Source: an uncultured Bacilli bacterium (GTDB lineage: Bacteria; Bacillota_I; Bacilli_A; RF39; UBA660). Taken from it: a stretch of 64,000 nucleotides of DNA. Below the pieces are notes generated by a model that saw nothing but the letters and a program-made list of their open reading frames with translations, was not told where the DNA came from and ran no database searches. The stretch is taken from contig CANROU010000005.1 of the NCBI GenBank assembly GCA_947632325.1, positions 2,135 to 66,134 of the forward strand. Direction: 5' to 3'. This document shows, piece by piece, positions 1 to 64,000 of the stretch. The first letter of the stretch is position 1, and every line of letters begins with the position of its first letter. The position numbers were made by a program, and so were the translations under genes.

Positions 1-654
1 AATTAACTGCTCCATTTTATAAAAATCAATATCTCCTAAAACAAAAATATCTATCATATCTTTTTTGAGCATATCTTTATAATGTTCATATAAATTCTCT
101 GGTGTAATTTTTTCCAAATCCTCAATATAACCATAACTACGATAAGCAAATGGAGCATTAGGATCCATATTTTCTAATAGACGAATAATACTATACTGTG
201 AATAATTTTCCTTCATACTTTCAATAGATAGATGACTTTGATCTTTTACTATTTGGAAAATACTTTCATTAAAATGATTATTCTCTACATGAGGATTAAA
301 AAGTATTTCTTTTAAGAAATTGATACCTTTTTCATAAATACCTTTTTCACTATATTTTTCATTCAATATATTCATACTAAAGCGGGTATTCATATAATTA
401 CCAAAACGATAATTACTAGCATTAATGGAAGTTGAATATAATTCTTGAGAGTGAATCGCTAATTGCTGTTTAGTTGGATACTTTTGACATGATGTTAATA
501 ACATCGTTGTTAAAATATTACGAATTGTTACTTCTTCTTTTTTTATAGGACGACGAAATATAATTTGAAAAGTCACAGTCCTAAAGGATGATGTTTTAAT
601 CATATGTAGGTTATAAGAACCAAAATCTTTTTTTTGATATTCCACTTGCTCCAC
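1..654 (-). CDS. M16-family (insulinase-like, YmfF/YmfH-type) peptidase, N-terminal part; gene continues past the window start
   Basis: Manual translation of the minus strand from GTG at 654 (AAGGAG about 8 nt upstream) gives an uninterrupted ORF to position 1: EQVEYQKKDFGSYNLHMIKTSSF... This resembles M16 peptidase N-termini. Position next to ftsK/spoIIIE mirrors B. subtilis spoIIIE-ymf. The start codon is uncertain. Confidence 0.4.
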   Translation of the reverse strand, partial: MEQVEYQKKDFGSYNLHMIKTSSFRTVTFQIIFRRPIKKEEVTIRNILTTMLLTSCQKYPTKQQLAIHSQELYSTSINASNYRFGNYMNTRFSMNILNEKYSEKGIYEKGINFLKEILFNPHVENNHFNESIFQIVKDQSHLSIESMKENYSQYSIIRLLENMDPNAPFAYRSYGYIEDLEKITPENLYEHYKDMLKKDMIDIFVLGDIDFYKMEQLI

Positions 655-722
655 CTCACTACTCCTTATTATATGTGGTTTTTTAGTTTTTATTAGATAT
701 TGTTCTAAGCATTATTGACTTT

Positions 723-2966
723 TTATTCATCATCATTTTTTTCAAGTTTTACTAACACTTCTCTAGGTTTTGATCCATTAGCTGGTCCTACAATGCCACG
801 TTCTTCAAGCAAATCAATAATTCGGGCAGCTCTATTATATCCTAATTTAAATCTTCTTTGTAATAAAGAAGCACTAGCTTTACCGGAAGTAATTACAAAT
901 TCTACAATATCATTATATAATGGATCATCATATTCTTCTTGTTGCCTACTATCTTCTTGTTGACTTGCACTTTTATCTTTAGTACTATCTGTAAGATTCA
1001 TCAATGATTCATCAAATTCTGCTTTTTGTTGCGAAACAGTATAATCAATAATTCTTTTAATTTCATCATCATCAATATAAGCGCCTTGAACTCTTTGAGG
1101 ACTAGATTCACCCATTGGTAATAACAACATATCACCCTTACCTAATAACTTTTCAGCTCCTGACATATCCAATATAGTTCTAGAATCAATACTACTACTA
1201 ACAGCAAAAGAAATACGAGATGGAATATTAGCTTTAACTACTCCTGTGATGACATCAGTTGATGGCCGTTGGGTAGCAATAATCAAATGAATACCAGCGG
1301 CTCTGGCCATTTGCGTTATACGCATAATAGCATCCTCTACTTCCTTACTAGCTACTAACATTAAATCAGCTAATTCATCAACAATAACCACAATATAAGG
1401 CATATGTTTTAACTGATCTTGTTGCGCTAAAGATTTATTCTTTTTATCAATATATTCGTTATAAGTAGCTATATTTTTAGTTTTTGTATCACTGAAAACA
1501 TCATAACGACGTTCCATTTCGGATACAATTCGCTGCAATGCTACAGCGGCTTTTTTAGGATCTGTTACTACAGGACAAAGTAAATGAGGAATACCATTAT
1601 AGCCACTTAATTCTACCTTTTTAGGATCAACCATAACTAGTTTCACTTCATCTGGTTTAGCACGCATTAAAATAGAACAAATAATACCATTTATACAAAC
1701 TGATTTACCACTACCAGTTGCTCCTGCTACTAAAAGATGCGGTGTTTTATCAATTTCACACCAAACAACATTACCCATTATATTTTTCCCAAGAGCCGCT
1801 AATAATTTACTATTTTCTTTATTCTTAGGAATTTTTTCTAACACTTCTTTGAAACTTACCATCGTCGTTTGATCATTTGCCAGTTCAATTCCCACGGTAT
1901 TTTTACCAGGGATTGGTGCCTCAATACGTACATCTTTCTTAGCTAAAGCCAAAGATATCTCCCGATGAATACTAAGTAATTTGTTAACTTTAGTACCTGA
2001 TTGAAGTTCTAATTCATATTGCGTAACAGTAGGTCCAATATGTACTTCGACAACCTTTCCAATTACGCCAAAATCTTTTAAGACGTTTTCTAATGTTATA
2101 ATATTTTTCTCTATAGCCGAAGCATCAGTTCCTTTGTTATTTTTTTTAGGCGCCTTCAAAATAGATAGTGGCGGTAATTGATAAGGACCTTTTTGAACTT
2201 CATCAACTATATTATCTATTGTTTCTTTATCATTAATTTTCGTTAATTCATCAATACTTGATACTACAATATGTTTACTATCATCAGACACTTCACCAGT
2301 GGCTGCTTCATCCTCATTACCACTGATGATAACATCTTTACCTTTAGTATCTTTGCTACTGTGACTTGGTATCATACTTTTACCTTTTTGCCAAGTTGAT
2401 CTTACTACATCTACTACACTAAATCCAGTAAAGATAATAAAGCCAACTCCTACTAGTGTCCAAGAAACAATTTGTAATCCTTGATAAGAAAATAACTTAT
2501 CAAACAAAATAGCAAAACTACCACCAATGATTCCACCACCAGTAATATCAGGACGAACCCCTTGCATAACATTATGAAAAGATAAAACTAAATTATCAAT
2601 AGTTTCTTTAAATATAACAAGAGACTGTCCTTGATTTGCTTTGATATATTCTTGATGAGTCAAAACTAAAAAACCCAACAATAAAACATAAAGTCCAATT
2701 AATTTACTACTAAAAAATTTCGGCCATTCCCTTTTTATAACCAAATAGCCACCTATTATTAATAATATCAATAAAAATAAAACATACCATGTACCAATTA
2801 AAAAAATACCAAAAGAAGCAATCAATTTACCAGCGGGGCCATATTTACCAATGCCTAAAATAGCACACAAAATGAATAATATTCCATATAATTCCGCACT
2901 ATGTTCAAAAGAACTCTTCTTTTCTTCTCTTCTTTTTTTCTTTTTTGCCATAATTGCGCACCTCAC
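723..2966 (-). CDS. ftsK: DNA translocase FtsK/SpoIIIE
   Basis: 747 aa with N-terminal TM helices, Walker A GATGSGKS, FtsK alpha/beta domain and a C-terminal gamma winged helix (LLQRRFKLGYNRAARIID). Confidence 0.92.
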   Translation of the reverse strand: MRCAIMAKKKKRREEKKSSFEHSAELYGILFILCAILGIGKYGPAGKLIASFGIFLIGTWYVLFLLILLIIGGYLVIKREWPKFFSSKLIGLYVLLLGFLVLTHQEYIKANQGQSLVIFKETIDNLVLSFHNVMQGVRPDITGGGIIGGSFAILFDKLFSYQGLQIVSWTLVGVGFIIFTGFSVVDVVRSTWQKGKSMIPSHSSKDTKGKDVIISGNEDEAATGEVSDDSKHIVVSSIDELTKINDKETIDNIVDEVQKGPYQLPPLSILKAPKKNNKGTDASAIEKNIITLENVLKDFGVIGKVVEVHIGPTVTQYELELQSGTKVNKLLSIHREISLALAKKDVRIEAPIPGKNTVGIELANDQTTMVSFKEVLEKIPKNKENSKLLAALGKNIMGNVVWCEIDKTPHLLVAGATGSGKSVCINGIICSILMRAKPDEVKLVMVDPKKVELSGYNGIPHLLCPVVTDPKKAAVALQRIVSEMERRYDVFSDTKTKNIATYNEYIDKKNKSLAQQDQLKHMPYIVVIVDELADLMLVASKEVEDAIMRITQMARAAGIHLIIATQRPSTDVITGVVKANIPSRISFAVSSSIDSRTILDMSGAEKLLGKGDMLLLPMGESSPQRVQGAYIDDDEIKRIIDYTVSQQKAEFDESLMNLTDSTKDKSASQQEDSRQQEEYDDPLYNDIVEFVITSGKASASLLQRRFKLGYNRAARIIDLLEERGIVGPANGSKPREVLVKLEKNDDE

Positions 2967-2977
2967 TATAAAAATTA

Positions 2978-3010
2978 TATCATGAAACTTTAATAAAAAA
3001 ATTTTTTTTC
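2978..3010 (-). promoter_or_regulatory. ftsK promoter with extended -10 TGATATAAT, plus RBS GTGAGGTG
   Basis: Minus strand reads tcaTGATATAATttttatagtgaggtgcgcaattATG. Confidence 0.45.
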
Positions 3011-3028
3011 TAAAAAAAATTAAAAATA

Positions 3029-3057
3029 TGACAAAAAAAAACTACTTATGTAGTTTA
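3029..3057 (-). terminator. rho-independent terminator of the 3055-3684 gene
   Basis: Stem ACUAC/GUAGU overlapping the stop codon, followed by a U9 run. Confidence 0.6.
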
Positions 3058-3684
3058 TTTTTTGAAATATGTGTATACTTTAGGCTTATCTATTTGATTT
3101 TGGCTATCATTATAGACTTGTTGTACATAGTTATCAATATGCTCACAATTAGCTTTAGTTTCACTTCGTAAATCAACTGGTTCATTAGTAACATTAGCAT
3201 TTGTTTGTTGCTTATTTTGTTTGATAGATACTAATTCATTACAATAGTTATGTTTTAAGTGATATAATTCCTCCTGGGTATTATATAAAGCTTCTTTTCT
3301 TTTAGCAACCTTTTTCAAGGCCGCATTACAACCAATAAAATACATAGCTGATAATACTGTACCAACTACCCCACCACATATTAAAGACGTAGCTAGAGTG
3401 CTAGCAGTCGCAAATCCTATCACCGGAGAAATTAAAGTACATAAAGGAATCATTAAAAAAGCCAATTTTTTAGTTGTAGTAAACATTTTGCTATCCGCAT
3501 GACAATGTTTGATTTTTTCTTTTACATCATCCAAATTATTATCAACACATTCTATCATATTCTCTACTACTAAAGTTCTTTTCATCTCATCTTGATTCAA
3601 ATTAGAGTATCTAGTAAATACTATTCCCGTTTGATCTGTAACTTCTACCTCATTTTCACCAATATATTTAAATTCTGTATTCAT
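3055..3684 (-). CDS. hypothetical membrane protein (2 central TM helices, coiled-coil C-terminus)
   Basis: 209-aa ORF with its own promoter (TGATATAAT at 3710-3718), RBS GGAGG and terminator. No recognisable family. Confidence 0.5.
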   Translation of the reverse strand: MNTEFKYIGENEVEVTDQTGIVFTRYSNLNQDEMKRTLVVENMIECVDNNLDDVKEKIKHCHADSKMFTTTKKLAFLMIPLCTLISPVIGFATASTLATSLICGGVVGTVLSAMYFIGCNAALKKVAKRKEALYNTQEELYHLKHNYCNELVSIKQNKQQTNANVTNEPVDLRSETKANCEHIDNYVQQVYNDSQNQIDKPKVYTYFKK

Positions 3685-3771
3685 ATTATGACCTCCAAAT
3701 ATGACTGGTATTATATCATAATTTCTCCCTTTTGTAAAGACAAAATAAAAAAAGGATTATAAATCCCTGTC

Positions 3772-4425
3772 TTATTTACATGTTCTGCTAGCTATTTCAA
3801 TAAAAGTTTGCCATAATTTTGCTTGCTTATCATCATAAGAAATCATACTCTCCGGATGCCATTGAACACCTATTTGAAAAGGATGATTAGGATTTTCTAT
3901 AGCTTCAACTAAACCATCATCACTCTTAGCTACCACTTTAAACAATCCCCCACTATTAACATATTCTAAATGTCTACTATTAACTTTTATGTGGTCATTG
4001 TTACCTAATATCATAGATAGATGACTATCTTGTTCAATATCTATATAATGAGAATAATCACTATTATCTTGCAAATGCGAATTGTTTCCAATCAGTTTTA
4101 ATTGCTCCTTACTTTTATAAGTTGCCATTACTTGCATACCAAGGCATATGCCTAAAATCGGCAAATCATGTTTTAAGGCGTACTCTAAAACATAATAATC
4201 ATAATCTGTAGGATGATATCCTCCTGTAATTACAATAGCATCACATTGCTTTAACCAATAACTTAAACGTTTTTTTTCATCATCATTAAAAACAGAACCC
4301 TTACATATGATAAGAGGATTACCCTTATATTTTATAACAGCATCAATATATTCTTGATGTAATTTTAAATTAGCAAATCTTTCCTCTTCATTAATCCTAC
4401 TAACGATACCAATAACTGGTAACAT
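3772..4425 (-). CDS. class I glutamine amidotransferase-like / peptidase C26 (gamma-glutamyl hydrolase, PuuD-like)
   Basis: Nucleophile elbow GICLGMQ and the WHPE histidine motif. RBS TAGGAGAAA overlaps the ddl stop, indicating operon coupling. Confidence 0.7.
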   Translation of the reverse strand: MLPVIGIVSRINEEERFANLKLHQEYIDAVIKYKGNPLIICKGSVFNDDEKKRLSYWLKQCDAIVITGGYHPTDYDYYVLEYALKHDLPILGICLGMQVMATYKSKEQLKLIGNNSHLQDNSDYSHYIDIEQDSHLSMILGNNDHIKVNSRHLEYVNSGGLFKVVAKSDDGLVEAIENPNHPFQIGVQWHPESMISYDDKQAKLWQTFIEIASRTCK

Positions 4426-4435
4426 AACATTTCTC

Positions 4436-5650
4436 CTATCTTTTTAAACCTTTGATTCCTTTAACACCTTTACTACCAGCGTTAAATCCCTCTAAAATAT
4501 TAGTCTCAAACGAATGCACTTTATTTAGCCGTTTTTTATAATCTTTTACGGCTATGTTAATCATATCATCCAATAATTCTGTATATTTTTTACCCGTTGG
4601 TTCCCATAGATAAAAAGCTAAACTACCTGGTATAGAGTTAATTTCATTGATATAAGGTTTATTAGTCTTTTGATCAATTAGGAAATCAATACGACATACT
4701 CCACTAGAGCCAATGACCCTAAAGGCTTTAATAGCAATATCCTCAATTTCCTCTTTCAACTTTTCATCAATACCAGCGGGAATAATACGACTAGCTGATA
4801 ACATACCTTTAGATGCCTTAGAATTATTAAATTTACCCGTTTTTTTGCTACCACCAATGTATTTCTCTTCGTAAGTTAAAAAATCTTTACTAGAGACAAC
4901 CTCTTCTATTTCACTGACACTTTGTACCTCATAATTACCTAAAACACTAATATTTACCTCTTTTAAATTAGACACAATCTCCTCAACTACAATACGATGA
5001 TCATAACGAATAGCGTCAGTTATACCCTCTTGTAATTCTTCATCATCATGAGCCGTATGAATACCAACACTACTACCTAAAGTAGCTGGTTTAATAATAA
5101 CGGGAAATTTTAATTTATGGATTTGCTCTAATACCTTACTACTATCTTGTTTGTAATCAATATCATAAAACCAAGTATATTTAGTAATCGGTAATTTTTC
5201 ACTAGTAAATATTTGTTTCATATAAATTTTATCTTGCCCTGTTACTGAAGCATAGACATTACTACCTACATAAGGAATACCAATTGATTGTAAGTACCCT
5301 TGTAATATACCATCTTCTACATTAGTACCATGTACTATAGGAAAAGCAATATCAATTTCCTGAACAACTCTTTTAATAAAGCCTTTATTTTGTAAAACAA
5401 ACCGTCCCTTTTTATAGTACAATACTACGTTTTTAGCGTATTTTTTAATTAAGGTCATATCCTGATATGTTTCAATATCTCGTAACATTGCCCCTGTATA
5501 CCATTCATTATTTTTAGTAATATAAATAGGTATAATCTCATACTTTTCCTGATCCATTTTATTCATGGCCTGAATAGCCGAAATAATACTAACCTCATGT
5601 TCTACACTTTCTCCCCCAAAAATAACACCTACTCTAATTTTCATAAACAC
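4436..5650 (-). CDS. ddl: D-alanine--D-alanine ligase
   Basis: N-terminal KIRVGVIFGGESVEHEVS, HGTNVEDGILQGYLQSIGIPYVGS and C-terminal EINSIPG...YLWE motifs. It is 404 aa because of an insertion of about 17 aa (YIGGSKKTGKFNNSKASKGMLSASR). Confidence 0.85.
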   Translation of the reverse strand: MFMKIRVGVIFGGESVEHEVSIISAIQAMNKMDQEKYEIIPIYITKNNEWYTGAMLRDIETYQDMTLIKKYAKNVVLYYKKGRFVLQNKGFIKRVVQEIDIAFPIVHGTNVEDGILQGYLQSIGIPYVGSNVYASVTGQDKIYMKQIFTSEKLPITKYTWFYDIDYKQDSSKVLEQIHKLKFPVIIKPATLGSSVGIHTAHDDEELQEGITDAIRYDHRIVVEEIVSNLKEVNISVLGNYEVQSVSEIEEVVSSKDFLTYEEKYIGGSKKTGKFNNSKASKGMLSASRIIPAGIDEKLKEEIEDIAIKAFRVIGSSGVCRIDFLIDQKTNKPYINEINSIPGSLAFYLWEPTGKKYTELLDDMINIAVKDYKKRLNKVHSFETNILEGFNAGSKGVKGIKGLKR

Positions 5651-5655
5651 ACTCC

Positions 5656-7266
5656 CTATTCATTATAAGTATCTGGTAAATCATTTTCAAACAATGCATA
5701 AACACCATTTTTATGTTCCAATGCTTGAATAAATTTATAACTTTCTTTAACATCATTATAAATAATGATTTTATCTTTATTATAATTTTGTTTTTCTAAC
5801 CCTTTATAAATAGCTTTAGTTTGCTTTTTGCCAATTAATACTACAAAATCAGCTACCTTAGCTATTTGTTCACCAAAAGATTCATTATATTCATCCTCTT
5901 GATCACCTAATTCAATCATCCCTGGCGTAACTACAACTTTTAAACCAGGCATCATTTCCAATACATCCAAAGCATTTTTAGCTCCTACGGGATTAGAATT
6001 ATAAGCATCATCTATTTGATAAAAATTACCTAATTTTTTTAACTGTAAACGATGTTCCACAGGTTGAACCATCTTGACTGCCTGTTGTAATTGTTTAATA
6101 GAAATCCCAAACTCATATCCTAAAGCCAAAGCTGCCAAAATATTATAAACATTATGTTTTCCTAATAATTTCGTTTCAAAAGGATATTCTTTATTATCAC
6201 CTTTAAACTTAACCATAAAATTAGTTCCCTGATAACCGCAAGTAATATTAGAAGCTAAAACATCAACATCCTTATTTTCAATACCAATTAATAATATTTT
6301 ACAATTATTTTTTAATTGATAAGACATCTGCTTTTTATCATCACCATTTAATACTCCCACACCATCACTTGGTAACGATTCAATAAGTTCAAATTTCCCT
6401 TGAACGATATTTTCTTCACTACCAAATGTTTCTAAATGAGCTGTACCAATTGTTGTTAAAATACCATATTGTGGATGTACTAATTCACAAAGTCCTCTAA
6501 TCTCACCCTTAACATATGCTCCCATTTCCGCAATAAATATTTCATCAAATTTATCTAAATGATTATTAACAGTTATCATTAAGCCATAATAAGTATTTAA
6601 ATTTTTAGGAGTAGGTCTAGCAATATATTTAATATTTAAAATATCACTCAATATATTCTTACAACTTGTTTTACCATAACTACCAGTTATCCCAATGATT
6701 TTTAAACGATCCATACTTTTAAGTTTATTTTTAGCTTTAGTTTCATAATAATGATATACCATTCGTTCCACAGGATAATTAATTAAATTTGCTAAAAAGA
6801 TGATTATGTAATTAAAATTAATCATGATTGTCAATACAAGTATACTTAATAATACTGTCTGCTTATTATCCCAATTAAATAATAGTATTAATATCGGTAA
6901 CAAATGCAAGATAGTAATTGTTACTATTAATCGTTTAATACGAGCTGTAATAACCAACGGCTTTTTTTCTTGGGCTTTTTTATGTTCATAATGTAAAAAG
7001 AATATTCTAAATAAATAGATAAATATGATTAGTAGTATAATTACTAAAGATAATATATGACGCTTATAAGTAAATAAGCTCATAATTAAAACCAACACGA
7101 TAGCAATTATTTCCACACTAAATAATTGTTTTTTATTTTTCCAAATCCATCGTCCATAACGATTATTTTCGTTATACAGATTTTGTTGTAACATATGTAA
7201 CCCTTTTTTAGATTTCACTATTAATAAAAGAAATAACGTTATTAACAACAAAATATAAATAAACAT
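5656..7266 (-). CDS. murF: MurF-like Mur ligase (central and C-terminal domains) fused to an N-terminal polytopic membrane domain of about 185 aa
   Basis: GITGSYGKTS P-loop at residue ~195, DDAYNSNPVGAKNALDVL, and a MurF-like C-domain. Residues 1-185 form about 5 hydrophobic helices and there is no canonical MurF N-domain. A strong RBS AAGGAGGA lies 8 nt before the ATG at 7266. Confidence 0.7.
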   Translation of the reverse strand: MFIYILLLITLFLLLIVKSKKGLHMLQQNLYNENNRYGRWIWKNKKQLFSVEIIAIVLVLIMSLFTYKRHILSLVIILLIIFIYLFRIFFLHYEHKKAQEKKPLVITARIKRLIVTITILHLLPILILLFNWDNKQTVLLSILVLTIMINFNYIIIFLANLINYPVERMVYHYYETKAKNKLKSMDRLKIIGITGSYGKTSCKNILSDILNIKYIARPTPKNLNTYYGLMITVNNHLDKFDEIFIAEMGAYVKGEIRGLCELVHPQYGILTTIGTAHLETFGSEENIVQGKFELIESLPSDGVGVLNGDDKKQMSYQLKNNCKILLIGIENKDVDVLASNITCGYQGTNFMVKFKGDNKEYPFETKLLGKHNVYNILAALALGYEFGISIKQLQQAVKMVQPVEHRLQLKKLGNFYQIDDAYNSNPVGAKNALDVLEMMPGLKVVVTPGMIELGDQEDEYNESFGEQIAKVADFVVLIGKKQTKAIYKGLEKQNYNKDKIIIYNDVKESYKFIQALEHKNGVYALFENDLPDTYNE

Positions 7267-7269
7267 AAC

Positions 7270-8001
7270 CTAATCCTCCTTTAAGAACGCTAATAAAATT
7301 TTATATACTTGTGGTAAATTATCTAAATAAGCATAATGTCCTAATCCTGCTAACACAACTAATCCTGCATCAGGTATTATTTTTTCTAATTCCCGAGCTT
7401 CATCAACGGGAGCTTCTGTATCCAATTCTCCCCATATCAATAAAGTAGGAACCATAATATTTTTAGCACAATCAGTTAAATCTTGATTTATTACATTAAC
7501 TAAAGTTTGTCGCATAATTGGTGAAGCTGCTTTATAATCACGAGAACCAATGTAATTCTTGGCCACCTCTGCTAAATTATTTAAAAAAGGAATCTTTTTT
7601 AACGCTTTTAATGTTTTTTCTTTAGTCGTCAATTCCCTATTACGCATACAAGGGCTACCAAACAAACATAATTTATGTACTTTGTAATTAGCACTATATG
7701 CAATAGCAACTCTTCCTCCAAATGAATGTCCCATTAAAATAGGCTTTTTTACTTTTAATTCTTTTAAGAAAAGATTCAAACAATCTACATAATCATCAAT
7801 ACTCCAAGGTTCAACTGGCTCCTTGCTTTCACCAAAACCAGGTAAGTCTAAAATAGTAATTTTATATTTATCTTGGAACAAATCCCCTAAGGGACGCATC
7901 ATGGCTATATTTTGTCCCCAACCATGTAATAATACAATATCTTGGGTGCCATTACCATATTGTATGTAATTAATGTCAATATCTTTAACATTCTTTCTCA
8001 T
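7270..8001 (-). CDS. alpha/beta-fold hydrolase
   Basis: HGWGQN oxyanion region and GHSFGG nucleophile elbow. It is the first gene of the operon with murF-ddl-C26. Confidence 0.7.
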   Translation of the reverse strand: MRKNVKDIDINYIQYGNGTQDIVLLHGWGQNIAMMRPLGDLFQDKYKITILDLPGFGESKEPVEPWSIDDYVDCLNLFLKELKVKKPILMGHSFGGRVAIAYSANYKVHKLCLFGSPCMRNRELTTKEKTLKALKKIPFLNNLAEVAKNYIGSRDYKAASPIMRQTLVNVINQDLTDCAKNIMVPTLLIWGELDTEAPVDEARELEKIIPDAGLVVLAGLGHYAYLDNLPQVYKILLAFLKED

Positions 8002-8018
8002 GTTCTCACTCCAAATTA

Positions 8019-8047
8019 ATTATAGCAACATTTTAATTGTTTGACAA
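8019..8047 (-). promoter_or_regulatory. sigma-A promoter TTGTCA-N17-TATAAT for the hydrolase-murF-ddl operon
   Basis: Minus strand reads TTGTCAaacaattaaaatgttgcTATAAT, followed by RBS GGAGTGAG. Confidence 0.5.
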
Positions 8048-8071
8048 TTTATTCACCCTAATGGTTGTAAA

Positions 8072-8104
8072 AACATGTAAAAAAGAAACATTGCTGTTTC
8101 TTTA
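8072..8104 (-). terminator. polC rho-independent terminator
   Basis: Stem AGAAAC(AGCAAU)GUUUCU overlapping the stop codon, then U6. Confidence 0.6.
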
Positions 8105-11100
8105 AAATAAGGATAATTGATTAGATTCCGGAAGTCCTTGCAAAATACCCATTAGATCCATTCGATCAATCAATGTTTTAGACACATGACCCCTAATTTG
8201 TAAGTCCTCAACACTCAAAAAAGATTGTTTTTTCCTTTCTTCCACAATAGTCTTAGCTACACTTCCCCCAAGACCATCTAAAGTTCTAAAAGGTGGAATA
8301 AGGGTATTATCATCAGCTACTACAAAGTTCATAGCTTCACTTAAATTAATATCGATATTAGAAAATTTAATACCTCTAGCCGTTGCTTCCAAAGCTACAG
8401 CTAAAGATTCCATAATCGCTTCTTCTTTATTAGTTCTCTCAAATCCTTTTGTTTGTAATTCCTCCATTTTAACCTTAATAGCGTCATAGCCTTTAATCAT
8501 CGTCTCAATATCAAAATCAGTAGTACGAACAGAAAAATAAGCACAATAATAATAAAGCGGTTTATATACTTTGAACCAAGCAATACGTAAAGCACTCATA
8601 ACATAAGCACAAGCGTGAGCTTTTGGGAACATATATTTTATTTTACGACAAGATTCAATATACCAATTTGGAATATTAGCCTTTCGTAAAATAGCATCAT
8701 ATTCCTTCCAACCATCAGGATCTTTGCTAGGTTTACCTTTACGTACAAATTCCATAATTTTAAAAGCCGTTTTTGGTTCAATACCCCAATTCATCAAATT
8801 TACCATAATATCATCACGACAACCAATAACATCTTTAAAAGGGACAACTTTATTCTTGATTAATTCACTAGCGTTACCTGCCCATACGTCAGTACCATGT
8901 GATAATCCTGAGATTTTAACTAATTCACTAAAAGTCTTTGGTTTAGTATCTACTAACATTTGAATAACAAAACGTGTACCTAATTCAGGTAAACCCAATG
9001 TTCCCGTGGGACACATAATAGTATCAGCATCAACATTCAAAGCTTTTGGACTAGATAACAAACTCATTACTTTTTTATCATCAAATGGCAAAGTGGTAAC
9101 ATCAATTCCTGATAAATCTTGCAGCATCCTTAATACAGTAGGATCATCATGTCCCAAGATATCAAGTTTCAATACATCTTGATCGATAGCGTGATAATCA
9201 AAGTGCGTAGTCCGCCAAAGAGAAGTAGCGTCATCAGCTGGATATTGGAAAGGCGTAAAATCAAAGACATCCATATATCCCGGTATAACGACAATACCAC
9301 CGGGATGTTGGCCAGTTGTTCGTTTAACTCCTGTACATCCTAAAGCCAAACGCTCAATTTCAGCATTACGCATATTGGTTATTCCCTGTTCCTCTAAATA
9401 ACCTTTAACAAAACCAAACGCTGTTTTTTCAGCTACTGTACCAATTGTTCCAGCACGATACACATTATCAATTCCAAATAATTCTTTGGTATATTCATGA
9501 GCTTTCCACTGATAATCACCAGAAAAGTTCAAATCAATATCAGGAACTTTATCAGCATTAAAACCAAGGAAAGTGGCAAATGGCATATCTTGACCCTCTT
9601 TTGACATTGGAGTATGACATTTAGGACATACTTTATCAGGTAAATCATAACCACTAGAATAACTACTACCATATGTTTTATGATTTTCATCTTCAAATAT
9701 ACTATATTTACATTTAGGACATAAATAATGAGCTGGTAGAGGATTAACTTCGGTTATACCCATTAGAGTAGCTACAAAACTAGATCCTACTGAACCCCTA
9801 CTTCCTACTAAATAGCCATCAGCATTACTTTTCTTAACCAGCTTATGAGCAATTAAATAAATAACATCAAAACCACCTGCTAAAATACCGGTTAATTCGT
9901 TATTAATTCTCTGTTCAATAATAGGCGGTAATTCATCACCATATAAACTTCTAGCTTTATCATAGACCATTTCTTTAACAATTTCTTCAGAATTTTCAAT
10001 ACGTGGTGAAAAAGGTATACCACCGGTATCAATAATTACTTCAATCTCTTCTATCATATCAGCAATCTTATTAGTATTAGTAACCACTATTTCATATGCT
10101 AAATCCTCACCTAAAAAAGCAAAATCAGCTAACATTTCATCAGTTGTTCGAAAATGATTATTAGGTATATCATTAAGATATTTAGCTAACGGATGTCTTC
10201 CTCCCCCAGGTACTTTTTGATTAATAATAATTTCACGATATATTTTATCTTCCTTAGTTAAATGATGCACATCACCAGTGGCTACTACCATTTTACCAGC
10301 GGCTTTAGCAACCCTAATAATTTTCTTTAAATGTTCCCGTATTTCATCCTCACTTTTAAAATCATTAGAAGATAACAAATGACGATAACAATCAACAGGC
10401 TGCACTTCTACATAATCATAGAAATTAATAATATTGGTTAATTCTTCATCACTTTTACTAGCTGCTTCCTTAAAAACTTCACTTTCATAGCAACCACTAC
10501 CTACTAATATACCTTCTTTAAAGCGTGAAATCTCACTACGTAAAATACGAGGCGTTTTATATAGATATTTAGTATTAGCTAAACTAATCAACCGAAATAA
10601 ATTTTTTAAGCCTGTTTTATTGATCGCTAAAAGATTAACATGATGACTCCGTCCATATTTATAAATTTCATCTTTAGCTACTAATTTATCTAAATCACTA
10701 ATTCTATCAATATTATTAGCTTCTAATTTCTTTAACATCTTATAAAAAACTAAAGCTGTTGCTTCAGCATCATAATTACCACGATGATGTGATTCTTCAT
10801 CAAAAGGAACATTATAACGCTTTACTAAAGCTGATAAACTATGCCTAGAATAATTAGTATCTAAAGTCCTTGATAACTCTAAAGTATCAATCAAAGTATT
10901 ACTAAACTGTCCTAAATTATATTTTTTATAGGCCATCTCCAAAAAAGAAGCATCAAATTTAGCATTATGTGCCACCATTGGTAAATTCCCAAACCATTTA
11001 ACAAAGCGTTTAATAGCTTCCTCTTCACTATCTTTATCCTTTAACATCTCATCAGTAATACCTGTAATTTGAGTAATATGCGCAGGTAATGGATGATTAG

Positions 11101-12484
11101 GATTGATCAATTCATCATATTCTTCTAAAATTTCGCCATTTTTCATCTTAACTGCGCCAATTTCAATTATTGAATCGCCTCCACCAGCATTAAAACCAGT
11201 TGTCTCAAAATCAAATACTACATACACTTGATCTAATAAGATATCATCTGTTTTTCTTAATACAATGTTAACAGTATCATCAATCAAGGTTAATTCTGTT
11301 CCATAAATGGCCTTAAAAGGACTATCATTTTCTTTTAACTTCTTGTTATGAGCTGTTACTAAATTATAAACATGAGGAAAAGCCTGAGCTCCATTATGAT
11401 CAGTAATAGCAATAGCTTTGTGGTTCCACTTGATAGCTTGTTTAACTAAATTAGTTTCATCAACTACCCCATCCATTTGACTCATCATCGTATGAGCATG
11501 TAGTTCAACCCGTTTTACTGCTGCTGTATCTTTAATTTCATTTGGTTCTTTTTCTATTAAATTAATATCCCGAGCATTTAACACTATTTCTTTAGAAAAT
11601 GCATCATTTTTAGTATAGCCTCTAATTTTATACCACTTATTTTTCTCTAAAGCTTTTTTTAAACGAATATATTCATCATCATCTCTAACAAACACCTTAC
11701 AATAAATACTGTCTATATAATCAGTTAATTTCAAAGTAATAATTTTAAAATTAGATTTGACTGATTCAAAATATTCTATAGCAAACACGTAGGCCTCAAC
11801 AACAATATTATTATCTTCGCCCACGATATCCTTAATTGGTATACTATCTTCTTCAATTAAACGACCTAAAATACTACCTTCTTTTGGCTCATTTTTCTTC
11901 TTTTTTTTAGTTTCGCTTGTTTGCTTTTTTTTATCTAAGCGTTCCTTAACCTTAACAACATCCTGCTTTAAGTCATTAGCAATATCATTTAAAATAGCAT
12001 TATTTTTTTCAGTATTAACAGAAATAGCTATATTTTTATCATATCCCATATCATGATACCATTCATTAATTGATGATAAAACACGACTAAGTTGCTGTTC
12101 TTCTACTACGTTATTAACTTCAATTAACAATTTTCCATCTTTTTCTTTGATATAATCATTATATAATTGCCATAAAGGAATAGCATCTTTTAATTGTTCT
12201 AAAATATAAGGAAAATAATCTAGTAAATACTTAGAATAAGATTCATCAATTTGCCATTTTATATAAACGGTATCAACATTAGGCAAATTATCTGTCTTAA
12301 TATCAGCAAACTTTTTTATTATTTCCAGTGGTAAAAAGCAATCATTTGCTAGATAGACAGTCCAACTTTTTTTATTTTTATTTACCACTATTTTAGTTAA
12401 TTTAACCTGAGAAAAAAGAGTATCATCAATGTCTACTCCTATTTGTTGTAAAAATAAAGCTACCTTTTCACTCATATACTTCAC
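8102..12484 (-). CDS. polC: DNA polymerase III PolC-type (Gram-positive replicative polymerase)
   Basis: 1460 aa. PHP domain (HAHTMMSQMDG), inserted 3'-5' exonuclease (FDFETTG...), zinc-finger CPKC...CPKCH, and polymerase core. Confidence 0.95.
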   Translation of the reverse strand: MKYMSEKVALFLQQIGVDIDDTLFSQVKLTKIVVNKNKKSWTVYLANDCFLPLEIIKKFADIKTDNLPNVDTVYIKWQIDESYSKYLLDYFPYILEQLKDAIPLWQLYNDYIKEKDGKLLIEVNNVVEEQQLSRVLSSINEWYHDMGYDKNIAISVNTEKNNAILNDIANDLKQDVVKVKERLDKKKQTSETKKKKKNEPKEGSILGRLIEEDSIPIKDIVGEDNNIVVEAYVFAIEYFESVKSNFKIITLKLTDYIDSIYCKVFVRDDDEYIRLKKALEKNKWYKIRGYTKNDAFSKEIVLNARDINLIEKEPNEIKDTAAVKRVELHAHTMMSQMDGVVDETNLVKQAIKWNHKAIAITDHNGAQAFPHVYNLVTAHNKKLKENDSPFKAIYGTELTLIDDTVNIVLRKTDDILLDQVYVVFDFETTGFNAGGGDSIIEIGAVKMKNGEILEEYDELINPNHPLPAHITQITGITDEMLKDKDSEEEAIKRFVKWFGNLPMVAHNAKFDASFLEMAYKKYNLGQFSNTLIDTLELSRTLDTNYSRHSLSALVKRYNVPFDEESHHRGNYDAEATALVFYKMLKKLEANNIDRISDLDKLVAKDEIYKYGRSHHVNLLAINKTGLKNLFRLISLANTKYLYKTPRILRSEISRFKEGILVGSGCYESEVFKEAASKSDEELTNIINFYDYVEVQPVDCYRHLLSSNDFKSEDEIREHLKKIIRVAKAAGKMVVATGDVHHLTKEDKIYREIIINQKVPGGGRHPLAKYLNDIPNNHFRTTDEMLADFAFLGEDLAYEIVVTNTNKIADMIEEIEVIIDTGGIPFSPRIENSEEIVKEMVYDKARSLYGDELPPIIEQRINNELTGILAGGFDVIYLIAHKLVKKSNADGYLVGSRGSVGSSFVATLMGITEVNPLPAHYLCPKCKYSIFEDENHKTYGSSYSSGYDLPDKVCPKCHTPMSKEGQDMPFATFLGFNADKVPDIDLNFSGDYQWKAHEYTKELFGIDNVYRAGTIGTVAEKTAFGFVKGYLEEQGITNMRNAEIERLALGCTGVKRTTGQHPGGIVVIPGYMDVFDFTPFQYPADDATSLWRTTHFDYHAIDQDVLKLDILGHDDPTVLRMLQDLSGIDVTTLPFDDKKVMSLLSSPKALNVDADTIMCPTGTLGLPELGTRFVIQMLVDTKPKTFSELVKISGLSHGTDVWAGNASELIKNKVVPFKDVIGCRDDIMVNLMNWGIEPKTAFKIMEFVRKGKPSKDPDGWKEYDAILRKANIPNWYIESCRKIKYMFPKAHACAYVMSALRIAWFKVYKPLYYYCAYFSVRTTDFDIETMIKGYDAIKVKMEELQTKGFERTNKEEAIMESLAVALEATARGIKFSNIDINLSEAMNFVVADDNTLIPPFRTLDGLGGSVAKTIVEERKKQSFLSVEDLQIRGHVSKTLIDRMDLMGILQGLPESNQLSLF

Positions 12485-12495
12485 CCCAATAACTA

Positions 12496-13332
12496 TTAGC
12501 TCATCTCTAAATCATTAATCTTAACAATATATTTTTGATTTTTTATACAAAAATCAATAAAACCACGTAAATCTGTCTTCTTTAATTCTGTTTCAATCGC
12601 ATATTTATCCGCATCAAAAGCTATTTTATCTCTCATCATATAACGAATCATACTTTCTTTATCAGCACCTAAATACATAAGCCAATAAGGATAGATTTGT
12701 CTTTTTAAAAATTTCAAAGTTGGATCGCCACCAATTAAATAGTGACTGTGTTCATCTAACTGGGTAGCAAATTCATTTAATATAGCCAACTCTAAAACAG
12801 CTTGAACAATTTCTTTATAATCGTCATTATAATGTTGTAATTCTCTTTTTATAATACCATAAATTAATTCTGTTAAAATAGTCACCGATCTTGTTTTTAT
12901 ATTCTCTTTACCATAAACTAAAGCATGAACCGATGGTTTAGTAGCATAATCAATAACATTTAAATTAGGATGAACAACTAAAACTTTATAAGAATTAAGA
13001 TCAAAACGCAATATCTCTTTTAATATCTTACTAACATCTTTTTTATTTTTATCCCAAATTTTAAGTAAATATAATCGATATTTATCAGTTTCTTTTTTTA
13101 TAGTTTCATATGAATTAGTTTCAAAAAACAAATTATATAATGTATCATCATCAGGAATAAAATTTTTTTCATCCGCTAAAATCAATTGTTGATCGTTTTG
13201 AATACGCACATATTGCTTGCGATAATTAAGCCATAAACGTTGTTTCAATTTATGTGTACTCTCAGAAATAGACGGTCCAAATAAAAGATTCCAAATTAAC
13301 ATATAATCATTAACTATAAACGTAATATTCAT
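12496..13332 (-). CDS. hypothetical protein directly upstream of polC and probably co-transcribed
   Basis: 278-aa ORF ending 11 nt before the polC start. No recognisable motifs. Confidence 0.45.
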   Translation of the reverse strand: MNITFIVNDYMLIWNLLFGPSISESTHKLKQRLWLNYRKQYVRIQNDQQLILADEKNFIPDDDTLYNLFFETNSYETIKKETDKYRLYLLKIWDKNKKDVSKILKEILRFDLNSYKVLVVHPNLNVIDYATKPSVHALVYGKENIKTRSVTILTELIYGIIKRELQHYNDDYKEIVQAVLELAILNEFATQLDEHSHYLIGGDPTLKFLKRQIYPYWLMYLGADKESMIRYMMRDKIAFDADKYAIETELKKTDLRGFIDFCIKNQKYIVKINDLEMS

Positions 13333-13447
13333 CTTCTCACCCTTACTGCTTTCAATAAATTTAATATATCATAGTTATCTCTTTTTGAAAAGAATAAAAC
13401 CGCAAAATACGACAATATTAATAAAAAAAGAAAAGGTGAAATAACCT

Positions 13448-14287
13448 TTAAATTTGCTTTATTACAAAATATATAATTGTGGTCATAACAGCTACCACTA
13501 AAACAAACAAAATAATTTTAACAAACACTGGAATTTTTTTATCTTCAATATCACTAAATTCACTATCAACTTCAAAATCTTTATCACTAAGATCCATGCT
13601 TCTAGTATAAAAAGATTGATCAGCATTATCTAAATTAGAAGTTGCTTTTTTAGTATCTTGATTTATTTTACTTTCATCAACTGGTGAAGTTAAAGTTAAT
13701 TTATCCTTAACAACAGATTCATCCAAACTCTGTGGTAACAAATCAGCCATTAAATCTTTATCATTTATTTTACTATCTTTTATACTATTAGAGGTTATAG
13801 TATTAATCAATTCTTGAATTTCTTCTTCCGCTTGACGTTCATGATTTTGTTTTTTCTCTTGTCTATATTTTTCTACTTGTTCTAAATCCAAATTAGCTAA
13901 AATATTATATTGCGTACTGCGTAGTTTCCGTTTACGCTCTAATTCATCAATTTGAACTCTATTTTTCTTAGCTTCTATTAAAATATCATTAATATCATAA
14001 TTTTTATTTTCATCCGTTGGATATAAATACTCATATTGTTCTAAATCACGTCTTGATTTAGGTGCTGGCATAATACTTTCAAACTCTTTCATCTTTTGAT
14101 ATACTTCTCTTGTTTTAGCCTTTTTATTTATAGATGATAATTCTAAAGCATTTTCAGTATTATCATCATGATATTCCACATAAGTACTATTAGTATATAA
14201 ATTATCATAAAGATTTTGATTTTTATCTTCCCGACGTGATTTTTGCTCACTGTTATTTTGATTATAACGATCCATCCTACTTCGCAT
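13448..14287 (-). CDS. hypothetical tail-anchored membrane protein (charged coiled-coil N-domain, single C-terminal TM)
   Basis: Start reassigned to ATG 14287 (MRSRMDRY...) with RBS AGAGGGTG. The longer ORF-track N-terminus reads through the ferredoxin promoter. Confidence 0.45.
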   Translation of the reverse strand: MRSRMDRYNQNNSEQKSRREDKNQNLYDNLYTNSTYVEYHDDNTENALELSSINKKAKTREVYQKMKEFESIMPAPKSRRDLEQYEYLYPTDENKNYDINDILIEAKKNRVQIDELERKRKLRSTQYNILANLDLEQVEKYRQEKKQNHERQAEEEIQELINTITSNSIKDSKINDKDLMADLLPQSLDESVVKDKLTLTSPVDESKINQDTKKATSNLDNADQSFYTRSMDLSDKDFEVDSEFSDIEDKKIPVFVKIILFVLVVAVMTTIIYFVIKQI

Positions 14288-14366
14288 ACTAACACCCTCT
14301 ATCATATTAATGATACCATAAAATAATATAAAACAAAAGCAAAATAGTAAAAAAGATAATTCACTC

Positions 14367-14395
14367 TTTACGAATAAAAAGATATTTAATATAAT
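14367..14395 (+). promoter_or_regulatory. ferredoxin promoter TTTACg-N17-TATAAT
   Basis: Sequence tttacgaataaaaagatatttaaTATAAT, RBS AAAGGAGAAG, then ATG at 14420. Confidence 0.45.
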
Positions 14396-14419
14396 ATGGT
14401 TATAAAGGAGAAGTGAATT

Positions 14420-14611
14420 ATGAAAATTAATGTTAATCGTGATGCTTGTATTGGTTGTGGTGCCTGCCAAGCTATTGCCCCTAATGTATTTGAATTAGAT
14501 GATGAAGGACTATCTAAAGCCTTAGTTGATGAAGTAGCTGAAGATGAGCAAGATAACGCTACTGAAGCTAGTGAATCATGTCCCACTGGTGCCATCGAAA
14601 TAGAAGAATAA
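14420..14611 (+). CDS. fer: 4Fe-4S ferredoxin (single-cluster Bacillus Fer type)
   Basis: CIGCGAC...CP cysteine pattern in a 63-aa acidic protein with a strong RBS. Confidence 0.85.
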   Translation: MKINVNRDACIGCGACQAIAPNVFELDDEGLSKALVDEVAEDEQDNATEASESCPTGAIEIEE

Positions 14612-14636
14612 AAGCACTAATCAGTGCTTTTTTTAT
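14611..14636. terminator. bidirectional terminator between convergent fer and rluB
   Basis: Perfect stem AAAGCACU(AAUC)AGUGCUUU with A-run and T-run flanks. Both stop codons fall within or next to the stem. Confidence 0.65.
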
Positions 14637-15360
14637 GTCTTTCATTAATTCCATATAACCTAGCCACTTCCTTAGGTGTTAATACTCGATATTCACCCGA
14701 TTTTAAATCTTTAACATCTAAAAAAGCAATCTTTTCTCTTTTTAATTTCAAAACCTTAAAACCAACTTGTTCTATCATTTTTTTGATTTGATGATTACGT
14801 CCTTCATGAATAGTAATTTCTACTATACAATTATTATTTTGTTTATCAACTTTACGTAACTTAACTTTAGCATCATTAGTTTTTTTGCCATCAATCATGA
14901 CGCCCTTCTGTAAGGCATGAATTTGTGGGCCCTTCAAAATGCCTTCTACTTTTACTACATAACATTTCATAATATTATTTTTAGGATGCATTAAATAATT
15001 AGCGAATTCACCATCATTAGTCAAGATTAATGCTCCCGTTGTATCATAATCAAGCCGTCCTACCGGATAAATTCTCTTATTAGTATCAATCAAATCAACA
15101 ACTGTTTTACGCTTTTTATCATCAAAAGTTGATGTAATTACTCCCCGTGGTTTGTTTAATAAGTAATATACATGATCTTCCCGTTGTAAAACGATACCAT
15201 CAACTTCTACTATATTTTTGCTATTTACCAAATAACCCAATTCTCTAATAACCTTACCATCAACTTTAACTCGACCTTTTAAAATAAGTTCTTCAGCTTT
15301 TCTACGTGATGCCACACCACAGTGGGCCATCACTTTTTGTAAACGTTCCATACTTACCAC
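14617..15360 (-). CDS. rluB: RsuA/RluB-family 16S/23S rRNA pseudouridine synthase
   Basis: N-terminal S4 domain (RLQKVMAHCGVASRRKAEELILKGRVKVDG) and a PsuS catalytic core. Confidence 0.85.
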   Translation of the reverse strand: MVSMERLQKVMAHCGVASRRKAEELILKGRVKVDGKVIRELGYLVNSKNIVEVDGIVLQREDHVYYLLNKPRGVITSTFDDKKRKTVVDLIDTNKRIYPVGRLDYDTTGALILTNDGEFANYLMHPKNNIMKCYVVKVEGILKGPQIHALQKGVMIDGKKTNDAKVKLRKVDKQNNNCIVEITIHEGRNHQIKKMIEQVGFKVLKLKREKIAFLDVKDLKSGEYRVLTPKEVARLYGINERHKKSTD

Positions 15361-15404
15361 CTGTACGAATTATACATTAAAAAGGTATAAAAAGCAATTA
15401 TATT

Positions 15405-16484
15405 TTAATCTTGTAAATGGAAAAACTTTAAGATACGATGTAACCAATTTTCCTTAGTTTTATTTATAGATACATATATAGGAATAGTTTTTAGATTTTG
15501 ATCATTTAAAGATACCGTCACCACTCCAACTTGATCATTATTCTTATAATTTTTTAATTCTTCAATTTGTAATAAAACTTTGACCTTAGATGCTTCACTT
15601 TCTGTTAAAGGATAAGCAAAAGATTCTTTAACATATACTTTATCCGTATAAAAATTTTGATCAATATAAAAATTATTTTTATCAATTATGTCATATTTTT
15701 GATAATTTTTAAAACCATATTCATAAAGATTAGTATGTGAATCATATTCATTAGCATCATTTAAGGTAACAGCTGTCAAATTAAGCGCATTTTTAGAAGC
15801 CGTCGTCACTAGAGTTCTCCCTGCACTTGGAGTATAACCTGTTTTACCACCGGTCGCATATTCATAACTATTTAATAATTTATTACGGTTGTACCATAGA
15901 TAAGTCTTACCATCACCTTTTACTACATATTTTTTAGTTTTAGTTATTTCCTTATATTCTTCTAAACTAGAAGCATAACTAGATAATTTAGCCATATCCA
16001 AAGCTGTTGAATAATTTTGAGTTACCTCATCTAAGCCATGACAGTTGTTAAATATCGTATTCGTCATTCCAATCTCTTTAGCTTTGTCATTCATCATTTT
16101 AACAAAATTTTCTTCACTTCCCCCAATATAAGTAGCAATAACCACAGCAGCATCATTGCCGCTTCTTAAAAGCAGGCCATACAATAGATCACGCAACGAC
16201 ATTTTTTCGTGTAATTCTAAATAAATATTAGAGCCATACATAGCTAATATTTCTTCACCAACAGTAACAATATCATCTAAATTTCCTTTCTCAATAGCGA
16301 TAGTCGCAGTCATTATCTTAGTTATGGACGCTATCAATCGCTTTTCATCAGGATTTTTTTGATATAATATTCTACCACTATCAATGTCCATTAATACTGC
16401 ACTACTTCCCGTAACGGTCACTGCCCGAACTTTTACAGGACAAAATATTAACAACATCAATATTACTAGCACAATTTTTTTCAT
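15405..16484 (-). CDS. dacA: D-alanyl-D-alanine carboxypeptidase (PBP5/DacA-type)
   Basis: Signal peptide and SITKIMT (SxxK), SGN, KTG motifs. Confidence 0.8.
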   Translation of the reverse strand: MKKIVLVILMLLIFCPVKVRAVTVTGSSAVLMDIDSGRILYQKNPDEKRLIASITKIMTATIAIEKGNLDDIVTVGEEILAMYGSNIYLELHEKMSLRDLLYGLLLRSGNDAAVVIATYIGGSEENFVKMMNDKAKEIGMTNTIFNNCHGLDEVTQNYSTALDMAKLSSYASSLEEYKEITKTKKYVVKGDGKTYLWYNRNKLLNSYEYATGGKTGYTPSAGRTLVTTASKNALNLTAVTLNDANEYDSHTNLYEYGFKNYQKYDIIDKNNFYIDQNFYTDKVYVKESFAYPLTESEASKVKVLLQIEELKNYKNNDQVGVVTVSLNDQNLKTIPIYVSINKTKENWLHRILKFFHLQD

Positions 16485-16541
16485 TTAATTCACCTAATCC
16501 ATCGTATGCTTTTAAAAATATTTAATGAAAAAAGAGTATGA

Positions 16542-17138
16542 TTACTCTTTTTTACTATTAGATGAAATAAAGTATTTTCTAATTAATTTCCAATAATGGA
16601 CAAGAACAAGTATCAGTGCCCAAAAAAGAAATAATATCATGCTTATTTGTAGAACAATAGTTAAATCAGCCGATTTATACATTTCTATGCGGGATGAAAT
16701 ATCTATTTTGTTCGTAATAACTAAAATCAAAAAAGTGCTGAATAAAAATTGGATTAAGCAAAAAAAGAGGAGATTAATTTTTTTTATTACAGTAGAAAAC
16801 TTATCTTGATATATTGTAAAAATAAAAACTAAATAAGAAAACAAAACGATTAAGACATAAATGGCGAAAGATGGAAAATATAAGTTCATAGCAAAAGCTG
16901 TAAATAAATAATCAAGACCCAATAAAATACTTTGATGATAACCCAAGATAGCAAACAACATTAAACTTAAAAATATGATTACTATAGCTGATTTAATAAT
17001 TTTGTTATCTCGTTTTATATTTAAAAAACTAAGTACAAACAATAATCCAAAAATGATAAACAAACCTAAATAAACTGGTGATGAACATAATAATTTAGCT
17101 AGTTTTATTAATTGTCCTAAAAACGAAGTTGGTACCAT
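16542..17138 (-). CDS. polytopic integral membrane protein, unknown function (sortase operon)
   Basis: 198 aa with 5-6 hydrophobic helices, between sortase and dacA. Confidence 0.5.
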   Translation of the reverse strand: MVPTSFLGQLIKLAKLLCSSPVYLGLFIIFGLLFVLSFLNIKRDNKIIKSAIVIIFLSLMLFAILGYHQSILLGLDYLFTAFAMNLYFPSFAIYVLIVLFSYLVFIFTIYQDKFSTVIKKINLLFFCLIQFLFSTFLILVITNKIDISSRIEMYKSADLTIVLQISMILFLFWALILVLVHYWKLIRKYFISSNSKKE

Positions 17139-17147
17139 AATTACCTC

Positions 17148-17858
17148 CTAATTAATTGGAATTTGACTTTCTAATTCCAAAATATAAACGGTTTGTTTTG
17201 TATCATCTTGATATGTACAAGTTATTAAAGTCATAGTAGTCTTATCATAATTTCTTCTTAAAGCAATAGTTCCTGTCTTCTCTTCATAATAAATATTTAC
17301 TAAACGATATTGATAACGAATATTATTATATTCTACATATGCCACATCTCCTACTTCTAATTGATAAAGATTACGAAAGAAAGAAATAGCCGCTGTGCCA
17401 GAGTGCGCAACTAAAATGAAATTACCTTTATCAACATCAGGATAAGTAGAACTAGGTAAAGTTGTTACAGCATAATTGATATTATTATAACGAGAATCTT
17501 TTTGAACAAAACCCCTTTTAAAATTTATTTTAGGAATTTCTAACGTTCCAACATAAGGAATATTAATTGGTTCATCATCTTTGGATAATTCTCCTGTTGT
17601 TTCTTCTTCTAAATTTTCAACATCAGGACTATTGTTTATTTTACTATCGTTTTTATGATTTAATGATGCTAGCTGTAAATTCATTGTTTCAAATACATCA
17701 ATTTTCTTTTGTTGCAAATATGAATAAGAGAATAAGACAACGCCAATAACAACAAGGAAAGAGCCAATTACAATGAATTGTCCCTTATTGTTTTTATCAT
17801 TACGCTTTAGCTTTTTTTGTATTGACATAAACGATTCCAACTCCTCCCGCAATGACAA
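17148..17858 (-). CDS. srt: sortase (transpeptidase)
   Basis: N-terminal TM anchor, catalytic LVAHSG histidine and TLITC cysteine motif. Overlaps the adhesin gene 3' end by 59 nt, so the true start may be internal. Confidence 0.8.
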   Translation of the reverse strand: MSLREELESFMSIQKKLKRNDKNNKGQFIVIGSFLVVIGVVLFSYSYLQQKKIDVFETMNLQLASLNHKNDSKINNSPDVENLEEETTGELSKDDEPINIPYVGTLEIPKINFKRGFVQKDSRYNNINYAVTTLPSSTYPDVDKGNFILVAHSGTAAISFFRNLYQLEVGDVAYVEYNNIRYQYRLVNIYYEEKTGTIALRRNYDKTTMTLITCTYQDDTKQTVYILELESQIPIN

Positions 17859-20181
17859 TAATACCTAAGATATATACTATAACTGGCGTATCTTTAGCTG
17901 TATCTGGAACAGGAATCGTTGGTACATTATAGAAAACAACTGGTTGAATATCGCCACTATCCAAAACTTCAAACGTTACTTCATTAGTATTTGGTGCATA
18001 ACCATCAGGCACAATAGTTTCAGTTAAAGTATACTTACCCTGTGGTAAACGCTCAATTAAGTGATCTTCATCAGTTGACACCCACTCATCAATAACATTT
18101 CCCTTACTATCCTTAAGTTGCAAAGTTGCCCCTGGTATTTCCTCTTCATTAGAAATATCACGTTTACTAATAGCTACTTTGGTAAAATCATTAGGAATCA
18201 TAATCGACATATCCGTACCTGTTATATCAAATGGTATCTCTTTATAGCTTATTTTATAACCATCTACAGCTTCTTGAGTAAGAATGTATGAACCATTAGA
18301 TAGATTAGAAATCTTATGAGCTACCCCTGAAGATGATGATGTCCACTTATCGATACTTTCATTAGTATTAGCTGTTTTTACTTCAAAATTAATACCTTCG
18401 ATACTAGTTTGTATAGTCACAGTGTTTCCAACGACATTAACACTAACATAATCAGAACTTAATACTACTTTTTGAACCTTTCCATCATTGCTAACTTGGA
18501 AGGTAATTGGATTATTATTTAATATATATCCACTAGGCGCTTCTACTTCTTGTAATGTATAAGTACCTACGGGGATCTTAGCAATCTTAGTTGGTTGTTT
18601 AGTAGTTACCACTCGATATTTTACCTGTCCAGAAGCATCTTTTATTTCTAAAGTAGCTCCCGCCACTAATTCACCTGTTGAAGCATCTACTTTACTAACT
18701 GTAATAGCTGTATATTCATTTTCTACAACAATTTCTTGCGTTGCTGTCTCAGCCGTTTCATTAACAGTAAATTTTTGTGGAGTGGTATTAATGATATATC
18801 CTTCCGGTGCTTGTGTTTCTTTAATTTGATATGTACTACCCTTTGCTAATCCATAAATATGATGACTAGAACCATTAGTAACCCACGTGTCAATAACCCT
18901 AGTACCTGTTTCATCTAAAACTTGCAAAGTTACACCACTTACATTATTACCATCTTTATCTTTTTTGATAACAGCTACATCTGTTGGTGTATTCTCTATT
19001 TCTATAGTAACTGTCTTATCACCAACTAAATCATCAGCTGTTACAGTAAAATCTTTATACGCCTGATTGCTTCTATAGCCAAGTGGTGCTTGTTCTTCTT
19101 TGATTCTATAATTACCCTGTCCAAGATCATCACGACAAACTTTAGTATTAGTTGATAAGAAACTAGCTCCTTTTGCCTCATCACAATTATCAGCAGTACA
19201 TAGATAGATTTTTAACTTAGCACCAGCTATATATTTACCAGTTTTAGAATCTTTTTTAGCAAAACAGATGCCTGTTGATGGTATACTTAGCGTTAAACTA
19301 GCTTCTTTTGATTCCTGCTTATTTTTAAATAAATATACTACACTCTGATAACCGTCAGCATAATACGTATTAGCACTACTATAATCAGCATAATTAGCTA
19401 CTACTTTAACATCGATAGTATAACCTACACCAGCATTAGCTACTGGATAACGTACTTTAAATTTATCACCATTGTTAAAAGTCTGTTTTCTACTACCACC
19501 TTCATCAACGATTTCTCCTGCTTGGGAAGCATTAGAATCTAAACTAACTTGTATACTACTAACATCACTACTAGTTGTAACAGTGATTAAATTAGATTCG
19601 AAATAATCACCATTTTTACTCATTTCCATATTGTTACCATCAATAGTCAAATTAACATAAGGAGTTGCAGGTGCTCCAGAACTAGCCGTTTTAGCTTTAT
19701 TTACTAATTGTTTTACATAAGTACCATAGGTCGCATGATTATATATCGCAGAACGTTCTTCTTCCGTAAAATTATTGCCCCCTTGTACTTCATCCATATA
19801 ACACCATACAGCAAGTTGCATTAAATATGGTCTTGCTTGACTATCAACAGCACTAAGTATTTGAGTATCAGTTAACATTGTAGCTAATTGATAAGCATAA
19901 GCTGTTCCTTCTTCAGCTGGATGATAGTACACCCACGGCACTGGTAAACTTAACTTCCTTTGTAAACAATAGACATTCTCCCCTGTTGTATCAATAATAA
20001 TTTGATCAAATTCTATACCGTTAACATAACTTTCTTGATGTTTAAGTTCTTTTACTTGAAAACCACCATCAACAGCCAAAGAAGTAGAATTAAAACCAAT
20101 AAGTACTACCGAAGTTAATATAACAGCAATCAATAATACATTTACTATAAAAGTTCTATTCTTTTGTAATGCATTCTTCAC
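17800..20181 (-). CDS. cell-wall-anchored adhesin: N-terminal thioester domain (TED) plus 4 Cna-B/prealbumin-like stalk domains plus C-terminal sorting signal
   Basis: Signal peptide. YCLQ (thioester Cys) and MQLAVW (thioester Gln) motifs. Repeats GAKLKIY, GVTLQV, GATLEIKD, GATLQLKD. C-terminal VPDTA-hydrophobic-KKAKA. GTG start with RBS AGAGGTGAG. Confidence 0.75.
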   Translation of the reverse strand: MKNALQKNRTFIVNVLLIAVILTSVVLIGFNSTSLAVDGGFQVKELKHQESYVNGIEFDQIIIDTTGENVYCLQRKLSLPVPWVYYHPAEEGTAYAYQLATMLTDTQILSAVDSQARPYLMQLAVWCYMDEVQGGNNFTEEERSAIYNHATYGTYVKQLVNKAKTASSGAPATPYVNLTIDGNNMEMSKNGDYFESNLITVTTSSDVSSIQVSLDSNASQAGEIVDEGGSRKQTFNNGDKFKVRYPVANAGVGYTIDVKVVANYADYSSANTYYADGYQSVVYLFKNKQESKEASLTLSIPSTGICFAKKDSKTGKYIAGAKLKIYLCTADNCDEAKGASFLSTNTKVCRDDLGQGNYRIKEEQAPLGYRSNQAYKDFTVTADDLVGDKTVTIEIENTPTDVAVIKKDKDGNNVSGVTLQVLDETGTRVIDTWVTNGSSHHIYGLAKGSTYQIKETQAPEGYIINTTPQKFTVNETAETATQEIVVENEYTAITVSKVDASTGELVAGATLEIKDASGQVKYRVVTTKQPTKIAKIPVGTYTLQEVEAPSGYILNNNPITFQVSNDGKVQKVVLSSDYVSVNVVGNTVTIQTSIEGINFEVKTANTNESIDKWTSSSSGVAHKISNLSNGSYILTQEAVDGYKISYKEIPFDITGTDMSIMIPNDFTKVAISKRDISNEEEIPGATLQLKDSKGNVIDEWVSTDEDHLIERLPQGKYTLTETIVPDGYAPNTNEVTFEVLDSGDIQPVVFYNVPTIPVPDTAKDTPVIVYILGIIVIAGGVGIVYVNTKKAKA

Positions 20182-20210
20182 CTAAACTCACCTCTTTATT
20201 ATCTATCTTT

Positions 20211-20239
20211 ATTATAAACTCTTTTTGCATTTCTTTCAA
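20211..20239 (-). promoter_or_regulatory. sigma-A promoter TTGAAA-N17-TATAAT for the adhesin-sortase operon
   Basis: Minus strand reads TTGAAAgaaatgcaaaaagagttTATAAT. Confidence 0.45.
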
Positions 20240-20257
20240 TAAATTTTACAAATTAAT

Positions 20258-20287
20258 GTAAACAAAAAAATGCTGTTAAGCATTTTA
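20258..20287 (-). terminator. terminator of the lipoprotein gene
   Basis: Stem AAAUGCU(UAAC)AGCAUUU followed by U7. Confidence 0.6.
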
Positions 20288-20947
20288 ATATTCATAAAGT
20301 CCATGTATTTTTAAACGATCTATTTCAGATATATCATCTAATACCCACTTTTTATCTTTTTTGGTAAGCGTAAATGTTAGGGTATATTTTACTTTATCTT
20401 TTACATCTTTTAACTTTGATATTTTATAATCCATAAACTTTTCATTATCAATACTATCATCGTCAGTTGTTTTTTTATCAGTATCACTATCTTTTGTTGT
20501 TTCTTTATCAGTATCATCATCTTGTCCTACAATACCATCATCAGCTTCATAATTACCCTTATCACCATCTAAGGCCTCAGTTAGATCTTTTAAAAACTCA
20601 TCTTTATGTTCTTCTAAGTAGGATTGTGCATCTTTCATACTGCTACTATAATCAAAAACCTCAATTTCTACATCAACAGTAGCTGTGTCACCATTGACGG
20701 TCTCATCCTTAATTTTATATGATAGATTTTGATATTGTTTTTTCATTAAATCCCGATAATCTTCTTTTTGCTTATCAGTCATAACCCCTTCATCTTCAAT
20801 AATATCATCTAATTGTTTCAACACTTCACTATCCATAGTTTGATACTTTCCTAAAAACTCTTCGACTCTTTTTGTTGGGGTATTCATCATGTCAGCACAT
20901 CCTGTAAACAATAGAAAAACACTTATCGCTAATATTATTTTTTTCAT
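20285..20947 (-). CDS. acidic lipoprotein, unknown function
   Basis: Lipobox LFTGC and a D/E/T-rich low-complexity region. Confidence 0.6.
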   Translation of the reverse strand: MKKIILAISVFLLFTGCADMMNTPTKRVEEFLGKYQTMDSEVLKQLDDIIEDEGVMTDKQKEDYRDLMKKQYQNLSYKIKDETVNGDTATVDVEIEVFDYSSSMKDAQSYLEEHKDEFLKDLTEALDGDKGNYEADDGIVGQDDDTDKETTKDSDTDKKTTDDDSIDNEKFMDYKISKLKDVKDKVKYTLTFTLTKKDKKWVLDDISEIDRLKIHGLYEY

Positions 20948-20992
20948 AATTTCCTCCTTGTTTATAGCATGTCATGAATAATTTTTTTTATA

Positions 20993-21030
20993 CTAAAAAA
21001 TACAACTTTTTAATCAGTTGTATTTTTTAC
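20993..21030 (-). terminator. aspS (operon) terminator
   Basis: 9-bp stem AAUACAACU/AGUUGUAUU with the stop codon in the loop, followed by a U-run. Confidence 0.65.
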
Positions 21031-22785
21031 ATTAGTTACATTTTGCTCTCTTATTTTAATATGAACCTCACGCAATTGTTTTTCATCTACTTCACTTGGA
21101 CTATCCATCAAAGCATCAGCGCCACTAGCTTGTAGAGGAAACGCAATGGTATCTCTAATACTTTTAGTATCCTTTAACATCATTAACATTCTGTCAATTC
21201 CAGGTGCCATTCCAGCATGTGGCGGTGCTCCATAACCAAATGCTGTATACAAGGCCTTAAATCTTCTAGCAATTTCTTCTTCATCATATCCCGCAATGGC
21301 AAAACATTGTTTCATAATTTCTAAATCATGATTGCGCACAGCACCACTAGCTATTTCAATACCATTACATACAAAATCAAATTGATAAGCTAATATATTC
21401 TCTGGTGTATCTTTTAAGGCAGTAAAATCATTTTTAGGCATAGAGAAAGGATTATGCATAAAATCCCATTTTTCTAATTCCTCGTTCCATTGATACATTG
21501 GGAAATCATTAACAATACAAAATTCAAAACGATTATCATCTAATAAATTTAATTTTCTACCCAATTCATCACGAATTTGCCCGGCTAGGGAAGCAGCATA
21601 TTTACGATCAGCAATAAAGAATAAAACGCTTCCCTCTTTTAAACCAGCTCGTGAAATTAAATTATCTCTTTCTTCATCACTTAAAAATTTATCAATAGGG
21701 CCTTTAAAAGTACCATCTTCTTGCATAGTAATATAACCAATACCTGGCATACCAATACTTTTAGCAAAATCAACTACTTCATTGAACCAAGAATTAGATT
21801 TGCTTGCCAAATCATCAACTTTAATACCTCTTACTACCACATTACGAAAAGGTTTAAAAGCGGTATCTTCGAAGACATCTGTCAAATCTATAATAACTAA
21901 AGGATTACGTAAATCTGGTTTATCTGTTCCATATTTTAACATAGCTTCCTTATAACTTATTCTAGGAAATGGTAATTTTGTGATTAATTTATCTGAAAAT
22001 TTGTTAAAAGTTTCATAAAATAATTTTTCTCCCAAATTTAATACATCATCTTCTTCGGCAAAACACATTTCGAAATCTAATTGATAAAATTCCCCATATA
22101 TACGATCATTTCGAGCATCTTCATCACGGAAACAAGGCGCAATTTGAAAATATTTATCAAAGCCCGAACACATTAATAACTGCTTAAATTGTTGTGGTGC
22201 TTGAGGTAAAGCATAAAACTTACCATGAAATTTACGAGATGGCACTAAAAAGTCGCGCGCTCCCTCTGGTGATGAGCTTGTTAAAATAGGTGTTTGAATT
22301 TCTAAAAAACCCTCACTTTTCATAAAATCACGTAAAAAATCAATTACCTGACTACGAAAAACAATATTTTCCTTTACTCGAGGATTACGAAGATCAAGAT
22401 AACGATACTTTAAACGTACATCTTCAGATACTTCATGTGAAGTCATAACTTCAAAAGGTAAAACATGATGACTTTTACCTAAAACGTCAATAGTTTTAGC
22501 CAAAATCTCAATAGTGCCTGTTTTAATTCTAGGATTATAATCATCCTCGCTTCTTTGCCTTACTGTCCCTGTTAACATAACACATGATTCTCTACTAATG
22601 CCTTTAAAGAAATCATCCTCATTACTAACTACTTGAACAGTACCATATTGATCACGGACATCCACAAAAATAACCCCGCCATGATCTCTAATATTTTCAA
22701 CCCAGCCGGCTACCTTAACTTCTTTACCTACTTCTTTTTCTGTTAAATCACCACAATAAGTAGTACGATATTTATTTTCTCTCAT
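21010..22785 (-). CDS. aspS: aspartate--tRNA ligase, probably non-discriminating
   Basis: 591 aa with class II motifs (FRDE, GMAPGIDR), an OB fold and a GAD insertion. It is the last gene of the gatCAB operon, overlapping gatB by 14 nt. Confidence 0.93.
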   Translation of the reverse strand: MRENKYRTTYCGDLTEKEVGKEVKVAGWVENIRDHGGVIFVDVRDQYGTVQVVSNEDDFFKGISRESCVMLTGTVRQRSEDDYNPRIKTGTIEILAKTIDVLGKSHHVLPFEVMTSHEVSEDVRLKYRYLDLRNPRVKENIVFRSQVIDFLRDFMKSEGFLEIQTPILTSSSPEGARDFLVPSRKFHGKFYALPQAPQQFKQLLMCSGFDKYFQIAPCFRDEDARNDRIYGEFYQLDFEMCFAEEDDVLNLGEKLFYETFNKFSDKLITKLPFPRISYKEAMLKYGTDKPDLRNPLVIIDLTDVFEDTAFKPFRNVVVRGIKVDDLASKSNSWFNEVVDFAKSIGMPGIGYITMQEDGTFKGPIDKFLSDEERDNLISRAGLKEGSVLFFIADRKYAASLAGQIRDELGRKLNLLDDNRFEFCIVNDFPMYQWNEELEKWDFMHNPFSMPKNDFTALKDTPENILAYQFDFVCNGIEIASGAVRNHDLEIMKQCFAIAGYDEEEIARRFKALYTAFGYGAPPHAGMAPGIDRMLMMLKDTKSIRDTIAFPLQASGADALMDSPSEVDEKQLREVHIKIREQNVTNVKNTTD

Positions 22786-24226
22786 TATCTTTCCTCTTTT
22801 CTAATTCTTTTACAATCAAGTCAAGAGTTAACACAGGATCTGCTTGCCTATTAGTCTTCTGCATTACTTTTCCTACAAAAAAGTTCTTGACATAATCTTT
22901 TCCTTCTTTTATATATTGATCAACTTGTAAAGGATTTTCTTCAAGAGCATCTTTTACATGCTGTAAAATTATTTGATCATCTTTAATTTGTTCAATATTA
23001 TTTTCTTTAATGATATCTATTGGATCCTTTTTTTCTTTGATAGCTTGATAAATAATTTTTTTACCATGATTTAATGATATTTTATCTTCATTTATCAATT
23101 TAAGAACACCCGCTAACATCTTAGGCGTTATAAAAAATTCTTCCAAGGTAATATCTAATTTATTAAGGGTACCTAAAACAACAGTCATTACCCAGTTGGC
23201 TACACTTTCAATTGGTTTAGCACCTTCCTTAATTACAGCTTCAAAATAATCAGCAATACCTTTATCTTTAGCTAAAACACTAGCATCATAAAAACTTAAG
23301 CCATAATCTTGTTGGTAATTTTTGATACGTTCAAATTCTAATACTGGAATTTCTTGTCTAATACTATCTAAATATTCTTTACTTAATTTAACAGGTGGAA
23401 TATTAGGTTCAATAAAATATTTATAATCAATAGCATCTACCTTTTCTCGCATAGGATAGGTTTTGCCATCTTCATCAATTCTTCTTGTTTCCTGTTTAAC
23501 TTTGCCTCCTTGATCCAAGATCTCTGTTTGTCTTTTAATTTCATAATCAATAGCCGCTCTTACACTGGTAAAAGCATTGATGTTTTTCATCTCCACTTTA
23601 GTGCCTAATTTATCATCATCTGGTTTCATCAAAGAAATATTAACATCACATCGCATTTGCCCTTTATCACTTCTAGCATCGCTAACTTGACAATACAAGA
23701 AAACATTACGAAGAGCTTCCAAAAAACTGATGGCTTCATCACTTGAGGTTATACATGGTTCTGTAACAATTTCCATTAAAGGAATACCACTACGATTATA
23801 ATCAATCAATGAATAATTATTATAATGTTCTAAAGAGGCCGTATCTTCTTCCAAGTGTAATTGATGAATAAAAATCCTTTTTTCTTCTTCACCAACAAAA
23901 ATATCTAGATACCCATTAATACCACATGGTTTAGTTACTTGGGTAATTTGATATCCTTTAGGTAAATCAGGATAAAAATAATTCTTACGATCAAAAATAA
24001 CTTCATCAGGATTTTGACAGTTCAAAGCCATAGCGGTCTTTAAAGCTTTTCTTACAGCTTCTTTATTAGGAACAGGTAATATTCCTGGCAATCCCATATC
24101 AACTGTTGCAACATGTTCATTAGGAACAGTTGAATAAGTATTAAGACTATTTGAAAAATTTTTGGTTTTTGTCTTTAATTCACAATGAACCTCTAAACCA
24201 ATAACTACCTTATACAATTTTATCAC
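22772..24226 (-). CDS. gatB: Asp/Glu-tRNA amidotransferase subunit B
   Basis: 484 aa GatB/YqeY family with the typical N-terminus LEVHCEL and a C-terminal YqeY domain. Confidence 0.95.
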   Translation of the reverse strand: MIKLYKVVIGLEVHCELKTKTKNFSNSLNTYSTVPNEHVATVDMGLPGILPVPNKEAVRKALKTAMALNCQNPDEVIFDRKNYFYPDLPKGYQITQVTKPCGINGYLDIFVGEEEKRIFIHQLHLEEDTASLEHYNNYSLIDYNRSGIPLMEIVTEPCITSSDEAISFLEALRNVFLYCQVSDARSDKGQMRCDVNISLMKPDDDKLGTKVEMKNINAFTSVRAAIDYEIKRQTEILDQGGKVKQETRRIDEDGKTYPMREKVDAIDYKYFIEPNIPPVKLSKEYLDSIRQEIPVLEFERIKNYQQDYGLSFYDASVLAKDKGIADYFEAVIKEGAKPIESVANWVMTVVLGTLNKLDITLEEFFITPKMLAGVLKLINEDKISLNHGKKIIYQAIKEKKDPIDIIKENNIEQIKDDQIILQHVKDALEENPLQVDQYIKEGKDYVKNFFVGKVMQKTNRQADPVLTLDLIVKELEKRKDNERK

Positions 24227-25670
24227 CTGCCACCATATTTTTACATTTTAAAATATTTTCCATAGCCTGCGCCATCATTAAAACTACATCATCTTCCATA
24301 ATACGTCCAGTTATATTAATACCCACGGGCATAGCATCAACAAAAAACGCAGGAACAGTGATACTAGGAAAACCACCAAAATTACCGATTGCCAAATGGT
24401 TTTCTAAAAGCAAATACCTATCCGAAAGTTGATCACTTTTCGTTCCAAATAAAGGAGCAATTCCCCCACTAGCCGGCATGATTAAACCATCATATTTTTT
24501 AAATAACTCATTAACTTTATCGACGATAAGTCGCCTTACTCTACAAGCATTTAAAAATAACCGTTCTTGATTTTCTTTTTGTAAAATATAACTTCCCAAT
24601 ATAAAACGTCTTTTAATTAATTCTGAAAAACCCTTACTACGTGCATCAAACATAATTTCTTCTATACTATTTCCTTCACCTCTAGGACCAAATTGTATCC
24701 CTGTTAAGTTAGCATTATTACTAGTAGCTTCCGCACAAGAAATAGTCATATAAGCCGGATAAATCGCATTCAATAAATCTTTATCAAAAGAAATTCCTTC
24801 TATTTCAAAGCCAATTCCACGTAATTTATCCAACACTTCATGAAATTGTTTTAACGTTTCTATTAATTCACTATCATCTTGATCTTGATAATTATCTAAA
24901 TCACAAGCTTCCTTTATATAAAATAACTTTCTACCTTTAATACTATTATTTACCATTTTATGATATTCTTTACCATCATCTTTTAGACTAGTCATATCAA
25001 GTGGATCATATCCTTTGATAACATCGGTAACTATAGCAGCATCTAAGACATTTCTAGTAAGACAACCAACATGATCTAAACTAGATGCAAAAGCAAATAA
25101 CCCATATCTAGACACCCGTCCATAAGTAGGTTTAAAACCAACCACGCCACCAAAAGAAGCCGGTTTACGAATTGAATCACCTGTATCAGTACCAATGGCA
25201 AAAGGCACTACCCCTCGAGCTACCGATGCAGCACTGCCGGCAGATGAACCACCAATCATTCTAGCACTATCCCAAGGATTTTTGACAATACCCGTGTGAG
25301 CAGTAGTCCCAGTACCACCCATGGCTAACTCATCTAAGGTCGTTTTACCAACTAACACAGCACCACTTTGTTTTAACTTTTGATACACTGTAGCGTCATA
25401 CACTGGTATATAATCTTTTAATATATTACTAGATGCTGTCGTTAAAATACCTGAAGTAGAAATGTTATCTTTTAGACCATATGGTATACCTGATAATAAA
25501 GACTGGCTCTGTTTCATTTTAAATTTATCACAGATACTTACAAAAGAATTATCTTGTTCTTGGTATTGTTTAGCTAAATCTTTAGCGGTTTCAAATAACT
25601 CCTCCGCCGTTACCTTGCCTTCATCTAAACAAGAACGCAAATCCATAATTGTTTTATGTCTATAATCCAT
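24210..25670 (-). CDS. gatA: Asp/Glu-tRNA amidotransferase subunit A (amidase signature)
   Basis: Amidase signature GGSSAGSAASV and the Ser-cisSer-Lys triad region. Confidence 0.95.
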   Translation of the reverse strand: MDYRHKTIMDLRSCLDEGKVTAEELFETAKDLAKQYQEQDNSFVSICDKFKMKQSQSLLSGIPYGLKDNISTSGILTTASSNILKDYIPVYDATVYQKLKQSGAVLVGKTTLDELAMGGTGTTAHTGIVKNPWDSARMIGGSSAGSAASVARGVVPFAIGTDTGDSIRKPASFGGVVGFKPTYGRVSRYGLFAFASSLDHVGCLTRNVLDAAIVTDVIKGYDPLDMTSLKDDGKEYHKMVNNSIKGRKLFYIKEACDLDNYQDQDDSELIETLKQFHEVLDKLRGIGFEIEGISFDKDLLNAIYPAYMTISCAEATSNNANLTGIQFGPRGEGNSIEEIMFDARSKGFSELIKRRFILGSYILQKENQERLFLNACRVRRLIVDKVNELFKKYDGLIMPASGGIAPLFGTKSDQLSDRYLLLENHLAIGNFGGFPSITVPAFFVDAMPVGINITGRIMEDDVVLMMAQAMENILKCKNMVAGDKIV

Positions 25671-25970
25671 TTATTCCACCACCTTTGGTACTTTTACTTG
25701 ATTATCTACTTCATGTTTAACATTTTCTAATACTTCATTAACTGTTAAAACACCCTCATCGCTTTCTATGTCTTCTCTTAATTCTTGTTGATATGTTATA
25801 AAAGGAAAAGTCATTGGCTCTACTTTAGCAATATCCGGAATTTGCCCAATTAAATCCATTTGTTTTAATATAACGGCAAACTCTTGTTGTAAAGTTGTAT
25901 ATTCTTCATCATTCATCTCAAACATTAATTTGCGAGCATAATCTTGTAATTTTTCTTTCTCTATCATCAC
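25671..25970 (-). CDS. gatC: Asp/Glu-tRNA amidotransferase subunit C
   Basis: 99 aa, position and size conserved immediately upstream of gatA. Confidence 0.85.
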   Translation of the reverse strand: MMIEKEKLQDYARKLMFEMNDEEYTTLQQEFAVILKQMDLIGQIPDIAKVEPMTFPFITYQQELREDIESDEGVLTVNEVLENVKHEVDNQVKVPKVVE

Positions 25971-25980
25971 TCATTCCTCC

Positions 25981-26224
25981 TAAAAAAAACAGTAACTCAT
26001 CCCCTTAGGGACGAATTACTGTAATAATCCGCGGTACCACCCACATTATTATGTTACCATAATCACTCACGAAATAACGGCTTCGTTACCGGCTTAGTCT
26101 AATCTCCCACGGATTTCTTTAAGCACTCCGAAGTGTTTTTCAAAATAACCTTTTTATTGGATTCCACCATTTCCAACTCTCTATCAAAAAGTATTATTTA
26201 TACTCCTCTTCATCCACGTTTTTC
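25981..26224 (-). promoter_or_regulatory. T-box riboswitch leader of gatCAB-aspS, with candidate specifier AAC (Asn)
   Basis: Minus strand carries the T-box consensus AAUAAUGUGGGUGGUACCGCGG (26029-26050) and an intrinsic terminator ACAGUAA...UUACUGU plus U9 (25981-26022). Stem I has AGAGA and a specifier loop GAAA-AAC-A-CUUCGG that aligns with glyQS GAA-GGC-A-CUUCG. Confidence 0.85.
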
Positions 26225-26231
26225 AGTTAAG

Positions 26232-26260
26232 ATTATATATCTATTTTCTTTTTTTGTCAA
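26232..26260 (-). promoter_or_regulatory. consensus sigma-A promoter TTGACA-N17-TATAAT driving the T-box leader
   Basis: Minus strand reads TTGACAaaaaaagaaaatagataTATAAT. Confidence 0.6.
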
Positions 26261-26396
26261 TTATTAAGCCCTATTTTAAAATTGTTAATATAACATCTTA
26301 TTTAAACCACTATTAATATAAGCTATTTTTCCAATATTAATACCATAAATTTTCAGTATTTTAACTTCTAAATCTTTTATATAAAACCTTTAAAAC

Positions 26397-27578
26397 CTAA
26401 TTTTTTTGTTTTTGATAATTAATATGTTCTTGTTTAAAGATTTCTGTTTTTATAGTCATTAAGTTATCTTTTTGATTTAATAAATCATCTTCCACAACAG
26501 TTAATTGCTCTAATAATTGTTGATATTGTGGATTATCTAATCCTAAATCATAAAATTCTTTATCTATTTCCCGCTTTAATCTCTTAGTATTATATAAAGC
26601 GCTATCAATCATAGTATTAATATATTTATTATTATATAACATACCCTTAATTTCTTTTTCATAATCGATGCTAGGCAATATTTCCTCATCTGTAATAACC
26701 TTACGACTTTGCTTAAAGAGATGATTTAAAATAGTTACCTTAAATACTAACTTACAAAGAGGATTTAAAGGTGCCATATTGATAGCTTGATAAAACAATA
26801 GATTTTCCATTAGAGCTTGTTGCGTTAATTCCCATTTTATTCTTGTTCTCTCAACTGTTTTTGTTTTTTCTTGTAATTTTTCTGTGATACTTTTAAGTTC
26901 CCTATTTTGATTAGCTATCCATTTTTTAATATCCTTAACATTTTCAGCTATATCATCCTTTTCTTTTTCTAAAATAGTAGAGTCAATAGAATCTTCTTCT
27001 TTATCTAGTACGTCATAACTTAAAATTATTTCTTGTTCTTTAATCGTATAAAATTTTTCTTCAATGGCCTGTTCTTCAAACCATTGTTGATATTCATCGA
27101 TGGCCTTATTTCTATCATCTATTATCGTATTTTTATCATCTGCCGTTAAATTACTATTATCTAATTCTGTTAAATCAAGTATATCTTCCCTCATCTTATT
27201 ATCGATAATAAGCGTCACAATTTCTTGCTCTATTTCTTCTAACTCTTGAGCAATGTTATCATACTCTTCTTGTTTTATATTATCCATTAAATGATTATCA
27301 TCATCTAAAACAATTTCAGCTTCTTCTGTTAAATATGTTTGATAAATATCTGTAATATGTTGTTGTTCATATTCTAATTTATCATCTAATAAAGATATAA
27401 CTTTTTTACGATTTTCGGTAACAGTTTTTCTCCTGTTTTTATCTTCTTCATCTTTTGTAAAAGCCATACCAATAATTAAGGGTAAAAACAACAAATCACG
27501 AATACCATAAACAGAACGTTTTTTTCTATTAGTTATCTTTTTTTGAGTTCTTTGTTTTTTTTCTTTTTCCTTTTGCAT
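26397..27578 (-). CDS. hypothetical membrane-anchored coiled-coil protein (EzrA-like architecture, but short)
   Basis: Basic N-terminus, one TM (LLFLPLIIGMAF), then about 330 aa of E/K/D/Q-rich coiled coil. Confidence 0.5.
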   Translation of the reverse strand: MQKEKEKKQRTQKKITNRKKRSVYGIRDLLFLPLIIGMAFTKDEEDKNRRKTVTENRKKVISLLDDKLEYEQQHITDIYQTYLTEEAEIVLDDDNHLMDNIKQEEYDNIAQELEEIEQEIVTLIIDNKMREDILDLTELDNSNLTADDKNTIIDDRNKAIDEYQQWFEEQAIEEKFYTIKEQEIILSYDVLDKEEDSIDSTILEKEKDDIAENVKDIKKWIANQNRELKSITEKLQEKTKTVERTRIKWELTQQALMENLLFYQAINMAPLNPLCKLVFKVTILNHLFKQSRKVITDEEILPSIDYEKEIKGMLYNNKYINTMIDSALYNTKRLKREIDKEFYDLGLDNPQYQQLLEQLTVVEDDLLNQKDNLMTIKTEIFKQEHINYQKQKN

Positions 27579-27655
27579 TTTAGCACCTTCTTTTGATTCA
27601 TTATATTATATTACAATATTTAACAAAATTAAACTAGCAATTAATTATTCATAAA

Positions 27656-27700
27656 AAAGTAACTCGAATATCAATAAGATAATTCGAGTTATAATCTTTT
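27656..27700 (-). terminator. terminator downstream of tRNA-Glu
   Basis: 9-bp stem AACUCGAAU/AUUCGAGUU then ACUUUUUU. Confidence 0.6.
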
Positions 27701-27701
27701 T

Positions 27702-27778
27702 GGTGACCTGTATGGGATTTGAACCCACGAATACCACCTTGAGAGGGTGGCGTGTTAAACCGCTTCACCAACAGGCCA
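27702..27778 (-). tRNA. tRNA-Glu, anticodon CUC
   Basis: Minus strand GGCCTGTTGGTGAAGCGGTTTAACACGCCACCCTCTCAAGGTGGTATTCGTGGGTTCAAATCCCATACAGGTCACCA. Cloverleaf with anticodon loop CUCUCAA. About 80% identical to B. subtilis tRNA-Glu. The 3' CCA is encoded. Confidence 0.8.
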
Positions 27779-27849
27779 ATTAGATAAAATCCCATAAAGG
27801 ACTTTATCAGTTTATCATAATTTATTTGGTTTGACAATATTTCTAATAT

Positions 27850-29502
27850 CTAATCTTCTAAATATTTTTTAAAATGATCAATTCTCTTAGCTAATGATTC
27901 TTTCCCTAATATTTTTAATATTTCATATAAATCAGGACTCATCTTTTTACCTGTAACACAAGCTCTAATTGTCTCACAAACATCTCCAACATGACCTTTA
28001 TATTCTTCTGGATTTTCTTTATATTGTTTAACTTCTCTAGCATAACCATTATCTTGAGCTAATCCTTTTAATCTTTCCATCCATTCTTCCTTAGAATCAG
28101 TATCTTGATAAATATTTAAATATTGTTCTACCAAAGATACATCATAATTTTTATCATTTTCAAGGCCACTATAGGCGCTTTCTGGATCTTTATTTAAAAA
28201 TATTTCATCATAGAAATTTTCAAATTCATGTTTTACATCCGAATAGCTTGCTAAATCTTTTCGAGGACGTTTGACCTCTCGCTCAATATTAAGTAAAGCT
28301 ATTGTTTTTTCTTTGTTCTTTTCTATAATTTGCGCAAAATCTTGGTCATATTCTTGATAGTATGTAAGAGTACCATCATATAAGTTGTTAGCTTTCAACA
28401 TTGAAAAATAAATTCTAGAGACGCTATTTAGTTTTTCAAGGTCAAAATAAGTTCCACCAACGGGCATTTTTTGAAATTGAAATGCAAAATCATCCAAAGT
28501 TTTATCTTTATTTTGATTATACCACATTTCAAAATTGGCATTAGCAAGAGTGGCTAAGAAGAGTTTTACAGCGTCATGAGGGATCCCCTTTTCATGATAA
28601 AAGCGAATTGAAGCATCTGGATCTTTACGTTTGCTTAATTTTCGAACACTAGTACCTTCTCTTTTTGTAAGGGGTGCAATATGAGCATACTTTGGAGGTG
28701 TAAAACCAAGAACTTCAAATAATTGAAGATGTACTGGCACTGAACTTACCCATTCATCACCGCGAATAACATGAGTCGTACGCATCAAATGATCATCGAT
28801 TGCATGGGCAAAATGATAAGTTGGAACTCCATCTTGTTTCAGTAAAATGATGTCCATATCATTTTCAGGAAAAGAAATATTTCCCTTAATACAATCATGA
28901 AAGTTAATCGTCTTATGAAAATCCCCTGGAGATTTTAGACGAATGACATAAGGAAGCCCTGCATCTAGTTTTGCCTTAATTTCATCGAATGTTAAATTAC
29001 GATTCATCGCATACATTCCATAATAACCAATGCGCACTTTCTCGCGTTCCTGCCGATTTCTAAGTTCAGCTAGTTCCTTTTCTGTACAGAAGCAAGGATA
29101 CGCCAAACCTCTTTTGATTAAGTCTTTGACATAAGTTTGGTATATCTCGACACGTTCAGATTGAATATAAGGACCATAGACTCCGCCCTGAAGAGGTCCT
29201 TCATCTATTTTAAAATCAAAACTTTTTAAATCATTGATAATCCCCGTAATCCCATTTTCTACTTCTCTTTTCTGATCAGTATCTTCAATTCGCAAATAGA
29301 AAACGCCATTCGTTTGACGTGCCATTTTACTGGCAATAAAAGCTTGATAGAGACTACCCATGTGAACAAAACCAGTAGGACTTGGAGCAAAACGGGTGAC
29401 AATCGCTCCCTTTTCTAGATTCCTTTCTGGATACATTGCTTCATAATCTTCAGGTGTCTTCATAATATTTGGAAATAATAATTCAGCTAATTCTTTTTGC
29501 AT
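27850..29502 (-). CDS. gltX: glutamate--tRNA ligase, probably non-discriminating
   Basis: RFAPSPTG...HMGS (HIGH variant) and KLSKR (KMSKS). 550 aa with a C-terminal extension. Confidence 0.85.
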   Translation of the reverse strand: MQKELAELLFPNIMKTPEDYEAMYPERNLEKGAIVTRFAPSPTGFVHMGSLYQAFIASKMARQTNGVFYLRIEDTDQKREVENGITGIINDLKSFDFKIDEGPLQGGVYGPYIQSERVEIYQTYVKDLIKRGLAYPCFCTEKELAELRNRQEREKVRIGYYGMYAMNRNLTFDEIKAKLDAGLPYVIRLKSPGDFHKTINFHDCIKGNISFPENDMDIILLKQDGVPTYHFAHAIDDHLMRTTHVIRGDEWVSSVPVHLQLFEVLGFTPPKYAHIAPLTKREGTSVRKLSKRKDPDASIRFYHEKGIPHDAVKLFLATLANANFEMWYNQNKDKTLDDFAFQFQKMPVGGTYFDLEKLNSVSRIYFSMLKANNLYDGTLTYYQEYDQDFAQIIEKNKEKTIALLNIEREVKRPRKDLASYSDVKHEFENFYDEIFLNKDPESAYSGLENDKNYDVSLVEQYLNIYQDTDSKEEWMERLKGLAQDNGYAREVKQYKENPEEYKGHVGDVCETIRACVTGKKMSPDLYEILKILGKESLAKRIDHFKKYLED

Positions 29503-29525
29503 ACGTTCCCTCTTTCTTTATGAAA

Positions 29526-29552
29526 AAACATCTATTTAGTAGATGTTAATTT
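29526..29552 (-). terminator. terminator after tRNA-Gln, 24 nt before the gltX start
   Basis: Stem AACAUCUA(CUAAA)UAGAUGUU plus U7. Confidence 0.55.
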
Positions 29553-29554
29553 TA

Positions 29555-29629
29555 TGGTTGCCTCGGTTAGATTCGAACTAACGCGTCGTGCGGTCAGAGC
29601 GCACTGCCTTACCACTTGGCTACGAGGCA
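29555..29629 (-). tRNA. tRNA-Gln, anticodon CUG
   Basis: Minus strand TGCCTCGTAGCCAAGTGGTAAGGCAGTGCGCTCTGACCGCAC...GTTCGAATC...CGAGGCAACCA. U1:A72, Gln-type D-loop, anticodon loop CUCUGAC. Confidence 0.8.
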
Positions 29630-29751
29630 ATTTCACTTATTTATAATCTTAACTCTTTTTCCTAGAAAATTCAATACCTTCAAATAAATTAACCACAATT
29701 ACATCACAAATTTGACCATTTTAAAGCCCGAACCACAAAAGTTCGAACCCT

Positions 29752-29817
29752 TAATCACTTTGATAGATGAAGAGAAGAAGTACGACAACTATTAACAAAT
29801 TCTTCAAATATTTTTTC
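29752..29817 (-). CDS. possible 21-aa small ORF (MEKIFEEFVNSCRTSSLHLSK) upstream of tRNA-Gln
   Basis: RBS GAGGTGATTAG-ATG and a TATAAT about 20 nt upstream. No homology assessable. Confidence 0.2.
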
Positions 29818-29919
29818 CATCTAATCACCTCTATTTTTATTATTATAATATATTTTGCTTTAACAAAATCAATGTGCAAATATGTTTTCTAAACTGTCAT
29901 AAATTTAGTATCAACTATA

Positions 29920-29948
29920 TTGTACAATGAACGAATGTTTGATATAAT
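29920..29948 (+). promoter_or_regulatory. near-consensus promoter TTGTAC-N17-(TG)TATAAT for the 27-aa peptide gene
   Basis: Plus strand reads TTGTACaatgaacgaatgtTTGATATAAT. Confidence 0.55.
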
Positions 29949-30010
29949 TTTTATAGGAATATTTGACAGTTGAGTGCTTGCCAACTTCTAAAAGGAAGGA
30001 GGCTGATAGT

Positions 30011-30094
30011 ATGTTTAAGAAAGATTTTTTAATCTTCTCACTTATTCTTATTATCTTTTTACTAATAGCCTTACTTTTTACTTTTGTAATATAG
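30011..30094 (+). CDS. 27-aa hydrophobic peptide MFKKDFLIFSLILIIFLLIALLFTFVI (type I toxin-like small membrane protein)
   Basis: Perfect SD AAGGAAGGAGG 8 nt upstream, a consensus promoter, and a single predicted TM helix. A 3' imperfect hairpin AGCACUCAAUC/GAUUAAGUGCU follows the stop. Confidence 0.5.
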   Translation: MFKKDFLIFSLILIIFLLIALLFTFVI

Positions 30095-30235
30095 TATCCT
30101 ATGTAAAAGAAAAGCACTCAATCTAACAAGATTAAGTGCTAACCAATAGATTGGCGAGTACTCCACATTGCGTTGTTAAGTATTCCCCTTTTTATTTTAT
30201 GCAAGTTCCCTTGACATATTCATAATAACATAAAA

Positions 30236-30268
30236 ACGCACTTTCATCAAGTACGTTTTCTATTTTTA
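30236..30268 (-). terminator. terminator after tRNA-Met
   Basis: Stem AACGUAC(UUGAUGAAA)GUGCGUU plus UUUUUAU. Confidence 0.5.
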
Positions 30269-30296
30269 CTCGAAAAGTCCGAGTTTGCTATCTTTA

Positions 30297-30373
30297 TGGT
30301 AGCGATGGGGGGGATCGAACCCTCGACCTCTCGGGTATGAACCGAACGCTCTAGCCAGCTGAGCTACATCGCT
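30297..30373 (-). tRNA. tRNA with CAU anticodon (elongator Met or Ile2-lysidine; not initiator)
   Basis: Minus strand AGCGATGTAGCTCAGCTGGCTAGAGCGTTCGGTTCATACCCGAGAGGTCGAGGGTTCGATCCCCCCCATCGCTACCA. The anticodon stem lacks the 3 G-C pairs expected of an initiator. Confidence 0.8.
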
Positions 30374-30393
30374 ATATCACATGGACAATATTG

Positions 30394-30422
30394 ATTATAA
30401 CAAAGTTCCCTTTTTTTTACAA
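30394..30422 (-). promoter_or_regulatory. promoter TTGTAA-N17-TATAAT for tRNA-CAU
   Basis: Minus strand reads TTGTAAaaaaaagggaactttgtTATAAT, about 20 nt before the mature tRNA 5' end. Confidence 0.5.
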
Positions 30423-30455
30423 CTATTTTTTACAAAATTACTAAAATATAAAACT

Positions 30456-31241
30456 TTAACCAAATAATATTAAATATAATTTAACACCTATTCTTTGTAA
30501 TAATGGCGCTCTGTAAACCTTTCTAAGTTTATCAGTCTCTACAGCTTTTATAAATTTTTTCACAATAGACCGATTAGAATCTTTTCCTAAAAAATGAAAT
30601 AATTTCTTTTCAATAGTACTTATTTTTCTTTTATTTAATACAAAATATGGACTATCATCAAAAAACAATTCCTTATTATCTAACATAACATCATTAAATC
30701 CAGTATTATAAATACCTGGTTCTATCAATCCTATTTGTAATGATGTCTTTATTAATTTCAATTCCTGCCTCAATGTTTTTACCATAATTGATATAGCTGC
30801 TTTAGTAGAACAATAACTACCTAAAAAAGGAATAGGTATAATCCCTGCGATAGAAGAAGTAACTATAATTTTGGCGTTATCTTTTTTTAACATCTTAGGT
30901 AATGCTGTTTTAATTAATGAAAAAGTTCCAAAATAATTAGTTTCAAAATTTTCTCTAATTTTAGTGATAGGCAAATCGACTAAAGAGCCGCCTACTCCAA
31001 TACCAGCGTGGCAAATAAGACAATCGATATCCAACTGATTAACATATTCAAGATCTTTATTATCAGTAATATCTAATTTAAAACAAATAATATTTAAATT
31101 CAAATGATTTAATCTTTCTTTTAAAAGAAGAGCTTGTTGATTAGTGTGTGTGGTAATATACACTAAATGTTTTTTTTGAGCTAAAGTTAAAGCTACATCT
31201 AAACCAATACCACCAGCACTACCTGTTATTAATATTTTCAC
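30456..31241 (-). CDS. short-chain dehydrogenase/reductase (SDR)
   Basis: TGSAGGIG Rossmann motif and the YCSTK catalytic YxxxK. Confidence 0.8.
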   Translation of the reverse strand: MKILITGSAGGIGLDVALTLAQKKHLVYITTHTNQQALLLKERLNHLNLNIICFKLDITDNKDLEYVNQLDIDCLICHAGIGVGGSLVDLPITKIRENFETNYFGTFSLIKTALPKMLKKDNAKIIVTSSIAGIIPIPFLGSYCSTKAAISIMVKTLRQELKLIKTSLQIGLIEPGIYNTGFNDVMLDNKELFFDDSPYFVLNKRKISTIEKKLFHFLGKDSNRSIVKKFIKAVETDKLRKVYRAPLLQRIGVKLYLILFG

Positions 31242-31459
31242 GATATCACCAATAATATTATGTTACATTTAATAATTTTTAATCAAATAAAAAAGTTTAT
31301 TTATGAACCTCTTTACTAATATAATGATACACCTTTTTATGATTTTTAATAAGCATATTATATTTCATAAACACAACTATTTTTGTTATTGATAAACCCA
31401 AACCACATTCACCTTTCATACTGTTATTAATTTTTGCTAGTAGATTATAATTTGCAAAC

Positions 31460-31496
31460 TATTAGAAAATATGAAAACCCTTCATATGAAGGATTA
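31460..31496 (-). terminator. murC terminator
   Basis: Palindrome CCUUCAUAUGAAGG then a U-rich tract. Confidence 0.55.
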
Positions 31497-32792
31497 TAAT
31501 TCTTGATAACTTTTAATTAAATGCGAGGTATCAGCACAACTCATAAAACAAATGACCGCATTATTAACTTCTTTTAACTGATCAATTGTTTGTTCGCTAA
31601 TAATGTGACTGTTAGGAATTTTATCTAAAATTAATTTACTAGTAACATTAGGATAATCTTCTTGTTTTTCTCTATTCGAATCGATTTCAGTTAAATACAC
31701 CTCATCAGCTATTTCTAGAGCTTTTTTAAAATCATCAGCCATTTCTACTGTTCTAGAGAAAGTATTAGGTTTAAAAATCGCAATTAGATGCCTATTAGGA
31801 TATTTTTGTCTAGCCGATAACAAGGTTACTTTAATTTCTGTTGGATGATGGGCATAATCTTCAATGATGATATTACCTTTGCAAGAGGATTCTTTAAATC
31901 GTTTCTTAGCATTTACGAAAGTAGTAAATAATGATTGTATGGTATCAGCTTTAATATTTTTTAAGTAACAATAACTAATGCATGCTAGAGCGTCTAATAC
32001 CATATGTTTGCCAAATAAAGGAACACTAAAATGACCATAGAAATTTTGATGAATATAAACATCAAAACTACTACCTACCTCATCTAAAACTACTTCTTTA
32101 GCTATAACATCATTATTTTCATGAAAGCCATAAAATAAAGGCGGCATTTTAAAACTAATCTTACGAATATTTTCATCATCGCCACAGGCAATTATACCTT
32201 TTTTAGCTTTATTAGCGAATATGGCAAAATGATTAATAATATCGTCTAATCCGTTATAACATTCTGTATGCTCCAACTCAATATTAGTAATTACAGCATA
32301 ACTTGGAGTATAAGCCATAAAATGTTTTTGATATTCACATGATTCTAAAACAAAAATATTATTCTTTTTATCAGCAAAGCCACTACCATCACCAATAAAA
32401 TAATTACAACCACCATTATGAGTTAAAATATGCTTAATTAAAGAGCTAGTTGTCGTTTTACCATGAGTACCTGCTACACAAACAGTTTCAAATTGACAGG
32501 TTAAATCACCTAATAATTCATGATAAGTTTTAATGGTAAGTCCTGCTTCCTTTACTCGCATAAGTTCCTTATGATCAGGTGAAAAAGCAGCTGAATAAGT
32601 TACTATCATATCTTTATCTAATGGATGACTTTGATCATAGTAAATAGGAATATGCCTTTTATCTAAACCATCTTGGGTAAATTTATATTCTCTAACATCA
32701 TCGTAACCTTTAACCTCATTACCTAAATCATATAAAATTTGTGCTAAAGCGCTCATACCAGAACCTTTAATACCTATACAATAATATTTCAT
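31494..32792 (-). CDS. murC: UDP-N-acetylmuramate--L-alanine ligase
   Basis: GIKGSGMSALA N-domain and GTHGKTTTSSL P-loop. 432 aa. Confidence 0.9.
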   Translation of the reverse strand: MKYYCIGIKGSGMSALAQILYDLGNEVKGYDDVREYKFTQDGLDKRHIPIYYDQSHPLDKDMIVTYSAAFSPDHKELMRVKEAGLTIKTYHELLGDLTCQFETVCVAGTHGKTTTSSLIKHILTHNGGCNYFIGDGSGFADKKNNIFVLESCEYQKHFMAYTPSYAVITNIELEHTECYNGLDDIINHFAIFANKAKKGIIACGDDENIRKISFKMPPLFYGFHENNDVIAKEVVLDEVGSSFDVYIHQNFYGHFSVPLFGKHMVLDALACISYCYLKNIKADTIQSLFTTFVNAKKRFKESSCKGNIIIEDYAHHPTEIKVTLLSARQKYPNRHLIAIFKPNTFSRTVEMADDFKKALEIADEVYLTEIDSNREKQEDYPNVTSKLILDKIPNSHIISEQTIDQLKEVNNAVICFMSCADTSHLIKSYQEL

Positions 32793-32815
32793 ATTTTCAA
32801 CTTCCCTCGCCTTTT

Positions 32816-32844
32816 ATTATAAACTATTGCAAAATTCTTGTAAA
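32816..32844 (-). promoter_or_regulatory. murC promoter TTTACA-N17-TATAAT
   Basis: Minus strand reads TTTACAagaattttgcaatagttTATAAT. Confidence 0.5.
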
Positions 32845-32877
32845 TATGTTAGCAAGTTAAACAGGACTTATAACTTT

Positions 32878-34440
32878 TTAATGTATGGCAACCTTAAATG
32901 GATTAGCCTTAGTCCCATTACCTCCCGTAATTATTACCTCTGGCTTTAGCCATATCATAGGATACATATAAGCTACTTTATTATCATTGATTTGGAACGG
33001 AAACGTGTTAGTTTTCATATCCAACAACCAGCGGTAATTATCAGTAGTTTTAGCTAAAGTTAAAGTATATATTAACTGAGAAGTTGTTTCTTCAAAAGGT
33101 GAAGCAAACAATTCTCCTAAATGAGCCATACCAACAGAAGAAGTAAAGCTATGTTTTTTAATATCGCTATAATTAAGAGAGCCCGCTTCAACGACACCAT
33201 CATACCATTGACCACTCTCATTTACAAGAGCCCTATTATTATTGGTAATAACACTATTTATTAATGTTTTACCAAGGTTACTAGCTAAAAAATCACGATT
33301 ATCAAAAGACAACTTAGTTGAAATTCCTTTAACTCTTACTAATTTAGTACCACTATTTCCATTAGTTTCGACTATGCGATATAATTCATTATCAAGCTTT
33401 ACATATTCACCATTATATCTGGTATTTAACTTACTATAGGCTTCTATTGTATTGTCACTAGATAACCTATAAGGATTATCTTTACTACCATTACCTGCTA
33501 CAACATAAGACGCCTCTGCCAATCCATAGTTAACGGTTGTGGTTAAACGAATATTTACCATATCACCCGTGGTTACTGCTTGACGGCTACAACTGCTACC
33601 ATTACAATTTTCAATAAGATAATCGTAGGGAGCATCATAATTAATTACCAAATATTTACCAACGTTTGTACCAAAATAGGCTTTGACCTGTTCATATTCG
33701 TTTGTATTTAAAACACCTTCATATTGTCCTCTGTATTCTTCCATAAAGCTGGTAACAAAACTTTTAGAATAAGGCATTACGGCCATAGTTTGTTGAGAAA
33801 ACATTAATATGTTAAAAACTCCTTTAGCTGACCTTATCTCATAAGCTCTATATAAATTACCATGATACCAAACATAGTTATTTTGACAATTTCCTGTCAA
33901 ATAATCATGATAAATGTCAAAACCAACATCTGTATAATCGACCTTTGAAGTTACCTTACATCCTGATCCCCTTTTATCTTCATCAATTAACACATCACTA
34001 AGTACATATGAATGTTCAACCGGTTCAGGATTACAAACACCACTTGGTGAACCACCTTTATTATAAACCAATTTACCATCATTATCGGTACACGTTAAAT
34101 AAACCTGATAGGTTTCATTGGAATTTTTCGTAATACGTACTTTGCTAGTACTACAATTATAATCTTTACTCATAGGACTCAAAAGATTAGCTTTTAATAA
34201 ATCATCATAACTAATTTCTATACAACCCGTCCACTCTTCAAAAGCCAAATCCGGTTCTTTTTGATTATAATAAATTTTAGCTGCCGCTAATAAAGTTTCT
34301 TTATAATATTCAAATTGTTTATCTTTATTTTGTTTAATCAATTTACTAACAGACGGAAAAACCATGATGGAAAGTAATCCCATTATGGCGATAACTACTA
34401 ATAACTCTACCAAGGTAAAACCCCTTTTATTATTCTTCAT
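32878..34440 (-). CDS. large prepilin-type (type IV pilin/pseudopilin-like) protein with N-terminal cleavage/methylation motif
   Basis: KRGFTLVELLVVIAIMGLLSI class III signal, followed by a 480-aa extracellular region. Promoter with TGATATAAT (34465-34473) and RBS AGGTGAAG. Confidence 0.75.
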   Translation of the reverse strand: MKNNKRGFTLVELLVVIAIMGLLSIMVFPSVSKLIKQNKDKQFEYYKETLLAAAKIYYNQKEPDLAFEEWTGCIEISYDDLLKANLLSPMSKDYNCSTSKVRITKNSNETYQVYLTCTDNDGKLVYNKGGSPSGVCNPEPVEHSYVLSDVLIDEDKRGSGCKVTSKVDYTDVGFDIYHDYLTGNCQNNYVWYHGNLYRAYEIRSAKGVFNILMFSQQTMAVMPYSKSFVTSFMEEYRGQYEGVLNTNEYEQVKAYFGTNVGKYLVINYDAPYDYLIENCNGSSCSRQAVTTGDMVNIRLTTTVNYGLAEASYVVAGNGSKDNPYRLSSDNTIEAYSKLNTRYNGEYVKLDNELYRIVETNGNSGTKLVRVKGISTKLSFDNRDFLASNLGKTLINSVITNNNRALVNESGQWYDGVVEAGSLNYSDIKKHSFTSSVGMAHLGELFASPFEETTSQLIYTLTLAKTTDNYRWLLDMKTNTFPFQINDNKVAYMYPMIWLKPEVIITGGNGTKANPFKVAIH

Positions 34441-34567
34441 ATCTTCACCTATCTTATATAATCAATTATATCATCTTCTTTCTTAAAAAAAAAGATTTAT
34501 AAATCTCCTATTATCTATAGTACAAATTCTATTATTACTACATAAACTATTAATAGGTGAAGATATT

Positions 34568-34789
34568 ATGTTTAAGAAAAAAGCTGGACATAGTTTTTTC
34601 TGTCGATGCGAATATTGCAAAACAAAAAGAAGGCAAAGTTTATTATATCTTGCCTTACTAATATCTTTAACAGTTATTGTTTTTTATCAATCGCTACTTT
34701 TAATTTTTATCACCACTAAATTAAATGCTGTGCTTCTATTTATTGAACTATGCTGTCTATTCATGGGCCTTTTTAGGATATTGTTTTGA
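34568..34789 (+). CDS. possible small Cys-rich membrane protein (CRCEYC motif plus 2 TM helices)
   Basis: RBS AGGTGAAG 8 nt upstream of the ATG. Divergent from the pilin gene. 3' end overlaps the convergent CotS-like gene by 33 nt. Confidence 0.3.
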   Translation: MFKKKAGHSFFCRCEYCKTKRRQSLLYLALLISLTVIVFYQSLLLIFITTKLNAVLLFIELCCLFMGLFRILF

Positions 34790-35659
34790 AATTAATTCAT
34801 ATAATTTTTGGAAATCATTTAGTTGTTCGACAATCTCCTGACACTTATGAAATTCATCATTATCTAAAACAATTTTAGAAGGTATTGATAGTAATATAAG
34901 TAACCATATTTTTTCTTCTTTTAATAAAGGATATTTACTCTCATAAATATCTAATAGAAGATTAAAATCAAAAGCCAAGTGATTGTTTTGATAAAAATTA
35001 TAAAGATCATCAACAGGACTACCTATTTTAGCTTTATCCCAATTAATAAAAACAGATTGTTCTCCTCTAATAAAATGTTCTAAGTCCAAATTATTGTGAG
35101 TCATAACATAACGCTGTTTACGTTTTTTTGACATAATATCATACCATGTTTGTAATTGTTCTTTACAAAAATTAATGCTTTTATAAATAATGGTTATATT
35201 ACGAATCAAAAGATATTCACTTGGCGACATATAAATATTATTCTCAATAGTGTTTTGTAAATCGAAATAATATTGTTCCAAATAAACAAGTTTGTTAAAA
35301 ACATTTTCATAAAAATTTTTAATATCATCTAAATCCACCTCTTTGTAAAAGGTGGTTTTATTATGTAATAAACTAAGAAAATACATCATATCTTGAGCTT
35401 TTTGTTCCTTAGGTACTTTTATTTCTGTTATATATGGATAAATTTCATAATCATCTTTTTCTAAATTATTTAATGGCAAAGGAAAATAAGTAAAATTACG
35501 TGATAATAAATATTGATATATATTTTGTTTATCTACTCTTTTTTTATCTTTTATAACGTAATTACCTTCATTAGTTAGCAATATTTTAAGTTTTTTATCA
35601 ATGGTATACTTTATAGGTTTAAGATGATATTTGCTAACTATATCATGTATTTTGTACAT
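34757..35659 (-). CDS. ysxE: CotS/YsxE-family spore-coat protein (aminoglycoside phosphotransferase-like fold)
   Basis: HNNLDLEHFI...INWDKAKIGSPVDDL resembles APH/CotS Brenner and DFG-like motifs. Lies downstream of a SpoVID-like gene, as in B. subtilis spoVID-ysxE. Confidence 0.55.
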   Translation of the reverse strand: MYKIHDIVSKYHLKPIKYTIDKKLKILLTNEGNYVIKDKKRVDKQNIYQYLLSRNFTYFPLPLNNLEKDDYEIYPYITEIKVPKEQKAQDMMYFLSLLHNKTTFYKEVDLDDIKNFYENVFNKLVYLEQYYFDLQNTIENNIYMSPSEYLLIRNITIIYKSINFCKEQLQTWYDIMSKKRKQRYVMTHNNLDLEHFIRGEQSVFINWDKAKIGSPVDDLYNFYQNNHLAFDFNLLLDIYESKYPLLKEEKIWLLILLSIPSKIVLDNDEFHKCQEIVEQLNDFQKLYELISKQYPKKAHE

Positions 35660-36371
35660 CTTTAGTTATATGACGGGGAATGATCAATTTAGTTCCTAAA
35701 GCAATATCATCTAAATTATTATAATTAGCTAGTTCTTCTCGTGAAGTTTGATAACGCGTAATAATTTCTTCTAAAGTGTCATTTTCCCTAATAATATAAA
35801 CAGAATACGTTGAGAATGTTTCATCTTCATCTTGAAACATAGTGAATAAATCAGGTGTTTGAGATTTAGGATTATCTTCTGTTGATAGTACTTCATCAAC
35901 AACTATCTTTTTCTCATCATCCCTTTGATCAGCAGCCACTTCTGCTTTATCATCTGTTTCATCTTCACGAACTGTATTTTCTTCTTCTAAGACAATATCT
36001 TGCACTTTTGGTACTTCATCTAATACTTCAATAACATCTTCACTTTTCTTTTCAATATTATCTAATAATAATTCGATATTTACTTTAAGAACATCATCAT
36101 TAATTACTTCGTAATTAAAATCATCAATATTAATGGTTGCATCACTAATATCCCAATGTTCAGCTATTTCTATATCAACAGGAATACGATATTCAAAATC
36201 CTCCTCAATTTGACTTGCTTCCGTCATTTTATAACGTCCACTTATAATAAAATCACCATGAACTGCTTTATCTTCTGCAAAAGAAAGCGTGTGTTCTAAA
36301 GAAATATTAGTTATTTCTCCAATCATCGTTCTAAACACAAGCTCTTTTTCAAAAGGTATAATTTTTTGCAT
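35643..36371 (-). CDS. spoVID: SpoVID/SipL-like protein (N-terminal SPOCS-like domain plus C-terminal LysM)
   Basis: C-terminal LysM (YSVYIIRENDTLEEIITRY...LGTKLIIP), an acidic linker, and N-terminal FRTMIGEITNISLEH...GDFIISGRY. Confidence 0.55.
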   Translation of the reverse strand: MQKIIPFEKELVFRTMIGEITNISLEHTLSFAEDKAVHGDFIISGRYKMTEASQIEEDFEYRIPVDIEIAEHWDISDATINIDDFNYEVINDDVLKVNIELLLDNIEKKSEDVIEVLDEVPKVQDIVLEEENTVREDETDDKAEVAADQRDDEKKIVVDEVLSTEDNPKSQTPDLFTMFQDEDETFSTYSVYIIRENDTLEEIITRYQTSREELANYNNLDDIALGTKLIIPRHITKDVQNT

Positions 36372-36421
36372 TTATATTCTCCTTTCTTTCATTTAAATAT
36401 ATGATAAGAAGAAAAATATAG

Positions 36422-36452
36422 TACAAAATAAAAGAACATAAAAGTTCTTTTA
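36422..36452 (-). terminator. terminator of the 36450-37100 gene
   Basis: Stem AAGAAC(UUUUAU)GUUCUU plus UUUAUUUUG. Confidence 0.55.
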
Positions 36453-37100
36453 TTTTTGTATTTTATCTAATCGTCTTAATGTCATTTTAGCTTGCTTGCA
36501 ATATTGTTTATCCCCTTGTTGCATAGAACTATTAATAATATTCCTACTATCATCGATGTATAATGGATTTTCCAAATATAAATCAGGACATACACTTAAA
36601 AAATAATTAGTAGAAGATAAGAGATAAGGATTATTGGCTAGTGATTGAAGTTGACCATGGCGTAAACTATAGTAGGTTACATAATCTATTGTATATAATT
36701 GTTTTAATGTTGAAATATTATTATCTATTCCACCTTTCCAATTACATTTACGAAGTTTCATCTCTTCATAAGCTAAGTCATGAATAGCAGCTTCCATTAC
36801 TGCCATATTACGTTTTTTATAATACTCTAAATGAAATAAAAATATTGGAACAGCCTCATTATTTTCCCCACAATATTTTCTAACATTGCTATAAACATTA
36901 CTTATTTTATCTAATATATGAGAATCTAGATGCACAAAGCCCTCCTGTTCATCAAGCATCCAATCGACACATCTTTCTAAATTATTAATACTTTGTTCAT
37001 TAGTATAAAATTGCTTTAGTTGATCATCTGTTAAATTTAATAACTGATATTTCAATATTGTTAATAACATTATACGATTTTGTATACTTTTTCCCATCAT
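36450..37100 (-). CDS. hypothetical protein translationally coupled to lon (ATGA overlap)
   Basis: 216-aa ORF whose start overlaps the lon stop. No recognisable family. It sits where ysxC/engB lies in Bacillus but is not a GTPase. Confidence 0.5.
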   Translation of the reverse strand: MMGKSIQNRIMLLTILKYQLLNLTDDQLKQFYTNEQSINNLERCVDWMLDEQEGFVHLDSHILDKISNVYSNVRKYCGENNEAVPIFLFHLEYYKKRNMAVMEAAIHDLAYEEMKLRKCNWKGGIDNNISTLKQLYTIDYVTYYSLRHGQLQSLANNPYLLSSTNYFLSVCPDLYLENPLYIDDSRNIINSSMQQGDKQYCKQAKMTLRRLDKIQK

Positions 37101-39424
37101 TGTACTACTCCCCCTTTTAATTTAAACAATTGATCATAAATTTCATCATAACTGCTTACAAAATGAAAAGTTAAATCTTGTTTTATCTCTTCTGGAATTG
37201 AATCTAAGTCTGCCTCATTTTCTTTAGGCAAATATATATTAAAAACGCCACTACGATGAGCTCCTATAATTTTTTCTTTTAATCCTCCAATTGGTAGTAT
37301 TTTTCCTCGTAAAGTAATTTCTCCTGTCATAGCTATCATAGAAGATATAGGTATATCTTTTAATAAACTGATTAGTGTTGTCGTAAGAGTAATGCCAGCA
37401 CTTGGACCTTCTTTCATGACAGCACCCTCTGGTATATGAATATGAATATCATTCTTATCTAATAAAGTATCTGTAATACCAAATTTCATAAGACGTGATT
37501 TAACATAACTGAAAGCTATATGAGCCGATTCTTTCATTACTTCTCCTAAGGATCCTGTTAATATTAATTGACCACTTCCCTTAAAATAAGTAGCCTCAAT
37601 TGGTAAAATATCACCACCAAACGCTGTATAAGCTAAGCCGTTAACTACTCCAACACGCATAGTCCCAGTTTTTTCATGAAAACGATATTTCTTTTTACCA
37701 AGCATCTTTAAAACTAAATTTTCATCAACTTGATAAAAAGCTACAGTTGGATCTAATAATAGATTTTTAACAATTTTGCGTAAAATAGAAGCAATAGTCC
37801 TATCCAGATTACGAACCCCCGGTTCTTTAGTATAATTTCTAATAATCATTAAAATTGCTTCTTTAGTAAATTGTACCTGTAATTCTGTTAAACCATGATA
37901 TTCTAATTCTTTAGGAATGATATAATTCATAGCAATATCTAGTTTTTCATATTCTGTATATGATGATATTTCAATGATTTCTAATCTATCCTTTAACTCC
38001 TCTGGGATTTGTTCAGGATAATTAGCCGTGGCAATAAATAACACTTTAGATAAATCAAATTCTTCTTCAATATAATGGTCTGAAAAATGACTATTTTGTT
38101 CTGGATCTAAAACCTCTAATAAACTACTCGCCGGATCACCTCGTAAATCTTTAGTCATTTTATCAATCTCATCAATAATGAACACCGGATTGGAAGTGCC
38201 TGCTTTGCGCATCCCTTGAATAATTCTTCCCGGTTGAGCACCAATATAAGTTCGTCTATGTCCTACAATTTCGGCCTCATCCCTAATTCCACCAACAGAT
38301 ATTTTTGTAGCTTTCCTACCCAAACTCTTAGCAATACTATAGGCAAGTGATGTTTTCCCAACACCTGGTGGACCAACTAGGCATAAAATAGGACTTTTGG
38401 ATTGCTTGGTATTTTGAGCTACAGCTAAATATTCAATAATACGATTTTTAACACTTTCCAAGCCATAATGTGTAGAATCTAAAATATGTTTAACACTTTT
38501 CAAATCCATATTATCTTTAGTATGATAACACCAAGGTAAATGTATTAACCAATCAATATAATCACGAATGACACTTAACTCCGGTGAATTAATATTAGCT
38601 ATTTCATAACGATGTAATTCGCTTAAAAGACGATCTTTTACTTTAGGATTACATTTTAAAGAACGTATTTTTTTATGAAGAGTATGAATTTCATCATCTT
38701 TATTATTAATATCCCCTAATTCTTCCTTCATAACTTTTATTTTTTCACGTAACACAAATTGTTTTTGTGTCTCATCTAGTTCTTTAACAACTTTTTCTTC
38801 TATTTGTTTTTCTAACTCTAACACCTGTAAATCTTGATTCATGTCATCCATCAACATCTGCACCCTAGTTGGCGCAGATAACTCATTTAAATAATCTAAT
38901 TTTCTATCTAATGAACAAGGAAAAAAAGATATTACAACATCAGTTAGTTCATTTAAATCAGCTGTGCTTCTAACTTGAGACAATACTGCATTGCTCATAT
39001 AAGGAACTTTTTCAATATATTGCTGTAATTGTTTCATTAAACTTCGTTGATTAGCTTTCTCTTCTTGAATTTCCATATTTTTAGAATAAACAGGATTAAC
39101 TATCGCCTCAAATAGATTATCTACTAAAGTATACTCCTCTATTCTAGAACGCATCACACCATCTAAAATAACCCTTGTCTTACCATTAGGCATATCCATT
39201 TTCATTTTAATATTAGCTATTACACCTATTTTAGGAAATTCAGTTATATCAGGATTAATTTCTAATGTATCCTGAGGAATAATTACCAACAAATGATTAT
39301 CATATTGGGCTTCAGATACAGAAAGTAGTTGTTTATCTTCCAGACTATCAATTTCTATTCTAATTTCACTAAAAGGAAAAAGAACCATATTACGAATAAT
39401 CAATACTGGTAATTTTGTTTTCAT
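37097..39424 (-). CDS. lon: ATP-dependent protease LonA
   Basis: N-terminal LON substrate-binding domain, AAA+ GPPGVGKTS, and a protease domain with the PKDGPSAG serine motif. Confidence 0.95.
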   Translation of the reverse strand: MKTKLPVLIIRNMVLFPFSEIRIEIDSLEDKQLLSVSEAQYDNHLLVIIPQDTLEINPDITEFPKIGVIANIKMKMDMPNGKTRVILDGVMRSRIEEYTLVDNLFEAIVNPVYSKNMEIQEEKANQRSLMKQLQQYIEKVPYMSNAVLSQVRSTADLNELTDVVISFFPCSLDRKLDYLNELSAPTRVQMLMDDMNQDLQVLELEKQIEEKVVKELDETQKQFVLREKIKVMKEELGDINNKDDEIHTLHKKIRSLKCNPKVKDRLLSELHRYEIANINSPELSVIRDYIDWLIHLPWCYHTKDNMDLKSVKHILDSTHYGLESVKNRIIEYLAVAQNTKQSKSPILCLVGPPGVGKTSLAYSIAKSLGRKATKISVGGIRDEAEIVGHRRTYIGAQPGRIIQGMRKAGTSNPVFIIDEIDKMTKDLRGDPASSLLEVLDPEQNSHFSDHYIEEEFDLSKVLFIATANYPEQIPEELKDRLEIIEISSYTEYEKLDIAMNYIIPKELEYHGLTELQVQFTKEAILMIIRNYTKEPGVRNLDRTIASILRKIVKNLLLDPTVAFYQVDENLVLKMLGKKKYRFHEKTGTMRVGVVNGLAYTAFGGDILPIEATYFKGSGQLILTGSLGEVMKESAHIAFSYVKSRLMKFGITDTLLDKNDIHIHIPEGAVMKEGPSAGITLTTTLISLLKDIPISSMIAMTGEITLRGKILPIGGLKEKIIGAHRSGVFNIYLPKENEADLDSIPEEIKQDLTFHFVSSYDEIYDQLFKLKGGVVQ

Positions 39425-39459
39425 AAATAATGGTCACTTCCTTTTTTAATATTGCGCCT

Positions 39460-39489
39460 ATTATAACACAATGTTGCAAAAATTACAAT
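39460..39489 (-). promoter_or_regulatory. lon promoter TTGTAA-N17-TATAAT
   Basis: Minus strand reads TTGTAAtttttgcaacattgtgtTATAAT. Confidence 0.45.
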
Positions 39490-39499
39490 TATTTTTTCT

Positions 39500-39532
39500 A
39501 AATTAAAAAACCTTGTTAAATAACAAAGTTCT
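39500..39532 (-). terminator. terminator of the 39540-40205 gene
   Basis: Stem AACUUUGUUA(UUU)AACAAGGUU plus U6. Confidence 0.55.
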
Positions 39533-39539
39533 TCTTCCA

Positions 39540-40205
39540 TTAATTTGAAGTTTTAATATTATCTAAAGTTTTTAACATCCGCTTTGCTCTATTACGCCTC
39601 TCCCGATCACTACGCCGATTATTATTTTGACCAAAAGTTGTTGAGTTTAAAAATGATTCTACCACTGTTTGAGCATCTACTAATAGTGTTGGATTTTCAA
39701 TATAAGCTTCTTTGAAACAGCTAACAGTAAATTTTATGGTAGATAAAAAACTATCCATTTTTAAATTACTATATTGTCCAGCTAACAAAGCTTTCATATT
39801 ATCATAATCATCAACAACAGCATTCAATTGTTCTCCAGGTGTTAATTCATGATAATTATTATGAACACAAGAAATAAATTGATAATAATCATCTCGATAT
39901 TTTATATTTTTATGATCCAATACACTATAATGATTCATTCTATTAATAATTTGATCGGCTTTTTCTTTTACTGTAGCTAGATTACTTTGAAGTTTTATAT
40001 TAGTCACTGTTTTTTCCAAATAAAACTTTAAAGTGGGAGTTAAAATAAGGAAAAAAGGTTCTCTATGAGCGACATTGTTCAAAGAATTTAAAAATCGAGA
40101 ACGTTCTTCATCCGTCTTATACTGACTACTATACTCTTGATGACCAAAAGTATGTTCAACCACTTCCTTTTTCACTTTTAAGTAATCCATCATTGCCTCA
40201 ACCAT
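39540..40205 (-). CDS. hypothetical protein between tig and lon (the position clpX occupies in Bacillus)
   Basis: 221-aa ORF with a basic C-tail (RRSDRERRNRAKR). No recognisable motifs. Confidence 0.5.
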   Translation of the reverse strand: MVEAMMDYLKVKKEVVEHTFGHQEYSSQYKTDEERSRFLNSLNNVAHREPFFLILTPTLKFYLEKTVTNIKLQSNLATVKEKADQIINRMNHYSVLDHKNIKYRDDYYQFISCVHNNYHELTPGEQLNAVVDDYDNMKALLAGQYSNLKMDSFLSTIKFTVSCFKEAYIENPTLLVDAQTVVESFLNSTTFGQNNNRRSDRERRNRAKRMLKTLDNIKTSN

Positions 40206-40229
40206 ATTATACCTCCCCTAAAATTAAAA

Positions 40230-41498
40230 CTACTTATTTAATTCTTTTAATAATTCAATAACTTTTCTCATTTGTAAATCATATTGGATCATTTCTATAC
40301 CACCAAAGTTCTTTAAAAACTCTTCTTTAGTAATTTGGTACTTTTTAGCTAATTCAACAGCCTCTTCATCAGCCTGATCCATAGTTACTTCAATTTTCTC
40401 ATCCCTCATAATTTGTTCCAACATCAAACGATATAATACATGAGAGAAAGCTTCTTTCTCCATTTGTGAACGTAAATCTTTTTCAGTTGTTTTAGTGATT
40501 TGATAATACAAATCTAAAGATACACCTTGCATTCCCATTTGTTGTTCAAAACGACCCAATAGTCGGTCAATTTCTTCATCAACCATCTCCTGAGGAATAT
40601 CAACTTCAGTATTTTTGCCAATTTCCTCTAGTAGATGATCAACATAACGATTTTCAGCATCCATTTCTTTTTGAGCCTTAATGTTAGCCTCTAATTCTTT
40701 TAACAACTTTTCTTTAGTATCTACACCTTCCATACCTAAATCATCAAAGAAATCCTTATCAAGTTCACGCGCTACTTTTTCTTTAACTTCATGTACAACA
40801 ACTTTAAAAGTAACTTCTTTCCCTTTTAAGTCTTCACTTCCATAATCTTCTGGAAAAGTAACCTTAATATCCTTCGTTTCCCCAGATTTCATACCAATTA
40901 ATTGTTCTTCAAAACCAGGTATAAATGTGTTACTACCAATTTCTAAGGAATAATTTTCACCCTTACCACCTTCAAATTCCTTACCATCTTTATATCCAGT
41001 AAAATCAATTACAGCAATATTACCTTCTGCTATTTCACCATTTTCTTTAATAACTGCTTCTTCATATCTTTCTAATAAATGTCCAAGCTCATGTTCAACT
41101 TCTTCCTTAGTGACTTTTACTTCCTCTTTTTTAATGTTAAGACCTTTATATTTTTTAACTACTACATCTGGCGCTGTAATAATAGTAAAAATAAACTCTA
41201 CTCCTTTATCATCAATACTTTTTAAATCAACAGTTGGTTGAACAACAGGAATTAAATCATTATCAGCCATAGCTTTACTGTAAGCCTCTTGTAAAACTTC
41301 TTCAATAGCATCAGAATATAATGATTCTTTCCCAAATTTCTTTTCATATAAATCCCTTGGTACTTTTCCCTTACGAAAACCATCTACTTTAGCTTCTTTA
41401 ACATTCTTTTTAAAACTTTTGTCTAAAGCCTCATCCCATGATTTACCTTCTATTTTTATATTAATTTTATGAATATTTTCATTACTTTTTTTACTCAT
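40230..41498 (-). CDS. tig: trigger factor
   Basis: 422 aa with a ribosome-binding N-domain, FKBP-type PPIase (GFRKGKVP region) and C-domain. Confidence 0.95.
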   Translation of the reverse strand: MSKKSNENIHKINIKIEGKSWDEALDKSFKKNVKEAKVDGFRKGKVPRDLYEKKFGKESLYSDAIEEVLQEAYSKAMADNDLIPVVQPTVDLKSIDDKGVEFIFTIITAPDVVVKKYKGLNIKKEEVKVTKEEVEHELGHLLERYEEAVIKENGEIAEGNIAVIDFTGYKDGKEFEGGKGENYSLEIGSNTFIPGFEEQLIGMKSGETKDIKVTFPEDYGSEDLKGKEVTFKVVVHEVKEKVARELDKDFFDDLGMEGVDTKEKLLKELEANIKAQKEMDAENRYVDHLLEEIGKNTEVDIPQEMVDEEIDRLLGRFEQQMGMQGVSLDLYYQITKTTEKDLRSQMEKEAFSHVLYRLMLEQIMRDEKIEVTMDQADEEAVELAKKYQITKEEFLKNFGGIEMIQYDLQMRKVIELLKELNK

Positions 41499-41557
41499 AC
41501 TAATCCTCCCATTAAATTAATTATAATACATTTTTATTAATCAAACAACCTAATGAT

Positions 41558-41583
41558 AATAAAAACAGTACGATGCGTACTAT
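41558..41583 (-). terminator. greA terminator
   Basis: Stem AGUACG(CAU)CGUACU plus GUUUUUAUU. Confidence 0.5.
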
Positions 41584-42086
41584 TTAATTTCTATAATTTC
41601 AATTTCATATGTTCCGTTAGGACTATCAACAGTAACAATATCGCCAACTTTATGACTTAGTAAAGCTTTAGCAATAGGACTTTCATTAGAAATTTTACTA
41701 GAAAAAGGGTCAGCTTCTTGGCTACCAACGATTTTATATTCATCAGTATCATCTTCATCATCTATATATCTAATAGCTACCGTACTTCCTAATCCTACTT
41801 TATCTTTAGAAATTTCCGTAATTATTTCTACATTTTCTAACATTTTTTCAATAGTTTTAATACGTCCTTCTAGTTGTGCTTGTTCATTTTTAGCGGCATC
41901 ATAATCAGCATTTTCAGATAAATCACCTAAAGCTCTTGCTTCTTTGATGGCCTGAATATTTTCAGGACGCTTAACATTAATTAATATTTCTAATTCTTTT
42001 TTTAATTCATCGAATCCCTCTTGTGTTAAATACACTGGATTTTTGTGTGTCATGCCCTTCACCTCTTCATTCAATATACGCTTCAA
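41580..42086 (-). CDS. greA: transcription elongation factor GreA
   Basis: Coiled-coil N-domain with acidic tip (DLSENADYDAAK) and FKBP-like C-domain. Confidence 0.9.
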   Translation of the reverse strand: MKRILNEEVKGMTHKNPVYLTQEGFDELKKELEILINVKRPENIQAIKEARALGDLSENADYDAAKNEQAQLEGRIKTIEKMLENVEIITEISKDKVGLGSTVAIRYIDDEDDTDEYKIVGSQEADPFSSKISNESPIAKALLSHKVGDIVTVDSPNGTYEIEIIEIK

Positions 42087-42178
42087 ATAATACTACAAAA
42101 TTAAGAAAAAGTCAAACCTTTTCTAAATATTTGTCATGCTTTTATTGTATGCTTAAAAAAGTAAAATGTTCCTATAAT

Positions 42179-43300
42179 TTATTTCTTAATGTTTTTTATT
42201 TCATTTTGCAAGAATGTATCAGTCATTCCACATATAAAATCAAGTACCTGTCTTTTAATATTAACATTATCTAAATACTTTTTATCCATATTATTCAAAA
42301 ACAAAGTATAAATAGAGCTTTTTTTATTCTTTTTCTCAATATCTTTAATATATTTATAAAAAAGTCGTTCGATGTTATCATGAAATAATTTATCTTCATC
42401 CTTAGTTAATGCATCACTATAAATATACTGATAATTAAAGTTTTTTAATTTGTTTAAAGCATAAAAAACATCATCACTCATTTTAATATAAGGTTTGCCT
42501 TTACTTTCCTTAATAATATCTAAAATAATGTTATTAACGATATCTTTATTATTATTACCCAAGATTTTCACAATTTCATCTGGTATATTTTTTCTATCAA
42601 ATAATCCTAATGTAATGGCATCTTCTATATCACGACCAATATAAGCAATAATATCAGAAATACGGACAACGCAACCTTCTAAAGTCATAGGTTGAGCTTT
42701 TTTACATACGTTTAAATCCTTATAACTATTGCGATATTCTTTTATAAAATCATCAACCGTTTTATCATAATTAGGTTGATAAATAGGAGTTAATATTTCG
42801 CCATTATGACAAAAAATACCATCCAAAACTTGTACTGATAAATTTAATCCTAAGCCATTATTTTCAATTTCCATGTAATTTCTAACACTTTGAATATTAT
42901 GAGCAAAATATTCATTTAATTCTTTCATACTTATTTCATTTAAAACAGCTTCACCCCGATGGCCTAATGGAGTATGACCAATATCATGACCCAAGGCAAT
43001 TGCCTCAATTAAATCTTCATTAAGTTCTAAGGCTCGACCAATGGTTCTAGCAATTTTACTAACTAATTGAATATGAATTATTCTTCTACTAACATGATCA
43101 TTATCTTTATAAGAATAAACCTGTGTTTTATCTATATATCTAGTATATGATAAAGCATGAATTATCCTATCACTATCATGAAAGAAAGCTGGTCTAATAT
43201 CCTCTTCTTCAGGATTCAAACGAATACCTAGACTACTCTTGGTAGCATATTTACTAAATAAAGCCTCTTTTTTTAACATAAGTTCTTTTATCTCTTGCAT
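42179..43300 (-). CDS. HD-domain dGTP triphosphohydrolase-like protein
   Basis: HD motif HDIGHTPLGH in a Dgt-like arrangement. 373 aa. Confidence 0.7.
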   Translation of the reverse strand: MQEIKELMLKKEALFSKYATKSSLGIRLNPEEEDIRPAFFHDSDRIIHALSYTRYIDKTQVYSYKDNDHVSRRIIHIQLVSKIARTIGRALELNEDLIEAIALGHDIGHTPLGHRGEAVLNEISMKELNEYFAHNIQSVRNYMEIENNGLGLNLSVQVLDGIFCHNGEILTPIYQPNYDKTVDDFIKEYRNSYKDLNVCKKAQPMTLEGCVVRISDIIAYIGRDIEDAITLGLFDRKNIPDEIVKILGNNNKDIVNNIILDIIKESKGKPYIKMSDDVFYALNKLKNFNYQYIYSDALTKDEDKLFHDNIERLFYKYIKDIEKKNKKSSIYTLFLNNMDKKYLDNVNIKRQVLDFICGMTDTFLQNEIKNIKK

Positions 43301-43304
43301 ACTT

Positions 43305-44492
43305 TTATCCTTTCATCTTATTTTGTAAGCGCATCATCGAATATTTTTCCACCTCATATGGAAAGTACATAAATAATTGCTCTTCAGGATGTCTGGCTAT
43401 CTTAATAGCTTGCATATCACTATTATATAAATTATCAATAGTAAAAGCAATTAGTTTACCACTGGGCATAAAAATTTCCACATCAAAACCAACTTCAAAA
43501 TAATTTCTTTCACTTAATGTTATTAATTTCTTCTTTTTATCATAAGCCATAACCAACGCTAAAAAGTCTTGATTAGATAGTTCTTGTCTGCCTGTATAAT
43601 ATTGATCTTCCCAAGTTGCTTCCCTCATAAAATAATGACTGCTAGTTTCACGGTTAGCTACCTGATTTAATATTTTTTCCTGCTCCCTTATTAATTCATC
43701 AGTTAAAATATTATCATAATATGCATCAATTAATTTACGATAACTACCAATAACAGTAGCTAAATAATACAAAGAACGCATTCTCCCTTCTATTTTTAAA
43801 GAACATACACCAATATCAATCAAATCTTTAATAAAACGTGCCATATTTAAATCTTTAGTAGCCATGGTAAATTTAATATCTTCCCCTAAAACATCAAAAG
43901 CAAAACGACAAACTTGACTACAACCACCACGATTAGAATCGCGATTAGTTACATAATTAGATAAAGCGCATCTACCACTATAACAAGTACACACTGCACC
44001 ATGAATAAAAACTTCAATATCCACATTATTAGCTACCATTTTTTTAATTTGCTCTTTATTACATTCCCTAGCTAAAACAATACGATTAACTCCCTGTTTT
44101 TTAAAAAAAGCAATTTCTTCACTATTAGTAGTTGAATGTTGTGTACTTAAATGTACTTCCACTTGCGGATAATTTTCTTTTATATATGAAATAAGAGAAA
44201 CATCACTAACAATAAAAGCATCTATACCATAGGCAACAACTTTTGAAATATACTGATCAATTTTTTCCATATCCTCATCATGAAAAACAATATTAAGGGT
44301 TAAATAAATCTTTTTCCCTAATTTATGAGCAAATAAACAACCCTTTTTTATGTCTTCCGTCGAAAAGTTATCTGCATTAGCTCTAAGATTATATTCCTTA
44401 CCACCAATATATACGGCATCCGCTCCATAAAGCAGTGCTATCTTTAAGCGCTCTAAATCACCTGCTGGAGCTAATAATTCAACTTTTTTCAT
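43305..44492 (-). CDS. trhP: peptidase U32 family protein (YrrO/TrhP-type tRNA U34 hydroxylation factor)
   Basis: ELLAPAGD...AVYIGG U32 N-terminus and a Cys-rich C-domain. Synteny with B. subtilis yrrMNO. Confidence 0.8.
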   Translation of the reverse strand: MKKVELLAPAGDLERLKIALLYGADAVYIGGKEYNLRANADNFSTEDIKKGCLFAHKLGKKIYLTLNIVFHDEDMEKIDQYISKVVAYGIDAFIVSDVSLISYIKENYPQVEVHLSTQHSTTNSEEIAFFKKQGVNRIVLARECNKEQIKKMVANNVDIEVFIHGAVCTCYSGRCALSNYVTNRDSNRGGCSQVCRFAFDVLGEDIKFTMATKDLNMARFIKDLIDIGVCSLKIEGRMRSLYYLATVIGSYRKLIDAYYDNILTDELIREQEKILNQVANRETSSHYFMREATWEDQYYTGRQELSNQDFLALVMAYDKKKKLITLSERNYFEVGFDVEIFMPSGKLIAFTIDNLYNSDMQAIKIARHPEEQLFMYFPYEVEKYSMMRLQNKMKG

Positions 44493-45372
44493 TTTTCTTC
44501 ACCTTAAAAATCGTTTTTTTATAAAAGAAAGAGGTATCATTACTACCAAGTTCTTCTGTTACTTTTGTGATAAATTGATCATCCTTTAAAACCTTATCTG
44601 TTCCCTTTTTGTCCTGCATTTCTTTAAATAAGCTCAATACTTTTAAAAATCGTTCATGATCTAAGACTTCTTGTAGTACTCCATAATCAAAATTATGTCT
44701 TAATAATTCTAAATAGGGCTTACTACCATTTAAAATAGTCTTATAAAAAAATTGTGTTCCATCTTTATTTTCTAACAACAAATATTCTTGTTTACTAATT
44801 GGTTCTTTAATAACTAATTCATTATTTGGCCTTTCTCCTAAAAATTGATAATAATTATTTATTAATTTCCTTTTAGAAAAAGATACAGGAGGATAACCTG
44901 ATAATAAGACCATTAATGGCATATTCGTTTTATCTTTAATAGCTAACATTTCATCTAAAGTTATTTCACCAGATAAAAAAGCCATATCAACACCCTGTTG
45001 TTGATAAAATTTTAAACTTCTACTGTTAGTTACCATATGTGTTTCATTCCACACTAAATGAAACCGTAAATGTAATTTTTGATAAAGATTTAATACCGCC
45101 ATATCATAAAACAATACTCCTGTAATACCTATTTCTTGTAGATTTAATAAAATTTCTTGCAAAGTCTTTATTTCCTCATCATAAATCATTTTATTGATAC
45201 TAACAAAAATATCATGGTTAGGGAATTGCTCTTTTATTTGTCTTATCTCTTCTAGTGAATGAGTAAGAAAAAAACCAGTACTAAAATCCCTAAGACCTAA
45301 TAAAAATCCACTGGCACCATTAGTAATATAGGAACTATAATGTTTTGTCTTAGGCATAACTAATAATCTCAT
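44479..45372 (-). CDS. peptidase U32 family protein, second paralog (YrrN-type)
   Basis: U32-like fold, overlapping the adjacent U32 gene by 14 nt. Confidence 0.7.
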   Translation of the reverse strand: MRLLVMPKTKHYSSYITNGASGFLLGLRDFSTGFFLTHSLEEIRQIKEQFPNHDIFVSINKMIYDEEIKTLQEILLNLQEIGITGVLFYDMAVLNLYQKLHLRFHLVWNETHMVTNSRSLKFYQQQGVDMAFLSGEITLDEMLAIKDKTNMPLMVLLSGYPPVSFSKRKLINNYYQFLGERPNNELVIKEPISKQEYLLLENKDGTQFFYKTILNGSKPYLELLRHNFDYGVLQEVLDHERFLKVLSLFKEMQDKKGTDKVLKDDQFITKVTEELGSNDTSFFYKKTIFKVKKNEKS

Positions 45373-45414
45373 AAATAAACACCTCCCTGATTTTTAAAAA
45401 AGACAGAATATTCC

Positions 45415-46017
45415 TTATAGTTTTTCACTAACGGTAATTCCATCTCCTGTTTTATAGAAGGTTGTTTTATAATTTTGATTTTCTTTTAAAAAGGTAATAT
45501 ATTGTTTTATCTTACGTACTAAAGATCTTAAATTATGACTCGTAATTTCTTTTTCATCTTTATCAACGTAGCCATGAAAATCAATATTATCAGTAATGAT
45601 ATACCCTTTATTAAGCAAATTATTTTCAAATCGTTCAAAAAACTTAATGTTTTTACCTTTAGCGGCATCAATAAAAATAAGATCAAATTTATCATGCAAA
45701 GTAACATCTAACGCATCATTAAAAATCAAAGTAACGCGATTTTCTAAATTCAAACGCTTAATATTTTTCAAGGCTTCCAAATAACGTTGCTCATCTTTTT
45801 CTATAGAAGTAATCTTTAAATTAGGATTAGCCAAGGCCATCATAATAGCAGAATATCCAATAGCTGTACCTATTTCTAAAACATTTTTAATTTGATGCTT
45901 TATAACAAACGTCGTTAAAAAATCAATTCCATCATCAACCATAATAGGTATTTTATGATCAATAGCATAACTTTTAATTTCTCTTATTTCACTATATATA
46001 TTATCTACCATGGCCAT
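45415..46017 (-). CDS. trmR: SAM-dependent O-methyltransferase (YrrM/TrmR-type, mo5U34 tRNA methyltransferase)
   Basis: VLEIGTAIGYSA SAM-binding motif, caffeoyl-CoA OMT-like, and synteny. Confidence 0.8.
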   Translation of the reverse strand: MAMVDNIYSEIREIKSYAIDHKIPIMVDDGIDFLTTFVIKHQIKNVLEIGTAIGYSAIMMALANPNLKITSIEKDEQRYLEALKNIKRLNLENRVTLIFNDALDVTLHDKFDLIFIDAAKGKNIKFFERFENNLLNKGYIITDNIDFHGYVDKDEKEITSHNLRSLVRKIKQYITFLKENQNYKTTFYKTGDGITVSEKL

Positions 46018-47105
46018 TCTCCTTTATTTTTAATTTCCTGAACCTTAGCCAGATGTTCTTTTTCAGTTTTGGTAAAATAAACTCTCTTATATTTATCCGC
46101 TACAAAATAATAATAACTATGTTTACTAGGACTAATACTACCTATAATACTGTTTTTAGATGGATTACAAATAGGTCCAATAGGAAGCTTCCCAGCCATT
46201 TGAATATTTCTAGTATTATAAGGTGTATAAGCATTATAGTCAATAGAATCATTACAATCTTTTATATCTACTTTAGCTCCATAACAAGCTGTTACATCAC
46301 TACCAAGTGACCAACCAGCATTTAAACGATTATAAAAGACACCCGCTATCATATCACGGTCTTCATCATTAACCCCTTCTAATTCAACCATAGATGCTAA
46401 AGTCAATAACTGATGAATAGTAAAAGAACTTTTATCTATTTCCTTTTTATCTTCAGTTAATACTGAATCCATTTCATCAAGCATTCTTGTAATAATATCC
46501 CCAACACTCACATCTTTATTCTTAAATTCATAAGTATCAGGAAACAAATATCCCTCTAGTGGATAATAAATATCACTATCCTTAATTTCATCCGTTAAAA
46601 ACCAATATTTATTAATTAAAGTGTCAATAAAAGTTTCATCTTGCATCTTAGATATAATTTCATCATAGCTATGATTAGTTTTAGAAGCTATTTCTAAAGC
46701 TACTTGTCTTATATTAAGCCCCTCTTTAAAGGTTAACCTAACCACATTAGGGTTGTAAGTATTACCTTTAGCTAAAATAGCTACTATCTCTTTTAAACTC
46801 ATATTTAATGATAAATCATAAGTAGAGGCCTTTAAGTTAGTAATACCATTTAACTTAATATAAACAAGGAAAGCACCTGTTGATCGAATAAGTCCCTTAT
46901 CTTTTAATATTTGACCAATTTTTTTATTACCACTTCCACTAGGAATTTCTACCGTAATAACTTCAGTATCTTTTTTACCAACCGGAGAAAGTTGATATTG
47001 ATAAACACCGATACCGCTTATAATTAATCCTAAGATAATTAAGGCAATAATTAACGTACGACGCACACTTTTTTTCAGTTTTAATTTCATAATACTACTA
47101 ACCAC
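46005..47105 (-). CDS. mltG: endolytic murein transglycosylase MltG (YceG-like)
   Basis: N-terminal TM and YceG domain, in the conserved position after yrzB. Confidence 0.85.
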   Translation of the reverse strand: MVSSIMKLKLKKSVRRTLIIALIILGLIISGIGVYQYQLSPVGKKDTEVITVEIPSGSGNKKIGQILKDKGLIRSTGAFLVYIKLNGITNLKASTYDLSLNMSLKEIVAILAKGNTYNPNVVRLTFKEGLNIRQVALEIASKTNHSYDEIISKMQDETFIDTLINKYWFLTDEIKDSDIYYPLEGYLFPDTYEFKNKDVSVGDIITRMLDEMDSVLTEDKKEIDKSSFTIHQLLTLASMVELEGVNDEDRDMIAGVFYNRLNAGWSLGSDVTACYGAKVDIKDCNDSIDYNAYTPYNTRNIQMAGKLPIGPICNPSKNSIIGSISPSKHSYYYFVADKYKRVYFTKTEKEHLAKVQEIKNKGEWPW

Positions 47106-47122
47106 CTATAAAAAGAAGTATA

Positions 47123-47413
47123 CTATTCTTCTACTTCTTTATCTATCTTTTTTATTTCATCTTGTAAAGTATCTAATATTGTCTCAATAATTTTCCATTC
47201 TTTATCTGTTTCAATTGGTTGTAATTTCATATCTTTATCATCTTTAGGATCATAAATTGAAGCATAAACTTGCGTTGATCCTGTACTATCTTTGGTATTA
47301 TCTGTATAAACAATATAATTTTTACCAGTTTCATCACTTTCAAAAGTAAATAATACTTGACATACTACCTCTTTACCATCATCGCCTAAAACTGTAAATG
47401 TATTTTTTTCCAT
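47123..47413 (-). CDS. DUF1292 protein (YrzB-like)
   Basis: 96-aa acidic protein in the conserved position between ruvX and mltG. Confidence 0.7.
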   Translation of the reverse strand: MEKNTFTVLGDDGKEVVCQVLFTFESDETGKNYIVYTDNTKDSTGSTQVYASIYDPKDDKDMKLQPIETDKEWKIIETILDTLQDEIKKIDKEVEE

Positions 47414-47830
47414 TTATTTTTTCCTCCTATCCAAATAACTTTGTAATATTATAGTAGCCGCGACACTATCAATAACCTGTTTCCTTTTCTTACGTGAGGT
47501 ATTATTACTAATCAATAAATTTTCAGCTTGCCTTGTTGTCCATCTTTCATCTTGTAAATGAACAGGGATCTTTAATCTATCTTGAAGTTGTTTTTGAAAC
47601 CAAATACTTAACTTAGCTTTATCTCCAACATCATTATTTAAATGTTTAGGAAAGCCTAAAACAATTTCATTAACCCCTTTTTCTTTCACAATAAATTCAA
47701 CTTGCGACAACAGATCATCATAATTTTCATCATGGTGAATTACTTTATAACTATTAGCTAATATACCTGATGCATCACTAACAGATACCCCTAATGTTTT
47801 ACTACCTAAATCTAATCCTAAATAACGCAT
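47414..47830 (-). CDS. ruvX: Holliday-junction resolvase-like RuvX/YqgF (pre-16S rRNA nuclease)
   Basis: LGLDLGSKTLGVSVSD N-terminal RNase H-like motif. Confidence 0.9.
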   Translation of the reverse strand: MRYLGLDLGSKTLGVSVSDASGILANSYKVIHHDENYDDLLSQVEFIVKEKGVNEIVLGFPKHLNNDVGDKAKLSIWFQKQLQDRLKIPVHLQDERWTTRQAENLLISNNTSRKKRKQVIDSVAATIILQSYLDRRKK

Positions 47831-47832
47831 AA

Positions 47833-48084
47833 TTAATCCTTTTTTTGAAATTCTTTTAACAAAACCTCTAATAACTTAGCCCGATCTAATCTCGTAATCT
47901 TATTTCGAGCTTCTTTATGACTAGAAATATAGCCCGGATCACCACTAATTAGATAGCCTACCAATTGATTAGTGGGATTATATCCTCGCTCTTCTAAGGC
48001 TGCATAAACATCTTCTAAAGTATCTCTTACTAATTCAGTGTTGAAATCATCAAGATTATATAAATGAGTAGTATTTTGACTCAT
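47833..48084 (-). CDS. ireB: IreB/DUF965 family protein (YrzL-like)
   Basis: 83 aa, in the conserved position upstream of ruvX. Confidence 0.75.
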   Translation of the reverse strand: MSQNTTHLYNLDDFNTELVRDTLEDVYAALEERGYNPTNQLVGYLISGDPGYISSHKEARNKITRLDRAKLLEVLLKEFQKKD

Positions 48085-48150
48085 AGCATCACCTCATATC
48101 CTATAATATTGATAGTTTAATTCTATCATTTTTTGCTATTTATGGCAATA

Positions 48151-49293
48151 CTATTTCACATATGCAAATCCCATATATAACATAAATATTGTCAATATAA
48201 TAGTAACAATTGTGCCATTTATTTTTTCAAATGTACTACTTTTATATTTTATACCAAGCGCAATAGATATACTAATGCCACCGATTAATCCGCCAATATG
48301 TCCAGCATTATCAATACCTGGTGACATCATACCAAGTAATAAATTTAATAATATTAAAGGAATAATTTGACTTTTAATAACATTACCTAAATAAACACGA
48401 TAATGGTAACCAAAATACAAAAGTCCGCCCATTAAACCAAAGATCGCTCCACTAGCTCCAACAGAAGCTGTACTACCACTAAAAATAATCGATAATAAAC
48501 TACCTGTGATAGCACTATATAAATAAATAATTATATAACGCCATTTACCCATGAAACTCTCTAACTGTGAACCAATGACAAACAAAGCATAACAATTAAA
48601 TAGTAAATGCAAAATACTACCATGCATAAATGCTCCCGTTAATAAACGATAATATTGACCTAAATACCTAATACTAGGTCCATGTACACAAAATAAAGAA
48701 ACCATTTTTTCATAATTACCCAATAATAAAGGTATGATATAACATAATATGTTAATTGTAATCAAAGCATATGTAACAACTGGTTTTTTAGGCTTAAAAA
48801 CCTCCTCTATCTTAACAGAATCTGTTCTGTTATGCTCATTAATATCCGAAGTTATTTTAAGAAACAACTGCATACCTTCTTCATTATATACTAACTTTTC
48901 AGACATATCAGGAAAATTATTTTTTATTTGTTCATAACTAGATAAATCTTTTTCATCTTTAACCTCGATACAATCCACGTCTTTTATTGACTGCATATCT
49001 ACATAATCACTCAAATCCGTAAAAATACTAAGGGTTTTTAAACGCCAAGATAATGTTTTGGCTTTTATTTTTTTGATAATTCTCTTCGTTTTAAACATAT
49101 CAAATGAAAACTGCTCATTATTGTGAATATAATTAGATACAATACGAATAATCTTATAATCCTGATTTAAATTTTCTAACCATATTTCATTTTCAACACC
49201 TTGTAAAATGATAGGATTATAGTTTTTTTCTGTAATAAAATAATGAAGTAATTTCATTGTAATAACATTTTTTTTATCTAACATTTCTTTCAT
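48151..49293 (-). CDS. rhomboid family intramembrane serine protease with N-terminal cytoplasmic domain
   Basis: GASGAIFGLMG catalytic Ser motif, AGHIGGLIGG catalytic His, and 6-7 TM helices. Confidence 0.8.
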   Translation of the reverse strand: MKEMLDKKNVITMKLLHYFITEKNYNPIILQGVENEIWLENLNQDYKIIRIVSNYIHNNEQFSFDMFKTKRIIKKIKAKTLSWRLKTLSIFTDLSDYVDMQSIKDVDCIEVKDEKDLSSYEQIKNNFPDMSEKLVYNEEGMQLFLKITSDINEHNRTDSVKIEEVFKPKKPVVTYALITINILCYIIPLLLGNYEKMVSLFCVHGPSIRYLGQYYRLLTGAFMHGSILHLLFNCYALFVIGSQLESFMGKWRYIIIYLYSAITGSLLSIIFSGSTASVGASGAIFGLMGGLLYFGYHYRVYLGNVIKSQIIPLILLNLLLGMMSPGIDNAGHIGGLIGGISISIALGIKYKSSTFEKINGTIVTIILTIFMLYMGFAYVK

Positions 49294-49358
49294 GTTTTTT
49301 CTCCTTTAATAATACTAATATTATAACTTAAAACATAGAATAAAGAAAGAGGTGTTTT

Positions 49359-49820
49359 ATGTTAAAAAAAATCGGTTTGTTTGTTATAATTTTAGCTCCT
49401 TGGTTTCTATCTAGTCTCTTTCCTTTTGATTATTCATTCTATAATAATTTACAGCTACCTTTCTTCGCTCCACCTAGAATCATTTTCCCCATTGTTTGGA
49501 CTATTATCTATATAACTATAGCTATTAGTATCTATCAACTTATCAAAGAATTTGGTTTTAAAAACCTTTCAAAAAATTATAAATGGGCATTATTAATCAA
49601 CTACTTATGGAATCAATCATTTGCTTTTTTATTCTTCGGTCTACAGAATACTTTCTTAGGTTTTGTAAGTTCCACAGGAACTTTAATTAGTAGCTTATTC
49701 TTATATGAAGAAACATCTAAACAAAATGAAAAAAGTTCTAATTTATTAAATCTTTATGTATTATGGAACCTATTTGCCACTATCTTATCTTTAACTGTTT
49801 ATATTTTAAATATTAAATAA
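49359..49820 (+). CDS. tspO: TspO/MBR (tryptophan-rich sensory protein) family
   Basis: LPFFAPPRIIFPIVWTIIY matches the TspO signature. 5 TM helices. Confidence 0.75.
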   Translation: MLKKIGLFVIILAPWFLSSLFPFDYSFYNNLQLPFFAPPRIIFPIVWTIIYITIAISIYQLIKEFGFKNLSKNYKWALLINYLWNQSFAFLFFGLQNTFLGFVSSTGTLISSLFLYEETSKQNEKSSNLLNLYVLWNLFATILSLTVYILNIK

Positions 49821-49823
49821 TTA

Positions 49824-50717
49824 TCACTCACCAGTAAGCGTTTCAACTAATTTCATAAACTCACTTGGTGGATCGCATTCAAAATACAATTGTTGATGTG
49901 TAACAGGATGGGAAAATTTAATACTTTTAGAATGAAGTAATTGGCCAAATTCGGTGGCTTTTTTATTATTACCATAAATTTTATCATTTGCCACAGGATG
50001 ATGGATATAAGCCATATGTACCCTGATTTGATGTGTTCTGCCTGTTTCTAATTTACACTCAACAAGAGTATATTTAGCAAAACGTTTTAATACTTTAAAA
50101 TGGGTAATAGCTCCTTTAGCATTAATATCAGTAACTTGCATCCTTTGTCTATTAACACTATCACGCCCAATCGGTGCATCAATCGTTCCTGTATCATGCA
50201 TAATAACGCCTTCTACTAACGCTATATACTTCCGTTCTATCTCATGTTTTTTAATCATCTTCGCTAATAAATCGTGAACTTGATCGTTTTTAGCGACCAC
50301 CATTAAACCGCTGGTATCCTTATCCAAACGATGAACAATACCTGGCCTAGTTTTATCTTTAGTAGTAGTAAAATCAAAATGATAACTTAATGCATTAACC
50401 AAAGTATGTGTATAATTACCTGGTGCTGGATGAACCACCATACCACTTTTCTTATTTATAATCAATAAATAATCATCTTCATACACAATATCCAAAGGAA
50501 TATTTTCAGGATTTATCTCATCTTCATTAGTCACTTTCAATTTAAGAACATCTATTTTATCATTAAACTTAACTAAGTAACTAGCTGATACTGTTTTACC
50601 ATTAACCAAAATCTGATTATCTTTAATTAATTTTTGCACTTTACTTCGGGTTATAGATAATTTGTCTGTTAAATATTGATCCAATCTAAGCCCTTCTGTT
50701 TCGACTACGATATTCAT
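49824..50717 (-). CDS. rluD: 23S rRNA pseudouridine synthase RluD (RluA family)
   Basis: S4 domain plus HRLDKDTSG catalytic Asp motif. Conserved lspA-rluD pair. Confidence 0.9.
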   Translation of the reverse strand: MNIVVETEGLRLDQYLTDKLSITRSKVQKLIKDNQILVNGKTVSASYLVKFNDKIDVLKLKVTNEDEINPENIPLDIVYEDDYLLIINKKSGMVVHPAPGNYTHTLVNALSYHFDFTTTKDKTRPGIVHRLDKDTSGLMVVAKNDQVHDLLAKMIKKHEIERKYIALVEGVIMHDTGTIDAPIGRDSVNRQRMQVTDINAKGAITHFKVLKRFAKYTLVECKLETGRTHQIRVHMAYIHHPVANDKIYGNNKKATEFGQLLHSKSIKFSHPVTHQQLYFECDPPSEFMKLVETLTGE

Positions 50718-51171
50718 CTATTTCCCCCCTAACTATGTCCCATATTAATAATATAATGCTAATAACAATAGCCATATCGGCTATATTAAACACCGGAAAA
50801 TCATATTTAAAAATATGAAAAGATAAATAATCAATAACATACTTATGCACCAAGCGATCACAAAAATTACCCAATATGCCACCAATTAATAAACCATAGC
50901 CTAAAATTGATATCTTTGATAATTTCGTTTCCTGAATTAAAAACCGATTTAATAAAATCAAAAAAACAGCGCTAACCAAAAGCAAAAAAATGGTTTTACC
51001 TTCTAATATTCCCCAAGCAGCTCCCTTATTTTGCACATAAGATATTCCAAAAAAATGGGGTATGATACTAAAGGATTGACCTACTTGCATTGTAGTAGTT
51101 ATAAACCACTTTATAAATTGATCAAATGCTAAAACCAATATACTTATTATATATATATAATATTTTCTCAT
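50686..51171 (-). CDS. lspA: lipoprotein signal peptidase II
   Basis: 161 aa with 4 TM helices and the FNIADMAI motif. Confidence 0.9.
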   Translation of the reverse strand: MRKYYIYIISILVLAFDQFIKWFITTTMQVGQSFSIIPHFFGISYVQNKGAAWGILEGKTIFLLLVSAVFLILLNRFLIQETKLSKISILGYGLLIGGILGNFCDRLVHKYVIDYLSFHIFKYDFPVFNIADMAIVISIILLIWDIVRGEIDEYRSRNRRA

Positions 51172-51227
51172 TTATTTCACCAGCAATATTATAACACTAA
51201 TCTATACTTATACCAAGTTAAAAAAGT

Positions 51228-52520
51228 TCATCTTTTTTTATTAAGTATTTTTGGCAAATCTTCATCCATTAGTTCTGTGTCTTTAAAATATGCTTTATGT
51301 TCCTTGCAATTATTTTTAGATGATTCTTGAAATTTTTCAATATCCCTTAATGATTTACCAGGGTTAGTAGCATATATAACAAATTCTTTAACATATTTTG
51401 ACTTTCTAATTTTAATCAAAGCTTGTTCCACTATTTGTCTTATTCTCTCTCTACTTAAATCATATTTTAATCCTATTGCCGCTGAGGTCATCGGTTCTCC
51501 ATCGTTCAAGCCATATTTAAGCATCAATATATCCCTTTCACGAGGCTTTAAATCACATTTTTTTAATAACTGTCTTATTCTAGTATTAAAATCTTCATCC
51601 ATTAATTCCTCTTCCGGAGTTTTATCACCAGAGGCAACAAAGCATCCTAATTCAGCATCATCTTCTTCACCAACTGCTTGATTCAAACTCACTGTATCAA
51701 CCTCAAAATTATATATGTCTAACATTTCTTTTAAAGGTATTTTTGCCTCATTAGCTGTTTCAACTATGGTTGGAGATCTTTGTAATTCATTTTGTAATTT
51801 GATAGCAGCTTTCCTATATAATTTGATGTTTTTTTGCCTTGATTCAGGTATTCTTATAGTTTTACTTTTAGAATCAATTGCCCTATTAATAGCCCGTCTA
51901 ATACATAATGTAGCATAAGTAGAAAATCTATAACCTTGGTCTCCATCATATGTATCAACAGCCATAATTAATCCCAAATTACCTTCTTGGATAAGATCGG
52001 CTAAAGGTAAACTGCTTCCTTTATATTTCTTAGCAATACTTATAACTAATCTTAAATTACTTTCTATAAATTTTTCCCGAGCCCGACTATCACCAGCGAT
52101 TACTTTTTTAGATAATTCTTTTTCCTCTTGAATTGATAGTAATGACTTATCATAAAGATCATTTAAATACATCCCTACATTATCAGTTGTAAGGTACGCA
52201 TCATTATTTTGACTATCCCTACCACTCATCAAATATATCTGTAACGCTGCCGTTAATAAATTATTGTCTAAAACTTGTTGTAAATCATATTCATGAGCTA
52301 CCATATCAGTTATATTCCTAAAATAAGCATTGTTATCTAATAATTCATTTAATAAAGTCGTCTCGGGCAAACAATTATATCCTTTAAGTAAATCATTTAA
52401 TACTTGAAACCCCATTAAAGCATCTTCAATAGTAGAAATACTATTCCAATTATTTTTTATATAATCATCCAATAAATCATATAATTGCGTAGCATTAATT
52501 TGTTCTTTTACTGTATCCAT
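51228..52520 (-). CDS. sigma-70 family factor (regions 2-4, SigA-like but divergent)
   Basis: DLIQEGNLGLIMAVDTYD...FSTYATLCIRRAINRAI (region 2), a region 3, and region 4 ERIRQIVEQALIKIRK. It has a 170-aa non-canonical N-terminus and the conserved WW is replaced by LC. Confidence 0.85.
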   Translation of the reverse strand: MDTVKEQINATQLYDLLDDYIKNNWNSISTIEDALMGFQVLNDLLKGYNCLPETTLLNELLDNNAYFRNITDMVAHEYDLQQVLDNNLLTAALQIYLMSGRDSQNNDAYLTTDNVGMYLNDLYDKSLLSIQEEKELSKKVIAGDSRAREKFIESNLRLVISIAKKYKGSSLPLADLIQEGNLGLIMAVDTYDGDQGYRFSTYATLCIRRAINRAIDSKSKTIRIPESRQKNIKLYRKAAIKLQNELQRSPTIVETANEAKIPLKEMLDIYNFEVDTVSLNQAVGEEDDAELGCFVASGDKTPEEELMDEDFNTRIRQLLKKCDLKPRERDILMLKYGLNDGEPMTSAAIGLKYDLSRERIRQIVEQALIKIRKSKYVKEFVIYATNPGKSLRDIEKFQESSKNNCKEHKAYFKDTELMDEDLPKILNKKR

Positions 52521-52554
52521 TTGCTCCTCCTATTATCACAAGTCCAGGGTACTA

Positions 52555-52582
52555 TTTTAACACTTTTACATTAATTAGCAAA
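52555..52582 (-). promoter_or_regulatory. promoter TTGCTA-N16-TAAAAT for the sigma gene
   Basis: Minus strand reads TTGCTAattaatgtaaaagtgtTAAAAT, then RBS AGGAGGAG. Confidence 0.4.
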
Positions 52583-52597
52583 TAGTTATTTATCAAA

Positions 52598-52624
52598 CTT
52601 AAAAAAGAGTTTTCACTCTTTTTA
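52598..52624 (-). terminator. rnc terminator
   Basis: Stem AAGAGU(GAAA)ACUCUU plus U6. Confidence 0.6.
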
Positions 52625-53299
52625 AACATTATTTATTTTAGCTAGTTTAGAAATAGCGTTTTTAGCCGCCACCTGTTCGGCTTCCTTCTTACTACCTGCA
52701 CTACCTTGACCATAAATAATATTACCAATTCTAACTTCCACCGTAAATTTTTTATTATGAGCAGGACCTGTTTCTTTTACTAATTGATATTCTACACTTT
52801 TTTGTTCTGTTTGTACATATTCTTGTAAAGTTGATTTATAATCTTTAAAAAAAGTAATATCAGGATCAGTAATAAAAGGAACAATAATATCCAAAGCCAC
52901 TCTCTTCGCCACCAAATAACCTAAATCAATATAAATAGCTCCTATTAAAGCTTCAAAAATATCTGCGACTATTGGTTTTTTATATTTTCCACCGGATGAT
53001 AATTCTCCATTACCCACCTTAATATAAGCACTTAAATTAAGCTTTTTAGCATATTCATATAAAGCATTTTCACACACATAACTAGCTCTTATTTTAGTCA
53101 TTTCTCCTTCAGCTTTATTTTGATTGGAATATAAATAATCCGCTACGACTAAATCCAAAACAGCATCCCCTAAAAATTCCAATCTTTCATAATCTTGTTT
53201 TAAATGATGTTCATTTACATAAGAAGAATGCGAAAAAGCACGTTCATATAATTCCTTATTAATTGGTTGTATTTTTAATATTTCAAATAAATCTTTCAT
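52622..53299 (-). CDS. rnc: ribonuclease III
   Basis: ERLEFLGDAVL signature and a C-terminal dsRBD. Confidence 0.92.
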   Translation of the reverse strand: MKDLFEILKIQPINKELYERAFSHSSYVNEHHLKQDYERLEFLGDAVLDLVVADYLYSNQNKAEGEMTKIRASYVCENALYEYAKKLNLSAYIKVGNGELSSGGKYKKPIVADIFEALIGAIYIDLGYLVAKRVALDIIVPFITDPDITFFKDYKSTLQEYVQTEQKSVEYQLVKETGPAHNKKFTVEVRIGNIIYGQGSAGSKKEAEQVAAKNAISKLAKINNV

Positions 53300-53379
53300 T
53301 TAATCACCACCATCATTATAGCACACTTCTAACACTTACAATTGCTATTTATGTTTTTTTTTGATAAAATGATAATACG

Positions 53380-53613
53380 GTGATTATAATGAAACGAGTA
53401 ATTATTGCTCTCATTCGATTATATCAAAAAATACCAGGTCCTTGGCATAATTATTGTCGCCACATACCAACGTGCTCTAACTATGCCATTGAAGCTTTAA
53501 ATGAATATGGATTGTTTAAAGGCTTATTTTATTCAGTCAAACGCATTTGGCGATGTAACCCTTGGTGGGGCACATTTGGTTATGACCCGGTAATTAAAAG
53601 GAGGAAAAAATGA
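53380..53613 (+). CDS. yidD: membrane protein insertion efficiency factor YidD
   Basis: [30 protein letters not shown] signature. Confidence 0.85.
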
Positions 53614-54482
53614 AAAAATTTAAAGTGTTTTTATTGACCGTGATATTAGTATTAATAATTCCTTTAATCTGTGGTTGCGAAAATAATAATATGGACAATA
53701 TCGAAATTATCACTACATCTTACCCTGTTGAATATATTACTAATCAGCTTTATGGAGAACATGCTTTAATTCATTCCATATATCCTGATGATACTGATAC
53801 TAAAACATATAAAATTACTAATAAACAATTAACCGATTTTAGTAAAAAAGACTTATTTATTTATAATGGCTTAGGTAGTGAAGAAGATATCGCTATAAAA
53901 TTATTAGATCGTAATAAAAATCTTAAAATTATTGATGCAGCCTTTGTTTTAGAAATCACTTATGGTGTTGAAGAATTATGGTTAAATCCTTCACATTTAT
54001 TGATGATTAGTCAAAACATTAGAACTGGCTTAGAAGAATACATTCAAAACAATGTTATACAAAAAGAAATAGATGCTAATTACGAAGAGTTGAAAGTTAA
54101 ATTATCCGAACTGGATGCAGAATTAAAATTAGTTGCTGAAAACTCCACAAACAAAACCATTGTTGTCGCTAATAAGGTCCTAAAATATCTTGAAAAATAT
54201 GGTTTTGAAGTTATTTCCTTAGATGAAGAAGATGCCTTGATAGATAAAAATATTAATATAGTAAAAGATAAATTATCTTCAGGTACTGTTAACTATATTT
54301 TCCTTTTAGAACACGAAAAAATACCTGATAAAGTTCAACAACTAATCGATGATGAAAAAATAGAAACACTTACCTTTAGAAGACTTGATAATATCACTGA
54401 TGAAGAACGTGATAATAAAGAGGATTATTTATCTATAATGAATCAAAATATTGAATTAATTAAACAAGAAACCTATGAATAA
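53610..54482 (+). CDS. TroA/ZnuA-like (cluster-9 SBP fold) lipoprotein lacking canonical metal-liganding histidines
   Basis: Lipobox LICGC, and EELWLNPSH resembling the DPHxW region. No adjacent ABC permease or ATPase. Translationally coupled to yidD (ATGA). Confidence 0.5.
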
Positions 54483-55264
54483 TCTAGGTTTCTTTTTATT
54501 TTCCAATATTTCTTATCTAAATCACTAACTTGACGTGATTCTAAAATCTTTTGAATTGTTTTACGATATACAAATGAAGAAAGTTTATTATTATTTAAAT
54601 AAGCTGTTGTTAATTCTTTATGTTTAATATAACAAATAGATAACAACCAGGCGATAGCCATATTAACATAATAATCTGTCGTTTGTATTTCATCACATAA
54701 AGAAAAAATTAATGGCACATACTTTTTATCTGGCAAATAATAATCCAAAAATAATACGATACCTATTCTCACTACAAAAGGATTAGAATCTTTTAGATAA
54801 TCTTTAATAAATGGTAAATAATAATCTAAATGATCATGCACTATTTTCATACTAGCACAACAAGTATCACAAATAGCCCAATTATCAATTTTTCTTATGA
54901 ATTTATCAAAATACTTAAAAGAGCATTCTGTTTCTCTTATAGTAGCAATCACTAATCCCTGTAATAACACTTCTTCATAAGAATCATCTTGACAATAACG
55001 TAAATAACCATATATATCTCCTAAAGCAATATTTTTAGCCATTTTCCTCAACTGATTTACCCTGATACCTAAAATAGGATATTTAGTATTAATAAGACGC
55101 TGTTGAAACTTCCTATACTTGCTATCTTGCCATTTTAATAATTCTTTTTGCCATTGTCTATATTTACATTTATTCCATTTATTCACTATTTCACCCTTAT
55201 CTAAAAAAGAAGAGTTTCCTCTTCTAAATATATATGTGTTCTTGTTTATGATACAACATGTCAT
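54473..55264 (-). CDS. DNA alkylation repair enzyme family (AlkD-like HEAT repeat) protein
   Basis: NWAICDT and a HEAT-like repeat pattern. The N-terminal extent is uncertain because it overlaps the nrdG 3' end by 41 nt. Confidence 0.5.
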   Translation of the reverse strand: MTCCIINKNTYIFRRGNSSFLDKGEIVNKWNKCKYRQWQKELLKWQDSKYRKFQQRLINTKYPILGIRVNQLRKMAKNIALGDIYGYLRYCQDDSYEEVLLQGLVIATIRETECSFKYFDKFIRKIDNWAICDTCCASMKIVHDHLDYYLPFIKDYLKDSNPFVVRIGIVLFLDYYLPDKKYVPLIFSLCDEIQTTDYYVNMAIAWLLSICYIKHKELTTAYLNNNKLSSFVYRKTIQKILESRQVSDLDKKYWKIKRNLDYS

Positions 55265-55775
55265 AATCTTTCAACAATTGGTATTTATCTATTAATATTA
55301 CTTTATTTTCCTTTAAACTGTTTTGCACATCAATAATACGTTGATTAGAAGAACCTTTAAATTGTAAATCTAAACTAGCTTTATCTCTTTCAAATTTACC
55401 ATCAACTAAAACATCAATATAAGTTAAAAAAGCCCTTTTATGTTTATCTTTCAAAACATCTTCATAAAGATCACCTGTATAACACCAAACAGATAATCCC
55501 TTTTCTTTAGCAAATTTAGCCAGTTCTTGACAAGCTAGAGGTTGATACATAGGATCGCCTCCTGAAAAAGTGATCCCATCTTGACCCTCTATGTCAGCTA
55601 AAGCTTCCTTTATCTCTTCTACATCATACAAGGCTCCACCTTTAAAACTATGTGTCGTAGGGTTATGACAACCAGGGCAATGATGAGGACATCCCTGCGT
55701 CCATATAACCGTTCTAATGCCCTCACCATCAACGATACTATCAGTTTGTAAAAAACTAGCCAATCTAATCTTCAT
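55224..55775 (-). CDS. nrdG: anaerobic ribonucleotide reductase activating protein (radical SAM)
   Basis: CPHHCPGCHN radical-SAM cluster motif. The start ATG lies 3 nt after the stop of the upstream mini-ORF. Confidence 0.9.
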   Translation of the reverse strand: MKIRLASFLQTDSIVDGEGIRTVIWTQGCPHHCPGCHNPTTHSFKGGALYDVEEIKEALADIEGQDGITFSGGDPMYQPLACQELAKFAKEKGLSVWCYTGDLYEDVLKDKHKRAFLTYIDVLVDGKFERDKASLDLQFKGSSNQRIIDVQNSLKENKVILIDKYQLLKDYDMLYHKQEHIYI

Positions 55776-55778
55776 GTA

Positions 55779-55946
55779 TTATTTATTAGTTGATAAAATG
55801 CCAGTTGTTGAATGTTTTACTCTATCACGTTCTTCAGCTCTTTTGCCATTGTTGAAACGATCAGTAGTTCCTACAAGATACCCTGTAATTCTTCTAATTC
55901 TTTCGAATTTTACTCCTTCTCCTACTTTTCTTTCTTCCATTTTCAT
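55779..55946 (-). CDS. separately encoded NrdD C-terminal glycyl-radical domain (55 aa)
   Basis: MKMEERKVGEGVKFERIRRITGYLVGTTDRFNNGKRAEERDRVKH... contains the RxxGY glycyl-radical motif and the class III RNR C-terminal RVKH. Own SD GAAAGGAGAG. In frame with nrdD and separated only by a TAA. Confidence 0.6.
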   Translation of the reverse strand: MKMEERKVGEGVKFERIRRITGYLVGTTDRFNNGKRAEERDRVKHSTTGILSTNK

Positions 55947-55958
55947 TTCTCTCCTTTC

Positions 55959-58244
55959 TTATCTTCCACAGCAAGTTAAACTTGCGTTTTTAACACGTTC
56001 AATAGGTACACCTTCAAATTCTCGTCTGCCACATCCTGGACAAACATCACCAATAACCCCTGTATAACCACAAATAGGATCACGATCAACAGGATGATTA
56101 ATAGCGCCATACCCAATATTATTATCATGCATTATTCTAACAACTTTTTCAAAAGCTTCCAAATTATTAGCTACATCCCCATCTAATTCAATATAACTAA
56201 TATGTCCACCATTAGTTAATTCATGATAAGGTCCTTCTACTTCTAATTTATGAACAATCGATGTATTGTAATAAACAGGAACATGGAATGAATTAGTATA
56301 ATATTCTCTATCAGTAATACCCTTTAATACACCATAAATAGATTTATCAATAGCTGTAAATCTTCCGGACAATCCTTCAGCTGGAGTAGCAATTAATGAG
56401 AAGTTTAATTTATATTGCTTAGAATATTCATCTGTTTTCTTTCTCATAAAGGAAATAATTTCTAAACCTAACTTTTGAGCCTCAGCACTTTCACCATGAT
56501 GTTTACCAATTAAAGCTTTCAAGGTTTCAGCTAAACCAATAAAACCAATGGTTAAAGTTCCGTTTTTCAAAACGCCACGAATTCGTGAATTATTTTTTAG
56601 ACCTTTAGAATCAATCCATACTCCTTGCCCTAAAAGAAATGGAAAATTATAAATCTTTTTGCTACATTGAATATCAAATCTCTCTAAAAGTTGATCTTTT
56701 ACTAAATCCATCAATTCCCCTAATTCAGTATAAAATCCTTTTAAATCCGTCTTTTTATTTAAAACTTGTCCGTGTTTGATACCAATACGAGGTAAGTTAA
56801 TAGAAGTAAAAGATAAATTACCTCTTCCAGGAACAATTTCCTTATCTGGATTTACAACATTACCAATTACTCTAGTACGACATCCCATATAAGCAATTTC
56901 CGTACGGTAATCATCTTCTTTATAATATTGTTTATTAAATGGTGAATCAATAAAGGCAAAATTAGGAAATAATCTTTTAGCTGATACTTTGCAAGATAAT
57001 TGAAATAAATCATAATTCTTATCACCTTTATTATAATTAACTCCCTCTTTGACTTTAAAAATAGAAATTGGGAAAATTGGTGTTTCTCCACGCCCAAGAC
57101 CTGCTTCAGTAGCATATAAATAATTTTTCATGACCATTCTACCCTCTGGTGAAGTATCTGTTCCAAAATTAATTGAAGAAAAAGGAACTTGAGCACCAGC
57201 TCTAGAATGCATGGTATTTAGATTATGAATAAAAGCTTCCATAGCTTGATATGTAATACGATCTGTTTTATCATAAGCTTTTTTGTAAGCCTTTTTAAAG
57301 ATTCTCTCTGCTTCTTCACTACATTGATAAAATTCACTAAATTCATTTATATCAAATTCAATACTTTTAAGCTTTTCAATTTTCTTTTCAACATTATGAA
57401 ATTTTATGTAACCAACTATGCCCATTATTTCAAGAAAATCATAAAGCACTTGTTTAAACTGTTTCTTAAATGTTTTTAATACCCCAGGTGCCATATAATA
57501 ATCAAAAGCTGGAACACTTTGACCTCCATGTTGATCATTTTGGTTAGATTGAATAGCAATAGCCGCTAAGGCAGTGTAAGACATTATATCATTAGGACAT
57601 CTTAAATGACCATGACCAGTTGAAAAACCATCTTTAAATAATTCAGCCAAATCAATCTGGCAACAAGTCGTCGTTCCCATTGGTAAAAAATCCATGTCAT
57701 GTATATGAATTTGTCCAGAATCATGCGCTGATGCAAATTTAGATTTCATGCGATATGCTTTTGCAAATTCCTTAGAAACAGTACTACCAAATTGTAGCAT
57801 CGTTCCCATGGCTGTATCGCCATCAACATTAGCATTCTCTCTCTTAGCTGTTTCCTCTTTAGCATCTTTCAAACTTAATGATTCAATGGATTTCATTAAT
57901 TTATGTTGTCTAGATGCAAAAACTTTACGTGATTCATTGCGTCTTTCTCGATAACTTGAAAATTGTTCTAAAACATCCGCGTAACCAAGATTTTTTAGAT
58001 TTTTTTCAATAAGATCTTGAATTTGTTCAATCTTTATTTCTTTCTCATCACTATATTCCTTTTCGATTTCCTCTAGTACTTTTAAGTATACTTTATTAAC
58101 ATCTTTAGAAGTGTATTCTGTACCTAAAGTACTATTAAAACCTTTGTTGATAGCTACGGCAATTTTTTCCCCATCAAAATTAACCCGTTTACCATCACGC
58201 TTTACCACTAATAATTCTGTGTCAGATAGCAATGTTGCATTCAT
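55959..58244 (-). CDS. nrdD: anaerobic ribonucleoside-triphosphate reductase (class III), ending after the Zn-ribbon and before the glycyl-radical motif
   Basis: 761 aa with an ATP-cone N-terminus and a C-terminal Cys cluster CPGCG...TCCGR then TAA. Confidence 0.93.
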   Translation of the reverse strand: MNATLLSDTELLVVKRDGKRVNFDGEKIAVAINKGFNSTLGTEYTSKDVNKVYLKVLEEIEKEYSDEKEIKIEQIQDLIEKNLKNLGYADVLEQFSSYRERRNESRKVFASRQHKLMKSIESLSLKDAKEETAKRENANVDGDTAMGTMLQFGSTVSKEFAKAYRMKSKFASAHDSGQIHIHDMDFLPMGTTTCCQIDLAELFKDGFSTGHGHLRCPNDIMSYTALAAIAIQSNQNDQHGGQSVPAFDYYMAPGVLKTFKKQFKQVLYDFLEIMGIVGYIKFHNVEKKIEKLKSIEFDINEFSEFYQCSEEAERIFKKAYKKAYDKTDRITYQAMEAFIHNLNTMHSRAGAQVPFSSINFGTDTSPEGRMVMKNYLYATEAGLGRGETPIFPISIFKVKEGVNYNKGDKNYDLFQLSCKVSAKRLFPNFAFIDSPFNKQYYKEDDYRTEIAYMGCRTRVIGNVVNPDKEIVPGRGNLSFTSINLPRIGIKHGQVLNKKTDLKGFYTELGELMDLVKDQLLERFDIQCSKKIYNFPFLLGQGVWIDSKGLKNNSRIRGVLKNGTLTIGFIGLAETLKALIGKHHGESAEAQKLGLEIISFMRKKTDEYSKQYKLNFSLIATPAEGLSGRFTAIDKSIYGVLKGITDREYYTNSFHVPVYYNTSIVHKLEVEGPYHELTNGGHISYIELDGDVANNLEAFEKVVRIMHDNNIGYGAINHPVDRDPICGYTGVIGDVCPGCGRREFEGVPIERVKNASLTCCGR

Positions 58245-58261
58245 ATTATTTACCTCCCTAT

Positions 58262-58320
58262 TCTATATTATCTACAATTTTATTTTAAGACTAACAGAAG
58301 CGAAAATGCAATGACTTTTT
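58262..58320 (-). promoter_or_regulatory. candidate nrdD promoter TTGCAT-N18-TAAAAT
   Basis: Minus strand reads TTGCATtttcgcttctgttagtctTAAAAT, about 40 nt upstream of RBS GGAGGT. Confidence 0.35.
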
Positions 58321-58598
58321 TTGCTATTTTTAGACATCAAAAATAGAAATCCTTATACTATATGGATTTTGCCAAAAAACTTTTTTTCACCTTGACATTT
58401 TTTTGACATCAAATACAAAAAAAGAAGTTTTATAAAAAAACTTTTTTAACATTTTAACGATTTTGAAAAATACCTAGATTAACAAAAAGCTTATTTTATA
58501 AGGGTTTTATAAAATGAGGCGTTTTCTATTTTTAATGTTTTGGATTTTTTTGTTTTAATTAAAAGTTCAAAATAAACACTACCCCCCCCTTTATAAAA

Positions 58599-60752
58599 TC
58601 AAGCATTAGGTGGCAATAAACTTAAAGCTAAACGTTTGGTTTTTAAGTCAATATCTATAACGTAACAATCGACGATATCACCAACATTAACTACCTCTTG
58701 GGGATCAGCAATATATTGTTTACTTAATTTAGATATATGAACCAATCCATCATCATGCAGACCCACATCAACAAATGCTCCAAAAGGAGCTACATTTCTA
58801 ACTGTTCCTTGTAATTTATCTCCTACATGCAAATCCATCAACTGTAATATATCACTTCGCAAAATAGGTTTAGGCATATCATCACGAGGATCACGATTTG
58901 GTTTTTCCAAAGATAAAAGAATGTCTTCTAAAGTATAGCTAGAAACATCTAATATTTTAGAATAATTGACTAAATCTAAATCCTTTATTTTATCTTTTAA
59001 TTTAATAGTACCAATATCATTAACACTACAATTAATTTGTAGCAATAACTTTTTAGTTACCTCATAACTTTCTGGATGAATATCGGTTTTATCTAAGGGA
59101 TTACTACCATCTATAATACGCATAAAACCAATCGCTTGCTCATACTGCTTATTAGAAAGCCCTTTTATTCCCTTAATTTCTTCCCTAGAATTAATAATAC
59201 CATGTTCATCACGAAACTTTAAAATAGCTTCAATCGCTTTATTTGTTAAACCAGAAACATACTTTAAAATAGAAGCACTAGCAGTATTAATATTCACACC
59301 AACTTGATTTACTACTTTAGTTACTACGAAATCTAAAGTATTTTCCAATTTTTTAGGTGTAACATCATGTTGATAAAGCCCAACTCCTATACTTTTAGGA
59401 TCAATTTTAACCAATTCAGCTAATGCATCTTGTAATCTACGTCCAATACTAACAGCACTTCTTTTTTCTAAAGTAAGATTAGGAAATTCCTGGATGGCCA
59501 ATTTGCTAGCTGAATATACTGAAGCCCCTGCTTCACTAACAATAATATATTCAACTTTTCTTTTAGCCTCTTTAATAGTATCTGCAATAAATTGTTCACT
59601 TTCTCTTGAAGCTGTACCATTACCAATAGCAATTATATCGACTTGATATTTATCAATCAAATCTAATACTACCTTCCTACTTTGCTCTACTTCGCATTTT
59701 GGTTCCACAGGATAAATAACCGCAATATCCAACACTTTTCCTGTTTTATCAAGCACCGCTAATTTACAACCTGTCCTAAAAGCTGGATCTAAAGCTAAAA
59801 CAACTTTTTCTTTAATAGGTGGTACTAACAATAATTTTTCCAAGTTTTTAGCAAAATTATTAATAGCCACTTCTTCCGCTTTATCTTTTAATTCACTTCT
59901 AATCTCTCGTTTAATACTTGGCCAAATTAATCTTTTGTAACTATCTTTTATAGCTTCATTAACAATATCCACCGTAAATGATGTTGGTTCCTTAATAATC
60001 TTACGGCGCAAATACTGAAGCATTAATTCATCATCTACTTCTAAGGACACTGTTAAAACTTTCTCTTTTTCACCACGATTGACAGCCAAAACACGATGAG
60101 CTTTAATAGTAGAAATTTTTTCTTGATAATTATAATACATTTGATAAGTTAAATCATCATCAATTGCCTCTGGTCTTTTTTTACTACTAATTAATCCTGA
60201 AAGGTAGCCCTGTCTTCTAATCCATTTACGATAAAAAGCATTATCACTTATCCATTCCGCTATAATATATTTAGCTCCATCAATAGCTTCCGTCTCAGTA
60301 GTTATTTCCCCTTTTATATATGGTTGAACCAACAAATGTATATTACCTGTTTTAGGAAAAGACATTATTTTCTTAGCCAACGGTTCTAATCCTTGTTTAA
60401 TTGCTTTAGTAGCTTTAGTTTCTTTCTTTTCTTTATAAGGCCTATAAATATCATCAACCTCTATTAATTTTTCACAATTTTCAATTTGCTTTTTTAACTC
60501 TTCTGTTAAAAGACCTTTTTCAAAAATTAAACGAATAACTTCTTCTTTACGATTAGCTAAATTAACTTGATATTGATATTTATCAGCAATATTTTTAATC
60601 ATTTCTTCATCCAAAAAAGAAGTAGCTTCCTTACGATATCTAGCAATAAAAGGTATAGTGTTACCCTCTTCTAATAATTTAAGCACAGCCTCTACTTGAT
60701 GTGGCTTAATCATTAAATCTTGACATATTTCCTTTATAATTTTTTGATTCAT
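58599..60752 (-). CDS. tex: transcription accessory protein Tex (S1 domain, YqgF, HhH)
   Basis: 717 aa with the Tex N-terminal HTH, a YqgF-like domain and a C-terminal S1 domain. Confidence 0.9.
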   Translation of the reverse strand: MNQKIIKEICQDLMIKPHQVEAVLKLLEEGNTIPFIARYRKEATSFLDEEMIKNIADKYQYQVNLANRKEEVIRLIFEKGLLTEELKKQIENCEKLIEVDDIYRPYKEKKETKATKAIKQGLEPLAKKIMSFPKTGNIHLLVQPYIKGEITTETEAIDGAKYIIAEWISDNAFYRKWIRRQGYLSGLISSKKRPEAIDDDLTYQMYYNYQEKISTIKAHRVLAVNRGEKEKVLTVSLEVDDELMLQYLRRKIIKEPTSFTVDIVNEAIKDSYKRLIWPSIKREIRSELKDKAEEVAINNFAKNLEKLLLVPPIKEKVVLALDPAFRTGCKLAVLDKTGKVLDIAVIYPVEPKCEVEQSRKVVLDLIDKYQVDIIAIGNGTASRESEQFIADTIKEAKRKVEYIIVSEAGASVYSASKLAIQEFPNLTLEKRSAVSIGRRLQDALAELVKIDPKSIGVGLYQHDVTPKKLENTLDFVVTKVVNQVGVNINTASASILKYVSGLTNKAIEAILKFRDEHGIINSREEIKGIKGLSNKQYEQAIGFMRIIDGSNPLDKTDIHPESYEVTKKLLLQINCSVNDIGTIKLKDKIKDLDLVNYSKILDVSSYTLEDILLSLEKPNRDPRDDMPKPILRSDILQLMDLHVGDKLQGTVRNVAPFGAFVDVGLHDDGLVHISKLSKQYIADPQEVVNVGDIVDCYVIDIDLKTKRLALSLLPPNA

Positions 60753-60804
60753 TTATATTCTCCTCTACAATAATTTACCAAAAGAAAAGGTAAACTGTTT
60801 TACC

Positions 60805-61578
60805 TTATCCTAATCCCATTCTCAATATTTCAAAAGTAACATTTTTACTTACTCCCAAACTATTAGCTTCCTTTTCACTAGTACACAGCAAATCAAATAA
60901 ATATTTACCTCCTAAACCAATCATGCCGCCACGATCTAACACAATACCTAGCAATGGTTCCTTAGACACATTACTGTTATTAATCCGGACAATAGTATAG
61001 AAAGGATATTTATTATCTCCCGCTAAAATACGTACTTTACCATAGGTAGAATCGTTATAATAAATATTACCATTACCAACATTATAACCACTAGCGGTAT
61101 GAGAACTACATCCTATACAATCAGGCCCATAACCACTCATATTACCAATTAGTGTTTCAATTATATCACTAGACTTATCAGTCTTTTTAATATCTTCTTC
61201 AACAAAAACATCAACACTATCTTGATCAACCGTGTTTATACTAGGATTTGTCTCTGGTGGAACTTCTAACACTTTATCTTCATTACTAGCTATATTTATC
61301 TCTTTAACCTCTTCCTCACTATCCACCACGCCATTATACACTAAATATTTACTTGGTAAATACCTATCTTTACTAGTAGAAAACGCATGATCTCCCGACA
61401 AACTATATTGACACAACAATATTCCAATACTACTGATAAGAATTACATCTAATACATAACATAATTTTGACATAGAATCTCTCCTTATATAGTAACAATA
61501 GTATTCTATCACATTTATATGTAAACAAGCAAAAAACTTGACACAATAAACATGTATTGTTTTGTCAAGTTTTGTCAA
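60805..61578 (-). CDS. 3D-domain (MltA-like, YuiC/YabE-type) membrane-anchored protein
   Basis: C-terminal 3D domain with conserved Asp residues (GYGPDCIGCSS...YNDSTYG...VLDRGG) and an N-terminal TM. Confidence 0.7.
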   Translation of the reverse strand: MTKLDKTIHVYCVKFFACLHINVIEYYCYYIRRDSMSKLCYVLDVILISSIGILLCQYSLSGDHAFSTSKDRYLPSKYLVYNGVVDSEEEVKEINIASNEDKVLEVPPETNPSINTVDQDSVDVFVEEDIKKTDKSSDIIETLIGNMSGYGPDCIGCSSHTASGYNVGNGNIYYNDSTYGKVRILAGDNKYPFYTIVRINNSNVSKEPLLGIVLDRGGMIGLGGKYLFDLLCTSEKEANSLGVSKNVTFEILRMGLG

Positions 61579-62342
61579 TTAGTTACATCACTACATTTAT
61601 AACCAACTTCTTGTAAAGCGTTTTCAATTGTTTCTTTATCTTGATTATAAACAAATTCTGGATAAAATCCTTCTAGTTCTCCCATATTCTTTTCAAAAAT
61701 TATTTCATCTAATGTTTTATAATCCAGTGTTTGTTTTATAGTATATTTGTTATCATTAAGACTACATTCTTGTTTTATGCCATCATACTGTTCAAGTTCT
61801 TTAGCAAAAGTTTGACAACCAAGTTGTAGATTTTGCAAATACTCTTCATTATTATCTGCCATATATTCTATAGTATTAATGATCGTTTGCTTTTTTAACG
61901 CATTATTTTCATACTGCATATTCAATTTAACAGATGTTTTAATAGAATCAGTAACATCAGTTAAGATGCACATTCTTTGTTGTAATTGTTTAGGAGCATC
62001 TAAATTATCCTCAATCTTTTTATCTTTTCCTAACAATTGTACATAATTTCGTATATCGGGTAAAAAGAAAACAAAAGCTAATAATAAAACAAACAAGAAG
62101 ATTATACCAAAAGCTTTACCTTTAGAACCTTTTTTATTTTGATTATTATTCGAAGAAGCAGCCACAGGTGTAGATACACTTTCTGTGTTTGCTTGATTTA
62201 TTTGAGGATCGACTTTTTTAGGATTTTGTTCAACATTTGATTGATTTATTTTATTATCAGTTACGTTTAATTGTTCCCCTGATTTATTTACTTGATTCAA
62301 ATTACTATTTGATTGCAAATTATTATTATCCAATTTAACCAC
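61575..62342 (-). CDS. hypothetical bitopic membrane protein with Q/N-rich cytoplasmic N-terminus
   Basis: 255 aa with one TM (AFGIIFLFVLLLAFVFFL). Translationally coupled (ATGA) to the 3D-domain gene. Confidence 0.5.
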   Translation of the reverse strand: MVKLDNNNLQSNSNLNQVNKSGEQLNVTDNKINQSNVEQNPKKVDPQINQANTESVSTPVAASSNNNQNKKGSKGKAFGIIFLFVLLLAFVFFLPDIRNYVQLLGKDKKIEDNLDAPKQLQQRMCILTDVTDSIKTSVKLNMQYENNALKKQTIINTIEYMADNNEEYLQNLQLGCQTFAKELEQYDGIKQECSLNDNKYTIKQTLDYKTLDEIIFEKNMGELEGFYPEFVYNQDKETIENALQEVGYKCSDVTN

Positions 62343-62376
62343 CTCTTATTATATTTAATTATATTTTCACCAATTA

Positions 62377-63006
62377 CTAGCGCAAAGTATCTATAGCATC
62401 CTGAAAATTATTACTATTGGTAACATATGAACCACTTACCAAAATATCGACTGCAGTTCCTATCAATTTCTTTGTATCGGCATTAATACCCCCATCAACA
62501 CTAAGTAAAGCCTTACTTTTTACATCTTTCAACATCTTTTTTATCTGTTTAATTCTTTCCACAGTATCCGGTAAAAACTCTTGTCCACCTTGCCCTGGCT
62601 CAACTGCCATCACTAATATTAAATCTACTTGCGATAAATAAGGTCTTAATAGTTCTAAATCACTAGTTGGTTTAATAGATAATCCACATTTAATACCATA
62701 ACTTTTTATTAAATTTAATAAATCACCCACGTCTTCTTCAACCTCCGCATGAATAGTTAAATATTCCGTATTAAGTGAAGCATAATTTTTAATATATTTA
62801 TATGGTTTGGCCACCATCAAATGAACGTCTAATCTTTTAGATGTAAATTTATAAATATTTTTCATTTCTTTAAATGGCATCGTTTTATTCTTTACAAATT
62901 TTCCATCCATTACATCAACGTGGATATAATCAACATCAGTGTCATTTAATATAGTAAGATCTCTGGGAATATTTTTGCTTGATAAAAACGAAGTTGAAAT
63001 TTTCAT
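62377..63006 (-). CDS. rpe: ribulose-phosphate 3-epimerase
   Basis: ILSADF-like N-terminus (LSSKNIPRD...IHVDVMDG) and a TIM barrel. Conserved rsgA-rpe pair. Confidence 0.9.
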   Translation of the reverse strand: MKISTSFLSSKNIPRDLTILNDTDVDYIHVDVMDGKFVKNKTMPFKEMKNIYKFTSKRLDVHLMVAKPYKYIKNYASLNTEYLTIHAEVEEDVGDLLNLIKSYGIKCGLSIKPTSDLELLRPYLSQVDLILVMAVEPGQGGQEFLPDTVERIKQIKKMLKDVKSKALLSVDGGINADTKKLIGTAVDILVSGSYVTNSNNFQDAIDTLR

Positions 63007-63010
63007 ATTA

Positions 63011-63841
63011 TCACTTACCTTCTTTAATTATTTTACAATAATTTTCATATCTTGATTTTAAAATTTTATTATCTTTTACTGCTTGTTTTACTGAACACTC
63101 TCTTTCCTTAATATGAAAGCAATCAGCATATGGACATGTAAATTTTTTAAATTCAATAAAAGCATCTTTAATTTCTTCTTTACTATAATCATTAAAATTT
63201 AAAGAAGAGAAACCGGGAGTATCCAAAATTTTACCACCACAAAATTCTAATAATTTAACTGTTCTAGTAGTATGCTTACCCCTACCTAAAGCCAATGATA
63301 TTTCTCCTGTTTCTAAATGCAATTTAGGATTTAAGCGATTAATCAAAGTACTTTTACCTGATCCTGTTTGTCCTGTAAAAACACTAGTTTTATTTTTAAA
63401 ATATTTTTTTATTTTTTTAAGCTTAGTATTAGAAATAACCTTATAGCCCAATTGACGATAATATTTTATTATAGGTTTGATTTCTTTTAATTGTTGTTTA
63501 GTTAATAAATCTTCTTTGCTAATGCATATAATCGGTCTTACTTTTTTCAATTCAACCATTACCAATAATTTATCCAACAAATTGGTAGAGAAATCAGGAT
63601 TTTTAACACTTGTTATTATAAATACTTGATCAATATTGCTAACCGCCGGTCTTACAAATTCATTTTCCCTTGGTAAAATTTCCTCGATAATCTGTTTATC
63701 AGCGTCAAAAACAACATAATCTCCTACTAAAGGTGTCATTTTATTATTACGAAATTTACCCCGACACTTACAAGCATACTCCATATTTTTTTGCCTAACA
63801 ACGTGTATATCACTAATAATGTTTACAATCTGTCCTTGCAT
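63011..63841 (-). CDS. rsgA: ribosome small-subunit biogenesis GTPase RsgA
   Basis: Circularly permuted GTPase with GQTGSGKSTLIN and a C-terminal Zn finger CPYADCFH...C. Confidence 0.9.
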   Translation of the reverse strand: MQGQIVNIISDIHVVRQKNMEYACKCRGKFRNNKMTPLVGDYVVFDADKQIIEEILPRENEFVRPAVSNIDQVFIITSVKNPDFSTNLLDKLLVMVELKKVRPIICISKEDLLTKQQLKEIKPIIKYYRQLGYKVISNTKLKKIKKYFKNKTSVFTGQTGSGKSTLINRLNPKLHLETGEISLALGRGKHTTRTVKLLEFCGGKILDTPGFSSLNFNDYSKEEIKDAFIEFKKFTCPYADCFHIKERECSVKQAVKDNKILKSRYENYCKIIKEGK

Positions 63842-64000
63842 AAAATCACCTATGGTAACAAATCATCTATCGAAGCATCTGGCTTAGGATTGGTATCGTT
63901 TTGTGGCTCAACCGCAATCGTAACCGTTAAATTAGATCCTTCAATAATAGGTGTGCCACTTGAGCGAGATTGAGACATTACTTTGCCTTTTTGATATTCG
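63838..64000 (-). CDS. 3' end of an upstream gene (possibly PASTA-domain Ser/Thr kinase PrkC), truncated by the window edge
   Basis: The minus-strand frame ends ...GSNLTVTIAVEPQNDTNPKPDASIDDLLP* with the stop overlapping the rsgA RBS AGGTGA. Identity is inferred only from prkC-rsgA-rpe synteny. Confidence 0.3.

What the first reader, a model, noticed from the sequence alone, without database searches (positions are those of the whole stretch)
3772..8001. MurF-like ligase with a polytopic membrane N-terminus replacing the canonical N-domain, in an operon with ddl, an alpha/beta hydrolase and a C26 gamma-glutamyl hydrolase-like protein
The 536-aa ORF has an unambiguous MurF central and C-terminal region (GITGSYGKTS, DDAYNSNPVGAKNAL). 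Its first 185 residues are about 5 hydrophobic helices rather than the soluble N-domain of about 90 aa that contacts the UDP moiety. The start is well supported: ATG at 7266 with AAGGAGGA 8 nt upstream and no alternative internal RBS. A membrane-embedded Mur ligase suggests action at the membrane, possibly on lipid-linked or already exported precursors. The Ddl partner carries a 17-aa insertion near the omega-loop. A C26 gamma-glutamyl hydrolase-type amidase and an alpha/beta hydrolase are co-transcribed (promoter at 8019-8047, RBS overlaps). This gene set is not described as a unit.
Basis: partly seen in the sequence, partly recalled or inferred. Interest (0 to 1): 0.6.

Follow-up and report, generated by a model that had tools for sequence, protein, structure and literature searches.

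The report
Membrane-embedded MurF cell-wall ligase operon
This gut bacterium's MurF, the enzyme that adds the last two D-alanines to the cell-wall precursor, is built into the membrane and lacks its usual nucleotide-binding domain; the form is widespread but barely described and always sits beside its own D-Ala-D-Ala ligase and a serine hydrolase of unknown role.

Summary
ORF 5656-7266 (- strand, 536 aa) has MurF-type central and C-terminal domains. Five predicted membrane helices replace the soluble N-domain. It is co-oriented and tightly packed with an alpha/beta hydrolase, a long-form Ddl and a C26 amidase.

It is not rare. The N-terminal region defines a family of at least 486 clusters at 50% identity, found in at least 442 species genomes. 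Members occur in small-genome uncultured gut Bacilli, cultured halophilic Bacillaceae and Clostridia.

The catalytic domains form their own clade, apart from canonical MurFs (60/60 bootstraps).

The conserved unit is hydrolase, TM-MurF and long Ddl (77/77 and 10/10 loci). The C26 gene is optional (35/68).

Charge distribution places the ligase in the cytoplasm, so action on exported precursors is excluded. The same genomes encode canonical MurC, MurD and MurE. The likeliest role is therefore ordinary D-Ala-D-Ala addition at the membrane face.

Literature already notes four N-terminal TM helices in H. pylori MurF and a ddl / hydrolase / murF cluster in C. jejuni.

Two questions remain open: whether a second canonical murF exists, and whether the acceptor is UDP-linked or lipid-linked.

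The parts
8019..8047 (-). Promoter-like site (TTGTCA, 17-nt spacer, TATAAT, TG before the -10) upstream of the hydrolase gene
   Evidence: 11 of 12 consensus matches. It lies in the 100-nt gap after polC. It is a consensus match only, and such sites are not enriched over shuffles.
7270..8001 (-). Alpha/beta serine hydrolase (243 aa), the conserved upstream partner of TM-MurF. Its closest curated family is the EstV family lipase.
   Evidence: Pfam Abhydrolase_1/6. NF058580 EstV scores 122.5 bits over the full length, below the cut-off of 300. EstV is the top family for all 8 partner hydrolases tested. Ser93 (GHSFGG), Asp194 and His222 are invariant across lineages. The gene is present upstream in 77/77 loci with room.
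5656..7266 (-). TM-MurF (536 aa): a membrane-integral D-Ala-D-Ala-adding enzyme
6709..7266 (-). N-terminal membrane domain (residues 1-186). It has five TM helices (about 2-18, 53-66, 72-90, 112-130, 138-160), and a long helix 152-184 runs into the ligase domain.
   Evidence: Hydropathy; charge bias; AF2 helices; no PDB fold relative (best Foldseek E 3.6); no similarity to canonical domain 1.
7147..7197 (-). Conserved cytoplasmic loop-1 motif: H24-M-L-Q27-x-N-x-Y31 ... W40
   Evidence: H24, Q27 and Y31 are invariant and N29 and W40 nearly so in 89 sequences. This motif was used to find 442 species genomes.
6931..6966 (-). Conserved basic cytoplasmic loop-3 motif: K101-K-P-L-V-x-T107-x-R109-x-K-R112
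   Evidence: K101, T107, R109 and R112 are invariant.
6766..6780 (-). Conserved N163-x-P165-x-E167 motif just after TM5
   Evidence: P165 is invariant; N163 and E167 are nearly invariant.
6667..6693 (-). P-loop GITGSYGKT of the Mur central domain
   Evidence: G192, T194-S196 and G198-T200 are invariant; Pfam Mur_ligase_M.
5989..6012 (-). MurF-type C-domain motif DDAYNSNP
   Evidence: D419, D420, N423 and N425 are invariant. It aligns to DDSYNANP of P. aeruginosa MurF.
4436..5644 (-). Long-form D-Ala-D-Ala ligase (402 aa from ATG 5644; the ORF lister starts it at GTG 5650)
   Evidence: Pfam Dala_Dala_lig_N/C. NF002528 scores 303.6 bits, above the cut-off of 262. The gene is downstream of TM-murF in essentially all loci.
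4790..4858 (-). Gly/Lys/Ser-rich insertion after the omega-loop K-Y of Ddl, containing a conserved K-G-M
   Evidence: 17 gap columns against S. aureus Ddl 2i80. G280 and M281 are invariant across three lineages.
4439..4519 (-). Conserved C-terminal tail of Ddl (SF-x-TNIL ... G-x-K-G-x-K)
   Evidence: It extends beyond the end of the solved Ddl structures. K392, G393 and K395 are invariant.
3772..4425 (-). Class-I glutamine-amidotransferase-like / peptidase C26 protein (217 aa). It is co-transcribed here but is a lineage-specific add-on.
   Evidence: Pfam PF07722 105 bits and PF00117. Closest solved structures are Lin1909 (3fij) and PuuD. Present after ddl in 35/68 related loci and 0/10 in other lineages.
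31494..32792 (-). Context: canonical MurC with the ordinary N-terminal Mur_ligase domain
   Evidence: Pfam PF01225 + PF08245 + PF02875. TIGR01082 scores 328 bits against a cut-off of 335.
15405..16484 (-). Context: S11 D-Ala-D-Ala carboxypeptidase, which consumes pentapeptide stems
   Evidence: Pfam Peptidase_S11 226 bits; DacA/DacD-like.

Best explanation
The gene most likely encodes this bacterium's working MurF (D-Ala-D-Ala-adding enzyme). It belongs to a deep, separate MurF subfamily.

**Shown.**
- The soluble domain 1 is replaced by a five-helix membrane domain.
- Three conserved, basic, cytoplasm-facing segments together make up about 80 residues, roughly the size of the lost domain: H24..Q27..Y31..W40, KKPLVxTxRVKR, and NxPxE.
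- The ligase domains hang in the cytoplasm from a helix continuous with TM5.
- The gene is always flanked by a catalytically intact EstV-like serine hydrolase and a specialised long-form Ddl.
- Canonical MurC is encoded in this window, and canonical MurD and MurE are encoded in relatives.

**Inferred.**
- The long Ddl supplies D-Ala-D-Ala.
- TM-MurF joins it to the mDAP carboxylate of UDP-MurNAc-tripeptide at the inner face of the membrane, next to MraY, which consumes the product.
- The conserved loops take over the role of domain 1 in holding the nucleotide-diphosphate end of the substrate.
- The hydrolase is an obligate helper. Editing or esterase activity is a guess.
- The C26 amidase is a local accessory.
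For: **MurF identity.**
- MurF is the best family by a wide margin: TIGR01143 233 bits against 90 bits or less for MurC/D/E models.
- The top structural matches are MurF crystal structures, with about 366 aligned columns.
- The P-loop, E247, H277, K291 and DDAYNSNP are invariant.

**Housekeeping role.**
- The setting is housekeeping: polC lies upstream, ftsK downstream, and the promoter-like site is of sigma-70 type.
- Genomes of relatives are small, about 1.3 Mb.
- Canonical MurC is in the window. Canonical MurE and MurD lie near the trio in relatives.
- An S11 D,D-carboxypeptidase and YceG/MltG are in the window.
- Published genome surveys predict mDAP-type peptidoglycan in RF39 (PMC10868615, PMC7301438).

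**Topology.** The positive-inside pattern holds across 89 sequences.

**Separate subfamily.** TM-MurFs are monophyletic in 60/60 bootstraps. They are 28% identical on average to canonical MurFs and 50% among themselves.

**Precedent.** H. pylori MurF is described as essential, catalysing the final cytoplasmic step, an inner-membrane protein with four N-terminal TM domains (PMC9448923, PMC9507126). C. jejuni murF sits beside a probably essential alpha/beta hydrolase and near ddl (PMC5530802).
Against: - No whole genome could be scanned, so a second, canonical murF in the same organism is not excluded. The cultured carriers have 4.5-Mb genomes.
- Loss of the domain that normally holds the UDP end fits a non-nucleotide (lipid-linked) acceptor equally well.
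- Homology between this membrane domain and the H. pylori one was not tested, because no sequence was available.
The position of the conserved loops relative to the active site is inferred from the secondary-structure order only.
- No biochemical data exist for any member.
Confidence: 0.6

Rival explanations
1. Same enzyme chemistry but a lipid-linked acceptor. MraY first transfers MurNAc-tripeptide to undecaprenyl phosphate. TM-MurF then adds D-Ala-D-Ala to lipid I or lipid II tripeptide at the inner leaflet, with the membrane domain binding the polyprenyl-diphosphate.
For: - Domain 1, which normally holds the UDP end, is gone without trace.
- Conserved Lys/Arg-rich loops sit at the membrane interface.
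- The ligase is rigidly joined to TM5.
- From established knowledge: the other Mur-fold ligase known to act on lipid II, MurT, also lacks domain 1. MurT/GatD structures appear among the fold matches.
Against: - All TM cores are poorly conserved. Every invariant residue of the N-region is on the cytoplasmic side, and none lies within the bilayer.
- Canonical MurC/D/E show that a UDP-linked tripeptide pool exists.
- H. pylori MurF is described in the literature as doing the standard step.
- There is no direct evidence either way.
Confidence: 0.17
2. An accessory paralogous module (hydrolase + TM-MurF + long Ddl) working beside a canonical Ddl-MurF pair. It might act under particular conditions such as sporulation or cortex synthesis, envelope stress, or salvage of tripeptide precursors.
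For: - The catalytic domain is no closer to canonical Bacillaceae MurF (25-28%) than to E. coli MurF (29%).
- The distribution is patchy across Bacilli and Clostridia.
- In Alkalihalobacillus deserti the neighbours are not core housekeeping genes.
- The trio moves as a self-contained cassette.
Against: - The gene is single-copy and syntenic within lineages: next to sigW-cdaA-glmM-glmS in three halophilic genera, and after polC in several small-genome Bacilli.
- It is present in about 1.3-Mb genomes, where redundancy is unlikely.
- No canonical MurF lies in the 64-kb window or in any of the roughly 100 flanks examined.
Confidence: 0.15
3. The ligase attaches D-Ala-D-Ala (or another Ddl product) to a carboxylate on a different membrane-associated molecule, not the peptidoglycan stem peptide.
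For: Below-threshold score to the curated MurF model. Unexplained esterase-type partner. Unusual Ddl with an insertion and a tail.
Against: The MurF-specific C-domain motif and central-domain residues are fully conserved. MurF crystal structures are the best fold matches. The low score is explained by the missing 72 profile positions alone.
Confidence: 0.05
4. Artefact: a separate small membrane-protein gene fused to murF by a frameshift or a wrong start.
For: None found. Some database fragments begin at Met25.
Against: - The reading frame is continuous.
- 120 homologues cover 96-100% of the protein.
- Full-length members are always 504-559 aa.
- AF2 models a continuous helix from TM5 into the ligase.
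Confidence: 0.01

Closest known systems
Canonical MurF (UDP-MurNAc-tripeptide:D-Ala-D-Ala ligase; TIGR01143; structures 1GG4, 4CVK, 4QF5, 3ZL8)
   Same: Central ATP-binding and C-terminal domains, all catalytic motifs, the DDxYNxNP motif, linkage to ddl, and best sequence and fold matches.
   Different: - It has no domain 1. A roughly 185-aa five-helix membrane domain with conserved basic loops stands in its place.
- It forms a separate clade, about 28% identical to canonical MurFs.
- Gene order is hydrolase-murF-ddl, not the ddl-murF-helicase order of Bacillus, Anoxybacillus and Lysinibacillus.
- The C-domain motif is TPGMxELG. From memory, canonical MurFs have GDMxELG here.
Helicobacter pylori MurF (HP0740) and the C. 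jejuni ddl (Cj0798c) / alpha-beta hydrolase (Cj0796c) / murF (Cj0795c) cluster
   Same: - H. pylori MurF is reported as an inner-membrane protein with N-terminal TM helices and is the essential final-step enzyme (PMC9448923, PMC9507126).
- An alpha/beta hydrolase lies next to murF and close to ddl and is probably essential (PMC5530802).
- The partner hydrolase here is closest to the H. pylori EstV family.
   Different: - Four TM helices and 494 aa (1485 bp, PMC6501431) are reported there, against five TM helices and 536 aa here.
- The phylum is different.
- Sequence homology of the membrane domains and of the loop motifs was not tested, because no epsilonproteobacterial sequence was available.
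- That the EstV gene (HP0739) lies between ddlA and murF in H. pylori rests on my memory only.
MurT/GatD lipid II isoglutaminyl synthase
   Same: A Mur-fold ligase lacking domain 1, encoded next to a class-I glutamine-amidotransferase-like protein and acting at the membrane. MurT structures appear among the fold matches.
   Different: - The MurT model scores only 17 bits.
- The C-domain here is MurF-type, not DUF1727.
- The amidotransferase-like gene is C26/PF07722 rather than the GatD type, and it is absent from half of the related loci and from all other lineages.
Natural Mur fusion proteins (MurE-MurF, MurC-Ddl, MurG-MurC, MurD-FtsW)
   Same: Covalent rearrangements of Mur enzymes, thought to favour channelling of precursors towards the membrane (PMC10214165).
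   Different: That survey lists no membrane-domain MurF. Here a domain is replaced rather than a second enzyme added.

Membership tests
MurF (TIGR01143 / EC 6.3.2.10) | Mur central domain with ATP-binding P-loop | tested here: met
   PF08245 136.6 bits at residues 193-382. GITGSYGKT is invariant.
MurF (TIGR01143 / EC 6.3.2.10) | C-terminal domain with the MurF-type DDxYNxNP motif | tested here: met
   PF02875 37.6 bits. DDAYNSNP aligns to DDSYNANP of P. aeruginosa MurF and is invariant in the family.
MurF (TIGR01143 / EC 6.3.2.10) | Soluble N-terminal domain 1 (about 80-100 aa) that holds the UDP end of the substrate | tested here: not met
   No PF01225 hit. TIGR01143 aligns from profile position 73 only. 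PDB MurFs align from query residue 176-190. hhalign against a canonical domain-1 profile gives probability 0.07%.
MurF (TIGR01143 / EC 6.3.2.10) | Score at or above the curated family cut-off | tested here: not met
   233.4 bits against a cut-off of 288.6. The shortfall is consistent with the missing 72 positions.
MurF (TIGR01143 / EC 6.3.2.10) | Best structural similarity to solved MurF structures | tested here: met
   Foldseek ranks 1-10 are all MurF, with E values from 9e-26 to 1e-21.
MurF (TIGR01143 / EC 6.3.2.10) | Catalyses addition of D-Ala-D-Ala to UDP-MurNAc-tripeptide | not testable with these tools
   Needs an enzyme assay or complementation.
Membrane-anchored MurF as reported for H. 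pylori | N-terminal transmembrane helices preceding the ligase domains | tested here: met
   Five TM helices here. Four are reported for H. pylori (PMC9448923).
Membrane-anchored MurF as reported for H. pylori | Sequence homology of the membrane domain and clade membership with HP0740/Cj0795c | not tested
MurT/GatD | MurT-type ligase (DUF1727 C-domain) paired with a GatD-type amidotransferase | tested here: not met
   NF052464 MurT scores 17.2 bits against a cut-off of 800. The C26 partner is optional.
D-alanine--D-alanine ligase (NF002528 subfamily) | Score above the curated cut-off, with the omega-loop Lys-Tyr retained | tested here: met
   303.6 bits against 262. K261 and Y262 are invariant in A7. 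Specificity for D-Ala rather than D-Lac or D-Ser is inferred from the retained Tyr.
EstV family lipase (NF058580) | Score above the equivalog cut-off | tested here: not met
   122.5 bits against 300. It is nevertheless the top family for all 8 partner hydrolases, with best E 4.6e-42.
EstV family lipase (NF058580) | Ser-Asp-His catalytic triad of an alpha/beta hydrolase | tested here: met
   S93, D194 and H222 are invariant.
Peptidase C26 / gamma-glutamyl hydrolase-like class-I amidotransferase | Pfam PF07722 above the gathering score | tested here: met
   105.1 bits against 20.5. The PuuD equivalog scores 64.5 against 266, so it is not PuuD itself.

The most novel reading that the evidence does not exclude
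TM-MurF has swapped its nucleotide-binding domain for a membrane domain because its acceptor is lipid-linked (undecaprenyl-PP-MurNAc-tripeptide). In these bacteria, and perhaps in Helicobacter and Campylobacter, the order of the MraY and MurF steps would then be reversed. The invariably co-encoded, catalytically intact EstV-like hydrolase would be an essential third component of D-Ala-D-Ala addition.
Probability: 0.15. Interest if true: 0.85.

Novelty: new member of a known kind. Interest (0 to 1): 0.42.

Why it matters
MurF is taught as a soluble cytoplasmic enzyme with a UDP-binding domain, and it is an antibiotic target.

Here a whole deep-branching subfamily has lost that domain, is built into the membrane, and is locked to a specialised Ddl and a serine hydrolase of unknown role. 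It occurs in hundreds of species, including abundant uncultured gut Bacilli and cultivable halophilic Bacillaceae.

This gives a natural system, with cultivable hosts, for three questions:
- How are the last cytoplasmic and first membrane steps of peptidoglycan synthesis coupled?
- Can D-Ala-D-Ala be added to a lipid-linked precursor?
- What does the probably essential MurF-linked hydrolase of Campylobacter and Helicobacter do?

It also explains why automated pathway reconstructions can score murF below threshold in these lineages.

Tried and rejected
1. **Frameshift or wrong start.** Rejected on full-length conservation.
2. **phmmer of the catalytic part against window ORFs.** It found no other Mur ligase, but this was a false negative for the distant paralogue MurC, found later by Pfam. 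It still argues against a canonical MurF in the window, since phmmer finds PDB MurFs at E 1e-25 to 1e-34.
3. **Genome scan with the 19-sequence N-region alignment.** A 7-sequence alignment worked, but it used the only genome-collection scan, so no genome could be searched for a second murF.
4. **Profile search with the N-region.** It returned mainly truncated fragments and no taxonomy.
7. **MurT/GatD-like reading of ligase + C26.** Rejected.
8. **Plasmid-collection tblastn.** It gave only canonical MurFs from residue 143 or later (the MurF hits from about 176-190) and generic hydrolases at 22-33% identity, with no Campylobacterota. The hydrolase downstream of Lysinibacillus murF is only a generic relative (22% identity).
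9. **Literature.** The supplement of PMC10868615 has no murF/K01929 entry. The EstV paper and Blair 2018 are not held. Walking beyond the window end gave only short contigs.

Full report
**1. Observation**

The four ORFs lie on the - strand as described: alpha/beta hydrolase 7270-8001, ligase 5656-7266 (536 aa), Ddl 4436-5650 and C26 protein 3772-4425.

The gaps between them are 3, about 11 and 10 nt, and each start has a ribosome-binding site:
- AAGGAGGA lies 7 nt before ATG 7266.
- GGAG precedes ATG 5644, which fits homologues better than the GTG 5650 chosen by the ORF lister.

A TTGTCA-17-TATAAT site with a TG extension sits at 8047-8019, in the gap after polC. Such matches are not enriched over shuffled sequence.

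Evidence on the ligase itself:
- Pfam finds Mur_ligase_M (193-382) and Mur_ligase_C (405-516) but no N-terminal Mur domain.
- The curated MurF model TIGR01143 aligns only from its position 73 and scores 233 bits, under the 288.6 cut-off. It is still far above any MurC, MurD or MurE model.
- Solved MurF structures align from query residue 176-190 onward. They are the top ten fold matches of an AlphaFold2 model with mean pLDDT 90.5.
- A profile of canonical MurF domain 1, built from six annotated MurFs, has no detectable similarity to the N-region (hhalign probability 0.07%).

**2. The membrane domain**

Hydropathy gives five hydrophobic helices in residues 1-160. AlphaFold2 models them confidently. 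A helix spanning 152-184 runs without a break from TM5 into the first strand of the ligase domain.

Mean net charge across 89 family members:

| Segment | Net charge |
|---|---|
| Loop 1 | +4.1 |
| Loop 3 | +5.4 |
| Post-TM5 linker | +2.4 |
| N-terminus, loop 2, loop 4 | about 0 |

By the positive-inside rule the protein is N-out/C-in, and the ATP-dependent ligase is cytoplasmic. This excludes action on exported precursors.

The invariant and nearly invariant residues of the N-region all lie in the cytoplasmic segments: H24, Q27, N29, Y31, W40; K101, K102, T107, R109, K111, R112; N163, P165, E167. The bilayer-spanning cores vary freely. The membrane domain is therefore more than an anchor. It presents a conserved, basic, cytoplasm-facing platform of about 80 residues where domain 1 would sit. 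That this platform binds the diphosphate end of the substrate is inference.

The domain has no relative among solved structures (best Foldseek E 3.6).

**3. How common it is**

- The N-region alone finds 486 clusters (50% identity representatives) at E <= 0.001 among 1.84 billion proteins. Every full-length hit is 515-559 aa, that is, membrane domain plus ligase.
- A strict loop-1 motif finds relatives in 442 species-level genomes. The best 80 are all uncultured 'Bacilli / Tenericutes / Mycoplasmatota' MAGs, including a 1.31-Mb circular genome. Cluster members sit on contigs of up to 1.34 Mb. Assigning these to the order known as RF39 is my inference from record titles and the literature.
- A profile of distant members also recovers cultured halophilic Bacillaceae: Salicibibacter cibarius, Salibacterium, Alteribacillus, Geomicrobium, Salsuginibacillus, Natribacillus and Alkalihalobacillus deserti. 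It also recovers Acutalibacteraceae MAGs (Clostridia).
- On the catalytic 348 columns, 15 TM-MurFs form one clade in 60/60 neighbour-joining bootstraps. Eight canonical MurFs (Bacilli, Clostridia, Fusobacterium, E. coli) form another in 59/60.
- TM-MurFs average 50% identity to each other and 28% to canonical MurFs. The Salicibibacter protein is no closer to Bacillus MurF (28%) than to E. coli MurF (29%).

The form is therefore an old, separate MurF lineage and not a recent local accident. The taxon sample is small and the method simple.

**4. The conserved gene set**

In the 80 related loci:
- The hydrolase is immediately upstream in 77 of 77 cases with room.
- Ddl is immediately downstream in essentially all.
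- The C26 gene follows in only 35 of 68.

In ten loci from seven other organisms the hydrolase-TM-murF-ddl trio is always present and C26 never is. In those loci and in the window the hydrolase stop and murF start range from an 8-nt overlap to a 26-nt gap.

The partner hydrolase keeps Ser93 (GHSFGG), Asp194 and His222 invariant. Its closest curated family, for all eight partners tested, is the H. pylori EstV lipase family. EstV is a short-chain carboxylesterase in vitro (PMC3741291).

The partner Ddl is a distinct long form. It passes the NF002528 cut-off and keeps the omega-loop Lys-Tyr. Both features are shared across the three lineages.

By contrast, canonical Bacillaceae show ddl-murF (followed by a helicase gene in B. 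thuringiensis), and Monoglobus shows murE-murF-mraY.

**5. What it most probably does**

- The window encodes a canonical MurC with its normal N-domain, an S11 D-Ala-D-Ala carboxypeptidase and YceG/MltG.
- Relatives encode canonical MurE (mDAP type, above cut-off) and MurD a few kb from the trio.
- Matching short contigs show a PASTA kinase just beyond the window.
- Published genome surveys predict mDAP-type peptidoglycan for RF39 (PMC10868615, PMC7301438).

The organism therefore makes UDP-MurNAc-tripeptide in the usual way and needs a MurF. This gene is the only MurF-like one seen in the window and in the roughly 100 flanks examined. The economical reading is that it is the housekeeping D-Ala-D-Ala-adding enzyme, working at the membrane face beside MraY.

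The accessory-paralogue reading keeps some weight, especially for the 4.5-Mb Bacillaceae. A lipid-linked acceptor is compatible with the lost UDP-binding domain and the basic interfacial loops. It has no positive evidence, and the lack of conserved intramembrane residues argues mildly against a lipid-binding groove.

**6. What is already known**

- A broad survey of Mur fusion proteins does not mention a membrane-domain MurF (PMC10214165).
[quoted passage not shown] It describes it as essential and as catalysing the final cytoplasmic step (PMC9448923; PMC9507126).
- Its gene is 1485 bp, about 40 codons longer than E. coli murF (PMC6501431).
- In C. jejuni, murF (Cj0795c) lies next to an alpha/beta-fold hydrolase (Cj0796c). 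That hydrolase could not be deleted and tracks MurF abundance. Ddl (Cj0798c) lies just upstream (PMC5530802).

The partner hydrolase here is closest to the EstV family. The window's trio is therefore most likely the Firmicute counterpart of that module. I could not obtain an epsilonproteobacterial sequence to test homology of the membrane domains, so this link is a strong lead and not a result.

**7. Verdict**

The thing is a member of a widespread, deep-branching, membrane-integral MurF subfamily. Its existence has been noted in H. pylori. I found no description in the literature I could search of its family-level features: loss of domain 1, conserved cytoplasmic loop motifs, an obligate EstV-like hydrolase and long-form Ddl partners, and wide presence in Firmicutes.

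Its function is probably ordinary in outcome. The open points are the acceptor (UDP-linked or lipid-linked) and the role of the hydrolase. Both are testable in cultivable carriers.

Noticed in passing
window 31494-32792 (-): Canonical MurC with a normal N-domain scores 328 bits, just under the TIGR01082 cut-off of 335. My phmmer screen with the MurF catalytic part missed it, so single-sequence screens for Mur paralogues are unreliable here.
   Followed up: yes
window 26004-26225 (-): A T-box leader (118 bits, above the Rfam gathering score) lies upstream of the Amidase/GatA (24210-25670), GatB (22772-24226) and class-II Asp/Asn-type tRNA synthetase (21010-22785) genes. This suggests tRNA-sensed control of a gatCAB-aspS operon.
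   Followed up: no
window 4439-4519 and 4790-4858 (-); alignment A7: The Ddl partnered with TM-MurF has a conserved Lys/Gly C-terminal tail (G-x-K-G-x-K) and a K-G-M inside its insertion, shared from small-genome Bacilli to Bacillaceae and Clostridia. These could be docking or membrane-contact elements. Nothing is known about them.
   Followed up: partly
window 1-64000: Nearly every ORF of 100 aa or more is on the - strand, and GC skew is negative throughout. This is the strong leading-strand gene bias typical of low-GC Firmicutes. The window is about 29% G+C.
   Followed up: no
window 17800-20181 and 32878-34440 (-): A 793-aa protein has five SpaA (prealbumin-like) repeats, typical of Gram-positive pilins and adhesins. 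A 520-aa protein starts with a prokaryotic N-terminal methylation (type IV pilin-like) motif.
   Followed up: no
window 3055-3684 (-): A 209-aa protein with a hydrophobic stretch and no family in Pfam or NCBIfam lies directly downstream of the operon. It has its own promoter-like site (3738-3710). It is not conserved next to the trio in related loci.
   Followed up: partly
window 12496-13332 (-); L003, L050, L070, L077, L079: A 278-aa protein with no Pfam family is conserved immediately upstream of polC in several related genomes.
   Followed up: no
L099 (Fusobacterium vincentii NZ_CP084075.1, filed as a plasmid of 2.1 Mb): The open frame containing canonical murF is 607 aa from its first Met and begins with a HAD-phosphatase-like sequence (MKKAIFLDRDGTIN...). 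This is either a HAD-MurF fusion or just an in-frame upstream gene. Several 'plasmid' records in this collection are clearly whole chromosomes.
   Followed up: no
L082, L083, L087 (Salicibibacter, Salibacterium, Geomicrobium): In the halophilic Bacillaceae the trio lies upstream of the cdaA-ybbR-glmM-glmS cluster (preceded by sigW-rsiW-like genes in Salibacterium and Geomicrobium). In two of them it follows nagA/nagB-like genes. It is thus embedded in a cell-envelope precursor neighbourhood.
   Followed up: partly
L101 2044-2736 (Lysinibacillus fusiformis): An alpha/beta hydrolase also follows canonical ddl-murF here. It is only 22% identical to the window's hydrolase, so it is probably unrelated to the EstV-like partner.
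   Followed up: yes

What the first reader, a model, noticed from the sequence alone, without database searches (positions are those of the whole stretch)
16542..20239. Sortase operon encoding a thioester-domain (TED) adhesin with a non-canonical sorting signal
The 793-aa surface protein has the TED motifs [Y]C[L]Q (Cys) and MQLAVW (Gln of the TQxA(I/V)W class) near the N-terminus. Four Cna-B-like repeats follow (GAKLKIY, GVTLQV, GATLEIKD, GATLQLKD). The C-terminal signal is VPDTA rather than LPXTG. Downstream are a TLITC sortase and a polytopic membrane protein. TED adhesins bind host targets covalently, so this is a candidate host- or mucus-attachment factor in a gut anaerobe. The sortase probably has LPxTA-type specificity.
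Basis: partly seen in the sequence, partly recalled or inferred. Interest (0 to 1): 0.55.

Follow-up and report, generated by a model that had tools for sequence, protein, structure and literature searches.

The report
Thioester adhesin with an arginine-less sortase
This is a real three-gene operon for a surface adhesin of the known Class II thioester type; its dedicated sortase belongs to a large, apparently undescribed group that has glutamine where other sortases have their catalytic arginine, reads VPxT-type instead of LPXTG signals, and always sits next to an unknown membrane protein.

Summary
Three co-oriented minus-strand genes (adhesin 17800-20181, sortase 17148-17828/17858, membrane protein 16542-17138) follow a strong promoter match, and all quoted motifs are present.

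The adhesin is a Class II thioester-domain (TIE) protein. Its family profile hits B. anthracis BaTIE (6FWV) at 2.8e-28, and an AlphaFold model matches only 6FWV and 6FWY. The bond-forming Gln is Gln279 (YQSVV), not Gln122 of MQLAVW, which belongs to the auxiliary TQxxΦW motif. There are five SpaA-type domains, not four Cna-B repeats, and four keep the isopeptide triad.

VPDTA belongs to a family-wide signal class: Val at position 1 in 95 of 109 relatives, and no Leu in 50 metagenomic tails.

The sortase reaches no class-specific NCBIfam cutoff, so it is not an LPxTA class D enzyme. His and Cys are invariant, but the canonical β8 Arg is replaced by an invariant Gln-Thr (120 of 120 homologs). 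In every locus with enough downstream flank (56 metagenomic, plus L001, L002, L004-L010), this sortase is adjacent to a ~200-aa polytopic protein with no Pfam or PDB relative.

Overall this is a new variant of a known kind. Catalysis, the thioester bond and the adhesin's target are all untested.

The parts
20211..20239 (-). Promoter-like site TTGAAA-17 nt-TATAAT upstream of the adhesin gene. An RBS (AAAGAGGTGA) lies about 7 nt before the GTG start.
   Evidence: 11 of 12 match, the best in 16300-20400. The total number of promoter-like sites in the region is not above shuffles. Sequence read.
17800..20181 (-). Adhesin gene, 793 aa: signal peptide, Class II thioester domain, five SpaA-type domains, C-terminal sorting signal.
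   Evidence: identical to NCBI protein P0001.
20074..20181 (-). Predicted Sec signal peptide, residues 1-36. Cleavage after SLA36 is inferred.
   Evidence: Sequence read directly: basic N-terminus, hydrophobic core, small-x-small site. Inference; no predictor was run.
19279..20073 (-). Class II thioester domain (TED), residues 37-301: head lobe plus inserted β-sandwich.
   Evidence: 131 relatives by exhaustive HMMER. 38 of 41 relatives hit Pfam TED. Family profile against PDB: 6FWV 2.8e-28, 6FWY 5.9e-16. AF2 model pLDDT 88.8. Foldseek: 6FWV 6.9e-15, 6FWY 2.8e-13, and no other fold at E <= 0.001.
19966..19968 (-). Cys72 in YCLQ ([YFL]CΦζ motif): predicted thioester Cys.
   Evidence: Column is Cys in 123 of 133 sequences. 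Aligns with BaTIE Cys71 (PMC6194298).
19804..19821 (-). MQLAVW (residues 121-126): auxiliary TQxxΦW motif with T replaced by M. Gln122 and Trp126 are predicted to flank the bond, not to form it.
   Evidence: Columns: T 124, Q 120, A 130, W 123 of 133. Role of the motif from PMC6194298. Lies in helix 82-98 of the model fragment.
19336..19350 (-). YQSVV (residues 278-282): ΦQζΦΦ motif. Gln279 (19345-19347) is the predicted thioester Gln.
   Evidence: Q in 39 of 41 aligned sequences; the other two are gaps. Aligns with BaTIE Gln266, chain index 235 (PMC6194298).
18997..19278 (-). SpaA domain D1 (residues 302-395). Candidate isopeptide triad Lys309/Glu362/Asn397.
   Evidence: Pfam SpaA, 5 stretches, 224 bits. 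Triad positions from alignment to CnaB2; the CnaB2 sequence was recalled from memory, so this is inference.
18715..18996 (-). SpaA domain D2 (residues 396-489). Candidate triad Lys406/Glu455/Asn488.
18442..18714 (-). SpaA domain D3 (residues 490-580). Candidate triad Lys497/Glu545/Asp577.
18184..18441 (-). Gly sits where the isopeptide Lys should be, so it probably has no isopeptide bond.
   Evidence: fifth SpaA stretch; weak Cna_B hit at 589-655. Alignment.
17917..18183 (-). SpaA domain D5 (residues 667-755). Candidate triad Lys673/Glu721/Asn752. It hits the SpyCatcher/CnaB2 structures.
   Evidence: 2x5p, 3.2e-11, query residues 658-745..
17803..17910 (-). Cell-wall sorting signal: VPDTA (17896-17910), a 4-residue spacer, a 20-residue hydrophobic segment and an NTKKAKA tail. 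Only about 2 residues separate D5 from the motif.
   Evidence: Family-wide VPxT(G/A/S/D) pattern.
17148..17858 (-). Sortase (longest ORF 236 aa; annotated form P0190 is 226 aa, 17148-17828): N-terminal TM helix, acidic disordered linker, catalytic β-barrel. In P0190 numbering: His142 (17403-17405), Cys204 in TLITC (17217-17219), Gln212-Thr213 at the start of β8 (17190-17195) in place of the catalytic Arg, and family-specific Arg192 (17253-17255).
   Evidence: Pfam Sortase 57.5 bits and TIGR01076 52.6 bits pass their cutoffs; class models fail. Invariance in 120 of 120 homologs. BaSrtA KRYV aligns with KQTV. Model β7 198-204 and β8 211-224. Sortase fold confirmed.
16542..17138 (-). 198-aa polytopic membrane protein (about 5-6 hydrophobic segments, conserved YFP motif). 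Uncharacterised family, always adjacent to this sortase type.
   Evidence: No Pfam, NCBIfam or PDB relative. Alignment and hydropathy. Adjacent in the reference loci L001, L002, L004-L010 and in 56 of 56 metagenomic sortase ORFs with enough flank.

Best explanation
The locus is a self-contained surface-display operon, transcribed from its own promoter.

The first gene encodes a TIE-type (thioester, isopeptide, ester) adhesin. After Sec export, its N-terminal Class II thioester domain is expected to form an internal Cys72-Gln279 thioester autocatalytically. Gln122 and Trp126 of the degenerate TQxxΦW motif (MQLAVW) would pack against the bond. Four of the five SpaA-type stalk domains are expected to lock themselves with Lys-Asn/Asp isopeptide bonds. 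The thioester is the warhead: it should react with an amine on a still unknown target to give a covalent amide link.

The precursor is held in the membrane by its C-terminal hydrophobic segment and KKAKA tail. The second gene encodes a dedicated membrane-anchored sortase that is inferred to cleave VPDT|A through Cys204, assisted by His142, and to pass the adhesin to a peptidoglycan precursor. This sortase belongs to a large clade in which the canonical β8 arginine is replaced by an invariant Gln-Thr. The Gln amide, perhaps helped by the clade-specific Arg192 in the β6/β7 loop, is proposed to take over the hydrogen-bonding role of the Arg. The clade's substrates carry (V/T/A/S/I)-P-x-T-(G/S/A/...) signals instead of LPXTG.

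The third gene encodes a ~200-aa polytopic membrane protein without recognisable catalytic residues. It is invariably next to this sortase type and is inferred to be an accessory or scaffold factor for the sorting reaction.

Shown: gene structure, domain identity, residue mapping, family-wide conservation and synteny. Inferred: bond formation, cleavage site, wall attachment, the roles of Gln212, Arg192 and the membrane protein, and the target.
For: TED identity:
- 131 relatives of residues 36-301, with consensus YC(L/I/V)(D/E/N) and DYYITQxA(I/V)WWY.
- 38 of 41 relatives hit Pfam TED.
- Family profile against PDB: 6FWV 2.8e-28, 6FWY 5.9e-16, then the Class I TEDs 5DCQ, 4C0Z and 5A0L.
- AF2 model pLDDT 88.8. 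Foldseek finds only 6FWV and 6FWY at E <= 0.001.
- Cys72 and Gln279 map onto BaTIE Cys71 and Gln266.

Stalk: five SpaA stretches, 224 bits; SpyCatcher/CnaB2 and BaTIE hits; triad positions kept in D1, D2, D3 and D5.

Sorting signal: tripartite C-terminus. Position 1 is V in 95 of 109 relatives and VPDTA is the commonest motif. 0 of 50 metagenomic tails next to this sortase type have Leu at position 1.

Sortase:
- Pfam and TIGR01076 generic sortase models pass. The model has a canonical sortase fold, with 128 PDB chains at E <= 0.001.
- His142, Cys204, Gln212 and Thr213 are invariant in 120 of 120 homologs, and no column after the Cys has Arg in more than 7 of 120.
- SaSrtA Arg197 aligns with Gln212. 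BaSrtA KRYV aligns with KQTV.
- Gln212 is the second residue of β8 in the model, which is where the review places Arg197 (PMC11231552).

Cassette: adhesin, Gln-sortase and membrane protein are together in L001, L002, L004-L010. In metagenomes the membrane homolog is adjacent in 56 of 56 sortase ORFs with enough flank, and a TED ORF lies directly upstream in 50 of 57 Gln-type sortases.

Internal control: L026 has a second TED-like protein (YPNTE) paired with a separate Arg-type sortase.
Against: - The query alone is below Pfam's TED threshold (13.9 bits against 22), and its TQxxΦW motif has Met for Thr.
- No coordinates were available, so the Cys72-Gln279 distance and the slipknot topology could not be measured. 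TM-scores to 6FWV and 6FWY are only 0.48-0.57.
- The catalytic Arg is regarded as part of the sortase triad, so a Gln enzyme might be slow, might need a partner, or might do different chemistry. No activity data exist.
- HMMER alignments to solved sortases mostly stop at the Cys. The Arg-to-Gln equivalence therefore rests on one phmmer alignment, one MAFFT alignment to a sequence recalled from memory, and the model's strand positions.
- One of the two patterns used for the metagenome scan contained the QT(V/I)YI motif, which biases that sample towards Gln-type enzymes.
- The closest ortholog (L001) has VPQAG, with Ala where the scissile Thr should be, and a few tails lack the Pro. The recognition rule is therefore loose.
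- No target is known.
Confidence: 0.72

Rival explanations
1. One reading: the thioester forms between Cys72 and Gln122 of MQLAVW, and the sortase is a class D, LPxTA-type enzyme.
For: Gln122 sits in a near-invariant column, and in solved TEDs the equivalent residue lies next to the bond (PMC6194298). The best PDB sequence hit of the sortase is C. perfringens SrtD, 4D70. Class D enzymes recognise LPNTA or LPDTA, and the motif here ends in TA.
Against: PMC6194298 states that the TQxxΦW Gln and Trp are not essential for bond formation, and that the bond-forming Gln lies on strand Q of the β-sandwich hairpin. The BaTIE mapping gives Gln279. The class D NCBIfam models score 36 and 48 bits against cutoffs of 165 and 140, in all 53 family members tested. 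Position 5 of the signal varies across the family: G 29, A 27, S 20, D 16. Foldseek shows no preference for class D.
Confidence: 0.04
2. The operon builds a pilus. The sortase is a polymerase (class C-like) and the TED protein is a tip pilin, like Cpa, or like RrgC with its VPDTG signal.
For: VPDTG is the signal of the pneumococcal pilin RrgC, which is handled by SrtC-3. The class C NCBIfam model gives the highest, though sub-threshold, score (60 bits). L008 and L010 have two substrates per sortase.
Against: No YPKN-type pilin motif occurs in any of the 11 substrates examined, and no DP(F/W/Y) lid motif was seen in the sortases checked. There is no shaft-pilin gene and no second sortase in the 64-kb window. 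All the substrates are TED-type proteins, not shaft pilins. The class C cutoff of 160 bits is not approached.
Confidence: 0.07
3. The sortase is catalytically impaired or repurposed. The adhesin stays membrane-anchored by its C-terminal helix, as proposed for the sortase-independent TIEpLS20, and is not linked to peptidoglycan.
For: The canonical catalytic Arg is absent. TIEpLS20 functions without a sortase (PMC8092201). The spacer between the last stalk domain and the motif is only a few residues, so there is no wall-spanning segment. L001 has Ala at the Thr position.
Against: His142 and Cys204 are invariant in 120 of 120 homologs, together with many other core residues, which argues for a working active site. 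The x-P-x-T-x motif directly before the TM segment is conserved across divergent substrates, which argues for selection on processing. Strict co-location of sortase and substrate holds across loci whose sortases are about 40-75% identical.
Confidence: 0.12
4. The adhesin's target is not the host. It mediates bacterium-to-bacterium contact (mating, aggregation, biofilm), as the Class II TED protein TIEpLS20 does in conjugation.
For: TIEpLS20 is a Class II TED adhesin needed for conjugation (PMC8092201). One relative (P0029) lies in a ParA/ParB/helicase context. No target of any Class II TED is established, and BaTIE does not bind collagen.
Against: Here the operon sits among housekeeping genes (polC, pseudouridine synthase, PBP5-type carboxypeptidase, aspS, gatB, gatA). 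Its synteny is conserved between genomes, with no conjugation genes nearby. Relatives are common in human-gut metagenomes, which fits a host or mucus target equally well.
Confidence: 0.25

Closest known systems
BaTIE (B. anthracis BA5258, PDB 6FWV) and EfmTIE86 (6FWY): Class II TED 'TIE' proteins (Miller et al. 2018, PMC6194298)
   Same: The architecture is the same: signal peptide, Class II TED (head lobe plus β-sandwich insert), a run of CnaB/SpaA isopeptide domains and a sortase signal. The Cys and bond-forming Gln align (Cys72/Gln279 with BaTIE Cys71/Gln266). They are the best profile and fold matches.
   Different: Only 16-20% identity in the structural alignment. The query is sub-threshold for Pfam TED. 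Its TQxxΦW motif reads MQLAVW. It has five stalk domains, one without the Lys. The signal is VPDTA with almost no spacer, whereas BaTIE has LPATG after a 38-residue disordered region. It has a dedicated adjacent sortase.
Class D sortases (B. anthracis SrtC with LPNTA; B. subtilis YhcS with LPDTA; C. perfringens SrtD, PDB 4D70)
   Same: Best PDB sequence hit is 4D70 at 1.9e-9. N-terminal membrane anchor, no lid, a TLxTC motif, and a signal ending in T-A.
   Different: Fails the class D NCBIfam cutoffs. The β8 Arg is replaced by Gln-Thr. Substrates have Val or a small residue, not Leu, at position 1, and a variable position 5. There is an obligatory neighbouring membrane protein.
Pneumococcal RrgC with SrtC-3 (VPDTG signal; class C sortase)
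   Same: A Val-Pro-Asp-Thr sorting motif handled by a dedicated sortase encoded next to its substrate.
   Different: SrtC-3 has the canonical His144/Cys206/Arg215 triad and a lid, and it builds pili. Here there is no lid, no pilin motif and no shaft pilin, and Gln replaces Arg.
TIEpLS20 (B. subtilis plasmid pLS20 gene 34; PMC8092201)
   Same: A Class II TED plus CnaB-type stalk. The Cys was shown to be essential, and the thioester pair Cys68-Gln256 was modelled on BaTIE in the same way as here.
   Different: TIEpLS20 is plasmid-borne, serves conjugation, lacks a sorting signal and is sortase-independent. The window protein is chromosomal and has a sorting signal and its own sortase.
Papain-family cysteine proteases (oxyanion hole formed by a Gln side chain; from general knowledge, not tested here)
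   Same: A Cys/His nucleophile pair assisted by a Gln amide is an established solution for stabilising the tetrahedral intermediate. This makes a His-Cys-Gln sortase chemically plausible.
   Different: The fold and ancestry are unrelated. The analogy is mechanistic only, and no geometry was measured here.

Membership tests
Thioester domain (TED), Class II, of TIE proteins | [YFL]-C-Φ-ζ motif carrying the bond-forming Cys | tested here: met
   YCLQ 71-74. The column is Cys in 123 of 133 sequences. Aligns with BaTIE Cys71.
Thioester domain (TED), Class II, of TIE proteins | Bond-forming Gln in a Φ-Q-ζ-Φ-Φ motif on strand Q | tested here: met
   YQSVV 278-282. Q in 39 of 41 aligned sequences. Aligns with BaTIE Gln266 (PMC6194298).
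Thioester domain (TED), Class II, of TIE proteins | TQxxΦW motif on helix α2 | tested here: inconclusive
   MQLAVW: Gln, Ala, Val and Trp are kept, but Thr is replaced by Met (Thr in 124 of 133 sequences). [quoted passage not shown]
Thioester domain (TED), Class II, of TIE proteins | Class II fold: head lobe plus a roughly 75-residue β-sandwich insert | tested here: met
   The AF2 model has a helical/β head followed by β strands at 141-264. Foldseek matches only 6FWV and 6FWY at E <= 0.001. The profile hit covers BaTIE chain residues 17-254.
Thioester domain (TED), Class II, of TIE proteins | Pfam PF08341 gathering score | tested here: not met
   Query alone: 13.9 bits against 22, and no hit in the full-length scan. 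38 of 41 relatives do pass at E <= 0.001.
Thioester domain (TED), Class II, of TIE proteins | Slipknot topology, and Cys SG to Gln CD within bonding distance | not testable with these tools
   The tools return no model coordinates (one search shows only FASTA files).
Thioester domain (TED), Class II, of TIE proteins | A real thioester bond (17-Da mass loss; reactivity with amines) | not testable with these tools
   Needs protein expression and mass spectrometry.
SpaA / CnaB-type isopeptide domains | Pfam SpaA (PF17802) match | tested here: met
   224.3 bits, five stretches. PDB hits to BaTIE, SpyCatcher/CnaB2 and SpaA-like domains.
SpaA / CnaB-type isopeptide domains | Lys, catalytic Glu, and Asn/Asp triad | tested here: inconclusive
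   Alignment places K/E/N(D) in D1, D2, D3 and D5, while D4 has Gly for Lys. The reference CnaB2 sequence was recalled from memory. Bond formation is untested.
   14.8 bits against a cutoff of 22.3. The domains belong to the related SpaA family.
Sortase superfamily | Sortase fold and generic family models | tested here: met
   PF04203: 57.5 bits against 26.6. TIGR01076: 52.6 against 39.35. Foldseek: 128 PDB chains at E <= 0.001, and the top 50 are all sortases.
Sortase superfamily | Catalytic His and the TLxTC Cys | tested here: met
   His142 and Cys204 are invariant in 120 of 120 homologs and 53 of 53.
Sortase superfamily | Catalytic Arg at the start of β8 | tested here: not met
   Gln212-Thr213 are invariant in 120 of 120, and no conserved Arg follows the Cys. 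BaSrtA KRYV aligns with KQTV. β8 spans 211-224 in the model. The canonical triad is described in the review.
Class D sortase (LPxTA-type) | NCBIfam NF033746 / NF058671 cutoffs | tested here: not met
   35.9 bits against 165, and 48.1 against 140. The same holds for all 53 family members.
Class C (pilus) sortase | NCBIfam NF033745 cutoff; lid motif; pilin substrates | tested here: not met
   59.8 bits against 160. No DP(F/W/Y) lid motif in the sortases checked, and no YPKN-type motif in 11 substrates.
LPXTG-type cell-wall sorting signal | Tripartite layout: pentapeptide, hydrophobic segment, basic tail | tested here: met
   VPDTA, KDTP, 20 hydrophobic residues, NTKKAKA.
LPXTG-type cell-wall sorting signal | L-P-x-T-G consensus and a Gram_pos_anchor / TIGR01167 hit | tested here: not met
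   Val at position 1 and Ala at position 5. No anchor model was reported by Pfam or NCBIfam.
LPXTG-type cell-wall sorting signal | Cleavage after Thr and linkage to peptidoglycan | not testable with these tools
   Needs biochemistry.

The most novel reading that the evidence does not exclude
The sortase is the founding example of an undescribed sortase class with three distinguishing traits. It has a His-Cys-Gln active site in place of His-Cys-Arg. It is specific for (V/T/A/S/I)-P-x-T-(G/S/A) signals on thioester-domain adhesins. It is strictly paired with a dedicated ~200-aa polytopic membrane protein. The class is common in uncultured low-GC Bacilli ('Tenericutes'-labelled MAGs) of gut communities. 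The Gln amide, possibly with the relocated Arg192, would then do the job assigned to the 'essential' Arg in classes A-F, and the membrane partner would be a new component of the sorting machinery.
Probability: 0.5. Interest if true: 0.75.

Novelty: new variant of a known kind. Interest (0 to 1): 0.6.

Why it matters
The adhesin itself extends the Class II TED family into uncultured gut Bacilli. It also shows that motif spotting picks the wrong Gln, because the warhead pair is Cys72-Gln279.

The more consequential point concerns the sortase. The His-Cys-Arg triad is treated as a constant of sortase enzymology and of inhibitor and protein-engineering work. Here a large, conserved clade has an invariant Gln-Thr at the Arg position. 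One search found 1,611 sortase-family hits at E <= 1e-5, and all 120 that could be inspected are Gln-type. One search confirmed 429 metagenomic relatives.

This makes a long-standing mechanistic question directly testable with natural sequences: does the Arg act through its charge or only through hydrogen bonds? If active, these enzymes would offer an orthogonal recognition motif (VPxT-G/S/A) for sortase-mediated ligation. The invariably linked membrane protein would be a new player in Gram-positive surface display.

For annotation, VPxT-type signals and Gln-type sortases are currently missed by LPXTG and class-specific models, so sortase substrates in these gut lineages are under-counted.

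Tried and rejected
- **Word-indexed homolog search with the N-terminal 266 aa:** nothing at E <= 0.001, not even the protein itself. The exhaustive HMMER search was needed.
- **The look-up of encoding contigs for P0001:** no record.
- **Organism:** known only through relatives titled 'uncultured Tenericutes bacterium' or 'Bacilli bacterium'.
- **Literature:** no paper holds 'sortase' with 'VPXTG'. Searches for an Arg-less or Gln sortase returned only irrelevant papers. 'sortase + Arg197 + citrulline' returned nothing, so my recollection that a neutral Arg analogue supports SrtA activity is uncited.
- **Membrane protein:** no Pfam, NCBIfam or PDB relative, for it or for five homologs.
- **Profile or phmmer alignments of the sortase to PDB sortases, meant to read the β8 position:** most stop at the Cys. 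Only the B. anthracis SrtA alignment runs through. I first mislabelled 2KW8 as SrtC; Foldseek's description shows it is SrtA.
- **P0029 (VPKTG) neighbourhood:** no sortase; plasmid-like context.
- **Model coordinates:** not exposed, so no Cys-Gln or Cys-Gln212 distances could be measured.
- **First two regexes for sorting motifs in metagenomic tails:** they mis-anchored on the basic tail or on upstream prolines and were replaced by TM-anchored extraction.
- **Pilus and class D interpretations:** considered and rejected (see rival explanations).

Full report
**1. Observation**

The region holds three co-oriented minus-strand ORFs:
- a 793-aa protein (17800..20181);
- a sortase (17148..17858 as the longest ORF; the deposited form P0190 is 226 aa and starts at 17828);
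- a 198-aa hydrophobic protein (16542..17138).

The sortase start overlaps the adhesin's 3' end, and the membrane-protein gene starts 9 nt after the sortase stop. The best promoter-like site in 16300-20400 is TTGAAA-17-TATAAT at 20239..20211 on the minus strand, just upstream of a good RBS and the GTG start. No terminator-like site was found inside the region.

The window averages about 29% G+C. The flanking genes are housekeeping: polC, a pseudouridine synthase, a PBP5-type D-Ala-D-Ala carboxypeptidase, aspS, gatB and gatA. The 793-aa protein is identical to an unnamed NCBI protein on a 77-kb contig.

**2. The adhesin's N-terminal domain**

Pfam on the whole protein reports five SpaA stretches (224 bits) and no TED. 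The N-terminal 266 aa alone gives only a sub-threshold TED hit (13.9 bits against 22) over the MQLAVW region. A word-indexed search found nothing.

An exhaustive HMMER search of 1.84 billion representatives found 131 relatives at E <= 0.001. In their alignment the query's Cys72 column is Cys in 123 of 133 sequences. The MQLAVW column set reads (T124)(Q120)x(A130)(I/V)(W123), giving the consensus Y-C-(L/I/V)-(D/E/N) and D-Y-Y-I-T-Q-x-A-(I/V)-W-W-Y.

Of 41 aligned domains, 38 hit Pfam TED on their own. A profile of the alignment hits PDB 6FWV at 2.8e-28 and 6FWY at 5.9e-16, followed by the Class I TEDs 5DCQ, 4C0Z and 5A0L. An AlphaFold2 model built on this alignment is confident (pLDDT 88.8, pTM 0.79). 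Foldseek finds only the chains of 6FWV (6.9e-15) and 6FWY (2.8e-13) at E <= 0.001.

6FWV is the B. anthracis TIE protein and 6FWY is the E. faecium TIE86 thioester domain. Both are founding structures of the Class II TED fold, in which a β-sandwich is inserted into the TED head and forms a slipknot (PMC6194298).

**3. Which Gln forms the bond**

The same paper states the following:
- The bond-forming residues lie in a [YFL]CΦζ motif and a weak ΦQζΦΦ motif.
- The third motif, TQxxΦW, sits next to the bond on helix α2, but its Gln and Trp are not essential for bond formation.
- In Class II the bond-forming Gln comes from strand Q of the β-hairpin that returns from the sandwich.
- BaTIE's bond is Cys71-Gln266.

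In the profile alignment, BaTIE chain index 40 (Cys71) aligns with the query's Cys72. Chain index 235 (Gln266) aligns with the near-invariant Gln at fragment position 244, which is Gln279 in 'GYQSVV' (Q in 39 of 41 sequences, the other two being gaps).

The predicted thioester is therefore Cys72-Gln279. Gln122 and Trp126 are the auxiliary pair, in a motif whose Thr has become Met. I could not measure distances because the tools expose no coordinates.

**4. The stalk**

The five SpaA-type domains are residues 302-395, 396-489, 490-580, 581-666 and 667-755. They hit BaTIE, SpyCatcher/CnaB2 and SpaA-like structures.

Aligned to CnaB2, domains D1, D2, D3 and D5 keep Lys, Glu and Asn/Asp at the isopeptide positions: K309/E362/N397, K406/E455/N488, K497/E545/D577 and K673/E721/N752. 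This is alignment-based inference, and the CnaB2 reference sequence came from memory. Pfam's Cna_B model itself is sub-threshold.

**5. The sorting signal**

The C-terminus is VPDTA-KDTP, then 20 hydrophobic residues, then NTKKAKA. Only about two residues separate the last stalk domain from the motif, so there is no wall-spanning spacer of the kind BaTIE has.

Among the TED relatives, 109 of 133 have an xPxTx motif in the last 50 residues. Position 1 is Val in 95 and Leu in 3. Position 5 is G 29, A 27, S 20, D 16. VPDTA is the single commonest form, with 11 cases.

In 50 distinct metagenomic TED tails in loci carrying the same sortase type, position 1 is V (30) or T, A, S, I or G, and never L. 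The core is (D/N/S/K)-T-(G/S/A/K), and about six tails lack the Pro.

A Val-first motif has precedent: VPDTG is the signal of the pneumococcal pilin RrgC. I found no paper describing a VPxT signal class.

**6. The sortase**

Generic models recognise it (Pfam 57.5 bits; TIGR01076 52.6 bits). No class model comes near its cutoff: class C 59.8 against 160, SrtD-LPxTATN 48.1 against 140, class E 40.5 against 160, class D 35.9 against 165. The same holds for all 53 relatives tested.

The best PDB sequence hit is C. perfringens SrtD, 4D70, at 1.9e-9. The AF2 model has a TM helix, a disordered acidic linker and a confident β-barrel. Foldseek matches class A, C, D, E and F sortases about equally (5.6e-10 to 1.7e-8). 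No class C lid motif was seen in the sortases checked.

The unexpected feature is the active site. In the 120 closest cluster representatives (43-100% identity in the searches), four positions are invariant: His142, Cys204, Gln212 and Thr213. No column C-terminal to the Cys holds Arg in more than 7 of 120 sequences.

Three lines of evidence place Gln212 at the canonical Arg position:
- MAFFT aligns S. aureus SrtA Arg197 with Gln212 (the SrtA sequence was recalled from memory, and its Cys184-Arg197 spacing agrees with the review).
- phmmer aligns B. anthracis SrtA (2KW8) '...ITLITCVSVKDNSKRYV' with '...MTLITCTY-QDDTKQTV'.
- In the model, β7 is 198-204 and β8 is 211-224. Gln212 therefore sits at the start of β8, where the review places Arg197.

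Other HMMER alignments to solved sortases end at the Cys, which itself shows how divergent β8 is. A clade-specific Arg/Lys (Arg192; 115 R and 5 K of 120) lies in the β6/β7 loop, where C. perfringens SrtD has Gln.

**7. The cassette**

Adhesin, Gln-type sortase and a homolog of the 198-aa membrane protein occur together in these loci:

| Locus | Sortase identity to query | Substrate signal | Note |
|---|---|---|---|
| L001 | 70% | VPQAG | |
| L002 | 47% | VPDTS | TED without stalk |
| L004/L005, L006/L007 | about 48-49% | VPSTG, VPDTN | |
| L008 | 46% | VPRTG and VPKTG | two substrates; membrane protein upstream |
| L009 | not measured | VPKTS | |
| L010 | not measured | two VPDTL substrates | |
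| L003 | 39% | VPGTS | contig ends at the sortase |

A metagenome scan confirmed 429 relatives and returned 80 loci, several from human-gut assemblies. With HMMs built from the reference sets:
- 78 of 81 sortase ORFs read Q-T or Q-S at +8/+9 after the Cys.
- 55 of 56 sortase ORFs with at least 650 nt of downstream sequence have the membrane-protein homolog immediately downstream. The exception, L019, has it upstream.
- 50 of 57 Gln-type sortases with enough upstream sequence have a TED ORF ending just upstream.

One caveat applies: one of the two search patterns contained the QT(V/I)YI motif, so the Gln frequency in that sample is biased. The neighbour statistics are not.

The three non-Gln sortases are second enzymes in the same contigs. 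In L026 a further TED-like protein ending in YPNTE plus a TM segment is followed by a small sortase with 'LITCTNHPQIRLLVF', a canonical Arg-type β8. So Arg-type sortases exist in these lineages and are paired with a different signal.

All 11 substrates inspected have an N-terminal [Y/F/M]-C TED-type motif and no YPKN-type pilin motif. The 64-kb window has no other sortase and no other protein with a sorting signal.

**8. The membrane protein**

It has about 5-6 hydrophobic segments. It has few invariant residues (a Ser, a Tyr, an F-P pair, Thr, Lys, Asn, Trp) and no invariant His, Asp, Glu or Cys. It has no Pfam, NCBIfam or PDB relative, and neither do its homologs. In L008, L009 and L026 it carries a 100-190-residue acidic C-terminal extension. 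I read it as an accessory or scaffold factor and not as an enzyme, but that is inference from co-location alone.

**9. Mechanism, and how sure**

Shown:
- operon structure;
- Class II TED identity;
- mapping of Cys72 and Gln279;
- SpaA stalk;
- tripartite VPDTA signal belonging to a family-wide class;
- a bona fide sortase fold with invariant His and Cys and an invariant Gln-Thr in place of Arg;
- strict three-gene linkage.

Inferred:
- autocatalytic thioester and isopeptide formation;
- cleavage after Thr761 and transfer to peptidoglycan;
- Gln212 (possibly with Arg192) substituting for the Arg as a hydrogen-bond donor. This is plausible by analogy with the Gln oxyanion hole of papain-type proteases, which is general knowledge and was not tested here;
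- an accessory role for the membrane protein;
- a covalent amine target.

The nature of the target (host, mucus, food particle or another bacterium) is open. The only functionally studied Class II TED adhesin outside pathogens serves conjugation (PMC8092201), and BaTIE's reported collagen binding was not reproduced.

**10. Novelty and verdict**

The adhesin is a new, divergent member of a known family. The operon as a whole is a new variant of a known kind. It is a sortase-substrate pair that departs from the textbook system in three linked ways: a Gln for Arg in the active site, Val or a small residue for Leu in the signal with a relaxed position 5, and an obligatory extra membrane component. 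It is widespread in uncultured gut Bacilli.

I found no description of this in the searchable literature, although that library is incomplete. I score interest at 0.60. The TED adhesin alone would be routine. The arginine-less sortase clade is what a specialist would find surprising, and it is directly testable.

Noticed in passing
L026:6224-9072 (also L013 and L041): Directly after the TED / Gln-sortase / membrane-protein cassette lies a second TED-like 776-aa protein ending in YPNTE plus a TM segment and basic tail. It is followed by a small (173-aa) sortase with a canonical Arg-type β8 (LITCTNHPQIRLLVF). This suggests one dedicated sortase per adhesin, with different signals, in one genome.
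   Followed up: partly
L008:5068-5988, L009:2455-3633, L026:5181-6161: In some genomes the sortase-linked membrane protein carries a 100-190-residue acidic, low-complexity C-terminal extension that is absent from the window's 198-aa version. In L008 the gene lies upstream of the sortase instead of downstream.
   Followed up: partly
L001:4642-7050: The closest ortholog of the adhesin (its sortase is 70% identical) has VPQAG, with Ala at the position of the scissile Thr. About six metagenomic tails lack the Pro (GTDDTG, GGGDTG, GTEDTG, PVDDTG). The recognition rule of this sortase clade therefore seems unusually loose.
   Followed up: no
P0011 / L009:207-1769 and L003:5407-7035: Some TED relatives have lost the Gln of the TQxxΦW motif (TGLAVW, TAFAIY) while keeping the Cys and the ΦQζΦΦ Gln. 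This fits the published view that the TQ Gln is dispensable for the thioester.
   Followed up: no
window 17896-17925: Only about 2 residues separate the last SpaA domain (…VVFYNVPT) from the VPDTA motif, and many relatives are equally short (…MYNxPxxEVPxT). There is no wall-spanning spacer like the 38-residue disordered region of BaTIE, so the lower stalk domains would sit within or at the wall.
   Followed up: no
window 15405-16484 (-); L001:10086-11219; L002:9254-10402; L004:7303-9428; L006/L007: A PBP5-type D-Ala-D-Ala carboxypeptidase gene lies just downstream of the cassette in the window and in several relatives (L001, L002, L004-L007). A VanY-type carboxypeptidase accompanies it in L004-L007, and an unannotated 297-aa ORF occupies the corresponding position in L002. 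This may be conserved gene order among related genomes or a functional link to peptidoglycan-precursor supply.
   Followed up: no
window 20285-20947 (-); L001:4002-4559: A 220-aa predicted lipoprotein (LFFTGC lipobox, acidic C-terminal half, no family above threshold) lies immediately upstream of the adhesin promoter. It is conserved in the closest relative L001 but not in more distant cassettes.
   Followed up: no
window 26004-26225 (-): A T-box leader (118 bits, above the gathering score) lies upstream, in the minus-strand sense, of the gatA-gatB-aspS gene run.
   Followed up: no
window 27704-27777, 29558-29629, 30300-30373 (-): Three tRNA genes on the minus strand. Their anticodons were not determined.
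   Followed up: no
L011 (P0029 locus): A 1166-aa SpaA-repeat protein ending in EVPKTG lies between ParA/ParB genes and a 2063-aa SNF2/helicase protein, with no sortase nearby. It is a VPxTG-type surface protein carried on a plasmid- or ICE-like element.
   Followed up: no
window 17148-17858 compared with P0190: The longest ORF of the sortase starts at a TTG (17858). The deposited protein starts at the ATG 10 codons downstream (17828). Either way the sortase start overlaps the adhesin's 3' end, by 29 or 59 nt, which suggests translational coupling.
   Followed up: partly

What the first reader, a model, noticed from the sequence alone, without database searches (positions are those of the whole stretch)
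29920..30240. Highly expressed 27-aa hydrophobic peptide gene in the tRNA island, a type I toxin-antitoxin-like module
MFKKDFLIFSLILIIFLLIALLFTFVI is a single-TM peptide with a perfect SD (AAGGAAGGAGG) and a consensus promoter (TTGTAC-N17-TGATATAAT). The 5' UTR contains the stem AGUUG-AGUGCUUGCC-AACU. The 3' region has an 11-bp imperfect hairpin and a related motif (GAGUGCUUGCCAAC in the 5' UTR versus AAGUGCUAACCAAU in the 3' region), the kind of 5'/3' repeats that pair with antitoxin RNAs in the fst/RNAII, txpA/RatA and bsrG/SR4 systems. A possible convergent minus-strand promoter (TTGTTA-N17-TTACAT, about 30105-30135) would give an antisense RNA across the ORF. Location between tRNA genes is typical for such modules.
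Basis: partly seen in the sequence, partly recalled or inferred. Interest (0 to 1): 0.55.

Follow-up and report, generated by a model that had tools for sequence, protein, structure and literature searches.

The report
New type I toxin-antitoxin-like module
Between two tRNA genes of an uncultured gut bacterium lies a tiny membrane-peptide gene facing a conserved antisense small-RNA gene, built like the Bacillus type I toxin-antitoxin systems but belonging to an undescribed, unannotated family found on about 45 other metagenome contigs.

Summary
A 27-aa hydrophobic ORF (30011-30094, +) has a strong SD and a near-consensus extended -10 promoter.

The antisense gene does not cross the ORF. It is a ~112-nt convergent sRNA (about 30216 to 30105, minus strand). 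Its promoter (TTGATG-N17-TGtTATTAT, 30250..30222) is conserved in position in 41/41 related modules. Its terminator (30140..30113 plus a U run) sits just after the stop codon. The sRNA overlaps about 94 nt of the mRNA 3' UTR.

The 5' UTR does not act as a local stem. The first ~29 nt of the mRNA pair with the terminator region in a long-range helix:
- It is present in all 38 aligned modules.
- 27 of 40 tested pairs show compensatory changes.
- G.U outnumbers A.C by 90 to 18, which points to the sense RNA.

Codon-position statistics show the ORF is coding.

The family does not reach Pfam Hol_Tox or Rfam BsrG thresholds, and none of the ten peptide sequences looked up (the window's included) is in a 15-billion-protein catalogue. 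It shares the BsrG-family architecture and an identical 16-mer after the terminator.

Toxicity and transcription are untested.

Verdict: a new family of a known kind.

The parts
29920..29948 (+). Promoter of the peptide mRNA: TTGTAC-N17-TG-n-TATAAT (extended -10)
   Evidence: Read directly and found by the promoter scan, 10/12 matches with TG. The TATAAT block is conserved in alignment A1.
29956..30198 (+). Predicted peptide (toxin-like) mRNA, ~243 nt, from the inferred TSS (GG 7-8 nt after the -10) to the end of the U tract
   Evidence: Ends are inferred from the promoter and terminator. The fold has z = -6.15 against shuffles. MFE is -72.5 kcal/mol.
29956..29984 (+). 5' arm of the long-range closing helix. 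H1a is 29956-29968. H2a, also called X1, is 29972-29984 (X1 repeat 29970-29984).
   Evidence: Pairs with 30174-30186 and 30151-30163. Covariation. Cognate versus non-cognate duplex energies. G.U 90 versus A.C 18.
29992..30002 (+). Shine-Dalgarno AAGGAAGGAGG, predicted to be mostly base-paired
   Evidence: SD unpaired probability is 0.07 in the window and averages 0.17 over 38 modules.
30011..30094 (+). 27-aa ORF MFKKDFLIFSLILIIFLLIALLFTFVI: a basic N-terminus followed by a single hydrophobic helix
   Evidence: Homologous ORFs occur in ~45 modules. Single-nucleotide codon differences fall at positions 1/2/3 as 69/10/140, with 144 synonymous and 75 non-synonymous.
30105..30216 (-). Predicted antisense sRNA (antitoxin candidate), ~112 nt, complementary to ~94 nt of the mRNA 3' UTR (30105-30198)
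   Evidence: Promoter and terminator. The fold has z = -3.97. CM R1 built on its 5' 74 nt scores 74.4 bits here.
30104..30140 (-). Antisense terminator: 12-bp hairpin 30140..30113 followed by UUUCUUUU. Its arms are X'a (30112-30121) and part of X2 (30132-30146).
   Evidence: Terminator scan. A hairpin preceded on the sense strand by an A run is conserved across A1. The A.C 27 versus G.U 10 count on the + strand means it is optimised on the minus strand.
30132..30146 (+). X2, a direct repeat of the 5' UTR element X1. Its complement in the sRNA can pair with X1.
   Evidence: D4. The X1:sRNA duplex is -13.2 kcal/mol in the window. The cognate mean is -12.4 against -7.1 for non-cognate pairs.
30151..30186 (+). 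3' arm of the long-range helix (H2b 30151-30163, H1b 30174-30186). On its own it folds into the mRNA's terminator hairpin.
   Evidence: A local hairpin of -11.4 kcal/mol abuts the U tract, and 37 of 38 modules have such a hairpin.
30189..30204 (+). U tract plus the conserved 16-mer TTTTTATTTTATGCAA
   Evidence: It was used to retrieve the family. The same 16-mer follows the terminator of Bacillus-type BsrG-family loci.
30199..30217 (-). 5'-terminal hairpin of the sRNA: AUG(U)CAAG-GGAA-CUUGCAU
   Evidence: Read from the sequence. An equivalent hairpin with changed stems occurs in the other subfamilies.
30222..30250 (-). Antisense promoter TTGATG-N17-TG-t-TATTAT
   Evidence: In 41/41 full modules there is a TTGnnn or TTTACA -35, a 17-nt spacer (18 nt in one) and TG-n-TAnnAT, 17-20 nt from the complement of the 16-mer.
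30232..30260 (.). Bidirectional hairpin (AAAAACGCACTT-TCATC-AAGTACGTTTT). It is the terminator of the convergent tRNA-Met unit and a back-up terminator for the mRNA. The antisense -35 lies inside it.
   Evidence: It is 92% identical over 73 nt to L019, where it lies next to tRNA-Glu.

Best explanation
This is a type I toxin-antitoxin-like module of a previously undescribed family, found in uncultured low-GC gut Bacilli (RF39-like MAGs).

**The sense transcript.** A strong promoter makes a ~243-nt mRNA for a 27-aa single-helix membrane peptide, the presumed toxin.
- The first ~29 nt of the mRNA pair with the two arms of its own terminator region, forming a ~28-bp closing helix.
- The SD is sequestered as well, so the full-length mRNA is predicted to be stable but poorly translated.

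**The antisense transcript.** A convergent ~112-nt sRNA, the presumed antitoxin, is transcribed from a conserved extended -10 promoter just beyond the mRNA terminator.
- It ends at its own terminator immediately after the stop codon.
- It is perfectly complementary to ~94 nt of the 3' UTR, including the 3' arm of the closing helix.

**Inferred action**, by analogy with bsrG/SR4, bsrE/SR5 and txpA/RatA.
- Duplex formation gives an RNase III substrate.
- It also strips the partner of the mRNA's 5' end, exposing that end to decay.
- Through the X1/X2 repeat, the sRNA can additionally pair with the 5' UTR.

**Shown here:** the ORF is coding; the long-range helix is conserved and covaries; the antisense promoter and terminator are conserved; distribution is patchy and multi-copy.

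**Inferred only:** both RNAs are made, the peptide is toxic, the sRNA neutralises it, and which RNases take part.
For: **Family**
- An exact-motif scan retrieved about 45 homologous modules, which fall into at least 5 peptide subfamilies.

**Coding**
- Single-nucleotide codon differences at positions 1/2/3 are 69/10/140, 20/9/38 and 485/232/831 in the three length groups.

**Long-range helix**
- RNAalifold finds it independently.
- All 38 sequences, folded singly, show 19-30 long-range pairs.
- 83.9% of cells are paired, against 74.4% in shuffles (0/500 reach it) and about 40% when the partners are slid. 27 of 40 pairs show double-sided changes.
- Cognate 5'/3' duplexes average -35.2 kcal/mol, against -19.3 for diverged non-cognate pairs.
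- G.U 90 versus A.C 18 points to the sense strand.

**Antisense unit**
- A promoter with an extended -10 is present in 41/41 modules at a fixed position, and predicted sRNAs are 91-134 nt where a terminator U run was located (38 of 41).
- The post-stop hairpin is optimised on the minus strand: A.C 27 versus G.U 10 on the + strand.
- The window's sRNA fold has z = -3.97.

**Translation and termination signals**
- The SD is mostly paired, with unpaired probability 0.17.
- A terminator hairpin abuts the U tract in 37/38 modules.

**Accessory behaviour**
- The module is absent from the closest relative L001, where tRNA-Met and tRNA-Gln are 44 nt apart.
- It is present in only 3 of 79 sources, 890 kb in all.
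- Two copies occur per contig in L101, L112, L195 and L104.

**Architecture of the known systems**
- Architecture matches Rfam BsrG: closing helix, SD hairpin and terminator.
- It also matches the B. subtilis systems, where antitoxins bind 100-140 nt at the toxin mRNA 3' end (PMC6562991).
Against: - There is no transcript evidence for either RNA and no toxicity data. The organism is uncultured.
- The peptide has no similarity to any curated toxin family. Pfam and NCBIfam give nothing, and hhalign against a Hol_Tox peptide gives nothing.
- The RNA does not reach Rfam BsrG, or any antitoxin family, even at E <= 10.
- Masking the 3' UTR in silico does not clearly change SD accessibility (0.17 versus 0.24). 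A translational effect of the sRNA is therefore not predicted.
- The family was collected with an exact 19-mer. Invariance of that motif is by construction, and the sample is biased.
- The window's peptide lacks the C-terminal Lys residues present in several subfamilies.
Confidence: 0.72

Rival explanations
1. The sense/antisense architecture is the same, but the peptide is a non-toxic small membrane protein, for example a regulator or stabiliser of a membrane complex. Its synthesis is simply tuned by a cis-antisense sRNA. On this reading it is not an addiction or toxin system.
For: No toxin-family match. Purifying selection on the peptide fits any functional peptide. Some B. subtilis relatives, such as BsrE, are only weakly toxic (PMC6562991).
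Against: - Distribution is patchy, multi-copy and independent of context: the module abuts 8 different tRNA species, sits in tandem copies, and is absent from the closest relative. Housekeeping small proteins do not usually behave this way.
- Variants with frameshifted or extended ORFs exist (L094, L135), as is often seen for toxins.
- Tight multilayer repression is the hallmark of type I toxins (closing helix, sequestered SD, antisense RNA).
Confidence: 0.2
2. The element is a miniature inverted-repeat mobile element that targets tRNA 3' ends. The 5'-3' complementarity reflects terminal inverted repeats in DNA, and the ORF is incidental.
For: Inverted repeats flank the ORF (I10/I19). The element sits next to many different tRNA genes. 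Its distribution is patchy and multi-copy.
Against: - G.U outnumbers A.C by 90 to 18 in the repeats, so selection acts on the sense-strand RNA, not on duplex DNA.
- Both promoters lie outside the 'repeats' yet are conserved with them.
- The ORF shows the third-position substitution bias expected of a coding sequence.
- I saw no target-site duplication or transposase, though I did not look for either systematically.
- Mobility of the whole cassette is not excluded. That would be an extra property of the module, not an alternative identity.
Confidence: 0.04
3. The ORF is a chance ORF in an AT-rich spacer that merely holds terminators and promoters for the flanking tRNA genes.
For: AT-rich DNA (29.5% GC) yields many hydrophobic short ORFs. 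The 30232-30260 hairpin does serve as the tRNA-Met terminator.
Against: The ORF, SD and spacing are conserved in ~45 modules with coding-type substitutions. It is the only short ORF in the window that combines a strong SD, high hydrophobicity and an intergenic position. The RNA folds have z = -6.15 and -3.97.
Confidence: 0.02

Closest known systems
Bacillus BsrG/TxpA/BsrE/BsrH-type type I TA systems (toxin mRNA family Rfam RF01412 'BsrG'; toxins Pfam PF16935 Hol_Tox; antitoxins SR4, RatA, SR5, as-bsrH)
   Same: - The toxin ORF is small (27-59 aa) and hydrophobic.
- The toxin mRNA is ~240-290 nt and closed by a helix between its extreme 5' end and the region before or at the terminator, with the SD in a helix.
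- A convergent antisense RNA is complementary to ~100 nt of the 3' UTR (PMC6562991).
- The identical 16-mer TTTTTATTTTATGCAA directly follows the terminator, and a short ATGCAA-containing hairpin follows it in most loci shown (5 of 7 Bacillus-type).
   Different: - No match to RF01412, even at E <= 10.
- No match to Hol_Tox. The peptides start MxKK[DR] rather than MSTF/MTVYE.
- Here the 3' partner of the 5' end is the terminator hairpin itself, not a separate segment upstream of it.
- The sRNA is shorter (~112 nt against 163-222 nt) and stops before the ORF.
- The host is an uncultured RF39-like gut lineage, with modules at tRNA 3' ends rather than in prophage or skin elements.
fst/RNA I-RNA II (par of pAD1) family
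   Same: The RNAs are convergent. Direct repeats make the antitoxin complementary to the toxin's 5' region as well as its 3' region. Here the X1/X2 repeat gives a 14/15-nt pairing by hand count (-13.2 kcal/mol in the window; cognate mean -12.4 against -7.1 for non-cognate). The SD is sequestered in a structured 5' UTR.
   Different: - No Fst toxin (PF13955) match.
- Each RNA has its own terminator instead of one shared bidirectional terminator.
- The X1 site lies 8-22 nt upstream of the SD, not over the start codon.
- The main complementarity here is a ~94-nt perfect overlap.
hok/sok and aapA/IsoA (Gram-negative type I TA) fold-back inhibition
   Same: The full-length toxin mRNA is locked by pairing of its 5' and 3' ends. 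Alternative, metastable pairings are built from repeated complementary elements (X1/X2 and X'a/X'b).
   Different: In those systems the antisense acts at the 5' part or leader after 3' processing. There is no sequence or taxonomic relation. 3' processing is not indicated here.

Membership tests
Type I toxin-antitoxin systems (general class) | Small (<60 aa) hydrophobic, membrane-type peptide ORF that is really coding | tested here: met
   27 aa, 81% hydrophobic residues, basic N-terminus. Codon-position and synonymous bias in three length groups.
Type I toxin-antitoxin systems (general class) | Antisense RNA gene complementary to the toxin mRNA | tested here: met
   Sequence signals only. An extended -10 promoter is conserved in 41/41 modules, with an antisense-strand terminator and ~94 nt of overlap. 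Whether the RNA is actually made could not be tested.
Type I toxin-antitoxin systems (general class) | Peptide is toxic when over-expressed, and the antisense RNA neutralises it | not testable with these tools
   Needs expression experiments. The organism is uncultured.
Type I toxin-antitoxin systems (general class) | Toxin mRNA is structured so that translation is intrinsically restrained | tested here: met
   Covarying 5'-3' helix. SD unpaired probability 0.07 in the window and 0.17 on average.
BsrG/TxpA/BsrE/BsrH family (Rfam RF01412) | Toxin mRNA matches covariance model RF01412 at or above 55 bits | tested here: not met
   No hit at gathering score and none at E <= 10 on 29450-30500. Bacillus-type loci score 107-217 bits.
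BsrG/TxpA/BsrE/BsrH family (Pfam PF16935 Hol_Tox) | Toxin matches Hol_Tox | tested here: not met
   No hit for the window peptide or for 4 subfamily representatives at E <= 10. Control MSTF peptides hit at 1e-13. hhalign of A2 against a Hol_Tox peptide gives probability 0.8%.
BsrG/TxpA/BsrE/BsrH family | [quoted passage not shown] | tested here: inconclusive
   The geometry is the same, but the overlap is ~94 nt and the sRNA is shorter (against PMC6562991). RNA ends are predicted, not mapped.
BsrG/TxpA/BsrE/BsrH family | Shared sequence signature at the 3' end (terminator U tract followed by ATGCAA hairpin) | tested here: met
   The identical 16-mer lies 115-144 nt after Hol_Tox ORFs in 13 viral loci. 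In the 6 of those loci scanned with Rfam, it starts 3-4 nt after the end of the RF01412 match. It suggests common descent but does not prove it.
Fst/RNA II (par) family | Fst-type toxin (PF13955), and one bidirectional terminator shared by both RNAs | tested here: not met
   No Pfam hit. The two RNAs have separate terminators: 30151-30198 on the + strand and 30140-30105 on the minus strand.
Fst/RNA II (par) family | Direct repeats give antitoxin complementarity to the toxin's translation-initiation region | tested here: inconclusive
   The X1/X2 repeat lets the sRNA pair with the 5' UTR, and this co-evolves. The site is upstream of the SD and does not cover the SD or the AUG.
MITE-like mobile element | Terminal inverted repeats selected at DNA level, target-site duplication, non-coding interior | tested here: not met
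   G.U/A.C asymmetry of 90:18, a coding ORF, and conserved promoters outside the repeats. Target-site duplications were not searched for systematically.

The most novel reading that the evidence does not exclude
The module may represent a distant, unannotated branch of the BsrG/TxpA RNA scaffold that has spread through reduced-genome uncultured gut Bacilli as a ~350-bp self-contained cassette. Three twists would set it apart.
- The mRNA's 5' end is complementary to both arms of its own terminator. The terminator would fold first, and the transcript would then refold into a closed, end-protected form.
- Co-evolving repeated elements (X1/X2 and X'a/X'b) let a single short sRNA attack both the 3' UTR and the 5' UTR.
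- The cassette lodges preferentially, in convergent orientation, at the 3' ends of tRNA genes. There its bidirectional hairpin doubles as the tRNA terminator and carries the antitoxin's -35 box.
Probability: 0.3. Interest if true: 0.6.

Novelty: new member of a known kind. Interest (0 to 1): 0.5.

Why it matters
Type I TA systems have been catalogued almost entirely in cultured bacteria. T1TAdb holds 24 families from 218 species (PMC8594479). They are usually missed by annotation: none of ten peptide sequences looked up, nine of them from this family, is in a 15-billion-protein catalogue.

A comparatively well-supported new family in RF39-like gut Bacilli would be useful in four ways:
- It would extend the class to a major uncultured, genome-reduced gut lineage.
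- It would supply about 45 natural sequence variants of a toxin mRNA with a covarying 5'-3' lock, useful for studying RNA refolding and for engineering RNA devices.
- It hints at an old RNA-level relationship with the Bacillus BsrG/TxpA systems despite unrelated peptides.
- It flags tRNA 3' ends as preferred sites for such cassettes.

Tried and rejected
- **Exact-protein lookup of the neighbouring GluRS:** not on record.
- **Pfam and NCBIfam on the 27-aa and 43-aa versions of the ORF:** nothing.
- **tblastn and blastn against 78 syntenic genome loci:** the peptide gave only noise. The DNA found L019 and L076, which opened up the family.
- **Exact lookup of 10 peptides:** none is in the collection.
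- **hhalign of the family against a Hol_Tox peptide:** no relation.
- **blastn against annotated plasmids and phages:** no match.
- **Weak Rfam hit to Enterococcus sRNA Ref64** (22.9 bits against 44.3 needed, E = 0.12, on the sRNA's 3' half). A paper search for 'Ref64' found nothing, so the lead was dropped.
rejected. It has a poor -10, was not called by the scan and lies inside the antisense terminator.
rejected as the functional structure, because it is not conserved outside one subfamily.
- **A switch in SD accessibility on sRNA binding:** tested in silico and not supported.
- **An antisense promoter in the equivalent position in Bacillus-type loci:** I tried to find one by eye, and it was not convincing.
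- **Region upstream of the module (29630-29915):** no counterpart in any fetched locus.
Full report
**What is at the coordinates.**
- The window has 29.5% GC, and almost all its genes are on the minus strand.
- Two minus-strand tRNA genes flank the finding: tRNA-Gln(CUG) at 29555-29629 and tRNA-Met at 30297-30373.
- The SD AAGGAAGGAGG (29992-30002) lies 8 nt upstream of the ATG.
- The promoter is TTGTAC-N17-TATAAT with an extended TG (29920-29948).
- Of the 11 short, SD-preceded, hydrophobic ORFs that a simple scan of the window returned, it is the only one in an intergenic spacer. The other ten lie inside longer ORFs.
- The hairpin at 30113-30140 and the direct repeat 29970-84 / 30132-46 are also real.

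**The antisense unit is elsewhere than proposed.**
- The scan finds a minus-strand promoter TTGATG-N17-TG-t-TATTAT at 30250..30222.
- It also finds a minus-strand intrinsic terminator: the hairpin 30140..30113 followed by UUUCUUUU.
- Together these define a ~112-nt RNA from about 30216 to 30105.
- That RNA folds well (z = -3.97). It overlaps the 3' UTR of the peptide mRNA, not the ORF.
It has a poor -10 and was not called.

**The mRNA is closed by a long-range helix.**
- Folding 29955-30275 gives z = -6.15.
- The predicted first nucleotides of the transcript (GG at 29956, 7-8 nt after the -10) through 29984 pair with 30151-30186, in 13 + 2 + 13 base pairs.
- The same 3' segment, folded alone, forms a hairpin that abuts the U tract 30189-30198. 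That is the mRNA's terminator.
- The 5' UTR is therefore complementary to both arms of the terminator.

**Relatives.**
- The neighbouring 550-aa GluRS-like gene retrieved 78 syntenic loci from uncultured gut Bacilli, 'Tenericutes' and Erysipelotrichaceae-labelled MAGs.
- The closest locus, L001 (77% identity), has tRNA-Met and tRNA-Gln only 44 nt apart, with no module between them.
- blastn found a 92%-identical 73-nt stretch in L019, which lies next to tRNA-Glu on the other side of GluRS. It found a weaker match in L076.
- Both loci hold a complete module with a different small hydrophobic peptide.
- The motif shared by all three, CCYTTTTTATTTTATGCAA, was scanned in the metagenome collection.
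- About 45 of those loci carry a module.
- The peptides fall into at least five subfamilies (alignment A2). All have a basic N-terminus, M-x-K-K-[DR], and a ~20-residue hydrophobic stretch. Many end in KK.

**The ORF is coding.** Within the three length classes, single-nucleotide codon differences fall on positions 1/2/3 as 69/10/140, 20/9/38 and 485/232/831. In the window's class, 144 are synonymous and 75 non-synonymous.

**The long-range helix is conserved and covaries.**
- RNAalifold on the 38-sequence alignment A1 recovers helix H2 without guidance. Sixteen of its 22 predicted pairs show compensatory changes.
- Each of the 38 sequences, folded alone, has 19-30 pairs between its first 32 nt and its last 60 nt.
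- On the window-derived structure, 83.9% of cells are paired. Shuffles give 74.4% (0/500 reach the observed value), and sliding the partners gives about 40%.
- 27 of 40 pairs have double-sided changes, and H2 is 95.8% paired.
- Cognate 5'/3' duplexes average -35.2 +/- 4.5 kcal/mol. Pairs taken from diverged modules average -19.3 +/- 5.3.
- In these helices G.U outnumbers A.C by 90 to 18. This means selection acts on the sense RNA, not on DNA inverted repeats.
- The post-stop hairpin shows the opposite bias on the plus strand (A.C 27, G.U 10). It is therefore optimised on the antisense strand, as a terminator of the sRNA should be.

**The antisense gene is conserved.**
- In all 41 full-length modules the antisense strand has a TTGnnn or TTTACA -35, a 17-nt spacer (18 nt in one) and TG-n-TAnnAT.
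- The -10 ends 17-20 nt before the complement of the 16-mer.
- Predicted sRNAs are 91-134 nt in the 38 modules where the script located a terminator U run.
- The sRNA begins with a short hairpin. In the window this is AUG(U)CAAG-GGAA-CUUGCAU at 30217..30199. Its stem changes between subfamilies.

- X1 (in the 5' UTR) and X2 (the 3' arm of the post-stop hairpin) are similar.
- X'a (just after the stop codon) and X'b (the 3' arm of H2) are both complementary to them.
- The alternative pairings X1:X'a, X2:X'b and X1:sRNA (through the complement of X2) all co-evolve. Cognate means are -13.0, -9.8 and -12.4 kcal/mol. Non-cognate means are -7.1, -5.7 and -7.1.
- The mRNA therefore has alternative conformers, and the sRNA can contact the 5' UTR as well as the 3' UTR.

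**Translation signals.**
- The SD is predicted to be mostly paired: unpaired probability 0.07 in the window and 0.17 on average.
- It stays so when the 3' UTR is masked to mimic sRNA binding (0.24).
- I therefore infer that the sRNA acts mainly through duplex formation and decay, and by freeing the mRNA's 5' end. An SD switch is not indicated.

**Distribution.**
- A covariance model of the sRNA's first 74 nt (R1) finds only the window, L019 and L076 in 890 kb, namely the window plus the 78 syntenic loci.
- Two copies per contig occur in L101, L112, L195 and L104.
- Twelve modules, the window's included, abut the 3' end of a convergent tRNA gene. Eight anticodon species are involved: Met, Glu-CUC, Glu-UUC, Lys, Arg, Ala, Ser and Leu.
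- The hairpin that ends the tRNA unit also contains the antisense -35 box.

**Relation to known systems.**
- The bare 16-mer was scanned in viral contigs. In 13 of the 120 loci returned, it lay 115-144 nt after ORFs such as MSTFQALMLMLAFGSFII....
- Three representative peptides of this group match Pfam Hol_Tox at ~1e-13.
- Six of these loci were scanned with Rfam, and all six match RF01412 'BsrG' at 107-217 bits.
- In those six the RF01412 match ends 3-4 nt before the 16-mer. The model has the same logic: a helix closing the 5' end onto the region before the terminator, a 5' UTR to post-stop helix, and an SD hairpin.
- In B. subtilis, the antitoxins of txpA, bsrG, bsrE, bsrH and yonT bind 100-140 nt at the toxin mRNA 3' end and promote decay. 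RNase III cleaves the duplex for txpA, bsrG, bsrE and yonT, whereas bsrH mRNA levels depend on RNase J1, not RNase III. SR4 also tightens SD sequestration (PMC6562991).
- The window's module matches neither RF01412 nor Hol_Tox, Fst, or any Pfam or NCBIfam model.
- None of the ten peptide sequences looked up (the window's two ORF versions and eight from related modules) is in a 15-billion-protein collection.
- There is no blastn match in annotated plasmids or phages.
- T1TAdb covers 24 families from cultured species only (PMC8594479).
- I therefore do not file the module as a member of the BsrG family. It works like one, and the shared 16-mer suggests remote common descent.

**Limits.**
- No transcript or toxicity evidence is available.
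- RNA ends are inferred from promoter and terminator signals.
- The family was gathered with an exact motif, so the motif's invariance and the sample composition are biased.
- Pairwise substitution counts are not phylogenetically independent.

**Verdict.**
- The object is a well-supported candidate for a new type I TA family.
- It is of moderate interest and sits within a known class.

Noticed in passing
window 29755-29879 (minus strand): Upstream of tRNA-Gln there is a separate minus-strand promoter (TTGATT-N16-TATTAT, 29872..29845). It is followed by a good SD (GAGGTGA), a 21-aa ORF (MEKIFEEFVNSCRTSSLHLSK, 29820..29755) and a G.U-containing hairpin (about 29750..29721). This ~290-nt stretch (29630-29915) has no counterpart in any fetched locus, and it is absent from L001, where tRNA-Met and tRNA-Gln are adjacent. 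It may be a leader or attenuator, or a remnant brought in with the insertion.
   Followed up: partly
viral loci L199, L208, L226, L243, L262, L267, L268, L289, L290, L293, L298, L316: Bacillus-type BsrG/Hol_Tox toxin loci carry the same 16-mer TTTTTATTTTATGCAA immediately after their terminator. In 5 of the 7 loci displayed it is followed by a small palindrome, ATGCAAA-nnnn-TTTGCAT. This signature lies just outside the Rfam RF01412 model and may be a conserved part of the antitoxin genes.
   Followed up: partly
L151 9568-9952; L094 3716-4100; L135 403-787: Some family members look degenerate.
- L151 has a 5' end that does not pair with its own 3' end (-17.2 kcal/mol against the family mean of -35.2). 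It looks like a chimera of two subfamilies.
- L094 and L135 have altered, extended ORF ends (…KIEVIKNDTHSHSE and …KKWHLIFT).

These may be decaying or inactivated copies.
   Followed up: no
window 27701-29629; loci L001-L078: A 550-aa GluRS-like gene (PSPTG / KLSKRK motifs, which are the HIGH-region and KMSKS class I synthetase signatures) is preceded by tRNA-Gln(CUG). In the window and L019 it is followed by tRNA-Glu(CUC). A tRNA-Gln(CUG) lies directly upstream of this gene in three of the five relatives scanned for tRNAs (L001, L015, L019). Such a long GluRS paired with tRNA-Gln may be a non-discriminating or otherwise specialised enzyme.
   Followed up: no
window 26004-26225 (minus strand): A T-box leader (RF00230, 118 bits) lies in the 335-nt gap between the ORFs at 26397-27578 and 24210-25670, 3.7 kb from the finding. 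It is unrelated to the module.
   Followed up: no
window 30105-30165 (minus strand): There is a sub-threshold Rfam match of the sRNA's 3' half to Enterococcus sRNA Ref64 (RF02847): 22.9 bits against a gathering score of 44.3, E = 0.12. What Ref64 is could not be established from the paper library.
   Followed up: partly
L101 10216-12847; L112 272-2941; L195 1022-1781: Two modules lie within 0.5-2.3 kb on the same contig. In L112 they belong to two different peptide subfamilies, each with its matching 5'/3' helix sequence. This points to paralogous, mutually insulated copies.
   Followed up: partly
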